Part shown: positions 1 to 62,980 of the stretch, piece by piece | Layout: each line of letters begins with the position of its first letter | Numbering within the stretch: the first letter of the stretch is position 1 | Source of the DNA: an uncultured bacterium | GTDB lineage: Bacteria > Patescibacteriota > Minisyncoccia > Phycocordibacterales > UBA9973 | DNA: 62,980 bases | Direction: 5' to 3' | Assembly: GCA_903838985.1 (NCBI GenBank) | Contig: CAIMAO010000014.1 | Location: forward strand, 1 to 62,980 | Position numbers and translations under genes: made by a program | The notes under the pieces: model-generated | Databases searched by the model: none | The model's input: the letters and a program-made list of their open reading frames with translations, nothing else | What the model was told of the DNA's origin: nothing

Positions 1-6
1 AAATAT

Positions 7-3000
7 ATGTATAAAAAATTTTTAATAGTATTTGTTTTTCTTTTTGTGGTCGTTGGCTTTATAAAATTTTCAGCTTTCGCAACAACTTTTACTCCACCTA
101 CTATATCGACAGGAAGTGCGTCAAATATTACATCAACATCAGCAGTGTTATCTGGTGGTGTAAATGGAAATGGTAGCAATGTTACAGCAAGTTTTAAATA
201 CAGCAGCACAAACTATCCAAATCCTTTTGGAGATAGTTGTTCTGATTATGATGTAAATTCTACTGTGGTAAACGCAAGCCCAAGCTCTTTTTCTAATGAT
301 AGAACAATAAGTGCTACTATAACTGGTTTATTACCTGGAACTACATATCATTATACTAGCGTAGCTAAAGCAGGTAATGATTACTGTGGTGGTTATTTGT
401 CATTTACTACTCTTCCCGCAGAGAGTGTCACAATTTCTCCTAGCACTACAACTCTTGAATTGAAAGATGGTGATTTTGTTGGGAGTTTCACAGTTAATGT
501 TCATAGTAATACGAATGGCGAACCAGCATGTTTGGTTTTTCCAAGTGGACATGATGTTGGTTCTTTGTCTAACAGAACGGATATTTTTTCAGTAATTTCA
601 AGGAATATAGGGACCTATCCAAACCTATGTGGAAACGGAGGAGTGACTGATTGGAGTGTAAAAATTGATATAAAAATACCTGTAGAAAACGCTGTACCAG
701 GTACTCATATTTTTAAAATTATACCTGCTAGTGGCACAAATCTCCCTTCTGCTGAAGGGAGTATAGTTATCCCTGAGATAACAGAAAGTGTGACAGTTTC
801 TCCAAACCCAGTGACACTTACCCTCTCATCAAATAATTATGTTGGAAGTTTTACAGTAGATGTTGTTAATAAATATCAACAATGTATTAAATTTCCTATT
901 GATTCAATCGCGGGTGTCATAAGTGGAGCTACTGTAATAGGAGATGCTTCTGGTAGTATTACTGGATCGCCAGCTCTTGGTTTTCAACAGGTGTGTGGAA
1001 GTGGTAAGTATAGTGTAAACATACCAATAAAGATTCCTTCGGTTGGTGTTGCTTCTGGTAGTTATCCTTATAAAATTAATTATTATTTTAATAGTGATTC
1101 TAGTCCTACAGCATATTCTCATTCGTTAACAGAGGATATTCATATTCCTCAAGTACATTATTATTATCATGATTATAATCTTGTGCCAAATCCTACTCCT
1201 GAGTCACCTGGATTGAAAGGTAGATATTATTTTGATTGTACAAGTACCAACAAAGCAGTAGATTGTGCTGGTCTTACGGGTGGTGGTTGGTTCAATCAAA
1301 AAGATAGGATTATAGTAATAGGGTCATTTAATGGACGTATAGGAGATTATGTTGGTTTTCCTAGTGGGTCTGGGCTTTATGTAGATAGTTTAGATCCTAG
1401 GTTTATAGCAACTATCACTTATGTATCTGAAACAAAAAATGCAATAGTTTTTACTGATGACACTGGAAAGAATTATAGTCCAGCTTTAGTTACATTGGTT
1501 CAGGTTGATAATCCAAAAGAACTTGATTTTTCAAATTTTAAGAGTATAGGTCTATATAAATTAGAGACAGTTGCTAGTCAAGTTAATTTAGGGGCAAGTC
1601 CTAGTTCAATAACTTTAGGACAAAAATCTACACTTTCTTGGGCATCAAGTAATATGGGAAGTTGTGATGGAGTTGGTTTTGATACAGGGGGTGCTATTAA
1701 GGGTAGTGTCTCGGTGACGCCTACTTCTCTTGGAATAAATACGTATAGCATAAATTGTTATAGTAATGGTGTGAGGGTAGTGGGAAATAGCACCACTATA
1801 AATGTTGTTGCTCCTATTGATCCTGCTACCATTCCAGCTTCTATTGTTGTATCAGCGAACCCTACGGTTTTTACAATAAATGACACAGATATTCAAAGAG
1901 TTTCTGAAATTAAAACAACGCCAATTAAAATAAAAAGTGGCAGTGTAGAATACGATGCTTCTATTGTTAAAAACAATGCTAAGATATTAGATAATTCGGG
2001 TCCAATCTTGGGTTGGTCAAATAAAGGAGATTTAGGTGCTACTCTGACGATAGGAGCTGGGAATGCTCAAGCAGGGACTTATAAAATATTAGTAAATGCA
2101 GATGGAATTTCTAGTATTGATGGTAAATCAGTTCCCTCAAATACTGTGACAATTACAGTTACTATAAATGCTGATGCTGTTTCTAATCTTCCAGATGTCA
2201 CAGCCAGCGTTGTTTCTCCATTTGGTGCTGTATTAAACAATGAAACTACATTTTCTTCTGTTATTTCTAATGTGGGTAGTGGTTCTATTAGTAATTTCCC
2301 ATATTTTTTCCAAACAGCTACAGGAAAATTCTTAAATATTGATAATCGTACTTATACTTACACTGGTGTAGCAGATATTGCTAATAGTAAAAAAATATCC
2401 CTTGATAAATATAATGATAGTCATTATAAAGAAACTGTCACATCTAAATTAACTTTTTCTTCAGAAGGGATAGTTTATGTTAGAGTTTGTGCGAATAAGA
2501 GTGATTCTAATAATTTTGGTCCTACTGAAGAACAAGATACAGACAACAATTGTAGCTTCCCATGGACAGAAGTAAGAGTGACAAAAACAGCGATACCAGA
2601 TCTTACCGCTGGCCCTGTTTCTCCAACTAGTGTTACTTCCGGAGCTGCTACAAAATTTATAGCAGACATAACAAACATAGGAACAGCTTCTACTGGTAAT
2701 GGAAATAGTTTTCCATATTTCTTCCAAACGACAAATGCTTTAGATTCAAAAGGAAATGGTGTTGAACCAATAATTCCTGATTCTACTAAAATGATAACAG
2801 ACAAACTTGATGTAAATAAATCTACTACTGCTACATCTAGTTCATTTACTTTCAACACGGGAGATACACCATATGTGAGAGTTTGTGCAAACAAGAGCGA
2901 TGCTAATACTTTTGGCACTGAAGTTTCGGAACCAGTAACCTTGAGAGATGATAATTGTGGAGATTGGACACAGATAACTGTGACGGATAAACCAGAAATA

Positions 3001-3735
3001 CCAAAGCCTGATCTTACTGCTGGACCCGTGATGTTTAAACAAGCTGATGCTGTTGTTGGAAATTCTATTGTTTTTACTTCAATAATATCAAACATAGGTA
3101 CAGCTTCTACAGGTAATAGTTTTTATAATTCTTTACAAATAGCTGATGATGTAGATGGAATAGACCCTGTATTTCCTTTAGATTCACAGCATTCAACACC
3201 TGCACTTGATATACCTGGCACAGGAAATGATACAGCTAATGTTTTTGCTTCGCACAGTTTCTCTGTAGCTAGAGATTATTCTGTTAGGTTTTGTGCTGAT
3301 GAAAATACTAATATGGTTGGATCTATCCCTGAATCAGATGAAGATCATAACTGTAGCGGTTGGACAAATATTACAATAGAACCAAAACCTGTTAATGGTG
3401 GATGGGGTGCTGCTCCTGATTGTCCGACAGCTTGTGGTCTTTCCGCAAGTACTTCATCTGGGGTTTGTAATAATCCTCCCCCACAAAATGGAGGTAGCAT
3501 TTGTCCTGCTAGTAGCCAACCGATTAATAATTGCAGTGCTACACCAGCATGTGCAGTTGATACTTGTGGTTCATCAGTTAATGGAAAAAGTTTTGTAAGT
3601 CTACCGACAACAGGTCTTTGTGGCGAGGGTACACAACAAAATTTAATATTAACAAATGGAAAGTGGACATGGAATTGTGGCACTGCATCATGTTCAGCTT
3701 CTAAAAAGAAGATTCCTCATGTTATAGAAAATTAA
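7..3735 (+). CDS. Large cell-surface protein (1242 aa): N-terminal membrane anchor/signal, three CARDB-like repeats, Cys-rich C-terminus with a thrombospondin type-1-repeat-like module
   Basis: Uninterrupted 1242-codon ORF. Hydrophobic N-terminus FLIVFVFLFVVVGFIKF. Three ~130-aa repeats (PDLTAGPV..ISNIGTASTGN..VRVCANKSD..C..W..I.V, nt ~2190-3380). C-terminal NGGWG..C...CG...CNNPPPQNGGSIC...C...C pattern. Confidence 0.6.
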   Translation: MYKKFLIVFVFLFVVVGFIKFSAFATTFTPPTISTGSASNITSTSAVLSGGVNGNGSNVTASFKYSSTNYPNPFGDSCSDYDVNSTVVNASPSSFSNDRTISATITGLLPGTTYHYTSVAKAGNDYCGGYLSFTTLPAESVTISPSTTTLELKDGDFVGSFTVNVHSNTNGEPACLVFPSGHDVGSLSNRTDIFSVISRNIGTYPNLCGNGGVTDWSVKIDIKIPVENAVPGTHIFKIIPASGTNLPSAEGSIVIPEITESVTVSPNPVTLTLSSNNYVGSFTVDVVNKYQQCIKFPIDSIAGVISGATVIGDASGSITGSPALGFQQVCGSGKYSVNIPIKIPSVGVASGSYPYKINYYFNSDSSPTAYSHSLTEDIHIPQVHYYYHDYNLVPNPTPESPGLKGRYYFDCTSTNKAVDCAGLTGGGWFNQKDRIIVIGSFNGRIGDYVGFPSGSGLYVDSLDPRFIATITYVSETKNAIVFTDDTGKNYSPALVTLVQVDNPKELDFSNFKSIGLYKLETVASQVNLGASPSSITLGQKSTLSWASSNMGSCDGVGFDTGGAIKGSVSVTPTSLGINTYSINCYSNGVRVVGNSTTINVVAPIDPATIPASIVVSANPTVFTINDTDIQRVSEIKTTPIKIKSGSVEYDASIVKNNAKILDNSGPILGWSNKGDLGATLTIGAGNAQAGTYKILVNADGISSIDGKSVPSNTVTITVTINADAVSNLPDVTASVVSPFGAVLNNETTFSSVISNVGSGSISNFPYFFQTATGKFLNIDNRTYTYTGVADIANSKKISLDKYNDSHYKETVTSKLTFSSEGIVYVRVCANKSDSNNFGPTEEQDTDNNCSFPWTEVRVTKTAIPDLTAGPVSPTSVTSGAATKFIADITNIGTASTGNGNSFPYFFQTTNALDSKGNGVEPIIPDSTKMITDKLDVNKSTTATSSSFTFNTGDTPYVRVCANKSDANTFGTEVSEPVTLRDDNCGDWTQITVTDKPEIPKPDLTAGPVMFKQADAVVGNSIVFTSIISNIGTASTGNSFYNSLQIADDVDGIDPVFPLDSQHSTPALDIPGTGNDTANVFASHSFSVARDYSVRFCADENTNMVGSIPESDEDHNCSGWTNITIEPKPVNGGWGAAPDCPTACGLSASTSSGVCNNPPPQNGGSICPASSQPINNCSATPACAVDTCGSSVNGKSFVSLPTTGLCGEGTQQNLILTNGKWTWNCGTASCSASKKKIPHVIEN

Positions 3736-3739
3736 AAAG

Positions 3740-3777
3740 ATATCAAAAAATTCCCCACTTGGGGAATTTTTTGATAT
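3740..3777 (+). terminator. Perfect 17-bp hairpin (atatcaaaaaattcccc/actt/ggggaattttttgatat) after the surface-protein gene; its 3' arm overlaps the pilB -10 box
   Basis: Exact inverted repeat read from the sequence, with a T-rich 3' arm. TATAAT at 3775-3780 lies 6 nt before the pilB ATG. Confidence 0.7.
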
Positions 3778-3786
3778 AATATATTT

Positions 3787-5532
3787 ATGCAAATAAACGA
3801 AGAACAATTGAAAAAAGCAATTCTAGAAGCAAAGCTTGTCACACGTTCTGAACTTGATGATTCAATTAAAAAAGCTGAGAATAAAAAACAAAAGTTTGGG
3901 GATATTTTGTTGTCAGATGGTAAAATTTCTGAAACAGATTTAAAAAGAATGGAAGCATTTGTTTTAGAAATTCCATTTATTAGTTTAGTTGATAAAAAAA
4001 TTAATTTTGATATTCTTTCTCTCATTCCTGAACCGATAGCAAGGAATCACAACATAATAGCTTATAAAAAAAGTGAAGCAGGTTTAGAAATAGCTATGCT
4101 CGACGTAGATGACCTTCCGATGATTGATTTTATTAAGAAACGTTCCGGAGAAAAAATTCTTCCAAGACTTACAGACACTGCTTCTATCAAATTTGCTCTT
4201 GTTCAATATAGAAAAAGTTTGCAAGCGGACTTTGATAATATAATTCAAAAAGAAACATTATCTATTTCTAAAGAAGGAGATGAAACAGAAAAAACAGAAG
4301 AAGAATTGAAAGCCTTAGCTGAGGATTTGCCAGTTATTAAAATTGTGGACTCATTAGTTTTTCACGCAATTCTACAAAATGCTTCTGACATACATATTGA
4401 GCCAGGGGAAAAGGAATTAATCGTCAGATACAGAATAGATGGAATACTTCATGATGCCATGGTGCTCGACAAAAATGCTGCACCAGGAATAACGACTCGT
4501 GTGAAAGTTTTGTCTAACCTAAAATTAGATGAAAAGAGATTACCTCAAGATGGAAGATTTAAAATAGATCAAAATGGTGAAAAAGTTTCTTTCCGTGTTT
4601 CAACATTGCCGACATTTTTTGGTGAGAAAGTAGTGATAAGAATATTGAAAGAAAATGCACATGGTTTTACTTTGGAAGACTTAGGTTTTCATGGAGAGGG
4701 ATTAGAAAGGATTCATGATTCTCTAAAACAAAAAGTGGGTATGGTGCTTGCGACAGGTCCGACTGGTTCTGGAAAAACTACGACACTTTATACAATGCTT
4801 GAACTTTTAAATAGACCGGAAGTTAACATTTCTACCGTTGAAGACCCTATTGAATATCAGATCTCTAGAGTAAATCAAACACAAGTCAAACCAGAGATTG
4901 GTTTTACTTTTGCAAATGGTCTTCGTTCTCTTCTTCGCCAAGATCCAGATATAGTAATGGTGGGAGAAATTCGTGATGTTGAAACAGCTGGATTGGCCAT
5001 AAATGCTTCTCTTACCGGACACCTTGTATTGTCCACTATTCACACCAACTCTGCTTCTGGGGCAATTCCACGCCTTATAGATATGGGTGTATTGCCTTTC
5101 TTAATAATTTCGACGGTCAAAACCATACTTGCCCAGAGACTCGTGCGTAAGCTCGTTTCAAGTAAAGAAAAGTATACTTTGTCAAAAGAAGAAATAAAAA
5201 ATCTAGGTAAACTTGTTGATTTAGATCGCATGCTTTTAATGTTGAAAAGTGAAAAAATAATTGGACCAAAAGATAATTGGGAGACAATTCATTTTTATAA
5301 ACCAGTTGCCAATAATGAATCTGCTGACGGATATTCTGGACGTATAGGGATACATGAAGTTTTGAAAGTCACTTCTTCTATAAAAGAATTGATTCTTCGT
5401 GGAGCTTCTCAGGATGACATAGAAGCACAAGCAAAGAAAGAGGGTATGATGACAATTTTAGAAGATGGAGTTTTCCAAGCAGCTTTAGGAATGACAAGCT
5501 TAGAAGAAGTATTTCGTGTTGTTTCTGAATAA
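3787..5532 (+). CDS. pilB: Type IV pilus / type II secretion assembly ATPase (PilB/GspE family)
   Basis: 581 aa. Walker A GPTGSGKTTTLY, VGEIRD and LSTIHTN boxes typical of GspE/PilB hexameric ATPases. N-terminal T2SSE_N-like region. Confidence 0.9.
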   Translation: MQINEEQLKKAILEAKLVTRSELDDSIKKAENKKQKFGDILLSDGKISETDLKRMEAFVLEIPFISLVDKKINFDILSLIPEPIARNHNIIAYKKSEAGLEIAMLDVDDLPMIDFIKKRSGEKILPRLTDTASIKFALVQYRKSLQADFDNIIQKETLSISKEGDETEKTEEELKALAEDLPVIKIVDSLVFHAILQNASDIHIEPGEKELIVRYRIDGILHDAMVLDKNAAPGITTRVKVLSNLKLDEKRLPQDGRFKIDQNGEKVSFRVSTLPTFFGEKVVIRILKENAHGFTLEDLGFHGEGLERIHDSLKQKVGMVLATGPTGSGKTTTLYTMLELLNRPEVNISTVEDPIEYQISRVNQTQVKPEIGFTFANGLRSLLRQDPDIVMVGEIRDVETAGLAINASLTGHLVLSTIHTNSASGAIPRLIDMGVLPFLIISTVKTILAQRLVRKLVSSKEKYTLSKEEIKNLGKLVDLDRMLLMLKSEKIIGPKDNWETIHFYKPVANNESADGYSGRIGIHEVLKVTSSIKELILRGASQDDIEAQAKKEGMMTILEDGVFQAALGMTSLEEVFRVVSE

Positions 5533-5537
5533 GTAAA

Positions 5538-6755
5538 ATGCTTTTTTCATATAAAGCAAAATTAAATAATGGAGAAATTTTTGAAGGGATAATGGAGGCG
5601 GCAGATCGTTATGCTCTTTCTCGTGAATTGAAATCTCGTGGTAATGTTCCTATCTCTATCGCAGAAAAAAAAGAAAATTCTTTTGATTTTTCTTCAATCT
5701 GGGCACATTATTTTTCTAAAATAAAAAACGAAGAGTTGATTATTTTTGCTAAAAATTTAAGTGGAATGCTGAAAGCAGGACTTTCTATGTCACGCGCATT
5801 GTCAGTTTTACAAAAACAAACAAAAAATGTCACTTTTGGTAAAATTTTGACATCATTAAATAATGAAATAAATGCGGGAGGAACTTTGTCTTCTGGTTTT
5901 ATGAAATTTCCAGATGTTTTTTCAAAACTTTTTGTTTCGATGACACACGCTGGCGAAGAATCTGGCAATCTTGATAATTCTCTTTCTGAAATTAGTATAA
6001 ATTTAGAAAAATCACACGCTTTGACCAAAAAAATAAAAGGAGCGCTTATTTATCCTGGAGTAATTCTTTCAGCAATGATTTTGATAGGCGTTTTAATGTT
6101 TGCATTTGTTGTGCCGACACTTGCTAATACTTTTAAAGAGCTTGGCGTAGAGTTGCCAATGTCAACAAAATTTATTATTTCTTTAGGTAATTTTTTCTCT
6201 AATTATTTAATTTTGTCTTTTGTTTTAATGATAGGATCTGTGTTTGGAATTATTTCACTATTGCGTGCAAACTTTATGACAAGATATGTTGATTTTATTG
6301 TATTAAGACTTCCATTTGTTGGTAATTTATCTAAAGAATTAAACATGGTTCGTACTGCTCGCACGATGGCCTCACTCTTGTCTTCTGGAGTTTCAATAAC
6401 AAGAGCAACAGAAATAACAGGAGATGTTTTACAAAACGTTTATTATAAAAAAGTTCTAGTTGAGTCGAAGGATGAAATAGAAAAAGGCTTACCATTTTCT
6501 AAAATTTTTGAAGAAAATCCAAATTTATATTCAGTAATGATGACAGAAATGATAGAGGTCGGAGAGGAGACAGGCAAACTTTCAGATATGCTATTTCAAG
6601 TGGCTACTTTTTATGAACAAGATATAGAAAACAAAACAAAAAATCTTTCCACTGTCATTGAACCAGTGCTTATGATATTGATTGGTGCTGCTGTTGGTTT
6701 CTTTGCTATTTCAATGATTTCACCTTTATATTCAGTAATGAATAATATTAAATAA
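5538..6755 (+). CDS. pilC: Type IV pilus platform protein (PilC/GspF family)
   Basis: 405 aa with duplicated GspF-type domain and hydrophobic segments. Starts 5 nt after pilB. Confidence 0.85.
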   Translation: MLFSYKAKLNNGEIFEGIMEAADRYALSRELKSRGNVPISIAEKKENSFDFSSIWAHYFSKIKNEELIIFAKNLSGMLKAGLSMSRALSVLQKQTKNVTFGKILTSLNNEINAGGTLSSGFMKFPDVFSKLFVSMTHAGEESGNLDNSLSEISINLEKSHALTKKIKGALIYPGVILSAMILIGVLMFAFVVPTLANTFKELGVELPMSTKFIISLGNFFSNYLILSFVLMIGSVFGIISLLRANFMTRYVDFIVLRLPFVGNLSKELNMVRTARTMASLLSSGVSITRATEITGDVLQNVYYKKVLVESKDEIEKGLPFSKIFEENPNLYSVMMTEMIEVGEETGKLSDMLFQVATFYEQDIENKTKNLSTVIEPVLMILIGAAVGFFAISMISPLYSVMNNIK

Positions 6756-6758
6756 AAA

Positions 6759-7226
6759 ATGAAAAATTTTTATAAAAAAGGCATAACTCTTTTAGAAGTA
6801 TTGATGGCAGTGGCTATTTTGGGTATTATTGTTTCTGTCGCACTTCCACAATTTTCAAAAATAAAAGAAAATCAAGTATTGCAAAATACTACTCAAGAAA
6901 TTTTATCTGCCCTTCGCCAAGCTCAATCACAAAGCTTGGCTTCAGTAAGTTTAGGAGAATTTGGAGTACATTTTCAAAAAGATCAAATTGTAATCTTTAA
7001 AGGACAAAGTTTTTCAGCTGGGGCGATGGATAATAATGTGATAGACATTGTCTCTCCTGCAAATATTTCTAATGTAACTTTTTCTGGTCTAAGTTCTGAG
7101 ACTGGTGATATATATTTTTCACGTTTATCAGGTGTGCCAAACAAAAATGGAACGATTACTGTTTCGACGCCATCTAATTCAAAAACCATCACTCTTTCTG
7201 CTACAGGCACAGCAAGCGTAAATTAA
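6759..7226 (+). CDS. Prepilin-type N-terminal cleavage/methylation domain protein (pilin or pseudopilin)
   Basis: N-terminus KKG-ITLLEVLMAVAILGIIV (Gly, then Glu at +5, then a hydrophobic helix). Located in the pilus operon. Confidence 0.7.
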   Translation: MKNFYKKGITLLEVLMAVAILGIIVSVALPQFSKIKENQVLQNTTQEILSALRQAQSQSLASVSLGEFGVHFQKDQIVIFKGQSFSAGAMDNNVIDIVSPANISNVTFSGLSSETGDIYFSRLSGVPNKNGTITVSTPSNSKTITLSATGTASVN

Positions 7227-7232
7227 ATTATA

Positions 7233-7739
7233 ATGAATATTTTTTTTCAAAAAAAAAATAAAAAAGAATCTAAATTTTTAACACAATCTGGTTTTATGAT
7301 GGTGGAGATACTCGTGGCTATATCTATCATAGTAGCTTCTATTTTAGCAGCAATGTCTGTTGCACAAAAATCTATTTCTATGTCTCATCAATCAGTACAC
7401 ATTTCACAAGCTAATTTTCTATTAGAGGAAGGGGCAGAAGCAGTGCGTCTCACTAGAGATAGTTCTTGGAGTAATATTAGTAGTCTTTCTGAATCTACTC
7501 AATATTATCCTACTTTTTCAAATACTTGGAATCTTTCTACCACTCCTAATAGTGTCGGTATTTTCATACGTACAGTAAGTATAAAAAATGTTAATCGGGA
7601 TAATACTACGGGGGACATTGTGAATACGGGAGGCACTCTTGATAACGGAACAAAGTTGATTACAGTAAATGTATCTTGGAATGAGGGAGGGAATGTTTTG
7701 AGTAAGAATTTGTCTTTTTATTTAATGGATATTTTTTAG
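7233..7739 (+). CDS. Prepilin-like minor pilin
   Basis: QSG-FMMVEILVAISIIVA N-terminal motif following a basic leader. Operon context. Confidence 0.55.
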   Translation: MNIFFQKKNKKESKFLTQSGFMMVEILVAISIIVASILAAMSVAQKSISMSHQSVHISQANFLLEEGAEAVRLTRDSSWSNISSLSESTQYYPTFSNTWNLSTTPNSVGIFIRTVSIKNVNRDNTTGDIVNTGGTLDNGTKLITVNVSWNEGGNVLSKNLSFYLMDIF

Positions 7740-7751
7740 TCAGAGAACTTT

Positions 7752-8249
7752 ATGAAAAATTTTAAGAAAAAAAACAAAGGATATGTGCTTCTAGAAACTA
7801 TTTTTTATATAGTTCTTTTTGCTATGTTATCTATTTCTGTCATTGATGCATTGCTTACAATGACAAAATCTTTTAAAGAAACGACTATTCAAGCAGAATT
7901 AATGCAAGGTGGAAATATAATGGAAAGATTATCTAGAGAAATAAAACAGGCTTATGGAGTAAACACTATTAATGTTAATGATTTAAAACTTAACACGACA
8001 GATACTAATGGGACAAAAAAAACTATAGAATTTTTGCTTTCTGGATCAGATATAGTGCTTAAAGACAACGATGTTTTTACAGGTAATTTAAATGGAGAAA
8101 ATATAAAAGTGACAAATCTTACTTTTACACAAATAAATACAGCTAAAAGTAAAGGTATTAAAATATTTTTAACAGTTTCTTCTAATGATGATATGCAAAA
8201 TCGCACGGAAGATTTTTATGATACAGTCGTGCTTCGAGGTAATTATTAA
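7752..8249 (+). CDS. Prepilin-like minor pilin
   Basis: NKG-YVLLETIFYIVLFAML N-terminal motif. Operon context. Confidence 0.55.
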   Translation: MKNFKKKNKGYVLLETIFYIVLFAMLSISVIDALLTMTKSFKETTIQAELMQGGNIMERLSREIKQAYGVNTINVNDLKLNTTDTNGTKKTIEFLLSGSDIVLKDNDVFTGNLNGENIKVTNLTFTQINTAKSKGIKIFLTVSSNDDMQNRTEDFYDTVVLRGNY

Positions 8250-8257
8250 TTTTAAAA

Positions 8258-9538
8258 ATGAAAGAATTTAAAAAAAGAAAAATAAATAAACAATCTGGTG
8301 CAGCTATGCTCATATCTGTGATATTTTTTCTTTTTATCTCTCTTGCTATAATTTCTGGTCTTGTTTCTCCTTCAGTTCGTGAATTTAGAGATGCAAATGT
8401 TGGATTGAATTCTAAGAAATCTTTTTACTTATCTGAATCAGGAGCTGAAGATGCTTATTATAGAATGTTGAAAAGTAAGACAATAGGTTCGAGTGAGACC
8501 ATTACTCTCGATTCCAATAAAGTTGTGACGACTATCACGCCCCAAGGTAATGATAAAATACAGATTACTTCTCTTGGAGATGTTTCTAGCTATCAAAGAA
8601 AAACAGAAATTATACTTTCTACTAATACAGTTATTCCATTTAATTATGCCGTAGAAGCCGGACAAGGAGGGGTCAATTTAGCTAGTAATACTTTAGTAAC
8701 TGGTGATATATATTCTAACGGATCCATCACAGGGGATCGTCCTGCAAAAGTGACTGGTAATGTGATTTCTGCTAGTAGTCCTGATATTAATGGAGCCACT
8801 GGACTCATTCAAGGTAATTCTCTTAGTCAGTATAATCAATTTCGTATTGGTACTGTTTCGGGTACAGCTCAAGCTCACACAGTTAACTATGTAGATTCTA
8901 CGGGGAATATTTATTGTAATACAGGCACAGGCAACAATAGATCTTGCACTGATCAATCTGACCCAACATATATAACTTTTCCTATTTCAGATTTAAATAT
9001 AACAGGATGGAAAGCCGGAGCTTTGACTGGTGGTATTATTAATAATAATTATTCTATATCACAAAGTATTACAATTGGTCCTAAAAAAATTAATGGTAAT
9101 TTGACTATTAGTGGTGGCATAGTGACTATTTCTGGAACATTGTGGGTGACGGGCAATATTACTGTTTCTGGTGGAGCTACTATACAACTTGCTTCGAATT
9201 ATGGTTCTAATGATGGAATAATTATTGCAGATGGCAATATCTCTATGTTGGGTGGAGGACATGCCACAGGATCTGGTGTCGCTGGTAGTTATATTATGTT
9301 GTTGAGTAATAGTTCTAGTAATAGCGCTTTTTCTATCTCTGGAGGTAGTGGTTCTGTCATAATTTATGCTCCTTTTGGCACTGTTAATATTTCTGGTAAT
9401 GCTTCTCTTAAACAAGTTACGGCTAATAAAATATTAGTTTCTGGTGCAAATGTCACTTATGAATCTAGTTTAGCTAACACAAGTTTTTCTGGTAGTTCTG
9501 CTGGTTCGTGGTCTATTGATAGCTGGGGAGAGAAATAA
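8258..9538 (+). CDS. Pilus-associated membrane-anchored protein (PilX-like N-terminus, beta-helix-like Gly/Ser/Asn repeats)
   Basis: KQSGAAMLISVIFFLFISLAII anchor. C-terminal repeats ISGGIVTISGTLWVTGNITVSGGATI. Last gene of the pilus cluster. Confidence 0.45.
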   Translation: MKEFKKRKINKQSGAAMLISVIFFLFISLAIISGLVSPSVREFRDANVGLNSKKSFYLSESGAEDAYYRMLKSKTIGSSETITLDSNKVVTTITPQGNDKIQITSLGDVSSYQRKTEIILSTNTVIPFNYAVEAGQGGVNLASNTLVTGDIYSNGSITGDRPAKVTGNVISASSPDINGATGLIQGNSLSQYNQFRIGTVSGTAQAHTVNYVDSTGNIYCNTGTGNNRSCTDQSDPTYITFPISDLNITGWKAGALTGGIINNNYSISQSITIGPKKINGNLTISGGIVTISGTLWVTGNITVSGGATIQLASNYGSNDGIIIADGNISMLGGGHATGSGVAGSYIMLLSNSSSNSAFSISGGSGSVIIYAPFGTVNISGNASLKQVTANKILVSGANVTYESSLANTSFSGSSAGSWSIDSWGEK

Positions 9539-9558
9539 AAATATGATATGATTATCCT

Positions 9559-10329
9559 ATGTCTAAAAAAATAGTCATAGGTAATTGGAAGATGAATCCA
9601 GCTTCTTTAAAAGAAGCAGAGAAATTATTTACTGAGACAGTAAAAATGCTTTCTGATGTAAAAAAAACAGAAGTAGTAATTTGTTCTCCTTTTTTGTATT
9701 TGGAAAAGTTAAAAAAGATTTCTAAAAAAATAAGTTTGGGTGCACAAAATATTTTTTGGGAAGAAGTCGGTGCTTATACGGGGGAAGTGTCAGGAGACAT
9801 GGTTTATAATATTGGAGCAAAATATGTCATTTTAGGTCATTCCGAGAGACGTAATTTTTTTGGTGGTGGAGAAAATAACGAAATAGTAAATAAAAAGATA
9901 AAATCAGCAATTAAAAGTGGACTTATTCCTATAATTTGTGTAGGAGAGAATGTAAGAGATGAAAATCATGAATATTTAAATTTTGTGAAAAAACAGATTG
10001 AAGAATGTTTCAATGGAATTTCTAAAAACTCTATTTCAAAGATCATCATTGCTTACGAACCTGTTTGGGCAATAGGTAAAGGTGCGTATCCTGCGACACC
10101 AGAAGAATTTCGTGAAATGAATATTTTTATAAGAAAAATTTTAAGTGATAAATTTGGTTTGAGCAATATTGAAGGAGTAAGAATAATCTATGGCGGGTCA
10201 GTTGATGAAAAAAATGCCTTAGATTTTATTATAGAAGGAAAAGCTGACGGTTTTCTTCCTGGACGTGCGAGTTTAAATCCAAAAAAGTTTTCTAAAATTG
10301 TAAAAATATGCGAAACATTAAACAAATAA
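9559..10329 (+). CDS. tpiA: Triosephosphate isomerase
   Basis: GNWKMN, GHSERR, AYEPVWAIG and YGGSV motifs. Confidence 0.9.
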   Translation: MSKKIVIGNWKMNPASLKEAEKLFTETVKMLSDVKKTEVVICSPFLYLEKLKKISKKISLGAQNIFWEEVGAYTGEVSGDMVYNIGAKYVILGHSERRNFFGGGENNEIVNKKIKSAIKSGLIPIICVGENVRDENHEYLNFVKKQIEECFNGISKNSISKIIIAYEPVWAIGKGAYPATPEEFREMNIFIRKILSDKFGLSNIEGVRIIYGGSVDEKNALDFIIEGKADGFLPGRASLNPKKFSKIVKICETLNK

Positions 10330-11447
10330 AAAATTTTAAAAATAAAATAATATTATTGCGAGCAGGTTTTGATGTTCCCATAAAAGATGGCAAGGTAATT
10401 GATTCTAGAAGAATTGAAATATTATTACCAACCATAAAATACCTTAAAAATAAAGGTCCACTTGTGATTTTATCTCACCAAGGTAGACCAGAAGGCAAGA
10501 GAGATGTGGCATTTTCTCAAAAACCACTTATTCCTGTTTTAGAAAAGTTATTAAAACAAAAAATTAAATTTGCAGATAGTTGTGTTGGTGTTGAAACAGA
10601 AAAAATGGTAAGGAGCTTGAAAAAAGGTGAAGTTCTTTTGCTTGAAAATTTGCGTTTTGAAAAAGGCGAAGAAGCAAATGATCCAGTTTTTGCGAAAGAG
10701 CTCGCTAAGTTGGGGGATATTTATGTTGTAGATGCATTTCCGGATGCTCATAGAAAACATGCTTCGATTGTTGGTGTACCAAAATATCTACCCAGTTATG
10801 CTGGCTTTCAATTTTTGAAAGAAGTGAAATATTTGTCTCTTGTTTTAGAAAAAGCTAAACATCCCTTTCTTTTAATCTTAGGTGGAGCAAAATTTGATAC
10901 AAAACTTCCAATTATTAAACGTTTTTTGAAAAATGTGGATAATATTTTTATTGGTGGAGCATTAGTTAGCCAAGTTTTGAAAGAAGAAGGATTTGAAACA
11001 GGTATTTCTTTAATTGAAAATAAAAATTATGGTTTAAAATATATTGTAAAAAATCCTAAAATTATGTTGCCGATTGATCTTATTGTTGTCGGAGAAAAAA
11101 TTAAACGAGTCTCTTCTTTTAATGGTGTAGCAAAAAAAGAAAATATTGTTGATATTGGTCCGGAAACAATAAAAGAATTAGAAAATAAAATTAAAAAGGC
11201 AAAAATGATTTTATGGAATGGACCACTTGGAGAATCGAGTGCTGGTTTTTATGAAGGGACAGAAAAAATAATTCGTGCTATTGCGAAGACAAAGGCAATA
11301 TCCATAGTCGGAGGAGGAGATACTACAGAAGTAATATCTAAACTAAAATTAGAAAATAAATTTACCTTTGTTTCTACTGGAGGTGGAGCAACATTAGAAT
11401 ATTTAGCCAATGGCACATTGCCAGGTATTAAAGCCCTCTTTCACTAA
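10308..11447 (+). CDS. pgk: Phosphoglycerate kinase
   Basis: RAGFDVP, SHQGRP, GGGDT and STGGGA motifs. Overlaps the tpiA end by 22 nt. Confidence 0.9.
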   Translation: MRNIKQIKNFKNKIILLRAGFDVPIKDGKVIDSRRIEILLPTIKYLKNKGPLVILSHQGRPEGKRDVAFSQKPLIPVLEKLLKQKIKFADSCVGVETEKMVRSLKKGEVLLLENLRFEKGEEANDPVFAKELAKLGDIYVVDAFPDAHRKHASIVGVPKYLPSYAGFQFLKEVKYLSLVLEKAKHPFLLILGGAKFDTKLPIIKRFLKNVDNIFIGGALVSQVLKEEGFETGISLIENKNYGLKYIVKNPKIMLPIDLIVVGEKIKRVSSFNGVAKKENIVDIGPETIKELENKIKKAKMILWNGPLGESSAGFYEGTEKIIRAIAKTKAISIVGGGDTTEVISKLKLENKFTFVSTGGGATLEYLANGTLPGIKALFH

Positions 11448-11449
11448 AG

Positions 11450-11863
11450 CTATGGACGGGCAAGCTCTTCAATAATCTTTTTAGCTATTTCTTTTAGTTG
11501 ACCTTCTTTTGGTGTTTTTGCTGGCCAAACTGGTAAATTGTCCCCAATAAATCTAGGTATTATGTGAGTGTGAGAATGAAAGATAATTTGTCCAGCAGCC
11601 TTGCCGTTATTTATTGATATGTTTACTCCATCTGCTCCAGATTTTTTTATTGCTAAGCCTATTTTTTTTGTTATTTTCATAATATGAATAGCTATTTCTT
11701 CTGGCAATTCAAAAAGATTTTCAAAATGTTTTTTTGGAATAATTAAAGTATGCCCAATATTAACTGGTTTTATATCTAAAAATGCTAAGACCAAATCATC
11801 TTCATAAATCTTTTCACTTGGTATTTCATTTTTTATAATTTTACAAAAAATACAGTCTTCCAT
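11450..11863 (-). CDS. HIT-family (histidine triad) nucleotide hydrolase
   Basis: Histidine triad HSHTHIIP near the C-terminus. CIFCKI zinc-like N-terminus. Confidence 0.85.
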   Translation of the reverse strand: MEDCIFCKIIKNEIPSEKIYEDDLVLAFLDIKPVNIGHTLIIPKKHFENLFELPEEIAIHIMKITKKIGLAIKKSGADGVNISINNGKAAGQIIFHSHTHIIPRFIGDNLPVWPAKTPKEGQLKEIAKKIIEELARP

Positions 11864-11899
11864 GCGGATATTATATCAAATTATGTTAAAATTTGCTTT
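11864..11899. promoter_or_regulatory. 36-bp divergent promoter region with two leaderless-type -10 boxes (HIT gene and recJ)
   Basis: TATAAT on the minus strand (11870-11875) lies 6 nt from the HIT ATG. TAAAAT (11887-11892) lies 7 nt from the recJ ATG. No Shine-Dalgarno sequence on either side. Confidence 0.5.
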
Positions 11900-13654
11900 A
11901 TGCAGCAGTATTCTGAATTATTGAGATCAATTTTAGAAAAAAGAGGTATAAAAACAGCAGAAGAAGCTGAGGTTTTTTTGAATCCAGATTATAAAAGGGA
12001 TTTACATAGTCCATTTGAAATGAGAGACATGGAGAAAGCTTGTGTGAAGCTTTTTGAAGTTATAGAAAATAAAGAAAAAATAATCATTTATGCTGATTAT
12101 GATTGTGATGGTATTCCTGGCGCTGTTATTTTAGAAGATTTGTTTAAAAAAATAGGATACAAAAATTATGAGATTTATATTCCAGGTAGAAATTCTGAAG
12201 GCTATGGTTTAAATCTTCCTGCTATAAAACAGTTTGCAGAAAAAAATGTAAAACTTTTGATAACTATTGATTTGGGTATTACAGCTGTTTCAGAAGTTGC
12301 ACAAGCAGAAGTAAATGGGATTGATGTGATTATTACAGATCATCACTTACCAAAACAAAAAACTCAGGATATAAAAAATTCTCCCGCCTTCGCCCTCGGA
12401 GACAAAGAGACAGGGGACCCACGGCTCCTTAATTTTTCATATCCTGAGTTTTTTTTGCCTAAAGCTTATGCCATTTTAAATCCCAAAGTAGATAATTATT
12501 CTGAAAAAATGTTGTGTGGAGCGGGTGTCGTTTTTAAATTCGTTCAGGGTTTTATAGAAAAATATGGAGAATTTTATAAAATAAATGAAGGATGGGAAAA
12601 ATGGCTTTTGGATATGGCTGGACTGGCTACTCTTTCTGACCTAGTTCCACTTTTGGGAGAAAATAGGGCAATAGCATATTTTGGTATGACAGTTTTACGG
12701 AAATCTCCACGTCCTGGTTTGCAAAAACTTTTATCAAAAATGAATATTGATCAAAAATATTTATCTGAAGATGACGTTGGTTTTATGATAACACCTAGGT
12801 TGAATGCGGCTTCTAGAATGGATGATCCAATGCGAGCCTATGAACTTTTAGCTACAAATGACGAGGTTGAAGCAGGAGTATTGGCTACTCATTTGTCAAA
12901 GATAAATGATGATAGGAAAACAATGGTGACTTCTATTATGCGAGAAGTACATAAAAAATTTGAAAAAAATGGAGATAGAGAAATGAAAGAAGTGATAGTA
13001 ATAGGTAATCCAAATTGGCGTGTGGGTGTATTAGGACTCGTAGCAAATAAAATTTCAGATGAGCACAAAAAGCCTGTTTTTGTCTGGGGTAAAGATGAGA
13101 ATGATTTTATAAAAGGTTCTTGCAGGAGTGATGGTTCTGTTTCTTTGGTTGAACTTATGACAGAAACAAGTGAATTTTTTATGGAATTTGGTGGTCATGA
13201 ATTTGCTGGTGGTTTTACTGTCCATAATGACAAAATTCATTTTTTGGAAGATGCTCTTTCTAACTCTTTTAAAAAAGTAAAACGTGAAAAAACAGAAAGT
13301 GAAATAGTCTTTGATATCAAAACCGACTTAAGTGCAGTTAATATGAAAAATTGGCGTGAAATAGAAAAAATGGCTCCATTTGGTTTAGCCAATCCAAAAC
13401 CTATTTTTCTTTTTGAAAATGTAAAAATAGAAAATATTAAAAAATTTGGTAAAAATGGATCAGGTGAACATTTAGAAATTAGCTTTTCAGATATAAATAA
13501 AAATAAAGCAAAGGCTATTTCTTTTTTTTCAAATAATGACTCATTTAAGACTACATTGAATGAAGGTTTGAATGTTAATCTTCTTGCCACTTTTGATTTA
13601 TCTAGATTTAGGGGTAGGGTAGAGCTAAGATTAAGAATAATTGATATACTTTAA
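11900..13654 (+). CDS. recJ: Single-stranded-DNA-specific exonuclease RecJ (with in-frame repeat-element insertion)
   Basis: DHH-family motifs DYDCDG, DLGIT and ITDHH. DHHA1 motif GGHEFAGG. ~31 extra residues lie between the two LP motifs that flank DHH. Confidence 0.85.
   Translation: MQQYSELLRSILEKRGIKTAEEAEVFLNPDYKRDLHSPFEMRDMEKACVKLFEVIENKEKIIIYADYDCDGIPGAVILEDLFKKIGYKNYEIYIPGRNSEGYGLNLPAIKQFAEKNVKLLITIDLGITAVSEVAQAEVNGIDVIITDHHLPKQKTQDIKNSPAFALGDKETGDPRLLNFSYPEFFLPKAYAILNPKVDNYSEKMLCGAGVVFKFVQGFIEKYGEFYKINEGWEKWLLDMAGLATLSDLVPLLGENRAIAYFGMTVLRKSPRPGLQKLLSKMNIDQKYLSEDDVGFMITPRLNAASRMDDPMRAYELLATNDEVEAGVLATHLSKINDDRKTMVTSIMREVHKKFEKNGDREMKEVIVIGNPNWRVGVLGLVANKISDEHKKPVFVWGKDENDFIKGSCRSDGSVSLVELMTETSEFFMEFGGHEFAGGFTVHNDKIHFLEDALSNSFKKVKREKTESEIVFDIKTDLSAVNMKNWREIEKMAPFGLANPKPIFLFENVKIENIKKFGKNGSGEHLEISFSDINKNKAKAISFFSNNDSFKTTLNEGLNVNLLATFDLSRFRGRVELRLRIIDIL
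12357..12454 (+). repeat. Nested-hairpin element inside recJ: 24-bp A/T-rich inverted repeat enclosing a 50-nt G/C-rich core
   Basis: Left arm aaaaaactcaggatataaaaaatt (12357-12380) is complementary to right arm aatttttcatatcctgagtttttt (12431-12454), with 1 mismatch. Core: ctcccgccttcgccctcggagacaaagagacaggggacccacggctcctt. Confidence 0.85.
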
Positions 13655-13658
13655 AAAT

Positions 13659-14129
13659 ATGAAAAAAGATAAAATAGTTATTTATACAGATGGAGCAGCA
13701 AGGGGCAACCCTGGGGAAGCTGGATGGGGTGCTATTTTAATTAATGGAAATAAAATTTTTGAAATGGGTGGGTATTCGAAACACGCGACCAATAATCAAA
13801 TGGAACTTTCTGGCCCCATAGAAGCCTTAAAATATTTACAAAAAAATAAAATAAATATTCCTGTAGAAATTTTTTCTGATTCAAAATATGTAATATTGGG
13901 AATTACAGAGTGGATTTTTAATTGGCAAAAAAATAATTGGAGAAATGCTGCGAAAAAACCGGTTCTAAATAAAGAACTCTGGCAAGAACTTTATTCTCTG
14001 ACAGAACAATTTAAAATAAAATGGATTTATGTGGCAGGACATAATGGTGATAAATGGAATGAAAGGGCAGATGAAATAGCTACAAATTTTGCAGATGGAA
14101 ATGAGATAGAACTTAAAAAAGAGAAATAA
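13659..14129 (+). CDS. rnhA: Ribonuclease HI
   Basis: TDGAARGNPGEAGWG, NNQMEL, SDSKYV and NERADEIA motifs. Start moved to the ATG at 13659 (MKKDKIVIY), just after the recJ stop. Confidence 0.85.
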   Translation: MKKDKIVIYTDGAARGNPGEAGWGAILINGNKIFEMGGYSKHATNNQMELSGPIEALKYLQKNKINIPVEIFSDSKYVILGITEWIFNWQKNNWRNAAKKPVLNKELWQELYSLTEQFKIKWIYVAGHNGDKWNERADEIATNFADGNEIELKKEK

Positions 14130-14250
14130 ATTTTATTTAATTTTTGTTATGATTTTCTTTTAAGTTCGGAGCGAGAGAGATACTTGACTTTTTTATATAA
14201 AGTAGTACTGTATATTTATATACGTTCTTTGATATTTCCTTTTTGTTTAT

Positions 14251-14303
14251 ATTTGTTAGGTCTTCTCTGTTTCTTTATAGGATTAGAGAAGACCTAAACA
14301 AAT
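14251..14303 (+). promoter_or_regulatory. 18-bp stem hairpin (one bulge, 16-nt loop) in the 5' region of the REC-like gene
   Basis: atttgttaggtcttctct pairs with agagaagacctaaacaaat. The hairpin ends 17 nt before the ATG, next to aaggaaaaa. No T-run follows. Confidence 0.5.
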
Positions 14304-14320
14304 AATTAAGGAAAAATAAA

Positions 14321-14986
14321 ATGAAAAAGTTAAGCATTCTTGTAGTTGAAGATAACGCTAGTTATTTAGAAATTGCAAAAAAGGTGTTTGAAGGCATTGA
14401 AAATCTAGAAGTAGATTCTGCCACAAACAGAAATGATGCTCTCCTTAAACTGAAGAGCAAAAAGTATGACGCTGTGATAACCGACAGAAACATGCCTTCT
14501 TTTGAAGGGGAATCTCTTCAGTTAGAGCTTCTTCCAAAAGAGGTTCAAAACGTCGATCCATATCGGGAAGAGATAGAAGGTGAAATTAAAAAGTCTATTA
14601 TTTTAGCTCGTAATTATGATGGACTTCAAGGTGATATTGTTGCTCTTACATCGGCTCTTGTTCATGGAATTACAACACTTGTACACAGCTGGCATGGAGA
14701 TTCTTCAAGTTTTTCTTTCTATTATCTTCGCTCTGGTAAGTATGGCGTGAACAAAGAAGAAGTTATCGATATTTTAAAAAAATATTCTGTGACTTTCGAA
14801 GAATACGTTCAAAATTCTTTCTTCAAAGAAGAATCATTGGCCGACGTTCTTTATAATAATAACTGGTATTGTTCCAGCATTAAATCTCCTGCAAGAATAG
14901 ATTCTGAAAACCGGTACGTTAGAAAAACCGATCCAGAATCGTGGGCGCATGCTATCCATTTATTGAAAAAATGGGAAGATTGGTAG
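14321..14986 (+). CDS. Orphan protein with receiver (REC)-like N-terminus and an unrecognised C-terminal region
   Basis: ILVVEDN...YDAVITDRNMP resembles the CheY acidic pocket and phospho-acceptor. The remainder does not match any output domain I recognise. Confidence 0.4.
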   Translation: MKKLSILVVEDNASYLEIAKKVFEGIENLEVDSATNRNDALLKLKSKKYDAVITDRNMPSFEGESLQLELLPKEVQNVDPYREEIEGEIKKSIILARNYDGLQGDIVALTSALVHGITTLVHSWHGDSSSFSFYYLRSGKYGVNKEEVIDILKKYSVTFEEYVQNSFFKEESLADVLYNNNWYCSSIKSPARIDSENRYVRKTDPESWAHAIHLLKKWEDW

Positions 14987-15036
14987 TAAAAATTTTCAGA
15001 GGATAATGAATAAGCCTAATATTAAAATTATTCACA

Positions 15037-15066
15037 ATATAGTCAACATTAATTTGTTGGCTATAT
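15037..15066 (+). terminator. Hairpin terminator after the REC-like gene
   Basis: atatagtcaaca/ttaatt/tgttggctatat (12 bp, one G-U pair) followed by ttattttaattt. Confidence 0.5.
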
Positions 15067-15121
15067 TTATTTTAATTTGAATTTGTGAATGTTGTGAACT
15101 TTTTTAATGTATAATTAAAAT

Positions 15122-15673
15122 ATGTTGGAAAAGAATCAAAATGAAAAATTGGATATAGAAACAAGAATAGCTATACCTAAAGAATGGAAAAAGCTTCGAG
15201 ATTTTCGTTTAAATTTATTGGATGACGAAAGTGGTAATAGTTATGTTGCTACTTCTAGGCAAATTAGAGAAATAAAAAAAAGAACAGATGAGCAATGGAA
15301 AGATATTTTGTTTGGTAAAGATAAATTTTCCGTTATAGCTTTAAAGGATTCAGAAGTAGTAGGAATGGGGCGTGCAGAAAAATATAAAGGAATTTGGCAT
15401 TTGTTTAATCTTGGAGTAAAAGATGAATTTAGAAGAGCAAGAATCGGTGCAAAATTAACGGCAATACGTCTAAATGAAATAAAGATACGCGGAGGAAAAG
15501 AGGTGTATATTTTTGTAAGTAAAAGAAACGTGCCATCTCTGAAAAATGCAGAATCTTTTGGTTTTAGAAGAGATAACACTTTTTGGGGTAGAGTAAGAAA
15601 TAGAATGATTTTAGATGATGTAAACAATCCAATTACAACAAAAAGAATTGAAGAAGTTTTGAACGAAAAATAA
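15122..15673 (+). CDS. GNAT-family N-acetyltransferase
   Basis: VVGMGRAE...LGVKDEFRRARIGAKL resembles acetyl-CoA-binding motif A (R-x-x-G-x-A). TATAAT at 15110-15115 lies 6 nt before the ATG. Confidence 0.6.
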   Translation: MLEKNQNEKLDIETRIAIPKEWKKLRDFRLNLLDDESGNSYVATSRQIREIKKRTDEQWKDILFGKDKFSVIALKDSEVVGMGRAEKYKGIWHLFNLGVKDEFRRARIGAKLTAIRLNEIKIRGGKEVYIFVSKRNVPSLKNAESFGFRRDNTFWGRVRNRMILDDVNNPITTKRIEEVLNEK

Positions 15674-15690
15674 AATTTAAATATAAAAAT

Positions 15691-17193
15691 ATGCAGGATA
15701 GAATTTTCTATTCAATTTGTTTTGGTTTCATAAGTGGAATATTTTTACGATCGCTAACCTTTGTTGATGTTTATTTGGTTGTTTTATTTGGAATAATTGC
15801 GCTTGTTTTGCTTTTCTTTTTTAAATTTATATCACCCCGTCACTCGCGAGCGACAGGGTCGAAAAATAAGTGGGGAATTATTTTGGGAATTTTTATTTTG
15901 TCTTTTTCTTTTGGAATATTTAGATTTCATTTAGCAGATGTTCCAGCACCACAAATTTTTGAATCTCAAGTGAATCAAAAAGTTATTCTTGTTGGAAAAA
16001 TTGTAGACGAACCAAGTTTGTCAGAAAATAATCAAAAATTGGTTGTAGAAATAGTAGAAAAAGATAGTAAAAGTAAAATTTTATTGTCATCTAATTTAGA
16101 TGAAGTTTATAAATATGGAGATGAAATAAAATTTGAAGGAAAATTAGAAAAACCAGATAATTTTATGACAGATCAAAATAAAGAATTTGATTATATAAAT
16201 TATTTACGTAAAGACGGCATATTTTATTCTGAAAGGTATCCTAAAATTGAAATATTATCACACGAGAATGGGAATTTTATAAAAAGTGCGCTATTTTCTG
16301 TTAAAGAATTTTTTATAAATAAAATTAGTTTGGTAATACGTGAACCAGAATCTTTATTTATGAATGGATTGATTTTGGGGGAGAAGTCTTCTTTTGGTCA
16401 ATCTTTAAGACAAAGTTTTGTGAATACTGGGACGATACACATAGTCGCACTTTCTGGATACAATGTGACTATCGTTGCTGAATGGATTATGAAAATTTTT
16501 GCTTTTTTACCTAAAAATCTAGGTATTTTTGCTGGAATTTTGGCTATTATTCTTTTTGTTTTAATGACAGGTGGGTCTTCGACGGCTATTCGTGCGGGCA
16601 TAATGGCTACACTTGCACTAGCCGCTCGTCTTATAGGGAGGAATTATGATGTGACAAGGGCACTTATTTTAGCGGGTGTTTTTATGGTTTTGATAAATCC
16701 ATTTATTCTTGTGTTTGATGTTTCGTTTCAACTTTCTTTTATCGCGACTGTCGCTGTGATTTATTTTTCTCCTAAATTAGAAAAACATTTTCTATGGGTC
16801 ACAGATAAATTTGGCTTGAGAGATATTGTTTCTGTCACATGTGCTGCATATATTTTTGTTTTACCTTTTATTCTTTATAAAATGGGTAATCTTTCTCTGG
16901 TTGCTTTGCCTGCGAATACTTTGATTTTGCCATTTATTCCGTTCACAATGATTTTAGGATTTTTGACTGGTTTTATTGGTATTATTTCGTATGTATTTTC
17001 AGTTCCATTTGGATATATATCTTATTTGTTTTTGCATTATGAGCTTTCGATAATAAGTTTCTTTTCAAATATACCTTTTGCGTCACTTACGATACCTGAT
17101 TTTCCACTTATTTTTACAATACTAATTTATGCCTATTTTATTTATAGACTTTTTGGAAGGAGTATAAAAAGTTTTTTTACTGAGCCTTTTTAA
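15691..17193 (+). CDS. comEC: ComEC/Rec2 DNA-uptake channel, N-terminal (OB/DUF4131-like plus competence) part
   Basis: 500-aa polytopic membrane ORF. GTIHIVALSGYNVTIV and GGSSTAIRAGIMA resemble the competence domain. No MBL domain in this ORF. Confidence 0.75.
   Translation: MQDRIFYSICFGFISGIFLRSLTFVDVYLVVLFGIIALVLLFFFKFISPRHSRATGSKNKWGIILGIFILSFSFGIFRFHLADVPAPQIFESQVNQKVILVGKIVDEPSLSENNQKLVVEIVEKDSKSKILLSSNLDEVYKYGDEIKFEGKLEKPDNFMTDQNKEFDYINYLRKDGIFYSERYPKIEILSHENGNFIKSALFSVKEFFINKISLVIREPESLFMNGLILGEKSSFGQSLRQSFVNTGTIHIVALSGYNVTIVAEWIMKIFAFLPKNLGIFAGILAIILFVLMTGGSSTAIRAGIMATLALAARLIGRNYDVTRALILAGVFMVLINPFILVFDVSFQLSFIATVAVIYFSPKLEKHFLWVTDKFGLRDIVSVTCAAYIFVLPFILYKMGNLSLVALPANTLILPFIPFTMILGFLTGFIGIISYVFSVPFGYISYLFLHYELSIISFFSNIPFASLTIPDFPLIFTILIYAYFIYRLFGRSIKSFFTEPF
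15833..15875 (+). repeat. G/C-rich island translated in-frame within comEC (SPRHSRATGSKNKWG loop)
   Basis: caccccgtcactcgcgagcgacagggtcg...gtgggg stands out from AT-rich flanks. It shares gcgagcgac with family-C cores. Confidence 0.5.
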
Positions 17194-17770
17194 AATTTTC
17201 TTCTATAACTTCCCAGTTTAGATTTTCAAAAAAAGCTTCAATATATTTTTTCTTATCTGCCGGTGTGTAATCAAGGTAATAGGAATGTTCCCACATATCT
17301 AAAGCTAAAATCATTTCGCAACTATTGAGCTGGCCGAAATGTTGTTCATCCACCCAAGCGTTTAATAATCTATTTTCTTTTTTATCAAAATAAAGTATTG
17401 CCCAACCTATTCCTCTGGTCGTCGCTATTGCTTTTAATAGTTCTAACCACTTTTCAAAAGAGCTCCATTCTTTTATTATTGATTCTCTTAATTTACTTTC
17501 TTCAGGTAAAGCTTTAGACCCGCCAGAGAGGGAACTAAAGTAAATTTCATGGTTTCGCATACCATTGTATTCAAAACCAAATCTTTTTTGTAAACCACTC
17601 AAAATACCCATATTTTCTTCTGGTTTTTCAGATAATTCCTTTATTTTTTCTAAAACCAAGTTTGTGTGAGTGACATATCCAGTATAGAGTTTTAAATGCT
17701 CCTCTATGCTTTTAACTGAAATGCTCTTTAGTTCACTGATGTTAAATGTTTTTTGTATAAATGTTTGCAT
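17177..17770 (-). CDS. Fe/Mn-type superoxide dismutase
   Basis: DMWEHSYYLDY and NHEIYF metal-ligand motifs; GWAILYFD. Lies antisense between the two comEC parts and overlaps the first by 17 nt. Confidence 0.8.
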   Translation of the reverse strand: MQTFIQKTFNISELKSISVKSIEEHLKLYTGYVTHTNLVLEKIKELSEKPEENMGILSGLQKRFGFEYNGMRNHEIYFSSLSGGSKALPEESKLRESIIKEWSSFEKWLELLKAIATTRGIGWAILYFDKKENRLLNAWVDEQHFGQLNSCEMILALDMWEHSYYLDYTPADKKKYIEAFFENLNWEVIEENFKKAQ

Positions 17771-17831
17771 TTTTTTATTGTGTTAATTTTATAATAATAA
17801 TGTGGAGATAATTTCGTGTTAATATTATAGC

Positions 17832-18701
17832 ATGTTTGAAAATTGCAAAAAATACTTTTTGCTTTTCTTGGCTGTTTTGCTTTTGATAGCAAATATTTAC
17901 CTTTTTTATTTTGATTGGCAAAGTTCTCAAAGAAAACTTACTTTTGCGATGCTTGACGTTGGACAGGGTGATGCTCTTTTTGTTGAATCCCCAACGGGCA
18001 CACAAATATTGATAGATGGTGGCCCACCGAGAAAAATTTTAAGTCAACTTTCTCGTGTGATGTCTCCATTTGATAGAAGTATTGATGCATTCATTATTAC
18101 CAATCCAGATGCAGATCATATTGGTGGATTTTTGGATGTGTTAAAGACTTATAAAGTTGATGAAGTGTTTGAACCAGGAACTTTAACGGATTCTAAAACA
18201 TATCAATCATTAAAAGATCAAATGAAGAAAAATAATGTTAAAGATTTTTTAGCAAAAAGAGGAATGAGGCTTGATGTTGGAGGTGGGGCATTTATTGATA
18301 TTTTATTTCCAGATAGAGATGTATCTTCTTGGGCGACCAATGATGGTTCTGTCGTTGCTCGGCTTTCTTATGGCGATACTTCTATTATGCTCACTGGAGA
18401 CGCAACCGTAAAAACAGAAAATATAATTTTAGGAGAAAATTCTTCAGCAAAATTACATAGCACTATTTTAAAAGTGGGGCATCACGGCTCACGCACTTCT
18501 TCATCTTTTGATTTTGTAAAAACAGTTTCACCCACGTATGCACTTATCTCAGATGGTAAAGATAATAAGTATGGGCATCCACACAAAGAGACGTTGGATA
18601 CTTTGACATCTTTGGGCGTGAAAATTTTTAGGACTGATATTTTAGGTACTATATTTATGAAATCTGATGGTATAAAACCTATATTTTCTTTTAAAAACTA
18701 A
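17832..18701 (+). CDS. ComEC C-terminal metallo-beta-lactamase-fold domain protein (separate ORF with its own TM helix)
   Basis: LDVGQGDA, ITNPDADHIGG, LTGDA and VGHHGS motifs of the ComEC MBL nuclease domain. N-terminal helix FLLFLAVLLLIANIYLFYF. Confidence 0.75.
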   Translation: MFENCKKYFLLFLAVLLLIANIYLFYFDWQSSQRKLTFAMLDVGQGDALFVESPTGTQILIDGGPPRKILSQLSRVMSPFDRSIDAFIITNPDADHIGGFLDVLKTYKVDEVFEPGTLTDSKTYQSLKDQMKKNNVKDFLAKRGMRLDVGGGAFIDILFPDRDVSSWATNDGSVVARLSYGDTSIMLTGDATVKTENIILGENSSAKLHSTILKVGHHGSRTSSSFDFVKTVSPTYALISDGKDNKYGHPHKETLDTLTSLGVKIFRTDILGTIFMKSDGIKPIFSFKN

Positions 18702-18788
18702 AAATAGCTGCTTTCTTGCGACTCGCATTCTAACCTGAATGTGGTCTACGAATCTAATATTGCGTATGTCGCAGAAAGCACTATTTTT
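18700..18788 (+). terminator. Giant terminator-like hairpin (21 bp, two bulges) enclosing a 45-nt core, followed by a T-run
   Basis: aaaaatagctgctttcttgcgac pairs with gtcgcagaaagcactattttt. Core: tcgcattctaacctgaatgtggtctacgaatctaatattgcgtat. Starts at the comEC-MBL stop codon. Confidence 0.7.
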
Positions 18789-18819
18789 AGTTTATTTGTT
18801 TCTGGGATATAATAGATTT

Positions 18820-20019
18820 ATGCGAGATAAACAAGTAGAAAAATTAATAAAAGAAGAAGAAAAAAGGCAAAAAAGTGTTATTAATTTAATTGCTTCAGAA
18901 AACTATGTTTCAGAAGATATTTTGAAAGCTTTGGGCTCAAAATTAACAAATAAATATGCAGAAGGTTATCCAGGCAAAAGATATTATGGGGGGAATACTG
19001 TTATTGATAAGGTTGAAAATCTTTGCATAGAGCGTGCTTTAAAACTTTTTAAACTAAATAAAAATGATTGGCATGTAAATGTTCAGCTTCTTTCTGGTTC
19101 TCCTGCAAATTTTGCTTTATATTCTGCTCTGGTTCCAATTGGTGGAAAAATTATGGGAATGAAATTATCTTCAGGTGGACATTTAACCCATGGTCATCCA
19201 GCATCAATGACAGGGAAGTTGTGGAAGTCTATTCAATTTGAAGTTGATTCAAAAACAGAAGTAATTGATTATGAAAAATTAAAACAAATAGCAATTTCAG
19301 AAAAACCAAATATTATTGTTGCAGGTTTTACAGCTTATCCTAGATTTGTAGATTTTAAAAAATTTAGAGAAATTGCAGATGCTGTGGTTTATCCTGATGG
19401 CAAGAAGGGAGCACTTCTTCATATAGATATGTCTCATTTTGCAGGGCTTGTTGCAGGCGGAGTGTATCCATCACCATTTCCTTATGCAGATAGTGTGATG
19501 ACTACTACACACAAAAGCCTTCGTGGCCCAAGGCAAGCTATTTTATTTGTAAAAAAAGACGATAGAGGTTTGGATAAGAAGTTAGATAAAATGATAATAC
19601 CAGGACTTTTTGGTGGCCCACATGAAAACAACATTGCAGCTGTAGCTATTGCTCTTAAAGAAGCTAGTACTGGAGAATTTAAAAAATATGCAAAACAAGT
19701 AATGAAAAATGCAAAAATTTTAGCAAAAGAACTTCAAAAACTTGGCTGGCATATTATTTCAGGTGGCACAGATTCTCATTTAATTTTAATGGATACTTGG
19801 ATGAATGGAGCAGGTATTTCTGGGAAAGAAGCGAGTGAAAAGCTTGAAAAAGCAGGAATTATTGTAAACATGAATGCTATCCCAGGAGATGTTCGTGGCG
19901 TGATGGATCCTTCTGGTATTCGTCTTGGTACTTGCGCAGAGACAACCCGTGGCAAAAAAGGAAAAGATATGATTTTAATTGCGAAAAAAATAGATAAAAT
20001 TTTAAAAGCTAACAAATAA
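18820..20019 (+). CDS. glyA: Serine hydroxymethyltransferase
   Basis: GGHLTHGH and TTTHKSLRGPR motifs. Start set at MRDKQVEKL (ATG 18820), 6 nt after TATAAT (18808-18813). The upstream part of the track ORF covers the hairpin element. Confidence 0.9.
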   Translation: MRDKQVEKLIKEEEKRQKSVINLIASENYVSEDILKALGSKLTNKYAEGYPGKRYYGGNTVIDKVENLCIERALKLFKLNKNDWHVNVQLLSGSPANFALYSALVPIGGKIMGMKLSSGGHLTHGHPASMTGKLWKSIQFEVDSKTEVIDYEKLKQIAISEKPNIIVAGFTAYPRFVDFKKFREIADAVVYPDGKKGALLHIDMSHFAGLVAGGVYPSPFPYADSVMTTTHKSLRGPRQAILFVKKDDRGLDKKLDKMIIPGLFGGPHENNIAAVAIALKEASTGEFKKYAKQVMKNAKILAKELQKLGWHIISGGTDSHLILMDTWMNGAGISGKEASEKLEKAGIIVNMNAIPGDVRGVMDPSGIRLGTCAETTRGKKGKDMILIAKKIDKILKANK

Positions 20020-20023
20020 TTTT

Positions 20024-20752
20024 ATGTTAAAAAACAAAACAATTTTAATAACAGGTTCATCTTCTGGAATTGGTGCAGCTACAGCAAGACTTGCGAAAGA
20101 ATATGGTGCGACGCCGATTCTTCATGGGAAAACAGACAGTGAAGATCTAAAAAATTTTGCTAAAGAATTAGGTTGTGAATATATTTTTTGTGATGTTGCA
20201 GATAAAGAAGCAGTAGATAAAGCTGTCCAAGATATTTTAGTGAAAGTAGGGAAAATAGATATTTTAGTGAATTCTGCTGGTATAGCAATTAGGAGTAAGT
20301 TTTTGGAATCAACAGATGAAGATTGGATTAACGTATTTAAAGTAAATGTTTTAGGTACAACTCATTTTTGTCAGGCAATCATTCCACAAATGCAGAAAAA
20401 TAACTATGGGAGGATAGTTAATATTGCTTCTATAAGATCTTTTGCAAGTACGTCAGGTCGTCCTGTTTATTCTGCGTCAAAAGCAGCTGTGATGAATCTT
20501 ACGGCTTCAATGGCTAAAGAATTTGCTCCAGTTATTGCTGTGAATGCTGTGGCTCCTGGTTTTACGGAAACTCCAATAGCTAAAGTGTGGGATGAAGAAG
20601 TTTGGAGACAATTGAAAACCTCGTTGTTGGGGAGAGTCGCTCAACCAAAAGAAATTGCAGAAGCAATTTTGTTTTTAGCTAGTGACAGAGCTAGTTTTAT
20701 GACTGGTCAGACTGTGATTGTTGATGGTGGTTATTCAATTTCAGGAAAATAA
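20024..20752 (+). CDS. Short-chain dehydrogenase/reductase (FabG-like)
   Basis: TGSSSGIGAA cofactor motif, NSAG, and YSASKAA catalytic motif. Confidence 0.85.
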   Translation: MLKNKTILITGSSSGIGAATARLAKEYGATPILHGKTDSEDLKNFAKELGCEYIFCDVADKEAVDKAVQDILVKVGKIDILVNSAGIAIRSKFLESTDEDWINVFKVNVLGTTHFCQAIIPQMQKNNYGRIVNIASIRSFASTSGRPVYSASKAAVMNLTASMAKEFAPVIAVNAVAPGFTETPIAKVWDEEVWRQLKTSLLGRVAQPKEIAEAILFLASDRASFMTGQTVIVDGGYSISGK

Positions 20753-20755
20753 TCT

Positions 20756-21166
20756 ATGAAAATATATTTTTCAGGATCAATAAAAGGAGGAAGAGAAGAT
20801 AAAGAAATTTATTTTGAAATAATAAATATTTTAAAAAAATATGGTGAAATTTTGACTGAATATGTTGGAGACCAGAATCTCTCTTCTTATGGCCAAAAAA
20901 ATTTTACAGATGAACAAATATATGAAAAAGATACACAATGGCTAAAAATAGCTGATGTAATTGTAGCGGAGGTGACGACTCCTAGTCTAGGTGTCGGTTA
21001 TGAAATTGCTTTTGCAGAATCTTTAGGTAAAAAGATTCTTTGTTTATATAGAGAAAATGGAAGTAAAAGTCTTTCTAGTATGATAAAAGGAGATAAAAAT
21101 TTAGACGTAAAAACATACAAAGAAGTTAAAGATTTAGAAATAGTATTTCAAGAATTTTTTAAATAA
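20756..21166 (+). CDS. 2'-deoxynucleoside 5'-phosphate N-hydrolase (DNPH1/Rcl)-like protein
   Basis: IYFSGSIKGGRED...VIVAEVTTPSLGVGYEIAFAE...LSSMIKG matches the DNPH1 pattern as I recall it. Confidence 0.75.
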   Translation: MKIYFSGSIKGGREDKEIYFEIINILKKYGEILTEYVGDQNLSSYGQKNFTDEQIYEKDTQWLKIADVIVAEVTTPSLGVGYEIAFAESLGKKILCLYRENGSKSLSSMIKGDKNLDVKTYKEVKDLEIVFQEFFK

Positions 21167-21223
21167 AAACTATTAAAATAAAGAATAATTCTCAATTTAA
21201 GTTTTTTTTGGTATAGTTGCTGT

Positions 21224-21913
21224 ATGGCAAAAAGGGGTAAATTAATAGTTATAGATGGGACAGATGGGAGTGGAAAGTCTACCCAGATAGCTCTTTTAGT
21301 TAATCGTTTTAAAAAAGATGGATACAAAGTTAAAGTTGTTGATTTTCCGGAATACTATTCTAATTTTTTTGGTAAATTTATTGGTCATTGTTTAACTGAA
21401 CAATACTATAATTTCGTAAGAGTACATCCAAAGATAGCTTCTGTACTTTATGCGGCGGATCGTTTCGAATCAAAAGAAAAAATAGAAATTTGGCTTAAAA
21501 AAGGATATATAGTCATTGCCGATAGATATGTTAGTGCGAATCAAATTCATCAAGGAGGAAAGATTTCTAATGTTAAAAAACGCCAAGCATTTATTAAGTG
21601 GCTTGATGAGATGGAATACAAAGTTTTTAAAATTCCAAGACCAGATGTTGTCTTTTATTTAAACTTATCGCTTCCTTTTATTTTGCAGTTAATAAAAGAA
21701 CGTAATAAAGAAACAAAACGTTCTTATGTTGGCAAAAAGAAAGATATTGTAGAAGGAGATATTGAATATTTAACAAATTCACATAAAAGTGCTGTTTGGC
21801 TTGCAAAGACTCAACCCGAATTTGTGCAGATAGAATGTACAGCAAAAAGCGTTCTACGTACTAGAGAAGATATTCATGAAGAGGTTTATAAGAAAGTAAA
21901 AAAAATAATATGA
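21224..21913 (+). CDS. tmk: Thymidylate kinase-like nucleoside monophosphate kinase
   Basis: P-loop IDGTDGSGKSTQ and DRY motif (ADRYVSAN). Confidence 0.7.
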   Translation: MAKRGKLIVIDGTDGSGKSTQIALLVNRFKKDGYKVKVVDFPEYYSNFFGKFIGHCLTEQYYNFVRVHPKIASVLYAADRFESKEKIEIWLKKGYIVIADRYVSANQIHQGGKISNVKKRQAFIKWLDEMEYKVFKIPRPDVVFYLNLSLPFILQLIKERNKETKRSYVGKKKDIVEGDIEYLTNSHKSAVWLAKTQPEFVQIECTAKSVLRTREDIHEEVYKKVKKII

Positions 21914-22419
21914 AAATTCCAATCGTAAACGAAAAAGATGAGATTATATCTTATAAAGAAAGAGAAGAAACTACTCGTGATGATATAAGAAGAATTGTTG
22001 GGTTATATGTTTTTAATGAGAAAGGTGAAACCCTTATAGCAAAAAGACAAAAAACTAAAAAATTAGATCCAAATTTATGGGGTCCTTCGGTTGCTGGAAC
22101 AGTTGATGAAGGTTTTGATTATGATAATACAGTTCTGAAAGAGGCGGAAGAAGAAATAGGTCTTAAGAATATTAAACCTATATTTTTTAAAAAATATTTT
22201 TATGAAACTCTTAATGCAAGAAGATTTAGTTCTGTGTATTATGTAACTGTTAATTCTATAGAGACAATATTTAAATTACAAGAAGATGAGGTTTCAGAAG
22301 TTAAGTGGATTAATCTAGAAGATTTGGGAAAATGGTTTAAAGATAAACCTGAACAATTTGTTCCATCTTTTCAAAATACGATTGATAATATTAAAGAAAT
22401 TTATGAAAATAAAAATTAA
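21910..22419 (+). CDS. NUDIX hydrolase
   Basis: Nudix box GTVDEGFDYDNTVLKEAEEEIGL. Confidence 0.8.
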   Translation: MKIPIVNEKDEIISYKEREETTRDDIRRIVGLYVFNEKGETLIAKRQKTKKLDPNLWGPSVAGTVDEGFDYDNTVLKEAEEEIGLKNIKPIFFKKYFYETLNARRFSSVYYVTVNSIETIFKLQEDEVSEVKWINLEDLGKWFKDKPEQFVPSFQNTIDNIKEIYENKN

Positions 22420-22825
22420 AAAATTAAAAGAAAATGCAAAATTACCAAAGTATCATCATCCTGGAGATGTGGGTATGGATCTATATTCTATGGAAGAATA
22501 TACCGTTAAACCAGGGGAAAGACACTACTTTTATCATGGTTTTGCTCTTGAATTTCCTGAAGGTTATGCGGCAATTGTCAAAGATAAATCGAGTATTTCA
22601 AAAGCGGGACTTCATTCGATGGGTGGTGTATTTGATGCTGGTTTTAGAGGAGAATATAATACTTTATTGGTAAATCTTTCTGATGAGTCTTATACTGTAG
22701 AGGTGGGAGATAAAGTAGCTCAGCTTGTTATTTTCCCAGTAGCTATTTCAGAACTGGAAGAAGTAGATGAATTAGGAAATTCAAGTAGAGGTTTAGGTGG
22801 TTTTGGTTCAACGGGTAGAAAATAA
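22403..22825 (+). CDS. dut: dUTP diphosphatase
   Basis: GDVGMDLYS, DAGFRGE and RGLGGFGSTG motifs. Start set at MKIKIKKLKENAKLP (ATG 22403). Confidence 0.85.
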   Translation: MKIKIKKLKENAKLPKYHHPGDVGMDLYSMEEYTVKPGERHYFYHGFALEFPEGYAAIVKDKSSISKAGLHSMGGVFDAGFRGEYNTLLVNLSDESYTVEVGDKVAQLVIFPVAISELEEVDELGNSSRGLGGFGSTGRK

Positions 22826-22826
22826 A

Positions 22827-24566
22827 ATGGACATAAAAACAAAATTAGAAAATTTAATAAGAGAAGCACTTAGTAAACTTGATATAGAAGTTAAAGATAT
22901 TTCTCTTGAACACCCAGCAGATTTAAAAATGGGGGATTTTTCAACAAATATCGCAATGTCTTTTGCAAAGAAAATGGGTGCTAATCCAAAGGAATTAGCA
23001 GAAAAAATCGCAGAAGTCCTTCGACAAGCTCAGGACGATTCGCTAGAGCGAATCGAAGCAAAAAACGGATTTATTAATTTTTATTTATCTCAAGATTTTT
23101 TTGTTAATTCTGTCAAAGAAATTTTAGAAAATAAAGATTTTGGGAAAAATAATATTTTTTCTGGTAAAAAAATAATGGTTGAATATACAGATCCAAACCC
23201 TTTTAAACCATTTCACATTGGACATTTGATGAGTAATGCCATAGGTGAATCTATTTCTCGTATAGTTGAATTTTCTGGCGCAAAAACAATTAGAGCAAAT
23301 TACCAAGGTGATGTTGGCCCACACGTAGCGAAAGCAATTTTTGGTATGTTTAAGGCTGGTCCACCGGCAGATGAATCTGCTCCTGCTTCAGTTTTAGCTC
23401 AGTATATTGGTGAATGTTATTCAGATGGGAGTAACGCCTATGATACTGACGAAGAAGCAAAAAAAGAAATAAATGAGATAAATAAAAAAGTTTATGACAG
23501 AAGTGATGAAGGGGTTAATCAGGTTTATGACTGGGGAAGGAGAGTGACGCTTGAGGCGTTTGAAGAACTTTATAAAATGCTTGGCACAAATTTTAATTAT
23601 TATTTCTTTGAAAGCATTGTTGCTCCTATTGGTTTAAAAATAGTAAATGAAAAACTTAAAGATAAAAAATCTGAAAATATCTTCGAAAAAAGTGATGGAG
23701 CAATAGTCTTTCATGCAGAAAAGTATGATCCGAAATTGCATACGAGAGTTTTCATAAATTCTCAAGGCCTACCAACTTATGAAACAAAAGAATTAGGACT
23801 TACAGAAATGAAGTTTGAAAAAGAAAAATTAGATATGTCAGTAGTTATAACAGCAAATGAGCAAGAAGAGTATATGAAAGTTGTAACTAAGGCCTTGGAG
23901 ATAATGAATCCAGAAATTGCATCTAAAATGAAGCATATTGTTCATGGCATGATGCGCCTCGCTTCTGGAAAGATGTCTTCTAGAAAAGGTAATGTGATTA
24001 CAGGAGAATCTTTACTTTTGGAATCTTGTGAACAAATTTTAGAAAAAATAAAAGATAGAGATTTAACAGAAGAAGAGAAAAAACAAATAAGTAATGATGT
24101 TGGAGTTTCTGCATTGAAATATTCTATTTTGAAACAAAACATTGGTGGAAATATTATTTATGATTTTGAAAAATCTATTTCATTTGAAGGAGATTCTGGT
24201 CCGTATCTACAATATTCATATGCTAGAGCAAGGTCTATTATAGAAAAAGCAAAAATAGAAAATATATTGCCTAGCTTTTTATTAAACAATGAAAATACTG
24301 ACATGTTGCCACTAGGCGATATAGAGAAATTGTTATACAGATTTCCTGAAGTAGTATTTAGGAGCGCAGAAGAATTTGAGCCACACTATATTGCAAACTA
24401 CTTGATAGACATTGCTCGTGCTTTTAATACTTATTATGGTAATACAAAAATAATTGATAAGGATGATTTAATGTCTCCCTACAAAATAGCTCTGACTTTA
24501 GCATTTTCTAATATAATGAAAAATGGATTATATTTACTTGGGATAAAAGCTCCAGAGAAAATGTAA
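22827..24566 (+). CDS. argS: Arginine--tRNA ligase
   Basis: PFHIGHLMSN (HIGH) motif, GFINFYL, and a C-terminal DALR-type anticodon-binding region. Start set at MDIKTKLENL. Confidence 0.9.
   Translation: MDIKTKLENLIREALSKLDIEVKDISLEHPADLKMGDFSTNIAMSFAKKMGANPKELAEKIAEVLRQAQDDSLERIEAKNGFINFYLSQDFFVNSVKEILENKDFGKNNIFSGKKIMVEYTDPNPFKPFHIGHLMSNAIGESISRIVEFSGAKTIRANYQGDVGPHVAKAIFGMFKAGPPADESAPASVLAQYIGECYSDGSNAYDTDEEAKKEINEINKKVYDRSDEGVNQVYDWGRRVTLEAFEELYKMLGTNFNYYFFESIVAPIGLKIVNEKLKDKKSENIFEKSDGAIVFHAEKYDPKLHTRVFINSQGLPTYETKELGLTEMKFEKEKLDMSVVITANEQEEYMKVVTKALEIMNPEIASKMKHIVHGMMRLASGKMSSRKGNVITGESLLLESCEQILEKIKDRDLTEEEKKQISNDVGVSALKYSILKQNIGGNIIYDFEKSISFEGDSGPYLQYSYARARSIIEKAKIENILPSFLLNNENTDMLPLGDIEKLLYRFPEVVFRSAEEFEPHYIANYLIDIARAFNTYYGNTKIIDKDDLMSPYKIALTLAFSNIMKNGLYLLGIKAPEKM
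23017..23055 (+). repeat. G/C-rich motif in argS: 20-mer tccttcgacaagctcaggac (identical to the ftsK copy) followed by palindrome cgattcgct-ag-agcgaatcg
   Basis: Exact 20/20 match to the reverse complement of 45288-45307. Translated here as LRQAQDDSLERIE. Confidence 0.9.
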
Positions 24567-24569
24567 TTT

Positions 24570-25946
24570 ATGACTCAAGATCAAGCCTTAAATATTTTAA
24601 AAACTGGTGCTAATGTTTTTTTGACTGGTGAACCAGGTTCAGGAAAAACATATGTTGTGAATGCTTATGTGAAATATTTGCGTACTTGTTTTGTGGAACC
24701 ATCTATCACAGCGTCCACGGGTATTGCGGCTACACATATAGGAGGAATGACGATACATTCTTGGAGTGGAATAGGCATCAAAACAAAATTAGATAGATAT
24801 GATTTAGATAAAATCGTGACTAGTGAATATATTTCTAAACGTATTCATAAGGCACGAGTTTTGATTATTGATGAGATTTCTATGCTTTCTCCGAATATGC
24901 TTGATATGGTGGACTTGGTTTGTCGCGAAATAAGACAAAACAGTGAAGCATTTGGTGGTTTGCAAGTTATTTTTGTTGGTGATTTTTTTCAATTGCCACC
25001 GATTGTCAAAAAAGATTATATAGAGAAGAAACAAAATAATCTTCTTTCAGATATTCAAAAAAATAATGGCATTTTCGCTTATGACAGTGGAGCTTGGGAG
25101 AGAGCTACTCCTGTGGTTTGTTATTTAACAGAACAACATAGACAGGATGATAAAAATTTTCTTTCTGTTCTTTCGGCAATACGTACCAATAATGTAAAAA
25201 AAGAACATTTGAAACATATCAATACTCGTCAGATCGACATAGAAGATATGCCAGAAGATGTCACGAAACTTTTTTCTCATAATATAAATGTTGATCAAGT
25301 AAATAATGCTGAACTTATGAAATTAGAAACGCAAGTTAAAACATTTATGATGTCTTCGGAGGGGAATGATGCGATAGTATCTGCACTTAAAAAAGGATGT
25401 TTGTCTCCAGAAAAATTGGAATTAAAAGTTGGAGCTATTGTTATGTGCACGAAAAATAATCAGAAAGAAAGATATGTGAATGGCACATTGGGGAATGTGA
25501 TTGCATTTGAAGAATTTAGCGGCTTTCCAATTATTAAAACAAAAAATGGTAGAAATATAACGATTACACCTCTTGATTGGACTGTTGAAGAAAATGGTAA
25601 AATTCGTGCACAGATAACACAAGTGCCACTTCGTTTGGCGTGGGCTATTACAGTGCATAAAAGTCAGGGAATGAGTTTAGATGAAGCTGTCGTTGATTTG
25701 TCTCAAATATTTGAATTTGGTCAAGGTTATGTGGCACTCTCGAGAGTACGTAGACTTTCAGGACTTTATTTACTTGGGATAAATGAACATGCACTTAAAG
25801 TACACCCAGAAATTTTGAAAAAAGATATTGATTTTAGAAATATATCTGAAAATGCCGTAAAAGTTTTTGGTAAACTTTCTAAAAGTGAACTTAAAAAAAT
25901 GCATAGTAATTTTATTGTTGCTTGTGGAGGAAAAACAAAAAAATAG
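24570..25946 (+). CDS. PIF1/RecD-like ATP-dependent DNA helicase
   Basis: Walker A GEPGSGKTY, Walker B LIIDEISM, FVGDFFQLPP, and C-terminal TVHKSQGMS. Confidence 0.8.
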   Translation: MTQDQALNILKTGANVFLTGEPGSGKTYVVNAYVKYLRTCFVEPSITASTGIAATHIGGMTIHSWSGIGIKTKLDRYDLDKIVTSEYISKRIHKARVLIIDEISMLSPNMLDMVDLVCREIRQNSEAFGGLQVIFVGDFFQLPPIVKKDYIEKKQNNLLSDIQKNNGIFAYDSGAWERATPVVCYLTEQHRQDDKNFLSVLSAIRTNNVKKEHLKHINTRQIDIEDMPEDVTKLFSHNINVDQVNNAELMKLETQVKTFMMSSEGNDAIVSALKKGCLSPEKLELKVGAIVMCTKNNQKERYVNGTLGNVIAFEEFSGFPIIKTKNGRNITITPLDWTVEENGKIRAQITQVPLRLAWAITVHKSQGMSLDEAVVDLSQIFEFGQGYVALSRVRRLSGLYLLGINEHALKVHPEILKKDIDFRNISENAVKVFGKLSKSELKKMHSNFIVACGGKTKK

Positions 25947-26019
25947 ATAGAAAATTTATGCTTTATAAAGCAAGGTTAAAGATGTAGAAAAAAAGCATTT
26001 TTTCTGTTAATATCTACTT

Positions 26020-29000
26020 ATGGACGCTAATAAAGAAAATAAGTCAGAAACAGCTTTTAGAGAAGAGCGTATTTTAGAGTTTTGGAAAGAAAATAATGTT
26101 TTTGAAAAATCATTAGAAAAAGAAGCTCCAAAAGGGAATTATGTTTTTTATGATGGCCCTCCTTTTGCTACGGGTCTTCCACATTATGGTCATATTTTAG
26201 GAAGTGTCACCAAAGATGTTATTGGACGTTATCAAACGATGTCTGGTTTTTCTGTGCCACGACGTTGGGGTTGGGATTGTCATGGTTTACCAATAGAAAA
26301 TATTGTTGAAAAAGATTTGAATATTTCTGGTAAGAAAGCCATTGAAGAAATGGGAATAGATAAATTTGTTGAATACGCTCGTAGTAAAGTTTTGACTTAT
26401 GTTTCTGAATGGGAAAAGACGGTTAACCGTATTGGAAGATGGGTGGATTTTAATAATTCTTATAAAACAATGGATAACACTTTCATTGAGAGTGTTTGGT
26501 GGGCGCTTGGAGAATTAAACAAAAAGGAATTACTTTATGAAGGCGTGAGAGTACTCGCATATTGTCCTCGTTGTGAAACTCCGATTGCCAATTCTGAAAT
26601 TGCGATGGATAACAGTTATAAAGATATCACTGATATTTCGGTGTATGTAAAATTTAAATTAAAACCAGGACAAAAGTTTGGGAAGAATGAAGATGGTGAA
26701 TGCACAACGCGAGATAGTGCCTATGTTATTGCATGGACGACAACGCCGTGGACACTCCCAGGAAATACTGCATTGGCTGTAAGTAAAGATGTTTCATATA
26801 GTGCAGTGCGAATTGATGACAAAGAAGAACTTTTGTTTGTTGCCACAGAGTTGGTAAATAAAATTTTTAAAGATCATAAGATTGAAATAGTTCGTACTTT
26901 TATGGGTTCAGGTCTTATTGGGCTTTCTTATGAGCCAATATTTGATTATTACAAAAATATTGATATGCCAAATAAAGAAAATATTTGGAAAGTTTGGCAT
27001 GCAGATTTTGTGACGACAGATGTGGGGACGGGGATAGTTCATGAAGCTCCTGCTTTTGGTGAAGATGATATGAATCTTGCTAAGGAACATAGCATTCCAT
27101 TTATTCGACACGTTGAACCAAATGGTACTTTCTCAAAAGAAGTTTTAGATTTTGTTGGAATAAAAGTTAAACCAAAAGAAGATCATCAATCAACTGATGT
27201 TTTGATAATTAAATTTTTAGCAAAAAATGGAACTCTTTTTGCGAAAGAAAAAATAATTCACTCTTATCCACATTGTTATCGTTGTGAAACCCCACTTCTT
27301 TATTATGCTTTGCCTTCATGGTTTGTGAATATACAAAAAGTCAAAAAAGATTTGCTTAAGAATGCTGAGATAATGAATTGGATTCCAGCTCATTTGAAAG
27401 ATGGACGTTTCAAAAATACAATGGAATCAGCTCCTGATTGGACTATTTCACGTAACCGTTATTGGGCAAGTCCTTTACCTATTTGGAAGTCAGACTCTAA
27501 CGAGATTATGTTTGTGAATTCTATTGAAGATTTAAAGAAAAAAACAAAAAAATCTGGAAATAAATATTTTGTAATGCGACATGGTGGTGCTGAAAGTAAT
27601 CTTAAAGATACTGTAAGTTCTAAAGTTGAAGACGTTGATCATTTAACAGAAGAGGGTAGGAAAGAAGTTTTGAAATCCGTTTTAGAGTTAAAAGACAAAA
27701 AAATTGATTTGATAATAGCTTCTGATTTCATGAGAACTAAGGAAACAGCAGAAATTGTTCAAAGAGAATTAGGACTTTCAAGTGATCAGCTAATTTTTGA
27801 TAAAAGACTATGGGAATTATGTGCAGGAGTTTTTGATGGAAAAACTTGGCAAGAATATTCTGATTTTCGTAAAGGAAAAGACTGGTATTCTTATGTACCA
27901 GAAGATGGAGAATCTTGGAAGCAAATGAAAAGAAGAACAATAGAATTTTTGTATGAGATAGAAGAAAAATATAAAGGAAAGAATATTTTAATAGTTACAC
28001 ATGAAGGTCCAGCTAGATCATTTTTTGTAGGATCTCAAGGATTAAGTGATATTGAAACAATAAAAGTACTAGAAAGTGACGAACTTGGTTTTAAAAACGC
28101 TCAAGTTCGAAATATCGAATTTGTTCCACTTCCTCATAATGAGAATTATGAGCTTGATTTACATAGGCCTTATATAGATAAGATCGTGCTTGTAGATGAA
28201 AAAGGTAAAGAATATAAAAGAATACCAGAAGTGATTGATTGTTGGTTTGAATCTGGTTCAATGCCATTTGCTCAAGATCATTATCCATTTGAAAATTTAG
28301 ACTGGAAAGATAAAAATTTTCCATCTGGTTTTGTCGCAGAGTATATTGCTCAGACAAGGACTTGGTTTTATTATACTCACGTTATTTCTTCTATATTATT
28401 TAATCAAGCACCATTTAAAAATGTTGTGACTACTGGGACTATCTTGGCAGAAGATGGTCAAAAAATGTCAAAATCAAAAAATAATTTTCCAGATCCTTGG
28501 ATATTATTTAATAAATATGGAGTTGACGCACTTCGTTTCTATTTGATGTCTTGTCCGGTTATGAAAGGTGAAGATATTAATTTCTTAGAGAAAGCAGTTC
28601 AGGATATTTCAAATAAAATAATAAATAGATTGAATAATGTTTTAGCTTTCTATGAATTATATCGTGATAGAGAATTGGAAACTTTGGAATATGAAAAGTC
28701 AGATGATATTTTGGATCAATGGATTGTTTCTCGTTTGAATGAATTAATTACTGAAACGACAGATGGGATGGAAAAATATGATATGTCTTTAGCGACAAAA
28801 CCTTTTGATTTATTTATTGGTGATCTTTCTACTTGGTATTTACGTAGATCACGTGACAGAATAAAAGATGGAGATAAAAACGCAAAACAAACTTTATATT
28901 TTGTATTAAAAACTCTCGCAAAATTGATGGCTCCATTTGCGCCATTTTCTGCTGAAGATATTTGGCTAAGATTAAAAAATGAAAAAGAAGTTGAAAGTGT

Positions 29001-29529
29001 TCATTTAGCAGAATGGCCCTTCGCTATCGCTCAGGACTTTCAGCCAGAAGTTTTAAAAAATATGGCAGAAATTAGAAAGATAGTTTCTCTTGGATTTGAT
29101 GCTCGTCAAAAAGCTGGTATAAAAGTTCGTCAGCCTCTTTCTGTATTAAAATTTAAGATAGAAAATAAATTATCTGATGAATTACTTTCTTTAGTTAAAG
29201 ATGAAGTCAATGTAAAAGAAGTAATTTTTGATAAAAACATTGAAGGAGAAATATTTTTAGACATAAACATTACCTCAGAATTGAAACAAGAGGGGGATTA
29301 TCGAGAATTAGTAAGAGCTATTCAAGATATGCGTAAAAAAATGGGACTTACTCCAAGTGACGTGGTTTCTGTCACTATTGAAACGAATGATGAAGGTAAA
29401 AATTTGATCCAAAAATTTGAAAATGATTTAGTAAAAGTTATTCTTGCTTCAAAAATTGAATTCAAAACTAATGAAGGTGAAGAAATAAAAATTGACGAAA
29501 TGGTATTCAAAACATCTATTCAAAAATGA
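26020..29529 (+). CDS. ileS: Isoleucine--tRNA ligase (type 2) carrying an internal histidine-phosphatase (PGAM-like) domain
   Basis: PHYGHILG (HIGH), WTISRNRYW, KMSKSK and DCWFESGSMP motifs. A ~190-aa insert carries RHG (FVMRHGGAESN), SDFMRTKETA and IVTHEG motifs. Confidence 0.9.
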   Translation: MDANKENKSETAFREERILEFWKENNVFEKSLEKEAPKGNYVFYDGPPFATGLPHYGHILGSVTKDVIGRYQTMSGFSVPRRWGWDCHGLPIENIVEKDLNISGKKAIEEMGIDKFVEYARSKVLTYVSEWEKTVNRIGRWVDFNNSYKTMDNTFIESVWWALGELNKKELLYEGVRVLAYCPRCETPIANSEIAMDNSYKDITDISVYVKFKLKPGQKFGKNEDGECTTRDSAYVIAWTTTPWTLPGNTALAVSKDVSYSAVRIDDKEELLFVATELVNKIFKDHKIEIVRTFMGSGLIGLSYEPIFDYYKNIDMPNKENIWKVWHADFVTTDVGTGIVHEAPAFGEDDMNLAKEHSIPFIRHVEPNGTFSKEVLDFVGIKVKPKEDHQSTDVLIIKFLAKNGTLFAKEKIIHSYPHCYRCETPLLYYALPSWFVNIQKVKKDLLKNAEIMNWIPAHLKDGRFKNTMESAPDWTISRNRYWASPLPIWKSDSNEIMFVNSIEDLKKKTKKSGNKYFVMRHGGAESNLKDTVSSKVEDVDHLTEEGRKEVLKSVLELKDKKIDLIIASDFMRTKETAEIVQRELGLSSDQLIFDKRLWELCAGVFDGKTWQEYSDFRKGKDWYSYVPEDGESWKQMKRRTIEFLYEIEEKYKGKNILIVTHEGPARSFFVGSQGLSDIETIKVLESDELGFKNAQVRNIEFVPLPHNENYELDLHRPYIDKIVLVDEKGKEYKRIPEVIDCWFESGSMPFAQDHYPFENLDWKDKNFPSGFVAEYIAQTRTWFYYTHVISSILFNQAPFKNVVTTGTILAEDGQKMSKSKNNFPDPWILFNKYGVDALRFYLMSCPVMKGEDINFLEKAVQDISNKIINRLNNVLAFYELYRDRELETLEYEKSDDILDQWIVSRLNELITETTDGMEKYDMSLATKPFDLFIGDLSTWYLRRSRDRIKDGDKNAKQTLYFVLKTLAKLMAPFAPFSAEDIWLRLKNEKEVESVHLAEWPFAIAQDFQPEVLKNMAEIRKIVSLGFDARQKAGIKVRQPLSVLKFKIENKLSDELLSLVKDEVNVKEVIFDKNIEGEIFLDINITSELKQEGDYRELVRAIQDMRKKMGLTPSDVVSVTIETNDEGKNLIQKFENDLVKVILASKIEFKTNEGEEIKIDEMVFKTSIQK
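29018..29037 (+). repeat. Diverged copy of the G/C-rich motif inside ileS (ccttcgctatcgctcaggac)
   Basis: Shares ccttcg...gctcaggac with the argS/ftsK 20-mer. Translated as PFAIAQD. Confidence 0.6.
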
Positions 29530-30146
29530 ATTTAGAAAATAAAAAACTTGTTTTGTTTGATTTTGATGGGGTGTTGGTAGACACCTTGTTGGTTTGTTAT
29601 TCTATCAATGCTGAAATTCATGAAAACTTATCGTTAGAAGAATATAAAACATTCTTTTTAGGTAATATTTATAGTGCCATTAGAAAAGATGGAACACCTA
29701 AGATATCTTTACCTGAGTTTCCAGAGTTATATGAATTAAGAACAAGAGAAATAATAATTCCTGAGATACTGAAATCTATTTTAAAAGAATTATCTGACTC
29801 TTATATTTTGATAGTTATTTCATCTACCCATACTAAACAAATAAAAAAAATATTAGAAAGAGAAAATGTTTTAGAATGTTTTACTGATATTTTAGGTTCA
29901 GATGTTGAACGAAATAAAGTTATTAAAATAAATTCTGCTTTAGAAAAATATAATATTTCATCGAAGGATGTTGTATTTATCACAGACACTGTCGGTGATG
30001 TCAAAGAAGCGAGGGAATGTGGTGTAGAAGCTATAGCTGTGACATGGGGTTTTCATGACAAAGAGACATTGGAAAAAGTGAATCCAATTGCAATTGTTGA
30101 TGACCCCAAAAATTTATTAAAGATAATTAATAAGGTATTAGAATAG
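29526..30146 (+). CDS. HAD-superfamily hydrolase
   Basis: Motif I LFDFDGVLVDT. C-terminal TDTVGD acidic motif. ATGA overlap with the ileS stop. Confidence 0.75.
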   Translation: MNLENKKLVLFDFDGVLVDTLLVCYSINAEIHENLSLEEYKTFFLGNIYSAIRKDGTPKISLPEFPELYELRTREIIIPEILKSILKELSDSYILIVISSTHTKQIKKILERENVLECFTDILGSDVERNKVIKINSALEKYNISSKDVVFITDTVGDVKEARECGVEAIAVTWGFHDKETLEKVNPIAIVDDPKNLLKIINKVLE

Positions 30147-30206
30147 GCTTATTTATTGGTGGGGATTATGTAGTTTATAAATTGAAGAATATAGTATAAT
30201 TTAAAT

Positions 30207-30767
30207 ATGGAAGATTTTATAAAAGAAGCACGAAGGTTAGCATATTCTGAAGTAGAAAGGACAAATATGCCTGTGAAAGCTCATGTTGATTTATCTACAA
30301 AGATAGCAAAAAAATTAGCAAAAGAACTGGGGGCAAATATTGATATTGTTGAGGCTGGAACTTTGCTTATGGATTGTGTAATTGGACAAGCATTAAAAGA
30401 AAATAGGCAAAAGGATCATATTAAAATGTCACTTGATAGAGCAAATGAACTTTTGGTTAACTCTTCCTTGTCTGAGATAGAAAGAGAAAATATTCGTCAT
30501 TGTATTTTGGAACATCATGGAGTTAATAAATTTTATTCTTTAGAATCCGAGATTTGTTGCAATGCAGATTGTTATAGGTTTATCTCAATTAAAGGCTTTT
30601 CTTTTGCTGTACGATATTTAAGAGATATGCCTTTTAGTGATCTAGTTGTATTGTTAAATGACAAAGCAAATGAAAAATGGAATGCTTTGAGCCTTGATAT
30701 GGTTAAGAAAGAACTTGAACCACAATATAAAACAATTCTTGAGATATTAGAAGAGCTAAAAAAATAA
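30207..30767 (+). CDS. HD-domain-like protein
   Basis: Weak HD-type signature (ILEHHG) only. TATAAT (30195-30200) lies 6 nt before the ATG. Confidence 0.4.
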   Translation: MEDFIKEARRLAYSEVERTNMPVKAHVDLSTKIAKKLAKELGANIDIVEAGTLLMDCVIGQALKENRQKDHIKMSLDRANELLVNSSLSEIERENIRHCILEHHGVNKFYSLESEICCNADCYRFISIKGFSFAVRYLRDMPFSDLVVLLNDKANEKWNALSLDMVKKELEPQYKTILEILEELKK

Positions 30768-30779
30768 TTTTGTAAATTT

Positions 30780-31364
30780 ATGAAAAAAGTATTTATAGTA
30801 CATGGTTTTGGGGGGATGCCAAACGGAGGTTGGATTCCTTGGCTGATGCAAGAATTAGCTCAAAAAAGAGTGTCTGCTTGTGCATTATCTATGCCAGACT
30901 CGAAAGAACCTGTTGTCTCAAAATGGATAGAAGAAATTGCTCATGCTGTAAATAATTCTTTGGAAGATGAAATATATTTAGTAGGGCATAGTTTGGGTGT
31001 GCCAGCAATATTGAGGTATTTGGAATCTACCTCAATAGACAAAAAAATTTCTGGTGTTTTGTTAATGTCTGGTTTTATTAGTCCGCTAGAACCTGAAAAT
31101 AAAGAAAGTAATTATCGTAAAATAGATTCTTTTGTTGTTCCTGAAATAGATTTTAATAAAATAAAAGATAAATCAGATAAATTTGTCGTATTTCATAGTA
31201 TTGATGATCCTGCTGTCCCGTTTTCTCACGGAGAAAAGATTTCTATTGCATTAAATTGTGAGCTTGTAAAAACAGAAAAAGGTGGACATTTTTATATTTT
31301 ATCTGAACCTATCTGTTATAAAATTCCAGAAGTCTTAAGCATAATGGAAAAAATTTTAAGCTAA
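30780..31364 (+). CDS. Small alpha/beta serine hydrolase (YdeN/RBBP9-like)
   Basis: IVHGFGG and the nucleophile elbow VGHSLG. ~190 aa. Confidence 0.65.
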   Translation: MKKVFIVHGFGGMPNGGWIPWLMQELAQKRVSACALSMPDSKEPVVSKWIEEIAHAVNNSLEDEIYLVGHSLGVPAILRYLESTSIDKKISGVLLMSGFISPLEPENKESNYRKIDSFVVPEIDFNKIKDKSDKFVVFHSIDDPAVPFSHGEKISIALNCELVKTEKGGHFYILSEPICYKIPEVLSIMEKILS

Positions 31365-31942
31365 TGCATCATATTTATCACACAGAAGGCATAATATTGA
31401 GTAGTGCAAATTTTGGAGAAACAGGAAAATACTATTCTATCTTTACTCGTGACTTAGGTATGATATATGCTTCGGCACAAGGCGTACGAAAAATGTCTTC
31501 GAAACTTCGTTTTGTTTTGCAAGATTTTGCTTATGTAAAAATTGATTTTGTAAAAGGGAAAGATTTTTGGAGGATTACGAGTGCTTCAAAAACAAACAAA
31601 CTTGAAAAATTGTCTAGATCAGAAGTTTTTGAAGTTTTTGTAAACATTTCTAAATTATTAAAACGCTTACTGGCGGGGGAAGACCCAAATAAAATTTTGT
31701 TTCTCGATTTATTAAATTGTTTATCAGTTTTGGAAGAAACAAAAAGCAAAGATGAATTGCGTAATATTGAGGCTATTATTGTTTTGCGTATCTTAAATAA
31801 CTTAGGATATATAGGAGGTGATGAAGTATTAAAAGATTTTATTAAATCACCATTTGAGGAAGATTTGTTGTTTAGAGTCTCTAGTAGTAGGGATAAAATA
31901 TTGTATCAAATCAATAAAGCACTTAAAGAAACTCATCTATAA
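31364..31942 (+). CDS. recO: DNA repair protein RecO
   Basis: N-terminal OB-type pattern TEGIILSSANFGETGKYYSIFTRDLGMIYASAQGVRK typical of RecO. Confidence 0.7.
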   Translation: MHHIYHTEGIILSSANFGETGKYYSIFTRDLGMIYASAQGVRKMSSKLRFVLQDFAYVKIDFVKGKDFWRITSASKTNKLEKLSRSEVFEVFVNISKLLKRLLAGEDPNKILFLDLLNCLSVLEETKSKDELRNIEAIIVLRILNNLGYIGGDEVLKDFIKSPFEEDLLFRVSSSRDKILYQINKALKETHL

Positions 31943-32002
31943 TTCGCATTTAAACTTTTGTAGGGATTTTAAAATACCATGTGTAATGGTATAATATAAC
32001 AG

Positions 32003-33934
32003 ATGTCGCCTTATGATAGAGATAAATTAAATAAACTGGAGGATTTAAAAAGTAAGCTTTTTAATAAAAATTATGAACCGAAAATTGAGCATCGTGACAT
32101 ATTTCCTCATTTTCAGAAAATGGATGTGGTAGATACTTGGGCAGAGAAAGAAAATTCTGGTCCAGACTTTAGAGAAAAGTTTTTTATGAAAACGTCTATG
32201 TTTAAGAAATTTTTTATATTTTCAATAGTTTTTTTTGTTTTAGCTTTAGGTTATGCAGCCTATATGTTTTTTGGTAATAGTAATAGTGTTTCTAATGACA
32301 ATATTGATATTGCAGTTTTGAGTAATGCTTTCACTTCGGGGGGGGAAGAATATCCACTTTTGCTTGAAATAACCAATAAAAATAGTTCACCACTTGAACT
32401 CGTAGATCTCGTCATAGAGTATCCAAAAAGCTCCGAGAGCACTTTAACAAGTGATAATGAACATTTGCGTGTATCTCTCGGTACGATACCTGCTGGTGGA
32501 GTAAAAAATGAAAATGTTAAATTTGTTTTGTATGGTGAACAAGGAAGCACTCGTCCGATAAAAATTTCTCTTGAATACAGAGTTGAAGGTTCAAATGCTA
32601 TCTTTATTAAAGACAAAACCTATGAAGTTTCTATTAGTTCTACCCCGATAAATCTTTCTGTAGATGCTCCCAATGAAGCAAGTGCAAATCAAGACATAAA
32701 TCTAAATGTTAAGGCTACATTAAATTCTACTAAACCAGTTTCTAATATGTTGTTAAAAATGGATTATCCTATTGGTTTCCAGTTTACTAGTGCTACACCA
32801 GCTCCTTCAATAGGAAATAATGTTTGGTATTTGGGAGACTTAGCTCCTGGAGCCGAACATAGCATAGCTATAGTCGGTAGGATGATAGATGTTTTTGATG
32901 GAGAAGAAAAGGTATTTCGTGCTTGGAGTGGTTCCCAATCTACAGAAGATAAATCTCAAATAGGTGTTGTGTTTAATTCTTTAGAGCATCCAGTGATGAT
33001 TAAAAAATCTTCAATTGATGCAAAGCTTGTAATAAATGGTGTCACAAATAGTGAATACGCCGTAGATACAAAAACTCCGATTCAGGGTTTGATACATTGG
33101 ACGAACAATTTAGAAACAAAAATAAATAATTTAAAAATTACAGCAAAAATTTCTGGTAATGCCGTAAATCGTAAAACAATAACAGCAGGTGATGGTTTTT
33201 ACGATTCTTCACAAGATACAATAACTTGGGATAAAAATTCACAAGATAAATTTGCAGAGGTAAATCCAAATGATTCTGGTGATGTATCTTTTTCATTTTC
33301 TCCGACAGCCCTATTCTCAGCTTCGGGCGGACTTGTCTCTTCTCCGACAGCTAATATAGACATCTCTATCACAGGAGAACAAGCACAGGGTGGTGGGGTT
33401 GTCACAGAGCTTGGAAATAAACAATCAAGGGTAATAAAAATAATTTCAGATGTTGGACTTTCCAACAAAGCACTTTATTATTCTGGTTATTTTAAAAATA
33501 GTGGACCAATACCTCCTAAGGTAGGACAAAAAACTACATACACTATTGTATGGTCTCTTTCTAATACAGCTAATAATATTTCAAAAGCTCAAGTGCATTC
33601 AGTGTTGCCATCTTGGGTGCGTTTTGTTGGTCCAATATCTCCAGCCACAGAAGATTTAGTTTACAATCCTTCAACAAAAGAAATAGTCTGGAATATAGGG
33701 GGAATTCCAAGTGGCACAGGTATTACCGGATCGGGAAGAGATGTATCTTTCCAAATTGAGCTCACTCCTTCACTTTCTCAAGTTGGCTTAACTCCGACAA
33801 TTATAAATGATGCGACTTTGACCGGACACGATGATTTTGCTAATGTAGATATACGAGTTAATAAGTCTTCACTCAACACTAGACTTTTGAATGATGCTAG
33901 TTTCCCTTCAGATGGTAGTGATGTAGTAGAATAA
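32003..33934 (+). CDS. Membrane-anchored extracellular protein of unknown function
   Basis: 643-aa ORF with one TM helix (FFIFSIVFFVLALGYAAYMFF), then beta-rich domains. TATAAT lies 7 nt before the ATG. Confidence 0.4.
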   Translation: MSPYDRDKLNKLEDLKSKLFNKNYEPKIEHRDIFPHFQKMDVVDTWAEKENSGPDFREKFFMKTSMFKKFFIFSIVFFVLALGYAAYMFFGNSNSVSNDNIDIAVLSNAFTSGGEEYPLLLEITNKNSSPLELVDLVIEYPKSSESTLTSDNEHLRVSLGTIPAGGVKNENVKFVLYGEQGSTRPIKISLEYRVEGSNAIFIKDKTYEVSISSTPINLSVDAPNEASANQDINLNVKATLNSTKPVSNMLLKMDYPIGFQFTSATPAPSIGNNVWYLGDLAPGAEHSIAIVGRMIDVFDGEEKVFRAWSGSQSTEDKSQIGVVFNSLEHPVMIKKSSIDAKLVINGVTNSEYAVDTKTPIQGLIHWTNNLETKINNLKITAKISGNAVNRKTITAGDGFYDSSQDTITWDKNSQDKFAEVNPNDSGDVSFSFSPTALFSASGGLVSSPTANIDISITGEQAQGGGVVTELGNKQSRVIKIISDVGLSNKALYYSGYFKNSGPIPPKVGQKTTYTIVWSLSNTANNISKAQVHSVLPSWVRFVGPISPATEDLVYNPSTKEIVWNIGGIPSGTGITGSGRDVSFQIELTPSLSQVGLTPTIINDATLTGHDDFANVDIRVNKSSLNTRLLNDASFPSDGSDVVE

Positions 33935-33947
33935 GTTATAAAGTAAT

Positions 33948-35279
33948 ATGGAAAAAGAAAATAACAATTTAATGGAGAAAATAGTTTCACTTTGCAAGAG
34001 AAGAGGATTTATTTTTCCTGGCTCGGAAATTTATGGGGGTTTAGCAGGTACGTATGATTGGGGACATTTTGGAGTAGCTTTGAAGAATAATATAAAACAA
34101 TATTGGTGGAAAAAATTTGTAGATAGTAGACGTGATATGTATGGCATAGATGCAGCAATATTGATGCGTCAAGAAGTTTGGCAAGCATCAGGACATGTGG
34201 CTGGTTTTGCTGATCCAATGATTGAATGTGAAAAATGCAAAGAAAAATATCGCACAGATCAGATTGTAGATAAAAATAAATGTGAAAAATGTGGTGGAAA
34301 ATTAATTGAAGAAAAAATGTTCAATATGATGTTTCAAACGAAAGTCGGAGCGTCAGATGATTCAAGTGCTATCTCATATTTACGTCCAGAGACAGCTCAA
34401 GGTATGTTTGTTAATTTCAAAAATACAGTGGATGCTTTTCATCCTAAACTTCCTTTTGGTATGGCTCAGATAGGTAAGGCTTTTAGAAACGAGATAACTC
34501 CCCGTGATTTTATTTTTCGTGTTCGTGAATTTGAGCAGATGGAAATAGAATATTTTACCAGAGAAGAAGATTGGGAAAAATATTTTGAATATTGGAAAGG
34601 TGAAATGCTTTCTTGGATGGAAGAGGTTGGTATCGATATGAATAAAGTTCATGAACTTGAAGTATTAGCTGAAGATCGTGCACATTATTCCAAAAGAACA
34701 GTAGATTTTGAATTTGATTATCCATTTGGCAAGAAAGAACTTTTTGGTCTCGCATATAGGACTGATTTTGACTTAGCAAATCATAAACTTGATTATATCG
34801 ACGAAGAAAAAAGTGAAAAAATAACTCCGCATGTCATTGAACCAACCTTTGGTGTTGACCGTGCAGTGCTTGCAATATTGTTGTCTTCTTATTTTGAAGA
34901 CCCCGAAGGAAAGCAAGAAGCTTCCAACGGGGCAGGAGAAAAAGAAGGAAGGGTATATCTTAAGTTCAAACCCAGTATTGCTCCAGTTATTTGTGCTGTT
35001 TCGCCTTTATTGAAGAATAAACCAGAATTAGTTGAATATGCTAATACTAAAGTTTTTGCATCTCTTAAAGCAGAATTTGGGCGTGTAATGTGGGATGACA
35101 ATGGTAATATAGGTAAACGTTATCGTCGTCAGGATGAGATAGGCACACCATTTTGTATTGTTGTTGATTTTGATACTCTTACAGATGATACAGTGACTGT
35201 GCGGGATCGTGATACAGGTGAACAAGAGAGGATAAAAGTTTCAGATTTGAAAAACTACATAAAAGAAAAGATAAATTAA
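33948..35279 (+). CDS. glyQS: Glycine--tRNA ligase (alpha2 class II type)
   Basis: RPETAQGMFVNF, FRNEITPR and GVDR motifs, plus a Zn-ribbon CEKCKEK..CEKCGG. Confidence 0.9.
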   Translation: MEKENNNLMEKIVSLCKRRGFIFPGSEIYGGLAGTYDWGHFGVALKNNIKQYWWKKFVDSRRDMYGIDAAILMRQEVWQASGHVAGFADPMIECEKCKEKYRTDQIVDKNKCEKCGGKLIEEKMFNMMFQTKVGASDDSSAISYLRPETAQGMFVNFKNTVDAFHPKLPFGMAQIGKAFRNEITPRDFIFRVREFEQMEIEYFTREEDWEKYFEYWKGEMLSWMEEVGIDMNKVHELEVLAEDRAHYSKRTVDFEFDYPFGKKELFGLAYRTDFDLANHKLDYIDEEKSEKITPHVIEPTFGVDRAVLAILLSSYFEDPEGKQEASNGAGEKEGRVYLKFKPSIAPVICAVSPLLKNKPELVEYANTKVFASLKAEFGRVMWDDNGNIGKRYRRQDEIGTPFCIVVDFDTLTDDTVTVRDRDTGEQERIKVSDLKNYIKEKIN

Positions 35280-36547
35280 TGAAATTCACAAAGAAAGTTT
35301 TAAATAATGGTTTGCGAGTGATAACAGTGCCGATGAAGGATAACCCCACGGCAACTGTTTTAGTGTTGGTAGAAGCTGGTTCTAAATATGAGACAAAAGA
35401 AATAAATGGTTTATCTCATTTTTTGGAGCATATGTGTTTTAAGGGTACAGTGAAAAGGCCAAAAGCGATAGATATTTCAAAAGAGTTAGATGCTCTTGGC
35501 TCACAATATAATGCTTTTACATCTCAAGAATACACAGGATATTACGCCAAATCAGATGCAAAGCATTTTAGTAAAATTTTTGATATCGTTTCAGATATTT
35601 ATTTGAACTCCACTTTCCCAGAAGCCGAAATGCAAAAAGAAAAAGGTGTGATTATTGAAGAAATAAATATGTACGAAGATCTTCCAAACAGACATGTTCA
35701 AGATTTAATGATGGAGCTTCTGTATGGTGATCAACCAGCAGGGTGGAATATAGCTGGTCCAAAGAAAAATATTTTAAACATGAAGCGTGATAATTTTGTA
35801 GAATATAAGAAAAATCATTATCTTCCAGAAGCCACAGTGATAATAGTTGCAGGGCAAGTAAAAGAGAGTGATGTTTTAAAAGAAGTAAATAGGGTTTTTA
35901 ATAAAATTCCAAGTGGTAAAAAAGCATCTAAATTAAAAGTAAAAGAAATACAAAAAAAGCCAGAAGTTTTAGTAAAATATAAAAAAACAGACCAAACGCA
36001 TTTTGTTTTGGGTGTTCGAAGCTTTGATTTGTTTAATAAAAAAAATACTGTGCTTGCTGTCTTGGGTGGAGTTTTGGGTGGAGGAATGAGTTCAAGACTT
36101 TTCCAAAAATTACGTGAAGAAATGGGTGTAGGATATTACGTTCGTGCTTATAACGATGCTTATACAGATCATGGATTTTTCCAGATTTCTGCAGGAGTAG
36201 ATAATAAAAGAATTTATGAAGTAATTGAAGCGGTTTTAGAAGAATGTAAAAAATTAAAAAATGAAAAAGTTAGTCTCGAGGAATTAAATAAAGTTAAAGA
36301 ATGCTTGATAGGAAACATGAAGCTTTCCTTAGAATCCAGTGACGATATTGCAAATTTTTATGGAGGACAGGAACTTTTGAAAAAAGAAATGAAAAGTTCA
36401 GAAGAAAAAGCAGAAGAAATACGAAAAATTACAGCAACTCAAATTAAAACATTAGCGAATGAGATATTTGCTAATGAAAAACTCAACTTAGCACTCATTG
36501 GGCCTTTTAAAGATAAAGCAAAATTCTCAAAAATACTAGGATTTTAA
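35279..36547 (+). CDS. M16-family (pitrilysin-like) zinc peptidase
   Basis: Inverted zinc motif HFLEH (HxxEH) followed by MCFKGT. Confidence 0.8.
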   Translation: MKFTKKVLNNGLRVITVPMKDNPTATVLVLVEAGSKYETKEINGLSHFLEHMCFKGTVKRPKAIDISKELDALGSQYNAFTSQEYTGYYAKSDAKHFSKIFDIVSDIYLNSTFPEAEMQKEKGVIIEEINMYEDLPNRHVQDLMMELLYGDQPAGWNIAGPKKNILNMKRDNFVEYKKNHYLPEATVIIVAGQVKESDVLKEVNRVFNKIPSGKKASKLKVKEIQKKPEVLVKYKKTDQTHFVLGVRSFDLFNKKNTVLAVLGGVLGGGMSSRLFQKLREEMGVGYYVRAYNDAYTDHGFFQISAGVDNKRIYEVIEAVLEECKKLKNEKVSLEELNKVKECLIGNMKLSLESSDDIANFYGGQELLKKEMKSSEEKAEEIRKITATQIKTLANEIFANEKLNLALIGPFKDKAKFSKILGF

Positions 36548-36585
36548 TTATTTCAAAAGTTAGGTAATTGTGTTATTATAACTTT

Positions 36586-37668
36586 ATGTCTGAAAAGAAT
36601 AACATAAATTCTATTTCAATATCTACCGGTACAATAATCCGATTCTTTTTGGTTGCACTTGGTTTATATTTGATTTGGTTTTTGAGGAGCATTTTCTTGG
36701 TTCTTTTGACTGCTATTATTATCGCTTCTTTTGTTGAATCAGCCTTACCTTATTTCAAAAAAATAAAGATAAATAGAGTCTTGGGAGTGGTTATTTTATA
36801 CGTATTTTCTATTCTTTTTTTAGCTTTGTTTTTTTACCTTTTTGCTCCACTTCTTATAACAGAAGTTTATAATCTTTCTAATTTCTTATCTTCTTATATT
36901 CCAGATTCCACGATTTTAAATTATTTTAGAAATGATGCATTTTCTGGTGCTAAAGACATTGTTAATAATCTTTCTCACAGTCTTTCTCTTACAACACTTA
37001 TTTCTACTTCAAATGCTTTTGTCACAAACTTGTCTGGAGGATTTTTCCAAGTACTTTCTGTGGCCTTTGGTAGCATATTCAATGTTGTACTTATTGTTCT
37101 TATTTCCTTTTATCTTTCAATAGAAGAAAATGGTATAGAAAAGTTTTTGAGAATTATTTTACCGATAGAGCATGAAGAATATGCTGTAGATTTATGGAAA
37201 CGTTCCCGTAGAAAGATTGCATTGTGGATGAAAGGGCAAATGTTGCTCGGTGTTCTCATCGCTATTTTGACTTACTTAATGCTTTCTTTGATAGGCATTG
37301 AATATGCTCTTCTTTTGGCTATTATTGCAGGAATAATGGAGCTCATACCTTATGGTATTTTGGTTGCACTTATCCCAGCTGTATATTTTTCTTATCTTTC
37401 AGGGGGGCTTTCAAGTGCTTTAGTTGTAACTGGTGCTTATACGATACTTCACCAATTTGAAGTTTTCTTGTTTTCTCCTTTAGTTATAAAAAATGTAGTA
37501 GGTCTTTCTCCACTTGTTGTTATTATTGCGGCATTAGTTGGTTTTGAACTTGGTGGCTTCTGGGGTTTAGTACTTGCCATTCCTGTGGCTGTATTTGTTA
37601 TGGAATTACTTGGTGATATTGAAAAACATAAAACTTTTAATAGAACAACAAATGACGAAACAAAATAG
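36586..37668 (+). CDS. AI-2E/PerM-family (UPF0118) membrane transporter
   Basis: Polytopic membrane ORF with the family's typical length and C-terminal ALIPAVYF...GL..VLAIP pattern. Start set at MSEKNNINS. Confidence 0.6.
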   Translation: MSEKNNINSISISTGTIIRFFLVALGLYLIWFLRSIFLVLLTAIIIASFVESALPYFKKIKINRVLGVVILYVFSILFLALFFYLFAPLLITEVYNLSNFLSSYIPDSTILNYFRNDAFSGAKDIVNNLSHSLSLTTLISTSNAFVTNLSGGFFQVLSVAFGSIFNVVLIVLISFYLSIEENGIEKFLRIILPIEHEEYAVDLWKRSRRKIALWMKGQMLLGVLIAILTYLMLSLIGIEYALLLAIIAGIMELIPYGILVALIPAVYFSYLSGGLSSALVVTGAYTILHQFEVFLFSPLVIKNVVGLSPLVVIIAALVGFELGGFWGLVLAIPVAVFVMELLGDIEKHKTFNRTTNDETK

Positions 37669-39115
37669 TTTTTACATCACTACGACATTACCTTATGTAA
37701 ATGCTCCTCTCCACATGGGGCATGCTCTTGAACTTGTGCGTGCAGATACTATTGCTCGTTATAAAAAACTTATTGGTTGTGATGTGTATTTTAATACAGG
37801 CACAGACGAGCATGGAATAAAAATATACGAGAAAGCTAAAGAGAAAAATTTAGAGGTTAAAGATTTTGTTGATCAAGGTTTTGAAACTTTTAAAGAGCAG
37901 TTGAAAATGTTTGGAGTGAGTGAAGATATTCATTTTATTCGCACTACAGATGAACATCATGAGAAATCAGCACAAGAATTTTGGAAAAGAGTTTCTGAAA
38001 ATGGCTATATTTATAAAAAAAATTATGAAGCCAAGTATTGTGTTGGATGTGAAAGTGAAAAAACTGATTCTGAATTAGAAAATAATGAATGTAAAGAACA
38101 TCCAGGTGTAAAAATTTCAATAATTAAAGAAGAAAATTATTTTTTCAAATATTCTGCGTTTCAGGAAAAACTCTTAGACTTCTATGAAAAAAATCCAAAT
38201 TTTATTGTTCCAGATTTTCGTTTCAATGAAATAAAAAGTTTCGTGAATAATGGTTTACAAGATTTTTCTATTTCAAGATTAAAATCCAAAATGCCATGGG
38301 GAATAGAGGTGCCAGGGGATTCTGAGCACGTAATGTATGTTTGGTTTGATGCATTAGTAAACTATATTTCCACACTTGGTTGGCCTGAAAATATTGAACA
38401 ATTTGAGAAATATTGGATAAATGGAACACCCACACAATATTGTGGTAAAGATAATACCCGTTTTCAAGGTGCTATGTGGCAGGCTATGCTTATGGCAGCT
38501 TTTGGAGACGATAAACATTGTTCTAGTCAGATAGTTGTAGATGGTTTTATTACAGGTGAAAATGGTGTCAGAATGTCTAAAACTATAGGAAATGTCGTTG
38601 ATCCTAGGGATGTAGTAAATGAATATGGCACAGATGCTCTCAGATATTTTTTGTTGAGAGAAATAAGTAGTTTTGAGGATAGTCCATTTACTATAGAGCG
38701 TTTCAAAGATGCTTACAATTCTGGGCTTGCAAATGGATTGGGGAATTTAGTTTCAAGAACTATGCAGATGGTAGTTTCATATGGTATTGATATATCTCTT
38801 GTGGATGAGAAAAGTTTTATTTTTAATCATGATTATTCGTTCTCTTCACTTGAAAATTTCAAAATAAAAGATGCAATGGACTATATTTGGGATTGTATTT
38901 CTACTACTAATTTAATGATTCAAAATAAAGAACCTTATAAAAAAATAAAAATAAATCCAGATGAAGCAAAGAAAGATATAGTACAGATTGTACAACAGTT
39001 GTTTGACATTGCTTTTATGTTAGAACCGATGTTACCTAATGTTTCAGAGCAAATTATTTTGTTATTGAAAGAAAATAAAAAGCCAGAACAGCCACTATTT
39101 TTACGTAAAGAATAA
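37652..39115 (+). CDS. metG: Methionine--tRNA ligase
   Basis: PYVNAPLHMGH (HIGH), RMSKTIGN (KMSKS-like), and Zn knuckle CVGCES...C.EH. Start set at MTKQNSFY, which overlaps the upstream gene by 17 nt. Confidence 0.9.
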   Translation: MTKQNSFYITTTLPYVNAPLHMGHALELVRADTIARYKKLIGCDVYFNTGTDEHGIKIYEKAKEKNLEVKDFVDQGFETFKEQLKMFGVSEDIHFIRTTDEHHEKSAQEFWKRVSENGYIYKKNYEAKYCVGCESEKTDSELENNECKEHPGVKISIIKEENYFFKYSAFQEKLLDFYEKNPNFIVPDFRFNEIKSFVNNGLQDFSISRLKSKMPWGIEVPGDSEHVMYVWFDALVNYISTLGWPENIEQFEKYWINGTPTQYCGKDNTRFQGAMWQAMLMAAFGDDKHCSSQIVVDGFITGENGVRMSKTIGNVVDPRDVVNEYGTDALRYFLLREISSFEDSPFTIERFKDAYNSGLANGLGNLVSRTMQMVVSYGIDISLVDEKSFIFNHDYSFSSLENFKIKDAMDYIWDCISTTNLMIQNKEPYKKIKINPDEAKKDIVQIVQQLFDIAFMLEPMLPNVSEQIILLLKENKKPEQPLFLRKE

Positions 39116-39116
39116 T

Positions 39117-39974
39117 ATGCCAAAATACATAGATATACATTCACATATAAATTTTAAGGTATTTAATGAAGACAGAGATGAAGTAATAAAAAGAGCACTT
39201 GATAATGATACTTGGCTTATAAATGTCGGAACTCAAGTAGATACTTCTAGAAAGGCTATTGAACTTGCTCATAAATATGAAAAAGGTGTTTATGCTATTG
39301 TTGGTTTGCATCCAATACATACGGACGCATCTTTCCACGACGAAGAAGAACTGGGTGAAGAGGGACAAGAATTCACTTCACGTGGAGAAATTTTTGATAA
39401 AGAAGTTTATAGAGAGTTTTTGAAAGATCCTAAAGTGGTTGCGATAGGAGAGTGTGGTTTAGATTATTATCATTTAGACTTAGAATCAATTGAGAAACAA
39501 AAAAAAGCATTTGTTGAGCAAATTGAACTTGCGAATGAAGTAGGTAAACCATTAATGCTTCATATACGTAACAATCCACAAGATAAGACACACAATGCGT
39601 ATTTTGATACTTGTGAATTATTAAAAAAGTTTCCTAAAGTTAAAGGAGTTTCGCATTTTTTTGCTGGTAGTGTAGAAGATATGAAAAGATTTGTTAATCA
39701 GGGTATCTATGTTTCTTTTGCAGGCCCTGTCACTTATAAACCAAAACCAGAAATTTGCGATTATCATAAAGTAATTTTAGAGACTCCACTTGATATGATT
39801 TTGACTGATACAGATTCACCATATGTGGCCCCAGCTCCGTATCGTGGGAAACGTAATGAACCTTTATATGTTAAAGAAATTGTTAAAAAAATAGCTGAAA
39901 TAAAAGGTTTGCCGGAAGAGGAAGTTGCAAAAGCTATAATAAATAACGCAAAAAAGCTTTTTGACATTTCTTAA
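39117..39974 (+). CDS. tatD: TatD-family metal-dependent hydrolase/DNase
   Basis: IDIHSHINF, GECGLDYYH, LHIRN and DTDSPY motifs. Confidence 0.85.
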   Translation: MPKYIDIHSHINFKVFNEDRDEVIKRALDNDTWLINVGTQVDTSRKAIELAHKYEKGVYAIVGLHPIHTDASFHDEEELGEEGQEFTSRGEIFDKEVYREFLKDPKVVAIGECGLDYYHLDLESIEKQKKAFVEQIELANEVGKPLMLHIRNNPQDKTHNAYFDTCELLKKFPKVKGVSHFFAGSVEDMKRFVNQGIYVSFAGPVTYKPKPEICDYHKVILETPLDMILTDTDSPYVAPAPYRGKRNEPLYVKEIVKKIAEIKGLPEEEVAKAIINNAKKLFDIS

Positions 39975-39989
39975 TAATATTGCTAATAT
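39961..39989 (+). promoter_or_regulatory. Near-consensus sigma-70-type promoter (TTGACA-17 nt-TAATAT) for the rpsF-ssb-rpsR operon
   Basis: TTGACA at 39961-39966, a 17-nt spacer, TAATAT at 39984-39989. The predicted start (~39996) coincides with the base of the leader stem. Confidence 0.6.
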
Positions 39990-39995
39990 ATGAAT

Positions 39996-40063
39996 ATCTC
40001 ATTTGAGCTGGCACTGAATCCAGCTCACAAGCCCTTTTAAAGGGTAAAGGTCCGTAGTGAGAT
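39996..40063 (+). promoter_or_regulatory. Structured 5' leader upstream of rpsF (candidate S6:S18 autoregulatory leader)
   Basis: Closing stem atctcat/gtgagat encloses a perfect 8-bp hairpin (tgagctgg-cactgaat-ccagctca) and ccctt-tta-aaggg. Lies 27 nt upstream of rpsF. Confidence 0.4.
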
Positions 40064-40090
40064 TTATTAAAAATAATTATAGTTAGATAA

Positions 40091-40579
40091 ATGGATAATA
40101 CTAATGAAAATATAGAAACAAATTCTCGTATATACGAGGTTGGTTATCTTTTGGTTCCTACTCTTTCCGAAGAGAATGTACCAGGTGTTTATAGTGGTTT
40201 AAAAGATCTTGTCGTTGGTTTTGGTGGAGAAATAATTTCAGACGAAATGCCTAAAATGATCCCCATTGCTTATTCAATGCTCAAGGTTGTTCAAAATGTA
40301 CGAAATAAATTTAATACAGCATATTTTGGTTGGATTAAATTTGAAATAAGTGCAGATAAAATTTCAGAAATTAAAAAGAAATTGGATTTAGATCCAAATG
40401 TCATTAGATTTTTGATTTTGAAGACAGTAAGAGAAAATACTATTGCTGCCAAAAGATTTGTTCATAAAGATTCTAGAAGAAAAGCTCCAACTGTTAAAAA
40501 AGAAGGAGAAAATGAAACTGTCCTTCCTATAGATAAGGAAGAGATAGATAAAGAGATAGATGCTATGGTCTCAGCATAA
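40091..40579 (+). CDS. rpsF: 30S ribosomal protein S6 (with C-terminal extension)
   Basis: YEVGYLLVP N-terminal signature. Conserved rpsF-ssb-rpsR gene order. Confidence 0.8.
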   Translation: MDNTNENIETNSRIYEVGYLLVPTLSEENVPGVYSGLKDLVVGFGGEIISDEMPKMIPIAYSMLKVVQNVRNKFNTAYFGWIKFEISADKISEIKKKLDLDPNVIRFLILKTVRENTIAAKRFVHKDSRRKAPTVKKEGENETVLPIDKEEIDKEIDAMVSA

Positions 40580-40610
40580 TATTATTATTAATAATAAATA
40601 ATTTAAAATT

Positions 40611-41069
40611 ATGTATTTAAACAAAGCAATTGTAATAGGAAATTTAACTCGCGATCCAGAACTTCGCTCATTACCTTCAGGGATAAAAGTTTGTACTTTT
40701 TCTTTAGCTACCAATCGTGTCTGGAAAGATAAAAATAACGCTCGTCAAGAATCTACTGACTATCACAATGTTGTAGTCTTTGGAAGACAAGCAGAGACGG
40801 TTGCTCAGTATATGAAGAAGGGAAGCTCAATATTGGTTGAAGGTAGAATGCAGACAAGAAGTTGGGATGATAAAACAAGTGGAGAAAAGAAATATCGTAC
40901 AGAAATAGTTGCAGATCGTACTCAATTTGGTCCTAAGGGAGGAGCTCCTAGTTCTGGCACACAAAATGCAGAATCTGGAAAGTCAGCTGGTCCAAAAGGT
41001 CAAGAACAAGAACTTGATACTATAGAATATCCAGAAGAAGATATTAATCCAGAAGATATTCCTTTCTAA
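40611..41069 (+). CDS. ssb: Single-stranded DNA-binding protein
   Basis: OB-fold N-terminus MYLNKAIVIGNLTRDPELR, Gly/Gln-rich linker, and C-terminal acidic tip ending DIPF. Confidence 0.9.
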   Translation: MYLNKAIVIGNLTRDPELRSLPSGIKVCTFSLATNRVWKDKNNARQESTDYHNVVVFGRQAETVAQYMKKGSSILVEGRMQTRSWDDKTSGEKKYRTEIVADRTQFGPKGGAPSSGTQNAESGKSAGPKGQEQELDTIEYPEEDINPEDIPF

Positions 41070-41093
41070 AAATTATAAATTAATTAAGAAAAT

Positions 41094-41294
41094 ATGAAAC
41101 AAGATTATTTTTCAGCAAACAATATAAAATATATAGACTACAAGGATATTGAAATCTTAAAGAAGTTTCTAAACCCAAATGGTAAAATAATGAATCACAA
41201 GCGTACTGGCGTGACAGCAAAGAATCAACGTCAGCTTGCTGGTGCTATAAAAAATGCAAGATTCTTAGGCTTACTTCCTTTTGTAGCTAAATAA
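41094..41294 (+). CDS. rpsR: 30S ribosomal protein S18
   Basis: [36 protein letters not shown] pattern. Confidence 0.9.
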
Positions 41295-41305
41295 AATATA
41301 AACTA

Positions 41306-41331
41306 AAAAAGCCCCCAATTGGGGGCTTTTT
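41306..41331. terminator. Bidirectional intrinsic terminator between rpsR (+) and efp (-)
   Basis: aaaaagccccc-aatt-gggggcttttt: a perfect 11-bp hairpin with A- and T-runs on both sides. Confidence 0.8.
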
Positions 41332-41342
41332 AATTAGATTAG

Positions 41343-41927
41343 TTAAACTCTTTCTACATAATCACCAGTTTCTGTGTTTACACGGATTATATCTCCTTCT
41401 TCTATAAACATTGGTGTGCTTAATGTTGATCCATTTTCTAAAGTAATAATTTTATTACCACTTTTAGAAGTATCTCCACGGACAGCAGGTGGGGCCTCTT
41501 TTACTTTAAATTCCATTTTTATAGGTAGAGTTATTTTTATTATTTTTTCTTCGTCATCATCATCCCATACTAGAGCTGTGACATTTCCATTTTCTTTGAA
41601 AAATTTTCCAGCATCACCTATTAAGGAAGAGTCTAATTTAAATCGATTTTTAGGGTCATCTGGATTGCAGAACCAATATTCACCCTTGTTATGATAAAGG
41701 AATTTTATATCTTTTTTCTCTATATCTGCTTCTAGGGCAGAGTCAGAGACGTGAAAAGTAGCAGAAATTGTCTTTCCAGATATTAAACTTCGTAATTTAA
41801 CTTGGTTTTGAGGCTTTCTTTGTTGTGTTCTTGCGACATGAGAATCTACCACTTCACAAGGTTCATCAGCATAAATTATTATTTTCTTCTCTCTAATTTC
41901 ATTGTATTGAAGTTGTGACATAAACAA
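41343..41927 (-). CDS. efp: Elongation factor P
   Basis: Three-domain EF-P-like length. The N-terminal pattern EVVDSHVARTQQRKPQNQVKLRSLISGK aligns with the EF-P KOW domain. The start may be 41921 (MSQLQY). Confidence 0.8.
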   Translation of the reverse strand: MFMSQLQYNEIREKKIIIYADEPCEVVDSHVARTQQRKPQNQVKLRSLISGKTISATFHVSDSALEADIEKKDIKFLYHNKGEYWFCNPDDPKNRFKLDSSLIGDAGKFFKENGNVTALVWDDDDEEKIIKITLPIKMEFKVKEAPPAVRGDTSKSGNKIITLENGSTLSTPMFIEEGDIIRVNTETGDYVERV

Positions 41928-41980
41928 TATATTAACAGATTAATTTATAAAATCAAATTTTTTACCAAAACCAAAGAAAC

Positions 41981-42088
41981 AACTCCAGAAACAATATTTT
42001 TGTCGGTACGGATTTTTTGAAGCTTAAAAAATCCTGAAATTGGCTCGCCGTCGCTCGCCAAACCCCTTAAAAATATTTTTCTGGAGTT
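41981..42088 (+). repeat. Family-A nested-hairpin element, copy A1 (between recA and efp)
   Basis: 20-bp outer stem with a bulged C (aactccagaaaCaatattttt / aaaaatatttttctggagtt) around a 67-nt core. The first 40 nt of the core are identical to copy A2. Confidence 0.9.
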
Positions 42089-42093
42089 ATTTT

Positions 42094-43131
42094 TTATTCT
42101 TCTGCAAACTTTTTACGAATTTCTTTTAAGATTTGATCTGCTATTTTGTGGTTTTCTTTTAAGAAAGTTCTTGTGGAATCATAACCCACACCTAATTTTA
42201 CTTTTTCAGCTTTTTCTCCACTTGGCATATAGAAATATGAATTACCAGTTTTTTCTACTATTTTAAATTTCTCTCCTAATGCAATAATTTCACCTTCTTT
42301 GGAAATACCTTCATTATAAATAATATCAAACTCTGTTTGTTTAAATGGCGCAGCAACTTTGTTTTTTACTACCTTCACACGAGTACGACTTCCGACGATA
42401 TCTTCTCCTTTTTTAATTTGTGCAATTTTTCTGATATCAAGTCTTACAGAAGTGTAAAATTTTAATGCTTTACCTCCTGGAGTAGTTTCAGGATTGCCAA
42501 ACATAACTCCGATTTGCATTCTTATTTGGTTTATAAAAATAACTACAGTTTTAGATCTAGCTACAATGGCTGTGAGTTTGCGAAGTGCTTGAGACATAAG
42601 TCTTGCTTGTTTACCTATATGATAAGCACCCATATCTCCCTCTATTTCATCCTTTGGTGTTAGTGCAGCGACAGAGTCTACGACAATGACATCAATTTTT
42701 CCTGTTCGTACTAGACTCTCAACTATCTCGAGTGCTTGTTCTCCTGTATCTGGTTGAGAGATAAGCAAGTCATCTATATTTACTCCAAGTTTTTTTGTAT
42801 AATCTGGGTCCATTGCATGTTCAGCATCTATATATGCACAGATTCCTCCGAGTTTTTGTGCTTCAGCACATATATGCAACGATAGGGTAGTCTTGCCTGA
42901 AGATTCTGGTCCAAATATTTCAATTATTCTTCCACGTGGTATTCCTCCGACACCGAGAGCCATATCAAGACCCAAAGAACCTGTAGGTATAGTATTTATA
43001 TCTACTTTTGGTGAATCACCAAGTTTCATAATTGAGCCTTCTCCAAATTTTGCTTGTATTGCTTTTAATGTATCATCAAGCATTGATACACCTACTGACT
43101 TATCTTCTTTTTTTTCTTTTTTCTTTACCAT
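42094..43131 (-). CDS. recA: Recombinase RecA
   Basis: GPESSGKTT Walker [10 protein letters not shown] Walker B, and loop motifs. Start set at [12 protein letters not shown] (ATG 43131). The longer track ORF runs into repeat element B1. Confidence 0.95.
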
Positions 43132-43141
43132 AAATTTTTTT

Positions 43142-43273
43142 GAATTATAAAACTTGTTGCAGGTGTAATTTTTGAGAGATATTGCGCAGGCTGTCGAGCC
43201 GAGCATAGCAAATTTTCAGTAGAAAATTATGCGTGTCTATCAAAAACTATACCAAAAAAAAGTTTTGTAATTC
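43142..43273 (-). repeat. Family-B nested-hairpin element, copy B1 (upstream of recA)
   Basis: Outer arms gaattataaaactt / aagttttgtaattc. The core 43181-43236 in reverse complement matches B2: acacgcata, then a 7-bp hairpin, then tgctatgctcggctcgNcagcctgcgcaat. Confidence 0.8.
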
Positions 43274-43281
43274 TGATATTA

Positions 43282-43626
43282 TTAATATATTAACTTATAA
43301 ATTTTTTCATCATTATTGCCAAATTTGTCTTTGGCTTTGATGCTAATGACATTATAACCTAAAGAAAGGATAATTGTCTCGTCAAAATTTCCCCTCTGGT
43401 CTATTGATATAGGACGGTCATTTAAGGTTAAATTTACTGCATTTTTTGCATTTCCTGTTATTTCTAGAATATTGTTTGTGACCTTACTTCCATCCACAAT
43501 GTTTACGTTTTTTATTTTCACACCAAAGATTAAAGCTTCAGATCTAAAGAAAGCGTAAATGACAATGAAAAGCAAAAAAATTGAAATTCCAACTATTTTT
43601 ACCAATTTTTTTGCATCTGTATTCAT
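43282..43626 (-). CDS. Small membrane-anchored protein with beta-sandwich-like ectodomain, function unknown
   Basis: 114-aa ORF with TM helix IVGISIFLLFIVIYAFF. Sits between repeat elements B1 and C1. Confidence 0.4.
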   Translation of the reverse strand: MNTDAKKLVKIVGISIFLLFIVIYAFFRSEALIFGVKIKNVNIVDGSKVTNNILEITGNAKNAVNLTLNDRPISIDQRGNFDETIILSLGYNVISIKAKDKFGNNDEKIYKLIY

Positions 43627-43638
43627 TGTGTTTATTTT

Positions 43639-43727
43639 TGCGGGGTTTACTTTTTTGAGCTGGTCTGGTTGAGCCCTTAGGACTTAATGAGGGCGACCCG
43701 AGGACCCGAAAAAAAGTAAACCCCGCA
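43639..43727 (+). repeat. Family-C nested-hairpin element, copy C1 (immediately downstream of ftsK)
   Basis: 18-bp perfect outer stem tgcggggtttactttttt / aaaaaagtaaaccccgca. Core: gagctggtctggttgagc, a variable hairpin, then gcgacccgaggacccga. Confidence 0.9.
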
Positions 43728-43737
43728 GGAAATTTCA

Positions 43738-45984
43738 TTACATTACATTTTCTCCATTTTCATCATGTGAAATTTTTTCTAAAACTTCTCTTGGTTTAGC
43801 ACCATCACCAGCACTTATTACTCCACGTTCTTCCAATTTATCCATAAGTCGTGCGGCACGAGCATATCCTAGTTTTAATTTTCTTTGCAGATATGAGGTA
43901 GATGCCTTTCCAGCTTCTATCACACATTGTCTAGCTTCTTCATACATTTCATCTTCATCCTCGTCTTCATCTGCAAGGCTACTTTCAAAAATACTTTTAT
44001 CAGCTGATATAGAACCCGTAGTCAAAGATATTTCATCGGTTATTTCATCTTTGTAAGTGTCGACTAAATATTTTACAACTTTTTTGACTTCTGTTTCTGA
44101 AATAAATGCACTTTGTAAACGTTCAGGTTGAGCTTCACCAGAAGAATAGAGCATATCTCCAGCACCTAGTAGTTTTTCTGCTCCACCGGCATCTAAAATA
44201 GTACGGGAGTCTATTTGTGAAGAAACCTTTAAGGCTACACGGGCAGGGATGTTTGCTTTAATGAGTCCAGTAATGACATTTACTTCTGGACGTTGGGTGG
44301 AAAGTATCAAATGTATGCCGACAGCTCTAGACATTTGTGCGAGTCGTACGATGGCTGACTCTAATTCTCTTGGATAAGCAGTCATAATATCTGCCAATTC
44401 GTCTATTATTATCACTATGTATGGCAAACGATCTGCATCTACTTCTGTTTGAGTGCCATCAGCACCTATTTTCATCTTCTTTGGGTTTTTGCCAAATATA
44501 TTTGTGTGATAAGACTCAATATCTCTTACAGATTCTGCTTCTAATATATCGTAACGGCGATCCATTTCTTTTGCTGCCCATTTCAAAGCGAGTATTGTTT
44601 TCTTTGCTTCAGTTATGACTGGGGTAAGTAAATGTGGAATGTTGTTGTAGAGTGTCAGCTCTACACGTTTTGGATCTATTAATATTAGTTTCAAATCATC
44701 TGGCCCATTTCTGTAGAGCAGGGAAGCTATTATAGAGTGTATTGTCACAGATTTTCCAGAACCAGTCGTTCCTGCTACTAATGCATGTGGCATTTTTGCT
44801 AAGTTTCCAAAAACAGCCTTTCCAGATATTCCACGACCGAGTGCTATTGTGAGAGGTTTTTGAGAATTTTGGAATTTAGCATCTGAAAGTAATGTAGCGA
44901 GTCCAACAATAGATTTTGATTTGTTTGGTATTTCTATACCTACGAGTGATTTGCCTGGTATAGGTGCTTCTATACGTATTGGATGTGCTGCCAAAGAAAG
45001 TGCGAGGTCATTTTGTAAACCTACGATGCGTGAGAGTTTTACTCCTTCAGCTGGTTTTAATGCATAACGTGTGACAGTTGGTCCGACGGTTATTTCATCC
45101 ATCTCTACTTCAATACCGAAGTTTGCAAGTGTGCGTTTAATAATATTTGCATTTGCTTTTATATCTCCTGTATTTGGTTTTCCTTTATCTTCTTCAAGTA
45201 ATGAAAGTGGGGGAGGGACATAGGTAGAGATCAGTCCACTTTTTCTTTTTTTGATAGGTATATCTTCCTCTTCTTCATTGGTTGCTTGTCCTGAGCTTGT
45301 CGAAGGATTTTTATTTACCATGCCGAGGACTTTTTTAACTTTTTCTGCAGAGGAACTTTTTTCTTCCTCTTCTGTAATAGATTTTTGTACTTCTTTTATT
45401 TCATTTTCATTTAAAGTGTTTTTAGTGTTTTCTATTTGTATTTTTTTACCAGTAAAGAAACTCCAAATTTTAACAAAAAATGGAGCTAGGTTTGGCTTCG
45501 CGTCAAACATTATTATTATTGAGATTATTAAAATTGCTCCGAGGAAAATTATACTTGCATAAACATCAAAAAGAGATACGAGTGGCTTAGATAAAATTTT
45601 CCCTAGTAGCCCCCCAGAATGGTTGAGTGATGCGACGTCTACCATGCCAAGTCCTGATAGTAAAAACATTGTTGCACTTATTGCACGTGTCCATCCTAAG
45701 TTTGGAGTTTCTGATTTTATAAAAGAAGATCCAAGCAGTAAAAAAAGAATTGGAAGTAATATATACCCGACACCGAGCATATAGTCTAAAAATTCATAAA
45801 TATTTCTTCCAGCCATACCTCCCATATCAAACATCGACATCAAAAGAAAGATAGTTAGAACAAAAAAAAGAACTGCCCATATTCCGTGTTTCGTTTCAGT
45901 TTTCAAACCAGTTGCGAAAGATAAATTTTTACCAAAAGTTTCTTTATTATTTTTTTGTTTTTTCTGTTTTTCTTTTTTTGCCAT
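43738..45984 (-). CDS. ftsK: DNA translocase FtsK/SpoIIIE
   Basis: N-terminal TM segments, low-complexity linker, motor with GTTGSGKSV and IIIDELAD, and a C-terminal gamma wHTH (YLQRKLKLGYARAARLMD). Confidence 0.9.
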   Translation of the reverse strand: MAKKEKQKKQKNNKETFGKNLSFATGLKTETKHGIWAVLFFVLTIFLLMSMFDMGGMAGRNIYEFLDYMLGVGYILLPILFLLLGSSFIKSETPNLGWTRAISATMFLLSGLGMVDVASLNHSGGLLGKILSKPLVSLFDVYASIIFLGAILIISIIIMFDAKPNLAPFFVKIWSFFTGKKIQIENTKNTLNENEIKEVQKSITEEEEKSSSAEKVKKVLGMVNKNPSTSSGQATNEEEEDIPIKKRKSGLISTYVPPPLSLLEEDKGKPNTGDIKANANIIKRTLANFGIEVEMDEITVGPTVTRYALKPAEGVKLSRIVGLQNDLALSLAAHPIRIEAPIPGKSLVGIEIPNKSKSIVGLATLLSDAKFQNSQKPLTIALGRGISGKAVFGNLAKMPHALVAGTTGSGKSVTIHSIIASLLYRNGPDDLKLILIDPKRVELTLYNNIPHLLTPVITEAKKTILALKWAAKEMDRRYDILEAESVRDIESYHTNIFGKNPKKMKIGADGTQTEVDADRLPYIVIIIDELADIMTAYPRELESAIVRLAQMSRAVGIHLILSTQRPEVNVITGLIKANIPARVALKVSSQIDSRTILDAGGAEKLLGAGDMLYSSGEAQPERLQSAFISETEVKKVVKYLVDTYKDEITDEISLTTGSISADKSIFESSLADEDEDEDEMYEEARQCVIEAGKASTSYLQRKLKLGYARAARLMDKLEERGVISAGDGAKPREVLEKISHDENGENVM
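45288..45307 (-). repeat. G/C-rich 20-mer in the ftsK linker, identical to the argS copy
   Basis: The reverse complement of gtcctgagcttgtcgaagga is tccttcgacaagctcaggac. Translated here in a different frame (PSTSSGQAT). Confidence 0.9.
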
Positions 45985-46042
45985 ACTGCTATTTTATCAC
46001 AAAACGTGGATCTAAAAAAGAAAGGAAATAATTTCTTCCTTT

Positions 46043-46141
46043 GCGTAATGTTATGTTTTACGAGCTGGTCTGGTTGAGCTCGCTCTTTTAAAAAATTTTG
46101 TGCGAGCGACCCGAGGACCCGAGTAAAATATAAGATTATGC
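46043..46141 (+). repeat. Family-C nested-hairpin element, copy C2 (upstream of ftsK)
   Basis: 19-bp outer stem gcgtaatgttatgttttac / gtaaaatataagattatgc (two G-U pairs, one mismatch). Same 18-nt and 17-nt core blocks as C1, with a different inner hairpin (gctcgc...gcgagc). Confidence 0.85.
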
Positions 46142-46149
46142 AAAAATAT

Positions 46150-46258
46150 TTCCGCAAGGTTATTAAAAAAAATAGTCCGAATATTTTTTTACTAAAAAAT
46201 TTCTCAAGACTCGCGCCGTCGCGCTCCGTAGCCTATTTTTTTCAACAACCTTGCGGAA
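46150..46258 (+). repeat. Diverged family-A-like nested-hairpin element, copy A3
   Basis: 26-bp outer stem ttccgcaaggttattaaaaaaaatag / ctatttttttcaacaaccttgcggaa; both mismatches become G-U on the minus strand. The core contains ctcgcgccgtcgcgctc (compare A2 ctcgcaccgtcgcgctc). Confidence 0.75.
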
Positions 46259-46289
46259 AAAATGTCCTTAATGATTTCCTTTAAAGGAC

Positions 46290-46317
46290 TTGCAAAAAGT
46301 GTAGGTGTGTATATAAT
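46290..46317 (+). promoter_or_regulatory. Promoter TTGCAA-16 nt-TATAAT inside the annotated 5' end of the 46262 ORF
   Basis: TTGCAA at 46290-46295 and TATAAT at 46312-46317. An in-frame ATG at 46325 lies 7 nt downstream (leaderless-type spacing). Confidence 0.5.
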
Positions 46318-46324
46318 GGACAAC

Positions 46325-47242
46325 ATGTTAGGGGAAAATAAAAACATAAAAGACACCCCACAAAGCTCTCAAAAAGACACTTCTGCCATGTCTGCAAATC
46401 TTAGTAATGGCAGCCCAAGTGTTTCTCTCTCCACTATCTCACATTGGCATAATTTCTCTGGTTCTTATAAAAAGACAGACAAGCTCGTCACTGCACTTTA
46501 CATGGTCACAGACACTATGGAAAAAGAAGAACCAATGCGCCTAAAGTTAAGGACATTAGGAACAGAAATTCTATCGGACATACACAATATATCAAAGACT
46601 ATCCCTGATCTAGGAAGGATAGAACAAGTGTTGTCCTTTTTAAATATTGCTTACGATCTACATATGATTTCTGAAATGAACCACAGTATTTTAAAGAAAG
46701 AGTTTTTAGAGTTAAGAAAATCTATTAATGAATTTAAAGCACATAAAAACAATTGGCTTCCAGATTTTATGCTGGAGCCTGCAGAAAATTTTGAGCAAGA
46801 AGAATCTTCTATTTCTTACGAAAATGAATTAAATTCTTCTAACGGACATAAACAATTTAAGACCTTGTCCTTTATAAAAGGACATAGTGTTTCTCCTATA
46901 AAATCTGGCACAAGAATAGGTGTCCAAAAGGGAAGTACTTTGCTCACAGCTTTGAATAAAGTTGCTACATCAAAAGTTTCAAATGGGAGTGAAGGAAAAG
47001 AAGCTTTTGAGAACCTAAAAAATAAAAGACGTGAAGAGGTAATAGCTATCATAAAAGAGAAGAAAAATACTACAGGGATAGACGGAGCTACTATAACGGA
47101 CATCAGAAATATGGCTAAAGGAGCTCTTGTTTCTTGTGGAGAAAAAACATTACAAAGGGAACTTGTTTCTATGGTGTCCGATAGAATTTTATATCGGACA
47201 GGCTCTAAACGTTGGAGTAATTATTTTATAGTTGCTAAATAA
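46325..47242 (+). CDS. Hypothetical protein with helical N-domain and C-terminal winged-helix-like region
   Basis: ORF open from 46262. Start preferred at MLGENKNIKD because of the promoter spacing. The C-terminus ITDIRNMAKGALVSCGEKTLQRELVSMVSDRILYRTGSKRWSNY looks wHTH-like. Confidence 0.4.
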   Translation: MLGENKNIKDTPQSSQKDTSAMSANLSNGSPSVSLSTISHWHNFSGSYKKTDKLVTALYMVTDTMEKEEPMRLKLRTLGTEILSDIHNISKTIPDLGRIEQVLSFLNIAYDLHMISEMNHSILKKEFLELRKSINEFKAHKNNWLPDFMLEPAENFEQEESSISYENELNSSNGHKQFKTLSFIKGHSVSPIKSGTRIGVQKGSTLLTALNKVATSKVSNGSEGKEAFENLKNKRREEVIAIIKEKKNTTGIDGATITDIRNMAKGALVSCGEKTLQRELVSMVSDRILYRTGSKRWSNYFIVAK

Positions 47243-47305
47243 AACACCAGTCGCCAGATTGTTTATTTTAAAAGCTACTGACCCTTTTGTTTTTAAAAGC
47301 ATATC

Positions 47306-47409
47306 AGCACCAAATTACTAATTTAAAAACACGCATATTTGCTTGCTAGCAAATTGCTATGCTCGGCTCGTCAGCCTGCGCAATGTTTTAAAATCAGTAA
47401 TTTGGTGCT
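47306..47409 (+). repeat. Family-B nested-hairpin element, copy B2
   Basis: 19-bp outer stem agcaccaaattactaattt / aaatcagtaatttggtgct (1 mismatch). Core blocks 47329-47337 and 47355-47384 are shared with B1. The inner hairpin differs but is still paired. Confidence 0.85.
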
Positions 47410-47499
47410 TTTAGGGGAGGTAGTTAGGATATCTATTTTGCACCTAAAAACCCTTAAATCTCGTATATATTTATAAGGTAATTATTGTCCATTTTTTAG

Positions 47500-47528
47500 T
47501 TGCTTTTTGGCATGAAATATGCGATAAT
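47500..47528 (+). promoter_or_regulatory. Promoter TTGCTT-17 nt-GATAAT ~620 nt upstream of the S-layer-like gene
   Basis: Spacing counted directly from the sequence. The predicted start (~47535) abuts the first stem of the structured element. Confidence 0.45.
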
Positions 47529-47535
47529 TATCCCC

Positions 47536-47614
47536 GTGGAATAACTCATTTCATTTCGATGAAATTCTCAAATTTTGTTATAGCTTAAAGGCTAAAAATT
47601 TGCGAGTTATCCAC
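47536..47614 (+). ncRNA. Candidate structured RNA (three-way junction) at the 5' end of a long untranslated leader
   Basis: P1 gtggaataactc/gagttatccac (11 bp, one bulge). P2 atttcat-ttcg-atgaaat. P3 caaatttt...aaaatttg with an apical tagc/gcta pairing. Confidence 0.35.
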
Positions 47615-47710
47615 ATAATATATTGCTCTATCTTTGAGCTATATATTATAATGTTTATGTGAATGCAAATCGCACATTATTGAATGTGTTTTGCATAAGT
47701 AAATGCATTT

Positions 47711-47785
47711 GTTTTCGTTCACGATTACATCGAAATAATCGTGAACGAAAACAACCAATCAAAGGTCGCAAATTTTTGATTGGTT
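47711..47785 (+). promoter_or_regulatory. Two adjacent perfect hairpins (17 bp and 11 bp) in the untranslated region
   Basis: gttttcgttcacgatta-catcgaaa-taatcgtgaacgaaaac is followed directly by aaccaatcaaa-ggtcgcaaatt-tttgattggtt. No T-run follows. Confidence 0.6.
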
Positions 47786-47937
47786 TAATCCATTTAAGCT
47801 TTTCACAGAGCTTTGATGGATCAAGGTTAGGTCATTGAAAACAGTTGTGTTTAAGATGTTAAAATCTTTTTCACAATAATAACCCCGTTAAAAATTTTGT
47901 AAAAAGAATTTTGATTCGGGATGTTTTCATTCTCAAT

Positions 47938-47989
47938 TTGAAGTCAAAAAAATTAAAACTTTTTTGTTTCAGATTGAAGTCAAAAAAAT
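47938..47989 (+). repeat. Direct repeat of a 16-mer ttgaagtcaaaaaaat (two copies, 36 nt apart)
   Basis: Exact copies at 47938-47953 and 47974-47989, ~160-200 nt upstream of the S-layer-like gene. Confidence 0.8.
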
Positions 47990-48144
47990 CTGTTCATTAT
48001 TAAATTGTTCACCGCATTATTATTTGTTTTAAATTATAAATTATAGGTGATCAAAAATAATGATAGACAAATACGCTTTTAGTTTTGTTCATTCATTAAA
48101 AGGTTTGAACAAGTCGAAACTAATTAATGGCGTAGAAAAAAATT

Positions 48145-51100
48145 ATGAGTAAATTATTAAAATCAAAATTTCTTCTTGGTTTAATGATGGTTTTAGCTTT
48201 TGCTGTTCTTGCAAGTTCAGCTGATGCAGCTATCACAAAGACCTTGAAGTATGGTTCAAAGAACGCACAAGTAAAAGAACTTCAACAGAAGCTTGGCGTT
48301 TCTGCAACAGGTTACTTTGGTACTCTTACCAAGGCAGCAGTTGTAAAATACCAAAAGGCAAATAATCTTAAAGCCGACGGAGTAGTTGGTCCAAAGACTT
48401 ACGTATTAGTAAATGCAATAGCTGACGGTACAGTTCCTCCAGTAGATGGTGGTACAGTTCCTCCAGTAACAACTGGTCCTGTATCAGTATCTCTTGCAAC
48501 TGACAATCCAGCTGCAGGAACAGTACTTTCCGGACAAGCAGGAGCAGATCTTGCACACTTCACATTCACAGGAACAGGAGTAGTTAGCTCTGTAACTTTG
48601 ACTCGTGGTGGTGTTTCAAATCAAAGTACTCTTTCAAATGTTTATCTATATGACGGTGCAACTCGCTTAACAGATGGATACACATTTAACAATACAAGTA
48701 CTCTTACAATAAATAATCTTAACCTTGTAGTTAGTGGAACAAAAACAATAGCTGTTAAAGCTGATGTTGCTGTTGCTGATTACAGTGTTTCAGTTATCCT
48801 TTCATCATATACAGTTGGTTCAACAGTAACTGCTGCTTCTGTAAAAGGTAATGAAATGTTTATTGCTAGTGGTTCAGGCCTTCTAGGTACAGCTGCTCTT
48901 ACAGTAGCCTCACCTTCTCCTGCTGCTGCAACAATAAACGCTGGTTCAATGAATCAAAGTTTGTGGACAAATACATTGAGTATTGGTTTACATACTTCAA
49001 ATCTTTACGGAATGACTGTTAAGATGATTGGTTCAGCTCCTTCAAATACTCTTGCTAATGTTGGCTTGTATCTTGATGGTGTTAAAGTTTCAAGTGCTTC
49101 AGTAAATTCAAATAGTCAATACGTATTTGATTTGTCAGGAGCTCCAGTTTCATTGACAACTGGTTCACATCAACTCGAAGTTCGTGGGGATGTTGTTGCA
49201 GGTGCATACAGAAACTTCTATCTATCTCTTGAAAAATCTTCTGATCTTATGATTAAAGATGGTCAAGTACAAGGTGGTATGATTGCTTTGACTCCAACAT
49301 ACAGTGGAGTAGCAGTAAGTAATATGCTTGGTGGTTTGGTTACTATCAACAATGGTACTCTTACTATCAATCAAGACCCTTCATTTAGCAGTACTACTAC
49401 ATTAGTTGGTGGTGCTACTGGTGTTAAGATGGCAGCATATAAATTTACAGCTTACGGTGAAGATGTAAAGGTTAATAGTCTTTCATTTACTCCTTCAATA
49501 AATCTTACCGCACCAGCTACTCCAGATTCTCTTATTAATGTAGGTTTGTATGTAAACGGTGGTCAAGTTGGTTCAAACCAAACAGCAGTTGATGGAACAG
49601 CATTAAACTTTAGTAGTTTAGGCTCTAACTTGATTGTTTCAGCAGGAAGTTCTGTTATTGTAGAAATAAAAGGTGACGTTATAAATGGAAGTAGTATTAC
49701 CGCAACAGCAGGTACAGTCAAATTTGACTTAGCTTCTGGTTCAAGTAATGCTCAAGGTGTAACTTCAGGTCAATTGACTTCAACAGCTTCAGCCGGTGGT
49801 CAATCACTAACAGTTTCATCAACAAACGTTACTTTTGCTCAAACATCAGGATGGGCAGCTTCTTCAATTGCTCCTAATAAATCAGGTGTAAAAGTTGGTA
49901 CATTTACAGTATCAACTGGATCAGCTGAAGGTATCACATTGAATAATATTCTTGTAGGTATCACAGGAACAATGATTGATCATAATCAAATTACAAACAT
50001 CACTCTTAAAGATGGAAATACTGTATTAGGTACTCCTATTGGAAATCCAACAGCATCAAATAACTTCTCAGTTACTTTGCCTGTTGCAATTTCTTCTTCA
50101 AAGACAATTGATGTTTATGCTGATATAGGATCAAGTGCTGCTACTTACACAGTTATTCCAGCAATGACAGTAACATACCGTGGTGCTACTTCAAATGTAA
50201 CAACTACATCAAGTCCAGTAACTGGTTCTACAATCACAGCTAACGTTGCAAGTATCGTTGCTGGTGGGGTAACATTCGTTCCTTCATCATCAATGGTTGC
50301 TCAATTCTTGGTTGGTGGTCAGTCATCAGTATCAATTGGTACATTTAACGTTAAAGCAAATACATTAGTTGGTGGTGCTGTAATCAAAGACGTAACAGTC
50401 ACTGTTCCAGCTAATACTATTGGTTCTGTAACATTAAATGGTGTAACAGGACAAGTAAATGGTACAACAGCTACACTTTACAACGTAGGTCTTACAGTAC
50501 CAGCAGATGCTTCTGGAATTAACGTTCCTATGACAGTATCACTAGTATGTGTAAGTGCTGCAGGAGGTGGATGTGCAGGAGTTTCTTATTCAGATCTTAC
50601 TGCTCAAATCACAACCTTAACTTACTTTGATGGTTCAGTTACACAATCAATCTCACCTACAGCAATCACTGCTACTCATAAATTAGTTGCTTCAAAACCA
50701 ACAATCAGTATGAGTACATCAAGTGGTTCAGGATTTGTGACTGGAAATCAACAAATTGGTACATTCACAGTAGCAGCTGACGCTGCTGGTGATATTAAGG
50801 TTCAAGCTATACCAGTTGTAATTTCTATCTCAGGTGCTGCTACAATCACTGCAGGAACAGTAGAACTTCGTGATTCAACAGGTAACACAGTTCTTGTTGG
50901 AACAGGTGGTGTAAACGGTTCTGCAGGATTAGATGGTTCTGGAACATTTGCTTTCAATACTTCAGCAAGAACTATTGCAAAGGGAACTTCAGAAACATAC
51001 ACAGTCTGGGCAACATTTGCAGGTGTGACAGGTGGTTCAAACACAATGAATGAATCATTCTCACTAGGTGCTAAGGCTTCATTCCTATGGACTGATGTCA

Positions 51101-51174
51101 TCGGCGCTCATGCAAGTGCTACTGGTGCATTGTTAAATACATACCCAACATCAACTCAAACAAAGTCTAACTAG
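48145..51174 (+). CDS. Candidate S-layer/cell-wall-anchored surface protein (signal peptide, peptidoglycan-binding domain, ~900-aa Thr/Ser/Gly/Val-rich beta region)
   Basis: Signal peptide ending ASSADA. PG_binding_1-like LKYGSKNAQVKELQQKLG...DGVVGPKT. Repetitive beta-rich remainder. Visibly less AT-rich than neighbouring genes. Confidence 0.55.
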   Translation: MSKLLKSKFLLGLMMVLAFAVLASSADAAITKTLKYGSKNAQVKELQQKLGVSATGYFGTLTKAAVVKYQKANNLKADGVVGPKTYVLVNAIADGTVPPVDGGTVPPVTTGPVSVSLATDNPAAGTVLSGQAGADLAHFTFTGTGVVSSVTLTRGGVSNQSTLSNVYLYDGATRLTDGYTFNNTSTLTINNLNLVVSGTKTIAVKADVAVADYSVSVILSSYTVGSTVTAASVKGNEMFIASGSGLLGTAALTVASPSPAAATINAGSMNQSLWTNTLSIGLHTSNLYGMTVKMIGSAPSNTLANVGLYLDGVKVSSASVNSNSQYVFDLSGAPVSLTTGSHQLEVRGDVVAGAYRNFYLSLEKSSDLMIKDGQVQGGMIALTPTYSGVAVSNMLGGLVTINNGTLTINQDPSFSSTTTLVGGATGVKMAAYKFTAYGEDVKVNSLSFTPSINLTAPATPDSLINVGLYVNGGQVGSNQTAVDGTALNFSSLGSNLIVSAGSSVIVEIKGDVINGSSITATAGTVKFDLASGSSNAQGVTSGQLTSTASAGGQSLTVSSTNVTFAQTSGWAASSIAPNKSGVKVGTFTVSTGSAEGITLNNILVGITGTMIDHNQITNITLKDGNTVLGTPIGNPTASNNFSVTLPVAISSSKTIDVYADIGSSAATYTVIPAMTVTYRGATSNVTTTSSPVTGSTITANVASIVAGGVTFVPSSSMVAQFLVGGQSSVSIGTFNVKANTLVGGAVIKDVTVTVPANTIGSVTLNGVTGQVNGTTATLYNVGLTVPADASGINVPMTVSLVCVSAAGGGCAGVSYSDLTAQITTLTYFDGSVTQSISPTAITATHKLVASKPTISMSTSSGSGFVTGNQQIGTFTVAADAAGDIKVQAIPVVISISGAATITAGTVELRDSTGNTVLVGTGGVNGSAGLDGSGTFAFNTSARTIAKGTSETYTVWATFAGVTGGSNTMNESFSLGAKASFLWTDVIGAHASATGALLNTYPTSTQTKSN

Positions 51175-51197
51175 TTTGAATTGTTAAGGATATAAGA

Positions 51198-51285
51198 GTT
51201 TCTCAAAACTTAAAATTGAAAGTCTGATTGACTAAATCAATTCCAAAAACCCCGATCGCAATTTAAAGCGACGGGGTTTTTGCGT
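51198..51285 (+). repeat. 88-nt cassette-boundary repeat, copy R1 (palindrome plus intrinsic terminator)
   Basis: gtttctcaaaacttaaaattgaaagtctgattgactaaatcaattccaaaaaccccgatcgcaatttaaagcgacggggtttttgcgt. Starts 23 nt after the surface-protein stop. Confidence 0.9.
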
Positions 51286-51320
51286 TGGTTGGTTAAAATT
51301 TTTATGTTAAAATTATAATA

Positions 51321-51927
51321 ATGAAAAATAAACGTTACGCTTTTATAGACGTTCAAAATACTGAAAGCACCACTCGTCAACTTCTTGGTTTTTTAATTGA
51401 TTGGAAAAAGCTTTTTTTATTTCTTAAAAATGAATGGAAATGTGAAAAAGTTTTTTTTCTATTCTGGAATAGATGTTGGAGATATAGAAACTGAAAAAGA
51501 ATTTGAGAATCTTTCCAATGGAGGTTGTATTGTTTGTTCTAAAATTGTTTTTTCTTATAAAAACAAAAATAAAAACATTCAAACAAAATGTCCAAGTTGT
51601 GGTAATGAATTTATTGAAGTAGTTGATATGGGATATAACAGAAAATCAAATTGTGATGTTGATTTGACTGTTGATGCGATGGAAAACGCTAGTCCAAACA
51701 CTGAGTTTTATCTTTTTTCAGGTGATGGAGATTTTGAATATTTAATAAAAAAAGTGATAGAAAAAGGTGTATTTGTTCATATAGTATCAAGTGCGAAAAA
51801 AATAAAAAATGGACCCAATTATTCAACTTCTAGATTTTCCACAAAATTACGTAAACTTACTGAAGAAAAAGGTAAGCCCGTTGATTTTCTTAATATAGAT
51901 AATTTGAAGTTTAAAATTAAAAAATAG
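51321..51927 (+). pseudogene. NYN/LabA-like domain protein with Zn-ribbon insert, interrupted by a +1 frameshift in a T8 tract
   Basis: Frame 1 (51321-51458) encodes MKNKRYAFIDVQN...CEKVFF. The track ORF continues as FYSGIDVG...CDVDLTVDA...LFSGDGDFEYL in the +1 frame. The frames join at ttttttt(t) 51451-51458. Confidence 0.6.
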
Positions 51928-51934
51928 GCAAGCA

Positions 51935-51962
51935 AAAAGGCCGCGAAGCGCGACCTTTTTTA
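51935..51962 (+). terminator. G/C-rich hairpin terminator after the NYN gene
   Basis: aaaaggccgcg-aag-cgcgacctttttt (one internal mismatch) followed by a T-run. Confidence 0.7.
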
Positions 51963-52013
51963 ATGACAATTAAAGTATAACAAAACGTATTTTCTTGTCA
52001 AGCATTTTGTAGA

Positions 52014-52101
52014 GTTTCTCAAAACTTAAAATTGAAAACCTGATTGACTCAATCAATTCCAAAAACCCCGATCGCAATTTAAAGCGACGGGGTTTTTGCA
52101 T
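52014..52101 (+). repeat. 88-nt cassette-boundary repeat, copy R2
   Basis: Near-identical to R1, R3 and R4 (a few substitutions by manual alignment). Confidence 0.9.
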
Positions 52102-52129
52102 TTTTATCTCACCCCATAATTGATAGGGC

Positions 52130-52156
52130 AGCCCCCTACACCAGGTGTAGGGGGCT
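52130..52156. repeat. REP-like palindrome P1 (agccccctacacc-a-ggtgtagggggct)
   Basis: Perfect 13-bp arms. Lies 18 nt upstream of the RayT-like ATG. Contains GTAG/CTAC. Confidence 0.9.
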
Positions 52157-52173
52157 ATGTTATAATAATAAAT

Positions 52174-52875
52174 ATGACATACAGAAAAGTTTCTTTATCG
52201 TCTGGAGAATATTTTCATATTTTTAATAGGGGGAACAGTAAACAGAAAATTTTTCTTGATGAAAAAGACAGAGAGCGTTTTGTAAAACTTTTGTATTTAT
52301 CTAACTCGAAGAAGAGCGTTAATTTCCGTGATGATATTGTAAGTCAGAAAATTGACGCTTTTGATTTTGATAGGGGAGAAACTCTTGTTTCGATTGGTGC
52401 TTGGGTCTTGATGCCAAATCATTTTCATATATATTTAACGTCCCCTACACCAGGTGTAGGGGACGAAGAGATGAAGAGAAACGAGGAAAATAAATCTAAT
52501 ATTACATTATTTGTACATAAACTTTGTATGAGTTATGTAAAATATTTTAATAAAAAATATGACAGGACTGGTGCGCTTTTTGAAGGACCTTTTAAATCTG
52601 TTCATATAGAAAATGATGGCCAAGCGAAATATCTTTTCTCGTATATACACTTAAATCCTTTGAAACTTATTGATCCAAATTGGAAAGAAAATATTAATAA
52701 AAATATTGATATCACTTTAAAATATTTAGATAATTACAATTGGAGTAGTTATAATGATTATTATGGAATTTTAAGAAAAGAAAATAAAATTTTACAACGA
52801 AAAGATTTTCCAGATTATTTTTCTGATATTAAAAGTTTTAAATCAGAAATTTTTTCTTGGTTAAAATATGAGTAG
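52174..52875 (+). CDS. IS200-like Y1 (HUH) transposase of the RayT/COG1943 type
   Basis: YFHIFNRGN, WVLMPNHFHIYL (HUH), KYFNKKYDRTGALFEGPFKS, YLFSYIHLNPLK (catalytic Tyr region), and NWSSYNDY. Start set at MTYRKVSL. Confidence 0.7.
   Translation: MTYRKVSLSSGEYFHIFNRGNSKQKIFLDEKDRERFVKLLYLSNSKKSVNFRDDIVSQKIDAFDFDRGETLVSIGAWVLMPNHFHIYLTSPTPGVGDEEMKRNEENKSNITLFVHKLCMSYVKYFNKKYDRTGALFEGPFKSVHIENDGQAKYLFSYIHLNPLKLIDPNWKENINKNIDITLKYLDNYNWSSYNDYYGILRKENKILQRKDFPDYFSDIKSFKSEIFSWLKYE
52441..52463. repeat. REP-like palindrome P2, in-frame inside the transposase gene
   Basis: tcccctacacc-a-ggtgtagggga is translated as SPTPGVG directly after the HUH motif. Confidence 0.9.
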
Positions 52876-52883
52876 TTTAATTT

Positions 52884-52908
52884 TTCCCCTACACCAGGTG
52901 TAGGGGAA
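52884..52908. repeat. REP-like palindrome P3
   Basis: ttcccctacacc-a-ggtgtaggggaa, 9 nt after the transposase stop. Confidence 0.9.
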
Positions 52909-52963
52909 AGTCGTTTTGTTTTGCAATTTGCGGTTTTTATTTTGCTTGTGGTATTATAAAAGT

Positions 52964-53224
52964 ATGAAAAAAGTTGTGAAAAAAACATCTGATAAATTTC
53001 TTACGGAAACTAAGTTTGAAAAGAGTATGCAATCTGTTGCAAAATCTTTTGCAGACCAGGCTGATGTTATGCAAATGATGCTTAAAGAAATCAAGACAAT
53101 TCATCAAGATAATAGATATTTTAAGGAAAATATTGTTAGTTTAAACAGTGATGGTTTGTCTTATGATAAGAAAATTGAAAATCTAACTATTAGAATAGAA
53201 AAACTAGAGCTTAAAGTAAGTTAG
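52964..53224 (+). CDS. Small coiled-coil protein, function unknown
   Basis: 86-aa ORF starting MKKVVKKTSDKF, 6 nt after an extended -10 (TGgTATTAT). The longer track ORF start lies in the promoter module. Confidence 0.35.
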   Translation: MKKVVKKTSDKFLTETKFEKSMQSVAKSFADQADVMQMMLKEIKTIHQDNRYFKENIVSLNSDGLSYDKKIENLTIRIEKLELKVS

Positions 53225-53233
53225 TTAACTAAA

Positions 53234-53321
53234 GTTTCTCAAAACTTAAAATTGAAAGTCTGATTGACTCAATCAATTCCAAAAACCCCGATCGCAATTT
53301 AAAGCGACGGGGTTTTTGCGT
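53234..53321 (+). repeat. 88-nt cassette-boundary repeat, copy R3
   Basis: Starts 9 nt after the preceding stop codon. Palindrome tgattga-c-tcaatca plus terminator ccccgatcgc-aatttaaa-gcgacggggttttt. Confidence 0.9.
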
Positions 53322-53351
53322 TTCCTCCCGCTCCATATCGATATTGATAGT

Positions 53352-53382
53352 GCAGCCCCCTACACCAGGTGTAGGGGGCTGC
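53352..53382. repeat. REP-like palindrome P4 (perfect 15-bp arms)
   Basis: gcagccccctacacc-a-ggtgtagggggctgc. Preceded by attgatagtg, as P1 is by attgataggg. Confidence 0.9.
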
Positions 53383-53433
53383 TTTGTCCTGAAGTTTGCA
53401 ATTTTTATTTTGCTTGTGGTATGCTTAAGGTAT

Positions 53434-53721
53434 ATGAAAAAGGCAACATTTCAAATTGGTTTACCAATAACAATATTTAAAGAAGGGAAAAGCTATGTAG
53501 CATATAGTCCGGCTCTTGATCTTTCTACTTCTGCCTCTACATATTTAAAGGCAAGAAGTCGTTTTTCAGAAGTAACCAAAATATTTTTTGAAGAACTTAC
53601 AGAAATGGGCACCTTAGAATCTGTGCTTGCTAGTTTGGGTTGGCAAAAATTAAAAACAAATTGGCATCCACCAGTTGTTGTTTCAAACTATACACAATCT
53701 ATAAATTTAACAAATGCCTAA
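53434..53721 (+). CDS. hicB: HicB-like antitoxin (UPF0150-type N-domain)
   Basis: IFKEGKSYVAYSPALDLSTSASTYLKA pattern. Overlaps the downstream hicA-like gene by 8 nt. Start set at MKKATFQIG. Confidence 0.6.
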   Translation: MKKATFQIGLPITIFKEGKSYVAYSPALDLSTSASTYLKARSRFSEVTKIFFEELTEMGTLESVLASLGWQKLKTNWHPPVVVSNYTQSINLTNA

Positions 53722-53944
53722 AAAGCAAAATATAACTAATAAACAGTTTCAAAAATTTCTGGTATATTTAGGTTGTACTTTAAAACGTTCTCATGGAGAC
53801 CACTTTGTTTATATTCGTTCAGGTTTAATTCGTCCAATTATTATACCGAAAGATAGTCCCTTGCCACAGTTTATTATTAGAAACAATTTAAGATTGCTTG
53901 GTTTAACATGGGAAGAATTTTTTGATATTTTAAATAAATTGTAA
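53714..53944 (+). CDS. hicA: HicA-like mRNA interferase toxin
   Basis: 76 aa. KFLVYLGCTLKRSHGDHFVYI...IIIPKDSPLPQFIIRNNLRLLGLTWEEF fits the HicA/YcfA pattern. Confidence 0.65.
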   Translation: MPKKQNITNKQFQKFLVYLGCTLKRSHGDHFVYIRSGLIRPIIIPKDSPLPQFIIRNNLRLLGLTWEEFFDILNKL

Positions 53945-53960
53945 TCACAGCTTATTATTT

Positions 53961-54182
53961 ATGAATACAAAATATGATAAAATTGCAGATGCACTTTATG
54001 TTAAATTTAAGCAAGGTAAAATTGCCAAGACTCTTCGTCTTGAGAATCATCTAATAGTTGATTTAGATAATAAGTCAAATATTTTGGGAGTAGAACTTCT
54101 CAACGCTAAATCTCAACTTGCACCAGCATTTATAAAACAATTTTTTGGAAAAGATATCGTTAAACAAATTGCTTTTGCTTAA
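53961..54182 (+). CDS. DUF2283-family small protein
   Basis: YDKIADALYVKF...IVDLDNKSNILGVELLNA matches the DUF2283 pattern as I recall it. Confidence 0.6.
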   Translation: MNTKYDKIADALYVKFKQGKIAKTLRLENHLIVDLDNKSNILGVELLNAKSQLAPAFIKQFFGKDIVKQIAFA

Positions 54183-54187
54183 GTATA

Positions 54188-54276
54188 GTTTCTCAAAACT
54201 CAAAATTGAAAGCCTGATTGACTCAATCAATTCCAAAAACCCCGATCGCAATTTAAAGCGATGGGGTTTTTTGCGT
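54188..54276 (+). repeat. 88-nt cassette-boundary repeat, copy R4
   Basis: Starts 5 nt after the DUF2283 stop. Four differences from R3, including one extra T. Confidence 0.9.
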
Positions 54277-54302
54277 TTTTATCTGTATGATATAATAAAA
54301 TT

Positions 54303-54506
54303 ATGGAAAAAGATTTTGACGAATGGAATAATTTAAAGAAAACAACCAATAACTTGGATATTAAAATAAAAATTCGTGTAGGCGAAATTCGTTGGTAAGG
54401 TAGAATTCTTGATAAAAAAAGGCTTGAAGAGAAATTATTTGAAATATCAGAAGCAGAACTTGAAGAAATAAAGAAATCTTACTGTAAGCTTATAATGTCA
54501 AATTAA
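54303..54506 (+). pseudogene. Remnant of a PemK/MazF-like toxin gene (internal deletion plus in-frame TAA)
   Basis: MEKDFDEWNNLKK...IRVGEIRW-stop (TAA 54396) continues in the same frame as GRILDKKRLEEKLFEISEAELEEIKKSY. The central SH3-like barrel is missing. TATAAT lies 6 nt before the ATG. Confidence 0.4.
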
Positions 54507-54527
54507 TTCTGTTTTTATAGAAATACC

Positions 54528-54551
54528 AAAGGCCGTCTTTCGACGGCCTTT
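54528..54551 (+). terminator. Hairpin terminator closing the cassette region
   Basis: aaaggccgtc-tttc-gacggccttt: a perfect 10-bp stem. Confidence 0.6.
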
Positions 54552-54689
54552 GAATGGGTTACCCCAACTTATATTAAAAATATAGCAAAACACTTATGTT
54601 TGTCAAGAATTTTGTAATATTTCCATATTTGGTGCGTCTATGTTAGTATAATTGGTATTTATTATAAGTTTATTAAGTCTTAAAAAACT

Positions 54690-55184
54690 ATGGAAAATAA
54701 AGATAGTAAGGAAATGATGAAATATGTTAACTATGCGATAGGGGCAATAGTGATTATTTTAATCGTTGTTTTGGTGGTTTTAAAGGTCCGAAGTTCTAAA
54801 GAAGCAGCTTTGAATGAGGTTGCTCCAGTGGTTGTAGACACTACAAAGGCCACAGAAGACACAAGCAAAGGCAGTGTGAACTCTGGCAGTAAAGCAAAGC
54901 CTATGAGCTATGCTGATGCTTTAATAAAGTATGCTGATAAGAGAATTCAGCTTGATAAAGATTGTCAGGCTTTCCCAAACAATGTCACTTATAAAGACAA
55001 TACAGGCATAATGATAGATAATCGTGCACCTGTAGCTCGTACAGTAAAAATAGGCACAGAATATTCTGTCAAAGCTTATGGTTTCAAGATTATTGTTTTA
55101 CCTGATACATATCTAAAATCAAAAACTATTTTAGTTGATTGTGACAAATCTCAAAACGTAGCAACTATCCTAGTACAGGAATAA
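54690..55184 (+). CDS. Membrane-anchored protein, function unknown
   Basis: 164-aa ORF with a single TM helix AIGAIVIILIVVLVVL. Confidence 0.4.
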   Translation: MENKDSKEMMKYVNYAIGAIVIILIVVLVVLKVRSSKEAALNEVAPVVVDTTKATEDTSKGSVNSGSKAKPMSYADALIKYADKRIQLDKDCQAFPNNVTYKDNTGIMIDNRAPVARTVKIGTEYSVKAYGFKIIVLPDTYLKSKTILVDCDKSQNVATILVQE

Positions 55185-55205
55185 AAAAATAATTATTGTT
55201 TTTTC

Positions 55206-55240
55206 AAAAAGTGGAGAACTGAAAAAGTTTTCCACTTTTT
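55206..55240 (+). terminator. Intrinsic terminator
   Basis: aaaaagtgga...tccacttttt (10 bp) followed by tttttgtttt. Confidence 0.65.
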
Positions 55241-55243
55241 GTT

Positions 55244-55273
55244 TTGACAATTTCATTGTTTGGATAATATAAT
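55244..55273 (+). promoter_or_regulatory. Consensus promoter TTGACA-18 nt-TATAAT
   Basis: TTGACA at 55244-55249 and TATAAT at 55268-55273. The ATG at 55283 is 9 nt downstream. Confidence 0.6.
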
Positions 55274-55282
55274 TTATTCAAT

Positions 55283-55927
55283 ATGGAAAAAATAAAAAAA
55301 ATATTGGCTCACAAGATTTTTAAAATAATTAAGTGGGTTTTTTTAATTTTACTCGGATTGTTTATTATTTTGATAATCGGTCGTGTGATCTATCGCAACA
55401 ATGAAGAAAAGACCAATGAACAAGTAATAAAAATTCACAATACCAAACTCACGCTAGATGATGTAATGGGTAAAAATCTTCCGCCAGATCCGAGAGCCCT
55501 CGCTGATAAGACCGTGCAGGGGATTGATGCAAATAAAAATGGCATTCGTGATGACGTTGAGCTTGCAGTCTTTAAGGAATATCCAAATTCTGCCAAAACT
55601 CGCGCTGTGCTTTTGCAGTATGCACTAGCATTGCAGATGGAGGTTGTACAGCCGATGGTGAACACAACGACAGCAACAGAAATAGTTCGTGAGCAAGATA
55701 GGGCTGGTTATTGTGTCAGTGATACTCTTGTGCCCAGAAAAAGTTCTGAAGATTCAAGAAGCAATGCAGATATGGAAAAAATAAATGGTTTTATTAATTT
55801 TGTTGAGAATAAGCAATTTAATAATAAAGAACGTAAAGAAATGAATAATACTTTTTTGAAGAATCTAAGAAGTTACTCAGATTTAGATAAAATTTGTGAT
55901 GTAGATTATAGTAAATTATTAAATTAA
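55283..55927 (+). CDS. Membrane-anchored protein with an EF-hand/dockerin-like Ca-binding loop, function unknown
   Basis: TM helix WVFLILLGLFIILIIG. The loop DANKNGIRDDVE fits D-x-N-x-N-G-x-x-D-x-x-E. Confidence 0.4.
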   Translation: MEKIKKILAHKIFKIIKWVFLILLGLFIILIIGRVIYRNNEEKTNEQVIKIHNTKLTLDDVMGKNLPPDPRALADKTVQGIDANKNGIRDDVELAVFKEYPNSAKTRAVLLQYALALQMEVVQPMVNTTTATEIVREQDRAGYCVSDTLVPRKSSEDSRSNADMEKINGFINFVENKQFNNKERKEMNNTFLKNLRSYSDLDKICDVDYSKLLN

Positions 55928-55948
55928 AGGTTAATTTAAAATATTTAT

Positions 55949-58900
55949 ATGAAGAATAAGATATTGTTTATTTTTATTCTAATTTGTTTGTTTTCTATTT
56001 GCGTTAAGGTTTCAGCAAATGAAATATGTTCTCCAACAGGGTATAGTGTTGTTACGGTCAATGGTATATTTACTGATGAAAAGGGGGCGAAATATAATAA
56101 AAATCAATTATCTTATAAACTTGCGGCAACCTATAATAATGAACCGATAAACATTGATTATCTGTACAACCAAACCCACCTTCTCGGTGTTGGGGATTTG
56201 ATTGATGCTGTAAATCAAGGACTTTTTGACCAAAAATCTGATTATGATTTGGTGGAAATGATAAATGATGCAAGTCAAAAAGTTAAAACCCAAAAACTTT
56301 TACTCGTTTCTCATTCACAGGGTAATTTTTACGCAAATAATTTTTATGACAAAGTAGCAGATCAACAAGGTGGTGTTCCTTCTAAATCTATTGGAGTTTA
56401 TAGTGTTGCTTCTCCAGCAAATCGTGTTGCTGGCGGAGGAAAATATCTAACTTCAGATACAGATAAAGTCATAGCTTCTGTGGTGGGTCGTTTCATCAAA
56501 ATTTTACCACCAAATATTCATATACCTTTGCAAGAAGCCGATGGTAATGGGCATAGTTTTTCAGATGTTTATTTAAAATATCAAAGTGATAGGATTATTT
56601 CTGATATAAAATCTTCTCTTAATAATTTAAAAGAAAATGATGAACAAGAGGCAGATCAGCCTTGTATTTCTGCACCAGAATTGACAATAAATCATAAAAT
56701 ACAAGGTGTTTTATTGAATTCTGCAGATTTTGTAATAAACAATACAAAAAGTGCGACAGTGTATGCCGCAAATACTTTATATAATACGACGCTAGCTGTG
56801 GGTAATGTTGTGAAAGGTTTACTAGCCACAGCTGTAGAAAGTTTACCAAATACTAAAAGTGTGACTACGTTGCCTGTTGTTGTCCCAGAAAATAAAAATA
56901 CAAATGTTGCAAACCAAAATATTCCAAAAGAAACGACAAAAGTTGTTGATAAAAATATAATTAAAGAAACAAAAAATACTGAAACAACCAAGGTAGTAAA
57001 AGTTGCTGATGTTTCTCCAGTTTTAGACAAAAAAGATGTTTTGAGCAACGTCATAAAACCCGTTGTTTCTAATGTTGTTTCTTTTGGAGGCGGTGGAGGT
57101 GGGGGGAGTGTCGTCGTCGTTCAGCCAGAAGAAAAACCAGTAATAAAAGATGAAAAGAAAGATGATCCAGTAGTGCCACCACCAGTAGAACCTGTTCCAG
57201 ATGTCACTTCACCGGTCATTACTATTTTAGGGAATAACCCAGAAGTAGCAATTACAAATTCTGTTTATGTTGATGCTGGAGCTACTGCCCTCGATGCTGT
57301 AGATGGTGTGCGTGAGGTGGAGAGTACTGGCACTGTTGATACATCTAGAAGAGGAAGTTATATCATTATATATAAAGCTTCAGATAAGTCTGGAAATATT
57401 GCGACAGCTACTCGTACGGTGAATGTTGCAACTTATAAATATGTTCCTAAATATAAATTTGGCCTAGATAATGGTGATGGTAATTATTGGCAGAATTGGG
57501 CATTTAATGGATCAAATGTTTATGATTGGGCTGACAGTTATGTAGATAATTATTTACATGAACAATTTAAAATTCAAACTTATGCTGGAGGTTTTTGGTG
57601 TTCGCAATGTTTACAGCGTGGTGTTTTTAAACATAATCCTCAAGAAGGTTTTGAAAGATCAGATCTCTTAACTTCTGGTCTTGAAAATAATCCACAAAAT
57701 AATGAAATTGATATGATTTACAATGTTGTTATTCAATGGGATTCTGCTGGTTATACTTATAAAATTACAAATGGTGATAATGTTTATGCGACAGGACGCA
57801 CAGATGTTGCGAATTTAAATAAAGATATGTGGGTCGGTTGGGATGGTTCCTTTAATGATTTTAAGAATTTTCCTGCAGGAAATTGGACGGGTTCTTCTGG
57901 TTGGTACCCATTTGGTCTCACAGGCGGGGGAAGTATGATTTTGCAACCATTTCCAATTTATAAAGAGCCTACCTCTGCAAGTCCTTCACTTTCTCTTATA
58001 AATAAAGGTGTATATGCAGGAGTAGGTGTGACGCCGACATATGGTAGGACGAATTTAACAGCATTTAATTTTCAAGTAATTTATACAGATAAAAATAATA
58101 TTGCACCACAAAATGTAAAACTTCATGTTGTTAACACAGTTACAGGGTTTTCTTTTCCAGAAGTTTCGATGACAAAGATATCTCAGGGCGGGGATGTTTT
58201 AAGTGATGGAAATTTTGCAAACGGAGAAATATATACTGCAAATAATATTTTGTATGACACAGGAATTTATAAATATTATTTTACCGCAAATGATGGTTCT
58301 GGAAATTTGGTAGAAATGCCTTACAACGAAAGATTAAATTTTGGTGTTGTGCCTTCCACTTACACTTATATTCCTCAATATTCTTTTGGGACAGAAAATG
58401 GAGATGGAAATAATTGGCAAGTTTGGTCTTTTAATGGATCAAATGTCTATGATTGGTCAGACACGTATGTTGATAATTATTTGCATGAACAATTTAAACT
58501 TCAAGATTATCCTGGGGGATTTTGGTGCTCGCAATGTTTACAAAGAGGTATATTTAATCACGATCCACAAAAAGGTTTTGAAACTTATGATCTTCTCACG
58601 TCTAATCTGGAACACAATCCACAGAATAATATGATTGCCGTTACTTATGATGTATCTTTGCAATGGGACGCAACTGGTTATACATATACTATTTCTCATG
58701 ATGCTACTGTTGATGCCACTGGCCATACAGATGTTGCAAACGTGAATGAAAATATGTGGGTTGGCTGGGATGGATCGTTTAATAATTTTAAAACTTTTCC
58801 TTCTGGACGTTGGCAAGGTGCTTCGGGCTGGTATCCGTTTGGTTATACAGGTGGGGATAGTATGATTTTGAAACCTTATCCAGTTTATGTTTATTCTGGC

Positions 58901-59581
58901 CCCATTCTTAGTAAACAAAAGTCTGTTACTTCTTTTAATTTTATGAATTTAGTTCCAGAAGTTGACGGAGTTCTTGATGAAAATAATCATACTATTTCTA
59001 TGACTGTTTCATTTGGGACAGATGTGAAAACTCTTGTGCCGACTATTGGAATTTCTCTAAGTGCGTCTGTTGTTCCAAATAATAATGTTGTTCAAGATTT
59101 TACTAATCCTGTCACTTACACCGTTACAGCAGAAAATGGTTCTATACAAAATTATATTGTGACAGTAAATGTTGCTCCAGATCCAAACCCAGTACCTGCA
59201 CCAGTTCCTGATCCCGTTCCAGCTCCAGATGTTACTCCGCCTTCTATTACAAGTTATACACTTAATGGTGTTGCTGATAATGTGACAATAAATCCAGCTA
59301 AAACACCTGTTTCTGTTGTTTTAAATTCTAGTGAAAATGTAAATTGGATGTCTATAAAAATTGAAAATCAGAATGATATAGGAATTTACAAAACATTTCT
59401 GTCTGGAAATGGTTGTGTTGATGGTACGAATACTTGCAGTAAAACTTGGGATGGGGCTTTGACTAAGGGAGATATTCAAAATGGTGCTTATCATATTAAA
59501 GTTCACATGAAAGATCCAGCAAATAATGAATTTAATGATTATATTCTCCCTTATGTAATAAATGTAGACACTTCTATTTAA
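55949..59581 (+). CDS. Giant secreted protein (1210 aa): lipase-like alpha/beta-hydrolase head, Pro-rich linkers, Ig-like segments, duplicated ~190-aa Trp/Cys-rich module
   Basis: Signal peptide. LLLVSHSQGNFY nucleophile elbow. PVITILGNNPE...DAVDGV Ig-like segment. Tandem modules begin near nt 57431 and 58358 (NGDGN.WQ.W.FNGSNVYDW.D.YVDNYLHEQFK...GGFWCSQCLQRG). Confidence 0.5.
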   Translation: MKNKILFIFILICLFSICVKVSANEICSPTGYSVVTVNGIFTDEKGAKYNKNQLSYKLAATYNNEPINIDYLYNQTHLLGVGDLIDAVNQGLFDQKSDYDLVEMINDASQKVKTQKLLLVSHSQGNFYANNFYDKVADQQGGVPSKSIGVYSVASPANRVAGGGKYLTSDTDKVIASVVGRFIKILPPNIHIPLQEADGNGHSFSDVYLKYQSDRIISDIKSSLNNLKENDEQEADQPCISAPELTINHKIQGVLLNSADFVINNTKSATVYAANTLYNTTLAVGNVVKGLLATAVESLPNTKSVTTLPVVVPENKNTNVANQNIPKETTKVVDKNIIKETKNTETTKVVKVADVSPVLDKKDVLSNVIKPVVSNVVSFGGGGGGGSVVVVQPEEKPVIKDEKKDDPVVPPPVEPVPDVTSPVITILGNNPEVAITNSVYVDAGATALDAVDGVREVESTGTVDTSRRGSYIIIYKASDKSGNIATATRTVNVATYKYVPKYKFGLDNGDGNYWQNWAFNGSNVYDWADSYVDNYLHEQFKIQTYAGGFWCSQCLQRGVFKHNPQEGFERSDLLTSGLENNPQNNEIDMIYNVVIQWDSAGYTYKITNGDNVYATGRTDVANLNKDMWVGWDGSFNDFKNFPAGNWTGSSGWYPFGLTGGGSMILQPFPIYKEPTSASPSLSLINKGVYAGVGVTPTYGRTNLTAFNFQVIYTDKNNIAPQNVKLHVVNTVTGFSFPEVSMTKISQGGDVLSDGNFANGEIYTANNILYDTGIYKYYFTANDGSGNLVEMPYNERLNFGVVPSTYTYIPQYSFGTENGDGNNWQVWSFNGSNVYDWSDTYVDNYLHEQFKLQDYPGGFWCSQCLQRGIFNHDPQKGFETYDLLTSNLEHNPQNNMIAVTYDVSLQWDATGYTYTISHDATVDATGHTDVANVNENMWVGWDGSFNNFKTFPSGRWQGASGWYPFGYTGGDSMILKPYPVYVYSGPILSKQKSVTSFNFMNLVPEVDGVLDENNHTISMTVSFGTDVKTLVPTIGISLSASVVPNNNVVQDFTNPVTYTVTAENGSIQNYIVTVNVAPDPNPVPAPVPDPVPAPDVTPPSITSYTLNGVADNVTINPAKTPVSVVLNSSENVNWMSIKIENQNDIGIYKTFLSGNGCVDGTNTCSKTWDGALTKGDIQNGAYHIKVHMKDPANNEFNDYILPYVINVDTSI

Positions 59582-59608
59582 GGCAAGTTTTGTGTTATTA
59601 TAGAAGTA

Positions 59609-59755
59609 ATGGCAAAACATTTTTTAAAGACCTTAATTATATTTATTGGAATGATTGTTTTAGGCCTTATCGGGGTTTATTTAGCAAGCAATTATGATAA
59701 AGATGCGAATCTAAATAATACAGCGGCAAGTAACAAGATCCAGATTGCAAAATAA
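59609..59755 (+). CDS. Possible 48-aa single-TM protein (below the ORF-track cutoff)
   Basis: ATG 59609 encodes MAKHFLKTLIIFIGMIVLGLIGVYLASNYDKDANLNNTAASNKIQIAK. Supported only by the ORF and a hydrophobic helix. Confidence 0.25.
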   Translation: MAKHFLKTLIIFIGMIVLGLIGVYLASNYDKDANLNNTAASNKIQIAK

Positions 59756-59775
59756 AATAAATATGTTATGCTATT

Positions 59776-59921
59776 GGTACCGCAAAGAAAGTAGGTTTAT
59801 CTATATTTAGATAAGTAAATCCTATTTAGTGGGTCGATATTCGCCGAAGAGGCGAAGAATTACTTGCGGCGAAAGCCCGCCTTGACTTGCGAGTCAATGA
59901 GCGAGGCAGGCCGTTTTTTTT
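59776..59921 (+). promoter_or_regulatory. Structured leader with terminal intrinsic terminator upstream of rplJ (candidate L10 leader/attenuator)
   Basis: Long-range helix ccgcaaag/cttgcgg. Hairpins ttatcta/tagataa and ttcgcc-gaaga-ggcgaa. A G/C hairpin gcccgcc...ggcaggc contains ttgact-tgcg-agtcaa and is followed by T8 (59914-59921). Confidence 0.5.
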
Positions 59922-59953
59922 GTTTATAAAAAATATTGGTATAAAAAACAATT

Positions 59954-60436
59954 ATGTTACAAAAATCAAGAAAAGAAGAGATGATAAAAGGCCTAGAAAA
60001 GGCAATCAAAGAATCTGAATCTGTAGTTTTTGTAAACTTTCATGGATTAAAAGTTGGCGATGAAACAATTCTTCGTCGAGGTTTAAGAGATCAAGGAGTT
60101 GATTATAAAGTATCCAGAAAGACATTACTAAAACGTGCACTTTCCAAAAAAGCTGAAGGAGAAATTCCAGAGCTTTCTGGTGAAGTTGCTATAGCATATT
60201 CAAAAGATGAGGTTGCTTCTTCTCGCGAAATTTACAATTTTCAAAAAGCTCACAAAGGTGTTTTAGAAATACTTGGCGGAATTTTTGAAGGTAAATTTGT
60301 GAATAAGGATAAGATGATAGAAATAGCTACTATCCCATCTAGGGAAGTATTACTTTCTAAAATTGCATTCTTGCTTAAATCTCCTATGCAACGTTTAGCT
60401 ATCGCAGTTAATGAAGTTGCAAAGCTTCGCCCATAG
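59954..60436 (+). CDS. rplJ: 50S ribosomal protein L10
   Basis: Typical L10 length and pattern (VFVNFHGLKV..LR..LR..G...KV.K.TL). Directly upstream of rplL. Confidence 0.9.
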   Translation: MLQKSRKEEMIKGLEKAIKESESVVFVNFHGLKVGDETILRRGLRDQGVDYKVSRKTLLKRALSKKAEGEIPELSGEVAIAYSKDEVASSREIYNFQKAHKGVLEILGGIFEGKFVNKDKMIEIATIPSREVLLSKIAFLLKSPMQRLAIAVNEVAKLRP

Positions 60437-60491
60437 GGGCTATAGTCGAGGGGAGAAATAATTATTAAAAGTTTATTAATATAAAAAATAT

Positions 60492-60860
60492 ATGTCAAAA
60501 TTTGATTCATTTATGAAAGACCTTGAAGATGCATCAGTTCTAGAATTGAACGATCTTGTAAAGGCAATAGAAGAAAAGTTTGGAGTATCAGCTGCTGCTG
60601 TCGCTGCTGTCGGACCTGCAGCAGGTGCTGCAGCTGAAGTAGAAGAGAAGGATTCATTTACTGTTGTTCTTACATCAGCTGGTGAACAAAAGATTGCTGT
60701 TATGAAAGTTGTGAAAGAAGTTTTGAGTCTTGGTCTTAAAGAAGCAAAAGATTTAGTTGATGCCGCTCCTTCAACCTTAAAAGAAGGAATGAAGAAAGGT
60801 GAAGCTGAAGACTTTAAGAAAAAGATTGAAGAAGCAGGAGGCAAGATAGAACTTAAATAA
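60492..60860 (+). CDS. rplL: 50S ribosomal protein L7/L12
   Basis: Ala-rich hinge [15 protein letters not shown] and C-terminal [19 protein letters not shown]...EAGGKIELK. Confidence 0.95.
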
Positions 60861-60871
60861 TTAACAAATAT

Positions 60872-60983
60872 AAAAAACCAAGAACAAGATTTTTGTCGGT
60901 ACGGATTTTTTGAAGCTTAAAAAATCCTGAAATTCTCGCACCGTCGCGCTCGAAACCCCTTAAAAATCTTTTCTTGGTTTTTT
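60872..60983 (+). repeat. Family-A nested-hairpin element, copy A2, acting as the rplL terminator
   Basis: 22-bp outer stem with a bulged C (aaaaaaccaagaaCaagattttt / aaaaatcttttcttggtttttt) followed by a T-run. 67-nt core; the first 40 nt are identical to A1. Confidence 0.9.
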
Positions 60984-61020
60984 GTTGTTTTTTGTAAAAA
61001 AGGTGGTATTATGTACGCAT

Positions 61021-61602
61021 ATGGAAATTCTGGGCAAAATATTAGGCAATCCGGCAAGGGTGAAAATAATGAGACTTTTTTTGCTAAATTCAAAGACTAG
61101 TTTTAGTAAAAAAGATATTATAAAAAGAAGTCGTGTCAATTCTAGTGCAGCAAGTAGGGAAATTAGACTTTTGTCTTCTATTGATTTTATTAGGAAACAT
61201 ACTACAAATTGGTTTTTCAATCCACTTTTTAAATATGCAAAAGAATTTGATAAACTTTTAGTTGGTGCAGACACTATAGATAAAAAAACAATTGCAGATA
61301 GTTTTAAAAAAGTTGGCAAAGTAAAATTCCTATTAGTTTCTGGTATTTTTATAAAAAACGAAGATACGAGGGTAGACTTACTCATAGTGGGGGATAAAAT
61401 GAAGAGAAATAAAATTGAAGAAGAAATAAAAAAACTCGAAGCTGAGATAGGTACCGAGCTTGTGTATGCTGTATTTGATACTAAAGAATTTATATATAGA
61501 CTAAATATGTATGATAAACTCATTAGAGATGTGCTTGATTTCCCTCATGAAGTTGTCTTGCAAGCTAAAGAGTTATCCACACAATCTTTAAAAAAGAGCT
61601 AG
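61021..61602 (+). CDS. Winged-helix (ArsR/MarR-like) N-terminal domain protein, function unknown
   Basis: GNPARVKIMRLFLLNSKTSFSKKDIIKRSRVNSSAASREIRLL resembles a wHTH. Start set at MEILGKILG (ATG 61021). Confidence 0.4.
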   Translation: MEILGKILGNPARVKIMRLFLLNSKTSFSKKDIIKRSRVNSSAASREIRLLSSIDFIRKHTTNWFFNPLFKYAKEFDKLLVGADTIDKKTIADSFKKVGKVKFLLVSGIFIKNEDTRVDLLIVGDKMKRNKIEEEIKKLEAEIGTELVYAVFDTKEFIYRLNMYDKLIRDVLDFPHEVVLQAKELSTQSLKKS

Positions 61603-61779
61603 AAATTGATATATGGAGTACCATATATCAATGGCACTCGGACATTAGGCAAATATATTTGCCTATGATCCTCGTTTATTGATATAATAATAGTGAAACT
61701 TTATAAGGTCGAAACTTAAAAAGTCTTTATTATTAATGTCAGTTTTTATTAACTGACGTGCCGAATAGGCGAAATTATT

Positions 61780-62475
61780 ATGAGTAACATTTGGTTAACA
61801 TGGGGTGATGTTTTTAATGCATCATTACAAAATTTGTGGTGGGGCTTTATTCAATTTGCTCCAAGACTTGTTTTAGCTATTATATTTTTTGTTGTTGGTT
61901 GGGTCTTAGGATCTCTTATTGCTAAAGCATTTCAAGAAGTTTTCCGTGCTTTGAAAATAGACAGCCTTTTCCATTCTATTGGAGTAGGTGATTTCTTTAG
62001 AAAAGCAGGAATGAATTTTAACTCAGGATATTTTATAGGAGAAGTGATTAAATGGTTTGTAATTGTTATTTTCCTTCTTCCTTCTCTTAACTTAATTGGT
62101 TTGGATTACATTGCATCTTTCTTAAAAGATGATGTTCTTGGATTCTTGCCAAAAGTTGTAGTCGCCGCATTTGTTTTGATCATCGCTACAATTGTTGCTG
62201 ATTTCCTTTCAAAGACAGTTTTGGCTGGATCTCGTGCAATGAATTTAAAATCTGCAAATATGCTTGCTTCTTTGGTAAAGTATACTATTTGGATTTTTGC
62301 ATTCATCATAGCATTGGGTCAATTGGGAGTTGCTGAGGGATACATGAATACTCTTTTTGCTGGAATCATAGGTATGCTCGCACTAGGTGGTGCTCTAGCT
62401 TTTGGCTTGGGTGGCAAAGATGCTGCAGCAAAATTGATTTCAAAGCTTGGAGAAGAAATGTCTCATAGACAATAA
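61780..62475 (+). CDS. Multi-pass membrane protein with repeated conserved-TM-helix pattern (mechanosensitive-channel-related?)
   Basis: 231 aa with 4-5 hydrophobic helices and repeated FxP+hVxAhhhhhhG.hh motifs. Functional call is tentative. Confidence 0.4.
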   Translation: MSNIWLTWGDVFNASLQNLWWGFIQFAPRLVLAIIFFVVGWVLGSLIAKAFQEVFRALKIDSLFHSIGVGDFFRKAGMNFNSGYFIGEVIKWFVIVIFLLPSLNLIGLDYIASFLKDDVLGFLPKVVVAAFVLIIATIVADFLSKTVLAGSRAMNLKSANMLASLVKYTIWIFAFIIALGQLGVAEGYMNTLFAGIIGMLALGGALAFGLGGKDAAAKLISKLGEEMSHRQ

Positions 62476-62504
62476 TTATATAGATTTTATTAGGTTTTTT
62501 AGAA

Positions 62505-62533
62505 AAAAGATGTCCCCAGTTGACATCTTTTTT
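62505..62533 (+). terminator. Intrinsic terminator
   Basis: aaaagatgtc-cccagtt-gacatctttt followed by a T-run. Confidence 0.7.
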
Positions 62534-62847
62534 CGTTTAATATATACTCTCTTTATCAGTATGAATATAACAAGAAACATTCTAAAAAGGCGGTGTTAAT
62601 ACAAGCTTTCTTTTGCTTGTTGACCGCCCCGAAGGCGGTTTTTTGTTTGATAGAAATGGCTTGAATATTGACAACTAAAATCCTGTTCCTCGTCTTATAG
62701 CGTGCAGCCTGTACGCGTAGGGTCTTTTTGTAGAGGAAACAGGGCAAGTAAAGAAAATTTTTAAGTAGCGAGCGGTCGTGAAAGAAAATGTTATTTTTTA
62801 CTTTCTTCATTCAAGTTGGATGGAGTAAATGTGGTTTGCAAATTTCT

Positions 62848-62980
62848 TAACAGGAAATTTAAGGGCGTATGGTGGATGCCTTGACTTTAAGAGGCGATGA
62901 AGGACGTGGCGTTGCTGCGATAAGCTTCGGGGAGGTGCTTAGCTACCTTTGATCCGGAGATTTCCGAATGGGGAAACCCT
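62848..62980 (+). rRNA. rrl: 23S ribosomal RNA, 5' end (partial, runs off the window)
   Basis: gggcgtatggtggatgccttg...aggcgatgaaggacgtg...gataagcttcgggga...gatccggagatttccgaatggggaaaccc matches the universally conserved 23S domain I start. The exact 5' end is approximate. Confidence 0.85.

Follow-up and report, generated by a model that had tools for sequence, protein, structure and literature searches.

The hairpin elements called Family A here are assigned, with moderate confidence, to a superfamily of small non-coding, non-autonomous palindromic insertion elements that extends across the Patescibacteria and of which they form one family. The inserted DNA is the whole unit, including its closing stem P1, and it is read through in frame where it lies in permissive protein loops. 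The element is gained, lost, doubled and replaced by related families, its core flips inside P1, compensatory change preserves its helices, and its core nucleotides are kept far better than the essential gene that surrounds them. In-frame genic copies, both orientations at a single site, presence or absence at orthologous sites and the existence of several related families of hairpins with G+C-rich cores are properties to be seen in an insertion (mobile) element.

The window, i.e. the whole stretch of 62,980 nucleotides that was analysed, has a G+C content of 30-36% and carries housekeeping genes of a small genome together with the start of a 23S rRNA gene. Within its 63 kb are five copies of Family A and three elements of related families (Table 1). 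The preliminary description had counted three Family A copies, A1 to A3, a number that proved too low when a covariance model, run with its filters off, added the diverged members A4 and A5. A1 is flanked by the stop of recA (42094) and the start of efp (41927), both genes being on the - strand, and P1 of A2 starts 12 nt past the last base of the rplL ORF (60860, + strand). A3 separates ftsK from a hypothetical gene, the two starting divergently, A4 lies between a 114-aa gene and recA, and A5 lies downstream of ORF 46262-47242. The first of the two type-4 elements lies between ftsK and the 114-aa gene. From efp to ORF 46262-47242 all intergenic gaps are occupied by elements, with one more copy beyond that ORF.

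Table 1. Coordinates of Family A elements, their parts and elements of related families in the window (CM, covariance model)
Feature	Position	Strand	Score or basis
A1, complete type-1 element	41981..42088	+	CM 97.4 bits, E 8e-29
A1 P1 5' arm, AACTCCAGAAA-C-AATATTTTTG, unpaired C at 41992	41981..42002	+	pairing read base by base
A1 P1 3' arm, TAAAAATATTTTTCTGGAGTT	42068..42088	+	
A1 hairpin P2, GGATTTTTT / loop GAAGCTT / AAAAAATCC (42010-42018 with 42026-42034)	42010..42034	+	fold and covariation
A1 hairpin P3, TTGGC-TC-GC-CGTC-GC-TC-GCCAA	42040..42061	+	fold and covariation
A2, complete type-1 element	60872..60983	+	CM 101.4 bits
A2 P1 5' arm, unpaired C at 60885	60872..60895		
A2 P1 3' arm	60961..60983		
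A2 hairpin P2 (60903-60911 with 60919-60927)	60903..60927		
A2 hairpin P3	60933..60954		
A3, type-2b element	46149..46259	+	CM 73.2 bits
A3 P1 5' arm	46149..46175		
A3 P1 3' arm	46233..46259		
A3 hairpin P2	46179..46203		
A3 P3 stem-loop	46213..46224		
A4, diverged type-3 member	43152..43261	-	CM 35.9 bits, E = 1.7e-8
A5, diverged type-3 member	47304..47413	+	CM 33.4 bits, E = 1.2e-7
Type-4 element, like architecture, other core family (CGGGTCCTCGG...CCAGACC)	43639..43727		18-bp perfect stem
Second type-4 element, opposite orientation, directly abutting A3	46040..46145		
Long-stem, G+C-core element of a further family, in frame in recJ	12357..12454		

Each element is a unit of about 110 nt in which an A+T-rich inverted repeat, P1, closes a three-way junction carrying an A+T-rich hairpin, P2, a G+C-rich hairpin, P3, and the conserved bases GGUAC, CUGAAGU and AAACCCC; in A1 to A3, stems of 21-27 bp surround a core of about 65 nt with two hairpins. 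The core that had been described as identical in A1 and A2 is present in both as an identical stretch (...TTTTTGTCGGTACGGATTTTTTGAAGCTTAAAAAATCCTGAAATT), made up of the inner stem, GTCGGTAC, the 9-bp P2 and CTGAAATT. The internal hairpin of 9 bp is P2 itself, and the related G+C-rich block folds as P3 with the loop CGTC and is followed by AAACCCCTT, with AAACCCC lying 3' of P3 in the two copies. The enclosing stems are of 21 bp in A1 and 23 bp in A2 and differ at several positions, each of them changed on both arms, among which are the two paired differences pointed out earlier (AATATTTTT/AAAAATATT versus AAGATTTTT/AAAAATCTT, and CCAGAAA/TTTCTGG versus CAAGAA/TTCTTG). The bulged C that had been called conserved is present as a single unpaired C in both A1 and A2, beneath nine Watson-Crick pairs and one G.U, but no C is conserved across the family; the feature that recurs is a bulge of one nucleotide, placed 7-9 bp beneath the junction on the 5' side, which 24 of 53 type-1 copies among the matches listed have, versus 4 copies with a bulge in the 3' arm. 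A3 holds its place as a diverged long-stem member, its core being recognisably related and its 27-nt arms 93% complementary. In the type-3 core of A4 and A5, P3 reads GGCT CGAC AGCC, a compensated version of GCGC CGTC GCGC. The folds of A1 to A3 lie at z = -5.4 to -7.2 relative to shuffled sequences, none of 200 shuffles equalling them.

A degenerate pattern fitting A1 to A3 was searched for in 185,579 species genomes and matched at least 120 stretches, with up to 8 kb of sequence read round each match. Among the matches listed, the full element was found in at least 72 stretches with at least 77 copies, all in Patescibacteria MAGs carrying the labels Nomurabacteria, Paceibacterota, Yonathbacteria and Moranbacteria or labelled Saccharibacteria, and the other matches listed were chance occurrences in coding DNA of G+C-rich genomes, without the element. 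The window and the 72 MAG loci provide at least 80 copies of the core, and the genome scan together with a metagenome scan anchored on tsaD provides more than 100, all of them in Patescibacteria. A scan of IMG/VR returned two chance matches and no element. The cores fall into two main types, type 1 (A1, A2) and type 2 (A3 being of subtype 2b), and it is sub-classes alone that share a P1 consensus. Cores of 53-64 nt are identical between different genomes and covariance-model E-values reach 1e-36, although core conservation appears inflated in the genome loci, which were fished with the core pattern, a bias from which the tsaD set is free. No Rfam family reached its gathering threshold in scans of the window and of 15 loci, and with E raised to 10 the best match was noise, with no ribozyme (hammerhead, twister), Y RNA, SRP or 6S. 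No split, possibly autonomous version of the element was found in the window and the retrieved loci. In a full-text literature search no paper on such elements in CPR bacteria came up, and Family A is apparently a large, undescribed family of hairpin elements of about 110 bases.

The closing stem is present in every copy. Among the matches listed its arms are of 17-41 bp (6 bp in one copy; median 24), and 1816 of about 1960 P1 positions (about 94%) are Watson-Crick pairs; the sequence of P1 is nearly wholly different from copy to copy. In an alignment of 108 copies to the covariance model, a fitting that in itself favours the structure, 87.3% of cells were paired, compared with 67.6% in shuffles and 39-67% with the partners slid. 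Double-sided changes were present in 31 of the 32 pairs across all three helices, and the covariation score was 0.449 versus 0.122 in shuffles, none of 500 reaching as high, these cell counts and the shuffle and binomial p-values given here referring to phylogenetically related copies and therefore not to independent events. In an ungapped alignment of the core from the 77 copies among the matches listed, 11 of 21 pairs had changed on both sides, which 0 of 500 shuffles matched. Compensatory switches in P2 and P3 are clean, and at key positions broken pairs are scarce or absent. At the second pair of P2, for instance, 78 copies have G-C, 16 have A-U, 11 have C-G and 2 have U-A, without a single broken pair. 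P3 has a 2x2 internal loop, TC/TC, which on the opposite strand reads as tandem GA/GA and lies 2 or 4 bp from the hairpin tip, both arms switching jointly, and its outer pairs change from U-A to G-C or C-G. GGUAC, CUGAAGU and AAACCCC, the strands of the junction, do not vary even in copies with an entirely different P2 stem, such as the tsaD copies that have CAATTTTCT/AGAAAATTG there.

Arm-to-arm templated repair is an established mechanism in quasi-palindromes, and the paired changes in P1 may stem in part from such repair rather than from selection. Because this repair also produces paired changes, covariation in the long stem alone is no proof of RNA function. Of the earlier interpretation, conservation of the folded form by paired substitutions is supported, across the 108 copies as well as between A1 and A2. 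As to the strand that folds, the '-' strand folds better in 70 of the 77 copies among the matches listed (mean -42.6 vs -38.1 kcal/mol), because of the tandem GA/GA loop and of wobble-compatible mismatches in P1 (50 vs 18), and P2 has a few G.U pairs in the '+' sense (10 cells). The strand signals from wobble pairs, stability, GC skew and gene direction conflict with one another.

Copies in either orientation lie in frame within genes for TsaD (in two genomes, at the same site), a UvrD-like helicase, a phosphoglucomutase-like protein, an MnmA-like protein, PheT and an aminopeptidase. In the window, the element in recJ (ORF 11900-13654) breaks into the DHH domain just behind the DHH motif, placing about 31 extra residues between TDHH and LPxAYAI relative to solved RecJ structures, including PDB 8y30. 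The tightly packed copies do not represent split genes or an intron, as their neighbours are complete, different genes and the genic copies are all in frame. A peptide search for genic copies, an insensitive one, gave 14 weak matches.

The variation at a single genic site was followed in 80 metagenome loci of tsaD that had been fetched by protein similarity, independently of the element pattern, by comparing the stretch between YPGGP and LPRPM, which was readable in 79. Ten of these 79 alleles have a short, empty form of 60 nt, and the other 69 contain in-frame inserts, which measure 21-189 nt (75-93 nt in most) and belong to at least eight recurrent families in both orientations; several alleles have double or nested inserts, and not one of the 69 contains a stop codon or a frameshift. 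The covariance model recognised relatives of Family A, again in both orientations, in 31 loci (32 matches, with two in L187). The P1 arms of loci L126 and L192 are homologous, down to a G.T mismatch that both have in the same arm, but their cores are inverted relative to each other; the core therefore flips inside the stem. The two orientations encode unrelated peptides, and it is thus the nucleic acid that is conserved and not the protein. For the 53-nt type-2 core, identity from one tsaD locus to another is 96-100%, compared with about 36-40% at neighbouring third codon positions and 41-54% (67-75% for some pairs) in the P1 arms. A direct repeat, GCTCGC, flanks one class of elements (L003, L083, L058, L046, L092 and several tsaD alleles), and no convincing target-site duplication was found at A1, A2 or A3. 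Short palindromes are present at some of the 'empty' tsaD alleles (L129, L177, L159).

Turnover is also apparent at intergenic sites when the efp-recA-114aa-ftsK cluster of the window is compared with those of L039 (RecA 89% identical) and L092 (79% identical). The recA-efp site carries type 1 in the window and L039, the 114aa-recA site carries type 3 in the window and type 4 in L039, and the ftsK-114aa site carries type 4 in both, all three sites being empty in L092; downstream of efp, a classical G+C-rich terminator in the window corresponds to a type-1 element in L039 and a type-2 element in L092. Presence and absence at orthologous sites is accordingly seen both at this cluster and in the tsaD loop. 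The recA-efp copies of the window and L039 have well-conserved flanks and show compensated differences throughout P1, plus a P3 variant. Two type-4 copies in L039, 400 nt apart, have the same P1, from which it follows that the stem travels with the core. A model in which the core alone was inserted into host terminator hairpins, with P1 being host DNA, is rejected as a general rule, given that the genic inserts (75-98 nt) include the stem, and it is also contradicted by these two L039 copies. The copy downstream of rplL runs the same way as the gene both in the window and in L024 and is inverted in L030. The rplL-downstream and recA-efp copies are retained in related genomes, in the manner of a host function, which speaks against a mobile element.

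On the favoured reading, the core would serve as a cis-acting module that is recognised as a folded single strand, either as ssDNA at the replication fork or as RNA, an inference from the covariation, the conserved junction, the polar bulge and the orientation bias. A putative trans-acting factor, encoded elsewhere than nearby, might then copy, home or maintain the element, and P1, which would need only to pair, could drift by paired changes through selection and/or arm-to-arm templated repair. Where a copy stands in place of a classical terminator, the hairpin probably also acts as a 3'-end structure, as a by-product. Among the 55 of 57 window ORFs that were scanned, no candidate partner protein and no transposase, integrase, HUH protein or reverse transcriptase was found, and we know of no enzyme that mobilises the element. 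No Family A pair with near-identical P1 at clearly unrelated sites of one genome was seen, so any recent transposition of the family is putative. Within one genome the cores are near-identical and the P1 arms unrelated, which argues against a simple transposon of the burst-and-decay kind and for constraint or gene conversion acting on every copy. It is quite unlikely that the double-hairpin core of about 55-65 nt belongs, as an active nucleic-acid module, to an unrecognised system peculiar to Patescibacteria rather than being passive selfish DNA, whether as a cis element or ribozyme-like part of hairpin-borne mobility or homing or as a site that every copy keeps for a host process; the constraint on its nucleotides would then be stronger than that on the essential genes in which it lies, with the closing stem free to change.

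Constraint on every copy keeps alive two readings that involve the host, in which the element would be a module of RNA 3' ends or a site on the DNA for a protein of the chromosome. A structured RNA that benefits the host at the 3' end of the upstream gene, as a terminator, an exonuclease protector or a site for an RNA-binding protein or RNase, with the genic copies as tolerated accidents, is deemed unlikely; the position and context of the copies speak for it. With '+' denoting the orientation of A1 to A3, the gene upstream runs in the same direction in 52 of 69 cases among the matches listed, and in these 52 P1 begins within 20 nt of the stop codon in 33 and within 10 nt in 23. Convergent (24) and tandem (32, of which 22 co-directional and 10 opposed) contexts are enriched among the same matches and divergent ones are rare (5 of 61). 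The replacement of a classical G+C-rich terminator downstream of efp, the T-runs at the foot of P1 in A1 and A2, the strong covariation, the conserved junction bases and the nucleotide-level conservation of every copy are all consistent with such a module. However, a U-tract at the 3' foot of P1 (at least 7 T in 10 nt) is present in only 9 of the 77 copies among the matches listed (mean 4.05 T), and with most copies lacking one an intrinsic terminator is ruled out as the general identity of the element. The same module is at odds with the two orientations found at one site (downstream of rplL in the window versus L030, and in the tsaD loop), with a better-folding strand that is antisense to the preferred gene direction and with the sister genome L092 being without the element at three sites, and the inserts in 69 of 79 alleles of an essential ORF such as tsaD are hard to square with a 3'-end function. 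Nor does the element behave as a plain small structured RNA gene with a conserved bulged C would, given the in-frame genic copies, both orientations at one site, presence and absence at orthologous sites and its place among several related families.

Polarity along the chromosome bears on the possibility, considered improbable, that the elements are DNA-level sites, in duplex or as extruded cruciforms, for a nucleoid, topoisomerase, SMC-loading or replication factor, distributed chromosome-wide and polar to replication. The REP/BIME elements of enterobacteria are a precedent for such chromosomal sites. The roles that have been proposed for them are listed in PMC12306157. Among the matches listed, with at most 8 kb read at each, the '+' strand is the G-rich (leading) strand in 63 of 77 copies, and where |skew| exceeds 0.05 the ratio is 44 G-rich to 8 (p = 4e-7); co-resident pairs within one locus are all co-oriented, the exception in the window being A4, which is opposite to A1, A2, A3 and A5. 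A spacing of roughly one Family A copy per 10-20 kb in the window and a conservation that is alike in coding and non-coding DNA would also suit chromosomal sites, but the compensatory changes in the short helices P2 and P3 point to a folded single strand and not to recognition of a duplex, several unrelated core families interchange at the same site, and six elements lie within 5.5 kb (41.9-47.5 kb), unlike spaced architectural sites. Little credence is likewise given to a new self-processing or self-mobilising module, be it a catalytic three-way junction (a ribozyme, or DNAzyme-like) or the RNA or ssDNA part of an unrecognised mobility system, although such a module would account for nearly all core nucleotides being conserved. 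Small self-cleaving ribozymes are often multi-copy and dispersed, as this element is, and a three-way junction with conserved strands and covarying helices, conserved above the level of the flanking essential gene, also speaks for such a module; yet no Rfam ribozyme matched even at E = 10, and the in-frame, stop-free genic copies suggest an mRNA that is translated through and not cut. Threading on a hammerhead fails as well: CUGAAGU resembles CUGANGA, and GAAA and GUA fit parts of the core, but the positions of the would-be sheared G8.A13 and A9.G12 pairs are Watson-Crick paired and covarying. Analogies with a kink-turn, a Y RNA with its bulged C, SRP and attC were also considered, and in each the anatomy does not fit. 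As for unrelated long terminator hairpins that resemble one another through chance or low complexity, the genome is A+T-rich and A- and T-runs are a common feature of intrinsic terminators, which are themselves common, but this reading is refuted by the identity of the cores across genomes, by the covariance-model E-values and by the motif CCGTCGC, which occurs 6 times in the window where 0.43 occurrences are expected.

As an insertion element, Family A resembles several known systems in part. The Rickettsia palindromic elements have, to our knowledge, no associated transposase, and the same is true here. They are palindromic inserts that lie in frame in unrelated genes (PMC10969869). Like Family A, these palindromic repeats measure about 100-150 bp, form several families and belong to a bacterial genome that is reduced and A+T-rich. 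They have intergenic copies as well as in-frame copies in housekeeping genes that add a peptide in a tolerated part of the protein (PMC10969869). Insertion that is in frame and compatible with the protein, as in the Rickettsia elements, is seen in the 69 tsaD alleles and the recJ insert. The likeness is one of behaviour and not of compared sequence, the phylum here is Patescibacteria, and Family A is not classed as a member of the Rickettsia elements; an apical core that is near-invariant between variable arms is the opposite of the usual pattern, and the covarying double-hairpin core, its flipping within the arms and the many families in one protein loop also set the Patescibacteria element apart.

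Mitochondrial palindromic GC clusters turn over, merge and are under constraint (PMC4478555). These clusters and the double-hairpin elements of fungal mitochondria are likewise short G+C-rich palindromes in a very A+T-rich genome, with a turnover like that of transposable elements, merging and nesting, and an occasional genic location (PMC4478555). They differ in being organellar, of about 30-80 nt and without a closing stem of 20-27 bp, whereas the Patescibacteria element includes a long A+T-rich stem in the inserted unit and occurs in many genera of free bacterial genomes. In the non-coding DNA of chloroplasts, hairpin loops between inverted repeats flip recurrently and the stem stays. Such small inversions are alike to the flip between L126 and L192, but they are a generic mutational phenomenon and not an element family, and account for the flipping only.

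The REP/REPIN elements mobilised by RAYT, a Y1 transposase, and the palindromic MITEs derived from IS200/IS605 also consist of non-autonomous units of about 100 nt with a long ssDNA hairpin and asymmetric bulges, and an orientation bias is what replication-coupled ssDNA transposition would be expected to give (PMC3116915, PMC2817692). In REPINs, however, it is the arms (REPs, headed by GTAG or CGTC) that are conserved, on either side of a variable spacer, the reverse of the arrangement here, and the CGTC of Family A is the loop of P3 and not the head of an arm; REPs are extragenic, whereas the Patescibacteria elements are also in frame in genes. No RAYT, TnpA or Y1 transposase gene was found in the window. 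Small non-coding units in multiple copies, as is characteristic of MITEs, are present in the window and as several copies per MAG, and inverted repeats are always present, their sequence being the least conserved part of the element (41-54% versus 96-100% for the core). Integron attC sites have R''-L''/L'-R' ends of the form RYYYAAC / GTTRRRY round a variable centre and lie downstream of cassette ORFs in one orientation, and the ends of the present element are variable and off this consensus, with both orientations and genic positions represented.

The Patescibacteria (CPR) comprise a large share of bacterial diversity and have tiny, tightly packed genomes with few recognised mobile elements, in which a widespread family of such structured inserts would represent a new origin of variation in protein loops and of genome dynamics. 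TsaD and RecJ are examples of essential proteins that are lengthened by the inserts, which also replace terminators and turn over at hot spots. A near-invariant core with a free stem offers a tractable case for what maintains such elements, the candidate forces being selfish propagation, gene conversion and function at every copy, and the core is a ready probe for the putative recognising factor. For annotation, unexplained inserts of 25-35 residues and spurious small ORFs in CPR proteins may stem from these elements, an example of a peptide predicted from them being GLGSATARARGIFQQK.

The essential protein TsaD has an insertion hot spot in a single loop. Across the metagenomic tsaD loci L123-L202, the loop was compared as the stretch between the YPGGP and LPRPM codons, and 10 of the 79 alleles were short, while all remaining alleles carried in-frame inserts of 21-189 nt, mostly 75-93 nt. 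These inserts belong to at least eight element families, occur in both orientations and are in some cases nested or doubled, and short perfect palindromes are present in some of the ‘empty’ alleles, e.g. L177 (ATCCAAGGT-CTC-ACCTTGGAT). Members of the type-4 hairpin family, which has the architecture of the ~110-nt palindromic Family A elements with a different core, also occupy this tsaD loop in other genomes, as well as sites in the Patescibacteria locus L039 orthologous to those in the window.

In one class of copies, the hexamer GCTCGC, which reads GAGCGA on the opposite strand, stands as a direct repeat on either side of the long closing stem P1, and the hexamer recurs within a variant of the core hairpin P3 (GGCTCGCCGTCGCTCGCC). 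The flanking hexamers could be either a specific duplicated target or the outer portion of the element itself.

A long-stem element of a family other than Family A lies in frame within recJ, immediately 3′ of the codons for the RecJ catalytic DHH motif. Its 24-nt arms are 96% complementary and enclose a G+C-rich core of 50 nt, and the RecJ of the window is, through this element, ~31 residues longer than solved RecJ structures. The mechanical recA ORF, in turn, is overextended at its 5′ end, with the RecA domain beginning at residue 43 and orthologues aligning from residue 37. The gene really begins at the ATG near 43098, which places A4, a diverged Family A member, in the intergenic region outside recA.

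Coordinates of features in the window and loci of the hexamer-flanked copies
Feature	Position	Details
GCTCGC-flanked copies		L003, L083, L058, L046, L092; tsaD alleles L123, L127, L133, L137, L144, L154
Type-4 hairpins (n=2)	43639-43727, 46040-46145	Opposite orientations; core CGGGTCCTCGG...CCAGACC
recJ element	12357-12454	Inside recJ ORF 11900-13654
Mechanical recA ORF	42094-43206	
A4	43152-43261(-)	
94-nt repeat and palindrome	51194-54277	Four copies each; repeat 91-100% identical, intergenic
300-nt direct repeat	57431-57730, 58358-58657	76% identical; inside ORF 55949-59581
Isoleucyl-tRNA-synthetase-like ORF	26020-29529	1169 aa
Type IV pilus/competence genes	3787-8249, 15691-17193	PilB-like ATPase, PilC-like platform protein, pseudopilin, ComEC
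23S rRNA gene start	62849-62980	Immediately 3′ of mechanosensitive-channel-like gene

Elsewhere in the window, the 94-nt repeats, which end in a terminator-like hairpin (CCCCGATCGC...GCGACGGGGTTTTT), and the palindromes (CCCCTACACCAGGTGTAGGGG) are interspersed with small genes (NYN-domain protein, HicA, DUF2283 and unknowns) in what looks like a cassette-like small-gene array. The 63 kb upstream of the 23S rRNA start contains neither a 16S rRNA gene nor any tRNA gene, and the rRNA genes are thus apparently unlinked. The 300-nt repeat lies in a 1210-aa surface-protein-like ORF with Ig-like domains, and the isoleucyl-tRNA-synthetase-like ORF contains a complete histidine-phosphatase domain (His_Phos_1, residues 517-670) within its class-I synthetase domain. 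The type IV pilus and competence genes are what one would expect a DNA-scavenging Patescibacteria cell to carry.

Follow-up and report, generated by a model that had tools for sequence, protein, structure and literature searches.

CPR genomes are tiny and streamlined, and little is known of how accessory genes enter and leave them. In a freshwater genome of the Paceibacteria type (CPR), four near-identical repeats separate small accessory units beside a conserved surface-protein gene, and the locus raises the question of whether these repeats are the exchange sites of a cassette system or have a more ordinary origin. We analysed a stretch of 62,980 nt, here called the window. The array lies between a giant PG_binding_1 surface-protein gene (S) and the next core gene, and its features are as follows.

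48145-51174, plus strand: gene S, a core gene; giant surface protein of 1009 aa with PG_binding_1 at the N terminus (Pfam)
51194-51287, plus strand: R1, the ancestral repeat copy; hairpin AGTTT-CTCA-AAACT, box TAAAATTGAAAG, imperfect palindrome, intrinsic terminator at 51245-51281
51321-51927, plus strand: unit 1, NYN-domain gene with a frameshift at a T8 run (51451-51458)
51935-52005, no strand assigned: bidirectional terminator of the NYN unit (about 51935-51962), then module Q1 (from sequence, promoter scan, and alignment with Q2 and locus L032)
52010-52103, plus strand: R2 (from copy alignment and pattern counts against shuffles)
52133-52153, no strand assigned: P hairpin CCCCTACACC-A-GGTGTAGGGG, REP-like, 5' of the RayT-like gene
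52174-52875, plus strand: unit 2a, gene for a RayT-like HUH tyrosine transposase; a further P hairpin lies inside it (52442-52462)
52886-52906, no strand assigned: P hairpin 3' of the RayT-like gene
52964-53224, plus strand: unit 2b, 86-aa ORF without a significant family match
53230-53323, plus strand: R3, equal to the consensus of all four copies
53324-53433, plus strand: leader A-P-B', with P at 53357-53377
53434-54182, plus strand: unit 3, 95-aa ORF (HicB-like by position only), HicA (53714-53944) and DUF2283 (53961-54182)
54184-54278, plus strand: R4, the most diverged copy, with an additional T and a terminator stem that includes a G-U pair
54303-54506, plus strand: unit 4, PemK/MazF remnant, as compared with the intact homologue P0123
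54526-54612, no strand assigned: terminator of the PemK unit (54526-54553), then module Q2, a minus-strand promoter-like site (54606 to 54579)
54690-55184, plus strand: core gene for a 164-aa protein, which borders the hot spot on the right (from homologues and synteny)

The repeat, R, is a 94-nt element whose four copies, set in register as above, all lie in direct orientation on the plus strand with 91-96% pairwise identity. The initial annotation had reported four near-identical repeats at 51198-54276, and these are real, the chance expectation for such repeats being none. Both the 25-nt 5' part and the 37-nt terminator part occur exactly four times at three or fewer mismatches, where shuffles expect 0.00. 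An nhmmer profile of R (--max) found no fifth copy in the window, and a profile of the 5' module added none, either there or in the loci of relatives. The 7-1-7 palindrome noted earlier is perfect in R2-R4 and has one mismatch in R1. R folds into a small hairpin at its 5' end, the small palindrome and the terminator, without a single long hairpin. In a CRISPR array, repeats of 23-50 nt alternate with unique spacers that are about as long. The first 25 nt of R resemble a CRISPR repeat (GTTT...GAAAG), but they are part of the 94-nt unit, and the intervals of 0.7-1.1 kb hold genes, so that a CRISPR array was rejected.

The left edges of the four copies agree within about 3 nt. Homology ends abruptly there and does not extend into the genes, and two unrelated ORFs terminate just 5 and 9 nt upstream of R. 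A segmental duplication at random would not be expected to be so precise, which hints that the junction is a defined one. On the right, R2 and R3 share a stretch of about 150 nt at 89% that extends beyond R (BLAST, 89% over 152 nt), and R2 and R4 share about 10 nt more (TTTTTATCT).

Each copy is predicted from its sequence to hold an intrinsic terminator, with the stem CCCCGATCGC/GCGACGGGG preceded by A5 and followed by T5-6. The 106-nt stretches holding R have folding energies of -26 to -38 kcal/mol (z-scores -3.6 to -6.4), and this strong hairpin with its T run bears out the terminator that the initial annotation had proposed. That annotation had also placed three copies 5-23 nt after a stop codon, and the distances read from the sequence agree (23, 86, 9 and 5 nt for R1-R4). 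Its estimate of about 20-80 nt to the next ATG did not hold for every copy, the gaps being 35, 72, 112 and 26 nt. Each unit does have its own -10 box near the ATG, as claimed; the box lies 6-8 nt upstream, and this position suggests that the unit mRNAs are leaderless.

The origin of R became apparent in related species. S orthologues lie in the same synteny in six loci (L019, L021, L022, L025, L026 and L027). A diverged single R-like element lies directly 3' of the S orthologue in five of the six (L022, nhmmer E 2e-13; L019, E 5e-6; L025; L026; and, weakly, L027), and none of the six holds an array. The gene order in the relatives is S, zero or one unrelated gene, and the 164-aa gene. In L022, the first 59 nt of the element match R at 88%, against a nucleotide identity of only about 66% between the S genes. 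In L025, the nucleotide alignment continues from the S gene directly into R1. The terminator stems differ by species, and one stem is common to all four window copies. Because five of six related loci hold one R-like element right after the S orthologue and none an array, R1 can be identified as the native 3'-end module of gene S, orthologous to the single element of the relatives, and R2-R4 as lineage-specific copies of it. What is new here is this identity of R as a locally amplified native 3'-end module, which follows from the orthology of R1 with the single conserved element.

Four accessory units are separated by the repeats, as the initial annotation had described, and their exact proteins were found, within limited sampling, at this locus only. 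Deleting one T at the T8 run restores a 201-aa protein with Pfam NYN over residues 8-159 (E 1e-13), which confirms the frameshifted NYN gene. The RayT-like label is supported by NCBIfam REP_Tyr_transpos (E 3.6e-9, below that model's cut-off) and by 45% identity to a Pfam Y1_Tnp protein; the L021 homologue is 71% identical. The proposed HicB-HicA-DUF2283 group stood in part. DUF2283 is a clear Pfam match and HicA barely exceeds its Pfam gathering score (27.2 bits against 27), but neither sequence nor a low-confidence structure model confirmed HicB, which is named by position. The PemK/MazF remnant was verified with P0123, an intact 133-aa homologue (Pfam PemK_toxin, E 5e-7). The remnant keeps the N-terminal 31 and C-terminal 35 codons in one frame with a TAA at the junction, and about 66 central residues are gone. 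An intact PemK homologue in a groundwater organism (L032) shares its promoter (-10 region) and 3' flank with the window copy, and no R is present there. Because the NYN and PemK units both bring their own terminators, R is not simply part of their cargo, and the PemK unit that keeps its own flanks elsewhere without R likewise argues that R is not cargo.

Natural strains differ exactly at R, as the initial annotation had anticipated for its cassettes. In L007, a contig found in three samples, the order is NYN, an R2/R3 hybrid, and the HicB-like gene onward, with exactly the R2-R3 interval missing. In L008, S is followed by an R1/R3 hybrid and the HicB-like gene onward, with exactly the R1-R3 interval missing. 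By their informative sites, both junctions are compatible with one exchange interval, R positions 31-40 (CTGATTGACT, the left arm of the palindrome). Such hybrid repeats are the expected product of recombination between direct repeats, as judged from these junctions. No variant with new cargo between R copies was found, the variants seen being only those that lack units. The direction of the polymorphism is not polarised, because loss and insertion via R yield identical products.

On balance, we favor the reading that R is a terminator module, duplicated at a hot spot of insertion, where it insulates the units and passively permits their loss or gain as wholes by homologous recombination. In this scenario, the native 3'-end module of S would have been copied three more times as accessory units gathered before the next core gene. 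Each copy would end transcription of the unit preceding it, and the downstream unit would be transcribed from its own -10 box. The direct repeats of 94-150 nt would be substrates for RecA-type homologous recombination, resulting in whole-unit deletion, and an excised circle or an unequal exchange could also re-insert units. A recA gene (Pfam; 42094-43206) is located some 8 kb upstream. The flanks shared by R2 and R4 (TTTTTATCT) and by R2 and R3 (the A-P leader) suggest nested duplications or Campbell-type integrations at R. The spacer beside the surface-protein gene is then a concrete population-level case of a hot spot, in which co-existing lake strains differ by whole toxin- or defence-type units parted by copied terminator modules.

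Because the 5' module is conserved across species far better than a terminator requires, R probably has an additional role beyond termination. This short non-coding element, which related species retain after the S gene, is a candidate for a 3'-UTR signal, and it matches no Rfam family or other searched public sequence. R might be mainly a functional RNA, either a small RNA derived from the 3' UTR or an element that acts in cis at the 3' end of the surface-protein mRNA, with copies that raise its dose or co-control accessory transcripts. We consider this unlikely. The 5' module is kept across species whose 164-aa proteins are just 52-75% identical, hairpin 1 of L026 has two compensatory pairs (AGTTT/AAACT to CGGTT/AACCG), and the terminator that closes every copy gives a defined 3' end. 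However, a promoter scan and the sequences revealed no convincing promoter before any copy, and conservation is chiefly of primary sequence. RNAalifold supports the terminator alone, and the middle part of R is replaced in L026 and missing in L025 and L027. Rfam 15 gave no match for R at the gathering score, the sole window match at that score being LSU rRNA; the best sub-threshold matches over R (E 0.66-9.5) were judged to be chance.

The initial annotation had compared the array to integron cassettes and suggested a landing site. A dedicated cassette system of this kind, in which R serves as an attC- or pdif-like recombination site and some recombinase or the local RayT-like HUH enzyme excises and integrates R-bounded units, is quite improbable. 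The R boundaries are sharp and coincident, the cargo is of a kind common in integron cassettes and defence islands, strains have or lack whole units precisely at R, and both junctions fit the common 10-nt interval. However, an interval of this size common to two junctions is equally expected of random crossovers. No tyrosine or serine recombinase was found among the called genes within 10 kb (precomputed Pfam), and ten further window ORFs of 230-430 aa are housekeeping genes or lack a family match. The palindrome is not perfect in R1 or in relatives, and L025, L026 and L027 lack it; the relatives hold one R-like element and zero cassettes; and the cognate hairpin of the RayT-like gene is P, not R. 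The landing-site idea also finds no new cargo in any variant, no R elsewhere, and no R at the intact PemK homologue. A more specific proposal is slightly more doubtful again, namely that a previously unknown CPR cassette system, independent of any integrase, uses R as its exchange site. R would have been recruited from the terminator of a surface-protein gene with high expression, and a host enzyme (Xer-type, or the resident RayT-like HUH nuclease) would excise R-bounded units as circles and re-insert them. Should exchange prove site-specific, this would be a cassette system of a new kind. On present evidence the locus is instructive but ordinary in mechanism, an example of genome flux mediated by repeats, and it looks like a small recombination hot spot instead of a new integron-like machine.

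R and its locus were also compared with known systems. attC sites have an inverse core RYYYAAC and a core GTTRRRY at their ends and form one imperfect hairpin with extrahelical bases. The integron integrase is a tyrosine recombinase beside the array, which may be absent in CALINs, and integron cassettes are mobile, with the same cassette in other contexts and different cassettes per strain. The R locus resembles chromosomal integron arrays (the Vibrio superintegron with its VCR/attC repeats) and CALINs in its same-orientation small units rich in toxin-antitoxin genes, in the near-identical repeat (about 90-125 nt) after each unit, and in strain-variable content at the repeats. Unlike in those arrays, there is no integrase within 10 kb, every unit brings its own promoter and two bring a terminator as well, and R originates at the 3' end of the core gene next to it, is single-copy in relatives, and has variants only without units. 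The ends of R, AGTTTCTC... and ...TTTTTGCGTT, are non-complementary and unlike the core motifs, and there is no single imperfect hairpin; an attC identity was rejected, in agreement with the initial annotation. Acinetobacter plasmid pdif modules are small units bounded by XerC/D sites, often toxin-antitoxin pairs, with no linked dedicated recombinase. The R-locus units are likewise small and discrete between short conserved sites, but a by-eye check against the pdif consensus found no 11-6-11 Xer-type site, and the copies are direct rather than alternating inverted. The locus also resembles direct-repeat-mediated deletion and amplification, and the tandem accretion of islands between duplicated att sites or 3' gene ends: long direct repeats of a resident gene's 3' end flank accessory DNA, and recombination drops whole blocks and leaves one hybrid repeat. 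However, the R units are tiny (0.8-1.2 kb) and integrase-free, and the repeat is a terminator module of a protein gene rather than a tRNA or tmRNA end.

It is very improbable that R is a small non-autonomous mobile element, a MITE-like portable terminator inserted between pre-existing neighbour genes. It is a discrete, intergenic unit of constant length with sharp ends. However, the aligned flanks show no terminal inverted repeats or target-site duplications, every copy lies in one orientation within a single 3-kb stretch with none elsewhere in the 63 kb, and R1 is orthologous to a vertically inherited element of relatives. Exact-pattern and BLAST searches found no copy in GTDB representatives, JGI metagenomes, IMG/VR, plasmids or phages; the collection scans relied on exact pattern matches, and the part of the genome examined is 63 kb plus 1-2 kb. 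The search for R elsewhere thus returned diverged single elements after S in relatives and no further copy in the collections. The initial annotation had set against its own proposal a repeat that is confined to one locus, static in relatives, and merely a 3' UTR duplicated together with flanking genes. Half of this holds. R appears confined to this locus and derives from a 3' UTR and terminator, but the relatives are not static, as they have no array, and homology on the left stops at R.

Assembly artefacts are an extremely improbable source of the repeats or of the unit-lacking variants: many contigs do end inside R (L004-L006, L014 and L018), which indicates that assemblers struggle here, but independent samples and different assemblers yielded an identical full array on contigs of up to 218 kb, the copies differ at fixed positions, the L007 contig recurred, the L008 contig name (k141_) presumably denotes a 141-nt assembly word exceeding the 94-nt repeat, and L007 and L008 each carry at least one difference from the window beyond the junction repeat.

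The duplicated terminator module that we favor stands beside a second repeat family. REP/REPIN palindromes are 20-40 nt long, usually carry GTAG/CGTC tags, flank the RayT gene and are dispersed over the genome. REPtron or REPIN-RAYT systems combine REP hairpins with a single-copy RayT/TnpAREP gene (PMC8266576, PMC3733652, PMC3337134). The P hairpins fit this description, being 21 nt long, containing GTAG and flanking the RayT-like gene (8 strand hits at 4 sites, 0 expected), and relatives hold the same RayT-like gene with species-specific hairpins. Unlike REP sequences, P occurs only 4 times, always beside the RayT-like gene. R itself was rejected as a REP or REPIN, as it is 94 nt long, non-palindromic overall, and unrelated in sequence to P. 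The left half of the leader A-P-B' matches the sequence after R2 and its right half matches the sequence past the stop of the RayT-like gene; the leader looks like an empty site of RayT insertion. Q1 contains a strong minus-strand promoter-like site (52001 to 51974, TTGACA-16-TATACT, with TG in front). The Q2 flank matches the sequence 3' of the intact L032 PemK gene at 80% identity and is part of the PemK unit rather than of R.

The four near-identical repeat copies listed in the initial annotation are real. They are direct repeats on the same strand, with an identity of 91 to 96%:

R1, 51194-51287, + strand, 94 nt in register
R2, 52010-52103, + strand, 94 nt in register
R3, 53230-53323, + strand, 94 nt in register
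R4, 54184-54278, + strand, 94 nt in register

With up to three mismatches allowed, the 25-nt 5' part and the 37-nt terminator part of R had exactly four occurrences each, whereas shuffles predict 0.00. A profile search with speed filters off found no fifth R in the 62,980 nt. Each copy of R folds with a small hairpin at the 5' end, followed by a small palindrome and by a long G+C-rich stem between A5 and T5-6; z-scores are -3.6 to -6.4 among the copies, in agreement with the intrinsic terminator assigned to each of them. The 7-1-7 palindrome, also assigned to every copy, is perfect in R2 to R4 only and has one mismatch in R1. The copies start 23 (R1), 86 (R2), 9 (R3), and 5 nt (R4) after a stop codon, and the next ATG follows at 35, 72, 112, and 26 nt, respectively. 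The G+C content is 26 to 34% in the array versus 32 to 41% in the flanks.

We retrieved six related loci through homologues of the 164-aa gene at the right border of the array. Most have the order S - (0-1 unrelated gene) - 164-aa gene - ... - L10 - L12, where S is the surface-protein gene upstream of R1 (1009 aa, PG_binding_1), and L019 and L020 also retain recA and ftsK upstream. The array is absent from all six. A single R-like element immediately follows the S orthologue in L022, L019, L025, and L026, and a weak one does so in L027. In L021, a REP-like hairpin replaces R after S, and resemblance to R is found only just before the terminator. L022 is from a sibling species in the same samples; its element gave an nhmmer E of 2e-13, and its first 59 nt are 88% identical to R, versus about 66% identity of the S genes. 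The L025 nucleotide alignment continues from the S gene directly into R1. The R-like elements conserve the hairpin AGTTT-CTCA-AAACT, which in L026 has CGGTT/AACCG, that is, two compensatory pairs, and the box TAAAATTGAAAG. The stretch GTCTGATTGACTxAAATCA is shared by the closest relatives only, and the terminator stem is different in each species.

For the origin of each R copy, we infer that R1 is the original copy, a 3'-end module of S passed on by vertical descent, because a single R-like element follows the S orthologue in relatives. R2 to R4 would then be copies made within this lineage, because they have the species-specific terminator stem of R1. The 5' module is so well conserved that it probably does more than terminate transcription. 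The spacer between S and the 164-aa gene contains unrelated extra genes in two relatives: a TPR protein in L019 (9140-9835), and in L025 (3950-4873) a 165-aa ORF without family that follows about 450 nt rich in short hairpin repeats. Therefore, this spacer seems to have received insertions repeatedly within the clade.

The window contig, up to 218 kb in length, comes from freshwater lake metagenomes, and homologues of the 164-aa protein carry the names Nomurabacteria, Paceibacterota, or Patescibacteria. An exact-pattern scan of GTDB representative genomes with the 5' part of R gave one chance match, inside a membrane-protein ORF (L001), and a scan of JGI metagenomes with the palindrome part gave two chance matches. 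There were no hits for R or for the hairpin P (see below) in IMG/VR scans, nor for R in BLAST searches of plasmids and phages. The ORFs crossing R, used as queries against a 5.8-billion-protein database to detect other R copies annotated as coding, had no matches. Exact-pattern scans are blind to diverged copies, and the R-like elements of relatives came via synteny alone; 63 kb of this genome and loci of 4 to 20 kb from relatives were examined. The search for R elsewhere thus returned no copies beyond the array among the databases scanned, and a single R-like element at the same locus in relatives.

Of the labels given to the accessory units, NYN, RayT-like, and PemK/MazF remnant stood. The NYN gene of unit 1 has a frameshift in a run of eight Ts (51451-51458); with one T taken out, it encodes a protein matching Pfam NYN at residues 8 to 159, and the unit has its own terminator. 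In unit 2, the RayT-like HUH transposase matched NCBIfam REP_Tyr_transpos below the family cutoff (E of 3.6e-9), with 45% identity to a Pfam Y1_Tnp protein and 71% to the L021 homologue; the accompanying 86-aa ORF is without family. The PemK/MazF remnant of unit 4 gave no candidates in a word-indexed protein search, and a subsequent exhaustive search found an intact homologue, P0123 (133 aa; Pfam PemK_toxin E of 5e-7). P0123 matches the N- and C-terminal pieces of the unit, which lacks about 66 central residues by comparison. Unit 3 consists of a 95-aa ORF, HicA, and DUF2283, and its label stood in part: HicA is slightly over the Pfam threshold and DUF2283 is present, but Pfam, NCBIfam, PHROGs, and PDB sequence searches gave no support for the 95-aa ORF as HicB, and its single-sequence AlphaFold model (pLDDT of 59) had no significant Foldseek match. 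A -10-like hexamer lies 6 to 8 nt before the ATG of the NYN gene, the RayT-like gene, the 86-aa ORF, and the PemK remnant, which suggests leaderless mRNAs for these four.

There are four copies of the 21-nt REP-like hairpin P (CCCCTACACC-A-GGTGTAGGGG): one on each side of the RayT-like gene, one within it, and one that follows R3. The R2 and R3 regions match at 89% over 152 nt, and the R3 leader consists of the left half of the R2 leader fused to the right half of the sequence that follows the RayT-like gene. A leader R-A-P-B' thus seems to have been interrupted at P by insertion of the RayT-like gene together with one P. An extra motif, TTTTTATCT, is common to R2 and R4. It also precedes the intact PemK gene in L032, a locus of a groundwater organism, suggesting the R4/PemK junction as the source of R2. 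In L032, the -10 region and 3' flank (terminator and Q2) of the PemK unit are about 80% conserved, but R is absent there; because of this, R is not part of the PemK cargo. Q2 (54575-54612) and the similar Q1 that follows NYN (51964-52005) are modules with strong promoter-like sites on the minus strand (TTGACA, 16 nt, and TATACT/TATATT, with a preceding TG). These sites are directed into the 3' ends of the PemK and NYN genes, about 10 to 25 nt from bidirectional terminators, and Q2 has a counterpart downstream of the intact PemK (L032, 2990-3053). These modules may produce putative convergent small antisense RNAs for RNase toxins without a protein antitoxin. Taken as a whole, the shared flanks suggest R-anchored nested duplications or Campbell-type integrations rather than independent site-specific captures.

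We then looked up strain variants by exact matches to the DUF2283, 164-aa, RayT-like, and NYN proteins. Apart from broken contigs, the look-ups gave only the full array, two unit-lacking variants, and one variant (L031) whose RayT-like gene is cut short by a premature stop. Many contigs break inside R. In L007, a contig found in three samples, NYN is followed by one R and the unit 3 leader; this R has the R2-specific AC at positions 29 to 30 and the R3-specific right end. In L008, S is followed by one R, with the left flank of R1 and the palindrome C of R3, and the unit 3 leader. Beyond the junction repeat, each also has at least one difference from the window. Comparison of cassette content between strains thus showed whole units absent exactly at R boundaries, as expected if one reciprocal exchange between two R copies had produced each variant. 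Circle integration through R would yield identical products, and the direction is not readable from the junctions. Loss seems more parsimonious than gain, because the clade inherits the RayT-like gene vertically and none of the examined contigs that span the junction after the 164-aa gene has it there, where it usually lies. No variant with new cargo was among the contigs from the look-ups. The PemK remnant has its deletion junction at 54383-54398, with an in-frame TAA, and contigs of several samples end or start at 54383-54393, including L008 and another contig from one sample (L016). These breaks suggest that strains with a different, perhaps intact, PemK version coexist.

On balance, we lean toward R as a terminator module that was amplified locally, within a hot spot of insertion. 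In this scenario, R would insulate the units from each other and from S, which is presumably transcribed strongly, and its copies would passively mediate whole-unit loss, possibly gain, via homologous recombination. A recA gene lies 8 kb from the array.

The 5' module could plausibly function as RNA, which is compatible with the terminator reading. Against it, we found no convincing promoter ahead of or within R on either strand, by promoter scan and from the sequence of the window and relatives, and the RNAalifold consensus supported the terminator alone. Rfam had no family matching R, no tRNA genes were found, and pairing of R with the putative Q1/Q2 RNAs was limited to unspecific G+C stems. 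R was also rejected as coding sequence, with no start codon, in-frame stops in R1 and L019, and a frameshift in L026, even though one reading frame (SFSKLKIE...) makes three of the substitutions among the R copies and relatives synonymous.

It is very doubtful that R is the exchange site of a dedicated cassette system, the landing site proposed initially. R has sharp coincident edges and short stop-to-R distances, but no recombinase lies within 10 kb of the array, R has no attC-like architecture, and its palindrome is not conserved. Two junctions are compatible with one 10-nt interval, but random crossovers give the same compatibility. Furthermore, relatives have a single R copy, variants with new cargo were not seen, and PemK occurs elsewhere (L032) without R. 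CRISPR, attC, MITE, and Xer-site readings of R were rejected, and a MITE origin is unlikely; so is an assembly artefact, the full array having been recovered from several samples and assemblers.

Within the RayT-like ORF (52174-52875), a P copy at 52442-52462 lies in frame after the HUH motif NHFHIYL (codons SPTPGVG). The L021 homologue (ORF 4236-4940) has its own, different hairpin at the same codon position (4506-4530, SPKPGLG), and the L026 homologue is without this 14-aa insert. Such an internal, co-varying cognate hairpin suggests self-targeting or autoregulation. Relatives have a RayT/Y1_Tnp gene after the 164-aa gene (L021, 4236-4940; L026, 4399-5085). In the window it sits before the 164-aa gene, inside the array, and the spacer after that gene is empty (55185-55282). 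This different position, and the resemblance of the leader after R3 (53344-53440) to an uninterrupted insertion site when compared with 52133-52906, hint that the RayT gene and its hairpin moved. RayT genes have been described as without evidence of mobility (PMC8266576).

The window also has a second non-coding repeat family with two copies, 41972-42098 and 60865-60991 (81% identity by repeat finder, 87% by pairwise alignment). A nearly invariant core of about 75 nt lies within a stem of >20 bp whose sequence differs compensatorily; fold z-scores are -5.2 to -7.0 on both strands, with no Rfam match. The DnaA-box consensus TTATCCACA occurs four times (10934, 27264, 47607, and 61573) versus 0.8 expected. 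In relatives, the sequence TTATCCAC(A) directly follows REP-like hairpins in L021 (about 3440 and 4945) and L022 (about 3590) and occurs in the same spacer of L019 (about 9075), as if it were part of the repeat unit. About 900 nt upstream of S are non-coding (47243-48144), resembling the long leader of a highly expressed envelope gene. This region contains two exact copies of TTGAAGTCAAAAAAAT 36 nt apart (47938 and 47974), which are faintly similar to TTGAAAGTC of R. Finally, the 1210-aa Bact_surface_Ig-like gene has a 300-nt internal repeat of 76% identity (57431-57730 and 58358-58657) that looks like a domain duplication.

Follow-up and report, generated by a model that had tools for sequence, protein, structure and literature searches.

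Introduction

Subclass 2.4 (RAYT group 4) is already known to carry in-frame REPs within its tnpAREP genes, in the loop that follows the HUH strand (Quentin, Siguier, Chandler & Fichant 2018, PMC6006769). The subclass 2.4 REPtron consists of a tnpAREP-like gene flanked by cognate palindromes, has a low copy number per genome with divergent paralogues, and is distinguished by proteins of ~194 aa (median) with WQ and YIxNNP motifs, by GT[AG]G feet that are canonical or of the 'double foot' type, and by hosts that are mainly Cyanobacteria and Bacteroidetes (PMC6006769). Subclass 2.1 (RAYT group 1, TIRYT) is described as the most IS-like RAYT group (Di Nocera et al. 2013, PMC3733652; Bertels et al. 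2017, PMC5581495), and it reportedly either lacks REP-like sequences or has GGGGWSAS-containing terminal inverted repeats. In the E. coli REPtron (TnpAREP/RayT with REP/BIME; structure 4ER8), the gene of the HUH/Y1 enzyme is flanked by its cognate hairpin, and the REPs, present in hundreds of copies, are cleaved at CT and require both a 5' GTAG and a bulge in the stem (Corneloup et al. 2021, PMC8266576).

The IS200/IS605 elements (IS608, ISDra2) resemble the locus described here in the fold of the enzyme, in the subterminal hairpins on a unit of ~0.7-0.8 kb and in the hairpin just upstream of tnpA. IS200-type transposases are proteins of about 150 aa with a Y...Q motif, and their elements occur in many near-identical copies, with guide tetranucleotides and no intragenic hairpin. 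Rickettsia palindromic elements (RPEs), like intragenic REPs, are short palindromes lying in-frame in coding genes; RPEs are about 100-150 bp long and have no dedicated transposase, whereas the element analysed here is 21-31 bp long and linked to a Y1 gene. Beyond the known in-frame REPs, a hairpin-triad system in CPR bacteria is apparently undescribed. The literature that we searched holds no description of such a module in CPR/Patescibacteria, in agreement with the first-pass annotation of this DNA, which was aware of no characterised arrangement of this kind in CPR-like genomes.

Results

Copies of the palindrome in the window

The stretch analysed, hereafter the window, is the forward strand of contig CAIMAO010000014.1 (assembly GCA_903838985.1), positions 1-62,980, from an uncultured member of the Patescibacteriota (UBA9973 lineage). 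The first-pass annotation had described a four-copy palindrome around and inside the ORF 52174-52875, and this is borne out: the 19-mer CCCTACACCAGGTGTAGGG occurs exactly at four sites (starts 52134, 52443, 52887 and 53358), and shuffles of the 62,980-base window give an expectation of 0. With up to 3 mismatches tolerated, no fifth copy is found in the 62,980-base window, and the window copies are confined to 1.25 kb. The features of the locus are as follows (the palindromes are given without strand).

52130-52156: P1, upstream copy; perfect 13-bp arms around a central A at 52143; occupies the -35 position of the predicted promoter of the Y1 gene
52158-52166, + strand: extended -10-like box TGTTATAAT, a consensus match that ends 7 nt before the ATG
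52174-52875, + strand: Y1/HUH gene (TnpAY1 class 2, RAYT-like); 233 aa, stop codon 52873-52875
52439-52465: P2, intragenic in-frame copy; perfect 13-bp arms, encodes SPTPGVGD
52883-52909: P3, downstream copy; perfect 13-bp arms, core begins 10 nt past the stop codon
52915-52972, + strand: promoter-like segment with TGGTATTAT after P3, leading into an 86-aa ORF (52964-53224); paralogous to 53383-53440
53352-53382: P4, solo copy; perfect 15-bp arms, 450 bp downstream

The 15-bp perfect arms of P4 had been recognised in the first pass, as had the common upstream context of P1 and P4, which is the left flank ATTGATAGNGCAG (repeat family D2; 52119-52131 at P1 and 53343-53355 at P4). The spacings given there, 18 nt for P1 and 9 nt for P3, are close to those found: the ATG (52174) lies 17 nt from the stem end and 20 nt from the core end of P1, and the P3 spacing is 10 nt. 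The right flanks of P4 (53383-53440) and P3 (52915-52972) are 78% alike (repeat family D4). Each of the GC-rich palindromes P1-P4 folds as an ssDNA hairpin on either strand, with energies of -12 to -18 kcal/mol and z-scores of -4.4 to -7.8, and P3 and P4 score as intrinsic-terminator-like in a terminator scan.

The locus sequence is also present in independent assemblies (100% identical at locus L215) and in contigs from lake water (four metagenome runs), indicating that it is not an assembly artefact. The assembled contigs of these four runs contain no palindrome-to-palindrome joints; one metagenome contig has a weak 112-nt skip near P2 that allows no clear reading. Rfam holds no family that matches the hairpins or a 94-nt repeat. 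We also considered this repeat as an integron attC-like site; by eye the R''/R' core-site pattern is absent, and the repeat is missing from the homologous loci.

A Y1/HUH protein with TnpAREP as its nearest relative

The HUH motif of the 233-aa protein lies in NHFHIYL (52420-52428; H83, H85), and the codon of the catalytic Tyr157 in YIHLNP is at 52642-52644. Both regions had been named by the first-pass annotation, and both are invariant in 120 homologues. In the same alignment, the helical tail at the C-terminus has a WSSY motif, of which W190 and S192 are invariant and S191 and Y193 nearly so; a further motif is LFEGPF. The Pfam family Y1_Tnp (PF01797), which had been suggested as a check, does not match the full-length protein. 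Removal of the 14 palindrome-encoded residues restores the match (25.1 bits; gathering score 23), indicating that the palindrome-encoded insert breaks it, and 15 of 24 homologues match Y1_Tnp at E<0.01. The NCBIfam model NF047646 (REP_Tyr_transpos) gives E=3.6e-9 and 36.7 bits, below its equivalog cut-off of 80. Searches of PDB sequences with phmmer and with a profile return 4ER8 only, marginally.

An AlphaFold model built from 120 sequences reaches a pLDDT of 84 (a model from 24 sequences, at pLDDT 51, was too poor for use). Foldseek places 4ER8, E. coli TnpAREP bound to its REP hairpin, at the top (E=1.3e-6, probability 1.00), followed by 2XM3, 2EC2, 2A6M and 2VJV, so that the ISDra2 and IS608 transposases rank after it. 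In the model, HUH is on strand 83-89 (beta3) and the tyrosine on helix 148-165, and the P2-encoded residues fall in the surface loop that joins the HUH strand, beta3, to helix alphaC (low-confidence loop 96-105, helix 109-127). By its motifs and modelled fold, this is a Y1/HUH (IS200-like) protein with intact catalytic motifs, nearest to TnpAREP (RayT). The RayT-type transposase of the first pass thus stands as far as the nearest relative is concerned; canonical membership does not, at 36.7 bits against the cut-off of 80. We infer catalysis and mobility of the protein by analogy with these enzymes.

Compared with the criteria in Table 1 of PMC6006769, the protein does not carry the motif and length signature of subclass 2.4: it has 233 aa, FE and YIHLNP, and the C-terminal WSSY tail. 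In motifs, to which this comparison is limited, it is more like subclass 2.1, which has NH[YF]H, Y[IV]HLNP, a length near 238 aa and a C-terminal tail with SS. In contrast to the reported state of that subclass, hairpins are present here before, inside and after the gene. We ruled out TIRYT-type repeats, since none of the hairpins carries GGGGWSAS; the outer ends of the palindromes read 5'-(T)TCCCC instead.

The hairpin is locus-specific and recurs at three sites

We compared 80 homologous loci from Paceibacteria/Nomurabacteria, fetched as loci rather than as whole genomes. A perfect in-frame palindrome lies right behind the HUH motif in 63 of 76 loci, with 43 distinct cores. P2 is thus a family-wide trait and no oddity of the window gene, a point that the first pass had missed. 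The core of each locus recurs upstream of its gene in 55 of 60 loci, with a median of 26 nt from the core end to the ATG, and downstream in 49 of 60, about 6 nt past the stop; in 46 of 60 it is found before, inside and after the gene. As a control, cores of other loci match in only 37 and 38 of 3656 comparisons (~1%). The spacing of the three sites is conserved among loci. Each stem position shows up to four types of Watson-Crick pair, and G-T pairs are almost absent. The hairpin sequence is locus-specific, and it co-varies at the three sites by strictly Watson-Crick changes. Since the own core recurs at the flanks and foreign cores do so in ~1%, enzyme and hairpin co-vary in a REPtron-like manner, which supports the palindrome as the probable cognate repeat of the protein. 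Because every locus has a hairpin of its own at the three fixed positions, the family would provide at least 43 natural cognate protein-hairpin pairs. About 15 homologous loci have extra palindrome copies nearby; GCGGAAGCAAGGCTTCCGC is an example of a hairpin from a paralogue.

The GTAG of the arms, which the first-pass annotation had taken as the link to REPs, does not hold up. In the window it lies within the 3' arm of the palindrome and not at the 5' foot, GTAG/CTAC is found in 1 of the 43 family cores only, and the 139 extragenic copies show neither a conserved tetranucleotide at the hairpin foot nor a recognisable cleavage site. Of the features of a canonical REPtron, the locus has the cognate flanking repeats; the GT[AG]G 5' foot, high-copy intergenic dispersal and an NF047646 score above cut-off are not found. 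The REPtron-like layout is therefore retained for the cognate palindrome at three sites (46/60 loci), and its GTAG link and high-copy dispersal are dropped. Compared to the E. coli REPtron, the GTAG foot is absent, the stems are perfect, the copies are few and the identity to E. coli TnpAREP is 16%. Like subclass 2.4, the locus has an in-frame palindrome in the loop after the HUH strand; it differs in its perfect locus-specific hairpins without a guide tetranucleotide and in its Patescibacteria hosts.

Turnover of the hairpins and boundaries of the module

Among paralogues, one palindrome is translated in different frames, and the orientation of the loop flips between hairpin copies. Locus L068 has a compensatory double change that is common to the upstream and downstream copies and missing from the internal copy, and the internal palindrome has decayed in at least 5 loci. 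The flipped loops and the concerted change imply that hairpins have been copied. Module copies in unrelated contexts, two of them in one genome, are 80-85% similar over a unit of ~780 bp that starts with the upstream hairpin and ends with the downstream one, and this hairpin-to-hairpin unit is the unit of nucleotide similarity between module copies. Several genomes hold 2-4 paralogues, which differ by about 20-40% and mostly have different hairpins; the best within-genome pair is 81% identical. The gene is in conserved synteny in 12-20 loci, including two groups with housekeeping or surface-protein neighbours, indicating mostly vertical inheritance.

A census of the palindrome had been proposed in the first pass. 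It finds none beyond the locus in the 63 kb of the window; related DNA does hold further copies, with 11 exact ones in the single related genome covered, from Nomurabacteria (two contigs totalling 464 kb); 7 of them are not at the gene, and several lie within ORFs. Dispersal of the palindrome is low-copy only. A scan of a genome collection with GCGGAAGCNNNGCTTCCGC was dropped from the census because it was unspecific, giving chance sites in high-GC genomes.

A predicted leaderless promoter and the neighbouring segments

Because the -10-like box ends 7 nt before the ATG, a leaderless mRNA is predicted for the Y1 gene. A -10-like hexamer ending 6-7 nt before the ATG is found in 57 of 76 homologous loci, compared to 9% of random positions, consistent with a predicted leaderless promoter that is conserved across the homologous loci. 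A search of RNA runs found none that contains the gene. The segment 53383-53440, the paralogue of the post-P3 segment, comes after P4, and P3 and P4 each precede the promoter-like segment of the next gene by ~50 nt. At locus L004, a palindrome copy is followed by a similar TTTTGTTTTG...TGGTATAAT context.

Discussion

We interpret the locus, with a probability of roughly 65%, as a REPtron-like module that belongs to a large Patescibacteria-specific clade of class-2 Y1/HUH endonucleases related to TnpAREP/RAYT. Judging from what is known biochemically of E. coli TnpAREP and of IS608/ISDra2 TnpA, a dimeric enzyme would bind its cognate hairpin on ssDNA, and would cut and rejoin beside the hairpin through a 5'-phosphotyrosine intermediate. 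Hairpins could thereby be copied, replaced or flipped, mainly locally. Local copying would keep the three hairpins identical, and it might now and then give rise to solo copies or mobilise the entire module. Because the predicted transcription start is downstream of P1, the function shared by the hairpins is likely exerted at the DNA level; enzyme bound to P1 would repress its own promoter, and P3 may act as a terminator.

More speculatively, and with clearly less confidence, the intragenic hairpin could be a functional third site, either as an autoregulatory or self-limiting target or as a donor or acceptor in flip-flop copying that keeps the copies identical, and the CPR clade could be an unrecognised Y1 subclass with dozens of enzyme-hairpin pairs for a recognition code. 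If this is true, the intragenic hairpin is no tolerated passenger.

The REPtron-like reading would extend REPtron-type systems to Patescibacteria, whose tiny streamlined genomes are where repeats, selfish or domesticated, are least expected. The clade comprises >4,000 protein clusters, and its motifs are nearest to a subclass thought to be REP-less. The set of natural pairs may serve the study of how HUH enzymes read hairpins and could be useful for HUH-tag and ssDNA tools, and the conserved in-frame copy raises the question of self-targeting and concerted evolution.

The locus could instead be an autonomous IS200-like IS, a ~780-bp element with P1 and P3 as its subterminal left-end and right-end hairpins, which would move as one piece by single-strand 'peel and paste'; P4 would then be a target site, empty or solo, and P2 a passenger. 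This is unlikely, even though similarity between copies in different contexts starts and stops at the flanking hairpins, as in the 81% pair within one genome, and several genomes have 2-4 paralogues. P4 also has the left flank of P1 joined to the right flank of P3, the pattern expected of an unoccupied site, and the element size and hairpin positions are IS200-like. However, the 80 loci include no near-identical within-genome copies (the paralogues are ~20-40% apart and mostly have different hairpins), and two locus groups keep synteny with housekeeping or surface-protein neighbours. In addition, the module is without tnpB and the hairpins spread independently as solo copies. The tyrosine motif, Y...NP, is that of class 2; IS200 transposases have Y...Q instead (PMC6006769). 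Judged on loci rather than whole genomes, the best within-genome pair of 81%, Y...NP and the absence of a conserved foot together depart from IS200/IS605.

Perfect palindromes beside promoters could equally be double-stranded operators, which we counted against the REPtron-like reading. Taken as a full explanation, the palindromes would be operators and terminators that insulate or autoregulate small genes, and the Y1-like protein a domesticated binder, perhaps acting through its C-terminal helical domain, with no strand transfer. P1 at the -35 position of the conserved leaderless promoter, the terminator-like P3 and P4 ~50 nt upstream of the next promoter-like segments, and the full symmetry of the palindromes, as in dimer-binding operators, are consistent with this, and subclass 2.1 tails resemble helix-turn-helix domains (PMC6006769). 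We nevertheless consider it quite improbable. The HUH motif and the tyrosine are invariant family-wide, which argues for retained catalysis, and complementarity unbroken to a 1-3-nt centre with arms of variable length is typical of hairpins and not of half-sites. In-frame copies within the Y1 gene and unrelated genes have no obvious operator role, and, as noted above, the loop flips and concerted changes imply copying. A chance repeat or assembly artefact, which the small copy number (four in the window, nothing else) might suggest, is already refuted by the expectation of 0 copies in shuffles, the identical sequence in independent assemblies and runs, and about 60 other loci with the same architecture.

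The window's palindrome also occurs elsewhere, as solo copies and as in-frame SPTPGVGE inserts in other genes, which are found in a secreted protein of 616 aa and at the fmt C-terminus. Inserts of this type show that hairpin elements also reshape CPR proteins.

A palindrome repeated before, inside and after the Y1 gene

The first-pass annotation described a REPtron-like arrangement at 52130-53382, in which four copies of a palindrome accompany a Y1 transposase gene. All four are exact: CCCTACACCAGGTGTAGGG occurs at 52134, 52443, 52887, and 53358, while shuffles of the window contain none. No fifth copy was found in the 62,980-base window with up to three mismatches permitted, and within the window the palindrome is restricted to the Y1 locus. 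The gene-palindrome distances reported in that annotation were nearly correct, being off by only 1-2 nt.

The Y1 gene and the perfect stems of the palindrome copies P1-P4
52130-52156, P1, before the gene, 13-bp arms
52174-52875 (+), Y1 gene, 233 aa
52439-52465, P2, inside the gene, 13-bp arms
52883-52909, P3, after the gene, 13-bp arms
53352-53382, P4, solo copy downstream, 15-bp arms

Folded as ssDNA, P1-P4 each form a hairpin on both strands (-12 to -18 kcal/mol, z-scores -4.4 to -7.8). The upstream context already noticed as common to P1 and P4 is a shared left flank, ATTGATAGNGCAG, and the 58-nt right flanks following P4 and P3 are 78% identical. Because its left flank matches that of P1 and its right flank that of P3, P4 resembles a site that is either unoccupied or resolved. 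An independent assembly contains the identical sequence for the Y1 locus, which is also present in contigs from four lake-water metagenome runs. One low-depth contig of metagenome run X3 places 52430 next to 52543 and so lacks 112 nt, from 9 nt before P2 onward; the shorter side of the join is only 20 nt, and it may represent a related strain or a misjoin.

The protein is a Y1/HUH enzyme with a palindrome-encoded loop

NHFHIYL and YIHLNP are both present in the 233-aa product of ORF 52174-52875, as the annotation had stated, and the HUH and YIHLNP motifs, including the catalytic Tyr157, are invariant across 120 homologues. In the Pfam Y1_Tnp check that the annotation proposed, the full-length protein gives no hit; 25.1 bits (gathering score 23) are reached without the 14 residues encoded by and just after P2. 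Y1_Tnp is matched by 15 of 24 homologues. NCBIfam REP_Tyr_transpos gives E=3.6e-9, but its 36.7 bits are far under the 80-bit equivalog cut-off. A PDB sequence search with the full-length protein returned zero matches. For the structure model built from the alignment of 120 homologues (pLDDT 84), the top PDB structural match is 4ER8, E. coli TnpAREP with a REP hairpin (E=1.3e-6), followed by the ISDra2, IS608, and Sulfolobus Y1 transposases. In the model, P2 encodes the loop that joins the HUH strand (residues 83-89) to the helix after it (109-127), and residues 96-105 in this loop are the sole low-confidence segment. The family comprises 4,224 protein clusters in a single search, the named ones belonging to Paceibacteria, Nomurabacteria, and other Patescibacteria; plasmid-borne relatives show only 24-31% identity across the catalytic core (residues 11-164).

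Enzyme gene and hairpin form a locus-specific pair across the family

In the homologue alignment, the residues after the HUH motif vary (SPTPGVGD, SPKSDLG, SHMSDMW, SPRPGLGL, NAEARLPQ, and others), and each variant segment resembles a translated palindrome. At the DNA level we used 80 homologous loci from one-genome-per-species contigs. An in-frame perfect palindrome, with arms of 7-15 bp and a centre of 1-3 nt, directly follows NHFH[IL]Y at 63 of 76 loci, and the 43 distinct cores have a mean GC content of 59%, compared with 37% for the loci. When each locus was searched for its own core with at most one mismatch (upstream, within 160 nt of the ATG), the core was found upstream of the ATG at 55 of 60 loci, around the stop codon at 49, and at both places at 46, whereas control searches with the cores of other loci gave 37 and 38 matches in 3,656 comparisons. 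The geometry is fixed between homologous loci: the upstream core lies a median of 26 nt ahead of the ATG, the internal copy follows the ATG by a median of 273 nt, and the downstream copy comes a median of 6 nt beyond the stop codon. Within the stems, individual positions show as many as four kinds of Watson-Crick pair, and G-T pairs are nearly absent. The own-core recurrence, the control rates, the geometry, and the Watson-Crick variation therefore indicate that enzyme gene and hairpin are a locus-specific pair. P1/P2/P3 is one case of this family-wide triad of hairpins before, inside, and after the gene.

A single ancient insertion does not seem to account for the three copies. GCGGAAGCAAGGCTTCCGC is read as NAEARLPQ in one paralogue and as RKQGFRK, in a different frame, in another; the central nucleotides flip orientation from copy to copy with no fixed pattern; at L068, a homologous locus, both flanking copies carry a compensatory double change (T>C/A>G) that is absent from the internal one; and loci without a perfect internal palindrome keep the flanking copies, the internal copy having decayed by 1-3 mismatches. 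Together these observations imply that copying or replacement between the three sites is ongoing, and that the internal copy is maintained in most cases, yet not in all. The flanking-versus-internal mismatch at L068 resembles a snapshot of concerted change.

Hairpins bound a discrete module and also occur alone

Copies in unrelated contexts show 80-85% nucleotide similarity bounded by the upstream and downstream hairpins, and two loci of one genome (DATKGV01), L068 (~3950-4740) and L082 (~3950-4735), share 81% identity within such bounds. Because similarity starts and stops at the hairpins, the ~780-bp unit is a discrete module. Its neighbourhoods are conserved in two sets, one with the Y1 gene between a large surface protein and 214-aa and 1210-aa genes (12-20 loci; the latter two genes occur in the window too) and one with it between lysS-greA-rpsU-ybeY and mraZ-rsmH (7-8 loci). 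No near-identical within-genome duplicates of the module were seen among the fetched loci, which, together with the conserved synteny, points to a mostly vertical inheritance like that of RAYTs. The module boundaries and P4 would fit a true IS200-like element, but we consider this unlikely: synteny is conserved, no identical copies were seen at these loci, and the Y motif is of the Y...NP type.

One Nomurabacteria genome carries its cognate 23-mer 11 times in two hit-bearing contigs (464 kb total): four copies belong to the gene, and the other seven, several of them inside ORFs, lie away from it. In other genomes and metagenomes, homologues with 68-73% identity carry the window palindrome as an upstream-plus-internal pair; it also occurs there as solo copies, some of which are in-frame SPTPGVGE inserts.

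Window palindrome within other genes
L003, 3533-3553
L223, 1925-1945
L225, 4518-4538
L218, 6920-6940

A diverged orthologue of a 616-aa secreted protein retains that protein's SPTPGVGE insert without any change, and in an fmt (methionyl-tRNA formyltransferase)-like gene the final C-terminal residues, together with the stop codon, come from the palindrome. Such in-frame inserts in other genes behave like Rickettsia palindromic elements. In Nomurabacteria GW2011_GWB1_43_19 (L002), the window palindrome (1605-1625) precedes a Y1 homologue by ~300 nt, and the internal palindrome of that homologue is a different one, CCACATGTCTGACATGTGG; one neighbourhood can therefore hold more than one hairpin type.

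Putative promoter and terminator elements

At 57 of 76 loci, the end of a -10-like hexamer lies 6-7 nt upstream of the ATG, compared with 9% of random positions, and a TG extension is present at 30 of the 63 loci having such a hexamer 3-12 nt from the ATG. In the window, the -10-like box TGTTATAAT of the Y1 gene, a consensus match only, lies at 52158-52166. This layout predicts a leaderless Y1 mRNA that excludes the upstream hairpin, which would sit at the -35 position. An untranscribed copy identical to two transcribed ones would most simply share a role with them at the DNA level. P3 and P4 have terminator-like scores, also by consensus match only. A purely regulatory role as operator or terminator, which the closeness to promoters and the symmetry of the palindromes would suit, is improbable: the catalytic residues are invariant, pairing in the stems continues unbroken to the middle, and some in-frame copies lie within unrelated genes.

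Comparison with REPtrons and a proposed mechanism

The best-supported reading, to which we give a probability of about 65%, is that the Y1 gene and its hairpins constitute a REPtron-like system. The Y1/HUH fold, intact catalytic residues, conserved triad, co-variation, module boundaries, and solo copies are established here, and a cognate enzyme-hairpin module is well supported. The REPtron-like interpretation of the first-pass annotation is supported in part. The arrangement holds, but the GTAG argument does not, as GTAG occurs in 1 of 43 family cores and no conserved foot sequence was found at the hairpins; nor is the high-copy dispersal typical of REPs supported, given the confinement of the palindrome to one locus in the window and the 11 copies in the related genome. 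Compared to known REPtrons, the hairpins of this clade are perfect, lack the GT[AG]G foot, and are low in copy number, and the hosts are Patescibacteria, for which our literature search turned up nothing on RAYTs or REPs. In-frame REPs inside subclass 2.4 tnpAREP genes have been reported (Quentin et al., 2018; PMC6006769), and an in-gene hairpin is therefore not new in kind. By published motif signatures, rather than the HMMs of Quentin et al., the protein (NHFH, FE, YIHLNP, WSSY tail, 233 aa) fits subclass 2.1 (RAYT group 1/TIRYT), which was reported without REPs (PMC6006769).

By analogy with TnpAREP and IS608/ISDra2 (PMC8266576), a dimeric enzyme would recognise its own hairpin on single-stranded DNA, and would cut and rejoin beside it via a phosphotyrosine link. 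Such events could duplicate, invert, or replace hairpins, mainly at short range, and might occasionally seed solo copies or move the whole module. Enzyme bound at P1 may also repress its own promoter. The system would gain interest if the internal hairpin is functional or if the enzyme-hairpin pairs of the family reveal a recognition code.

Surroundings of the Y1 gene

Copies of a 94-nt direct repeat (91-96% identity) separate small accessory gene cassettes.

Repeats and small genes near the Y1 gene
51194-51287, 94-nt repeat
52010-52103, 94-nt repeat
53230-53323, 94-nt repeat
53434-53721, HicB-like ORF
53714-53944, HicA (Pfam 27.2 bits), overlapping the HicB-like ORF
53961-54182, DUF2283
54184-54277, 94-nt repeat

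Three of the four copies begin within ~20 nt of the preceding stop codon. The repeat includes the palindrome TGATTGACTCAATCA, and its A-tract/stem/T-tract hairpin resembles a bidirectional terminator. A search of Rfam gave no match to the repeat, and none of the 80 homologous loci contains it. Its k-mer depth in lake metagenome contigs is 4-8x, and it occurs there in additional flanking contexts, so further copies exist elsewhere.

The window segments 48145-51174 and 54690-59581 were compared with L004 and the neighbourhood conserved in related genomes (surface protein, 162-aa gene, Y1, then 208-aa and 1065-aa genes). The window has accessory cassettes inserted on both sides of Y1, and its 164-aa gene is downstream of Y1 rather than upstream. 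The Y1 site has the appearance of a local hotspot where small insertions occur. The NYN-domain gene at 51321-51927 appears frameshifted, with its N-terminal piece (51321-51494) out of frame with the main ORF (51397-51927; Pfam NYN E=6e-12); in another assembly only a 165-aa product is called. The small genes at 53434-54399, between repeat copies, form a toxin-antitoxin-type cluster, and the short ORF at 54304-54399 is presumably, as judged by eye, the truncated N-terminus of a PemK/MazF-like toxin.
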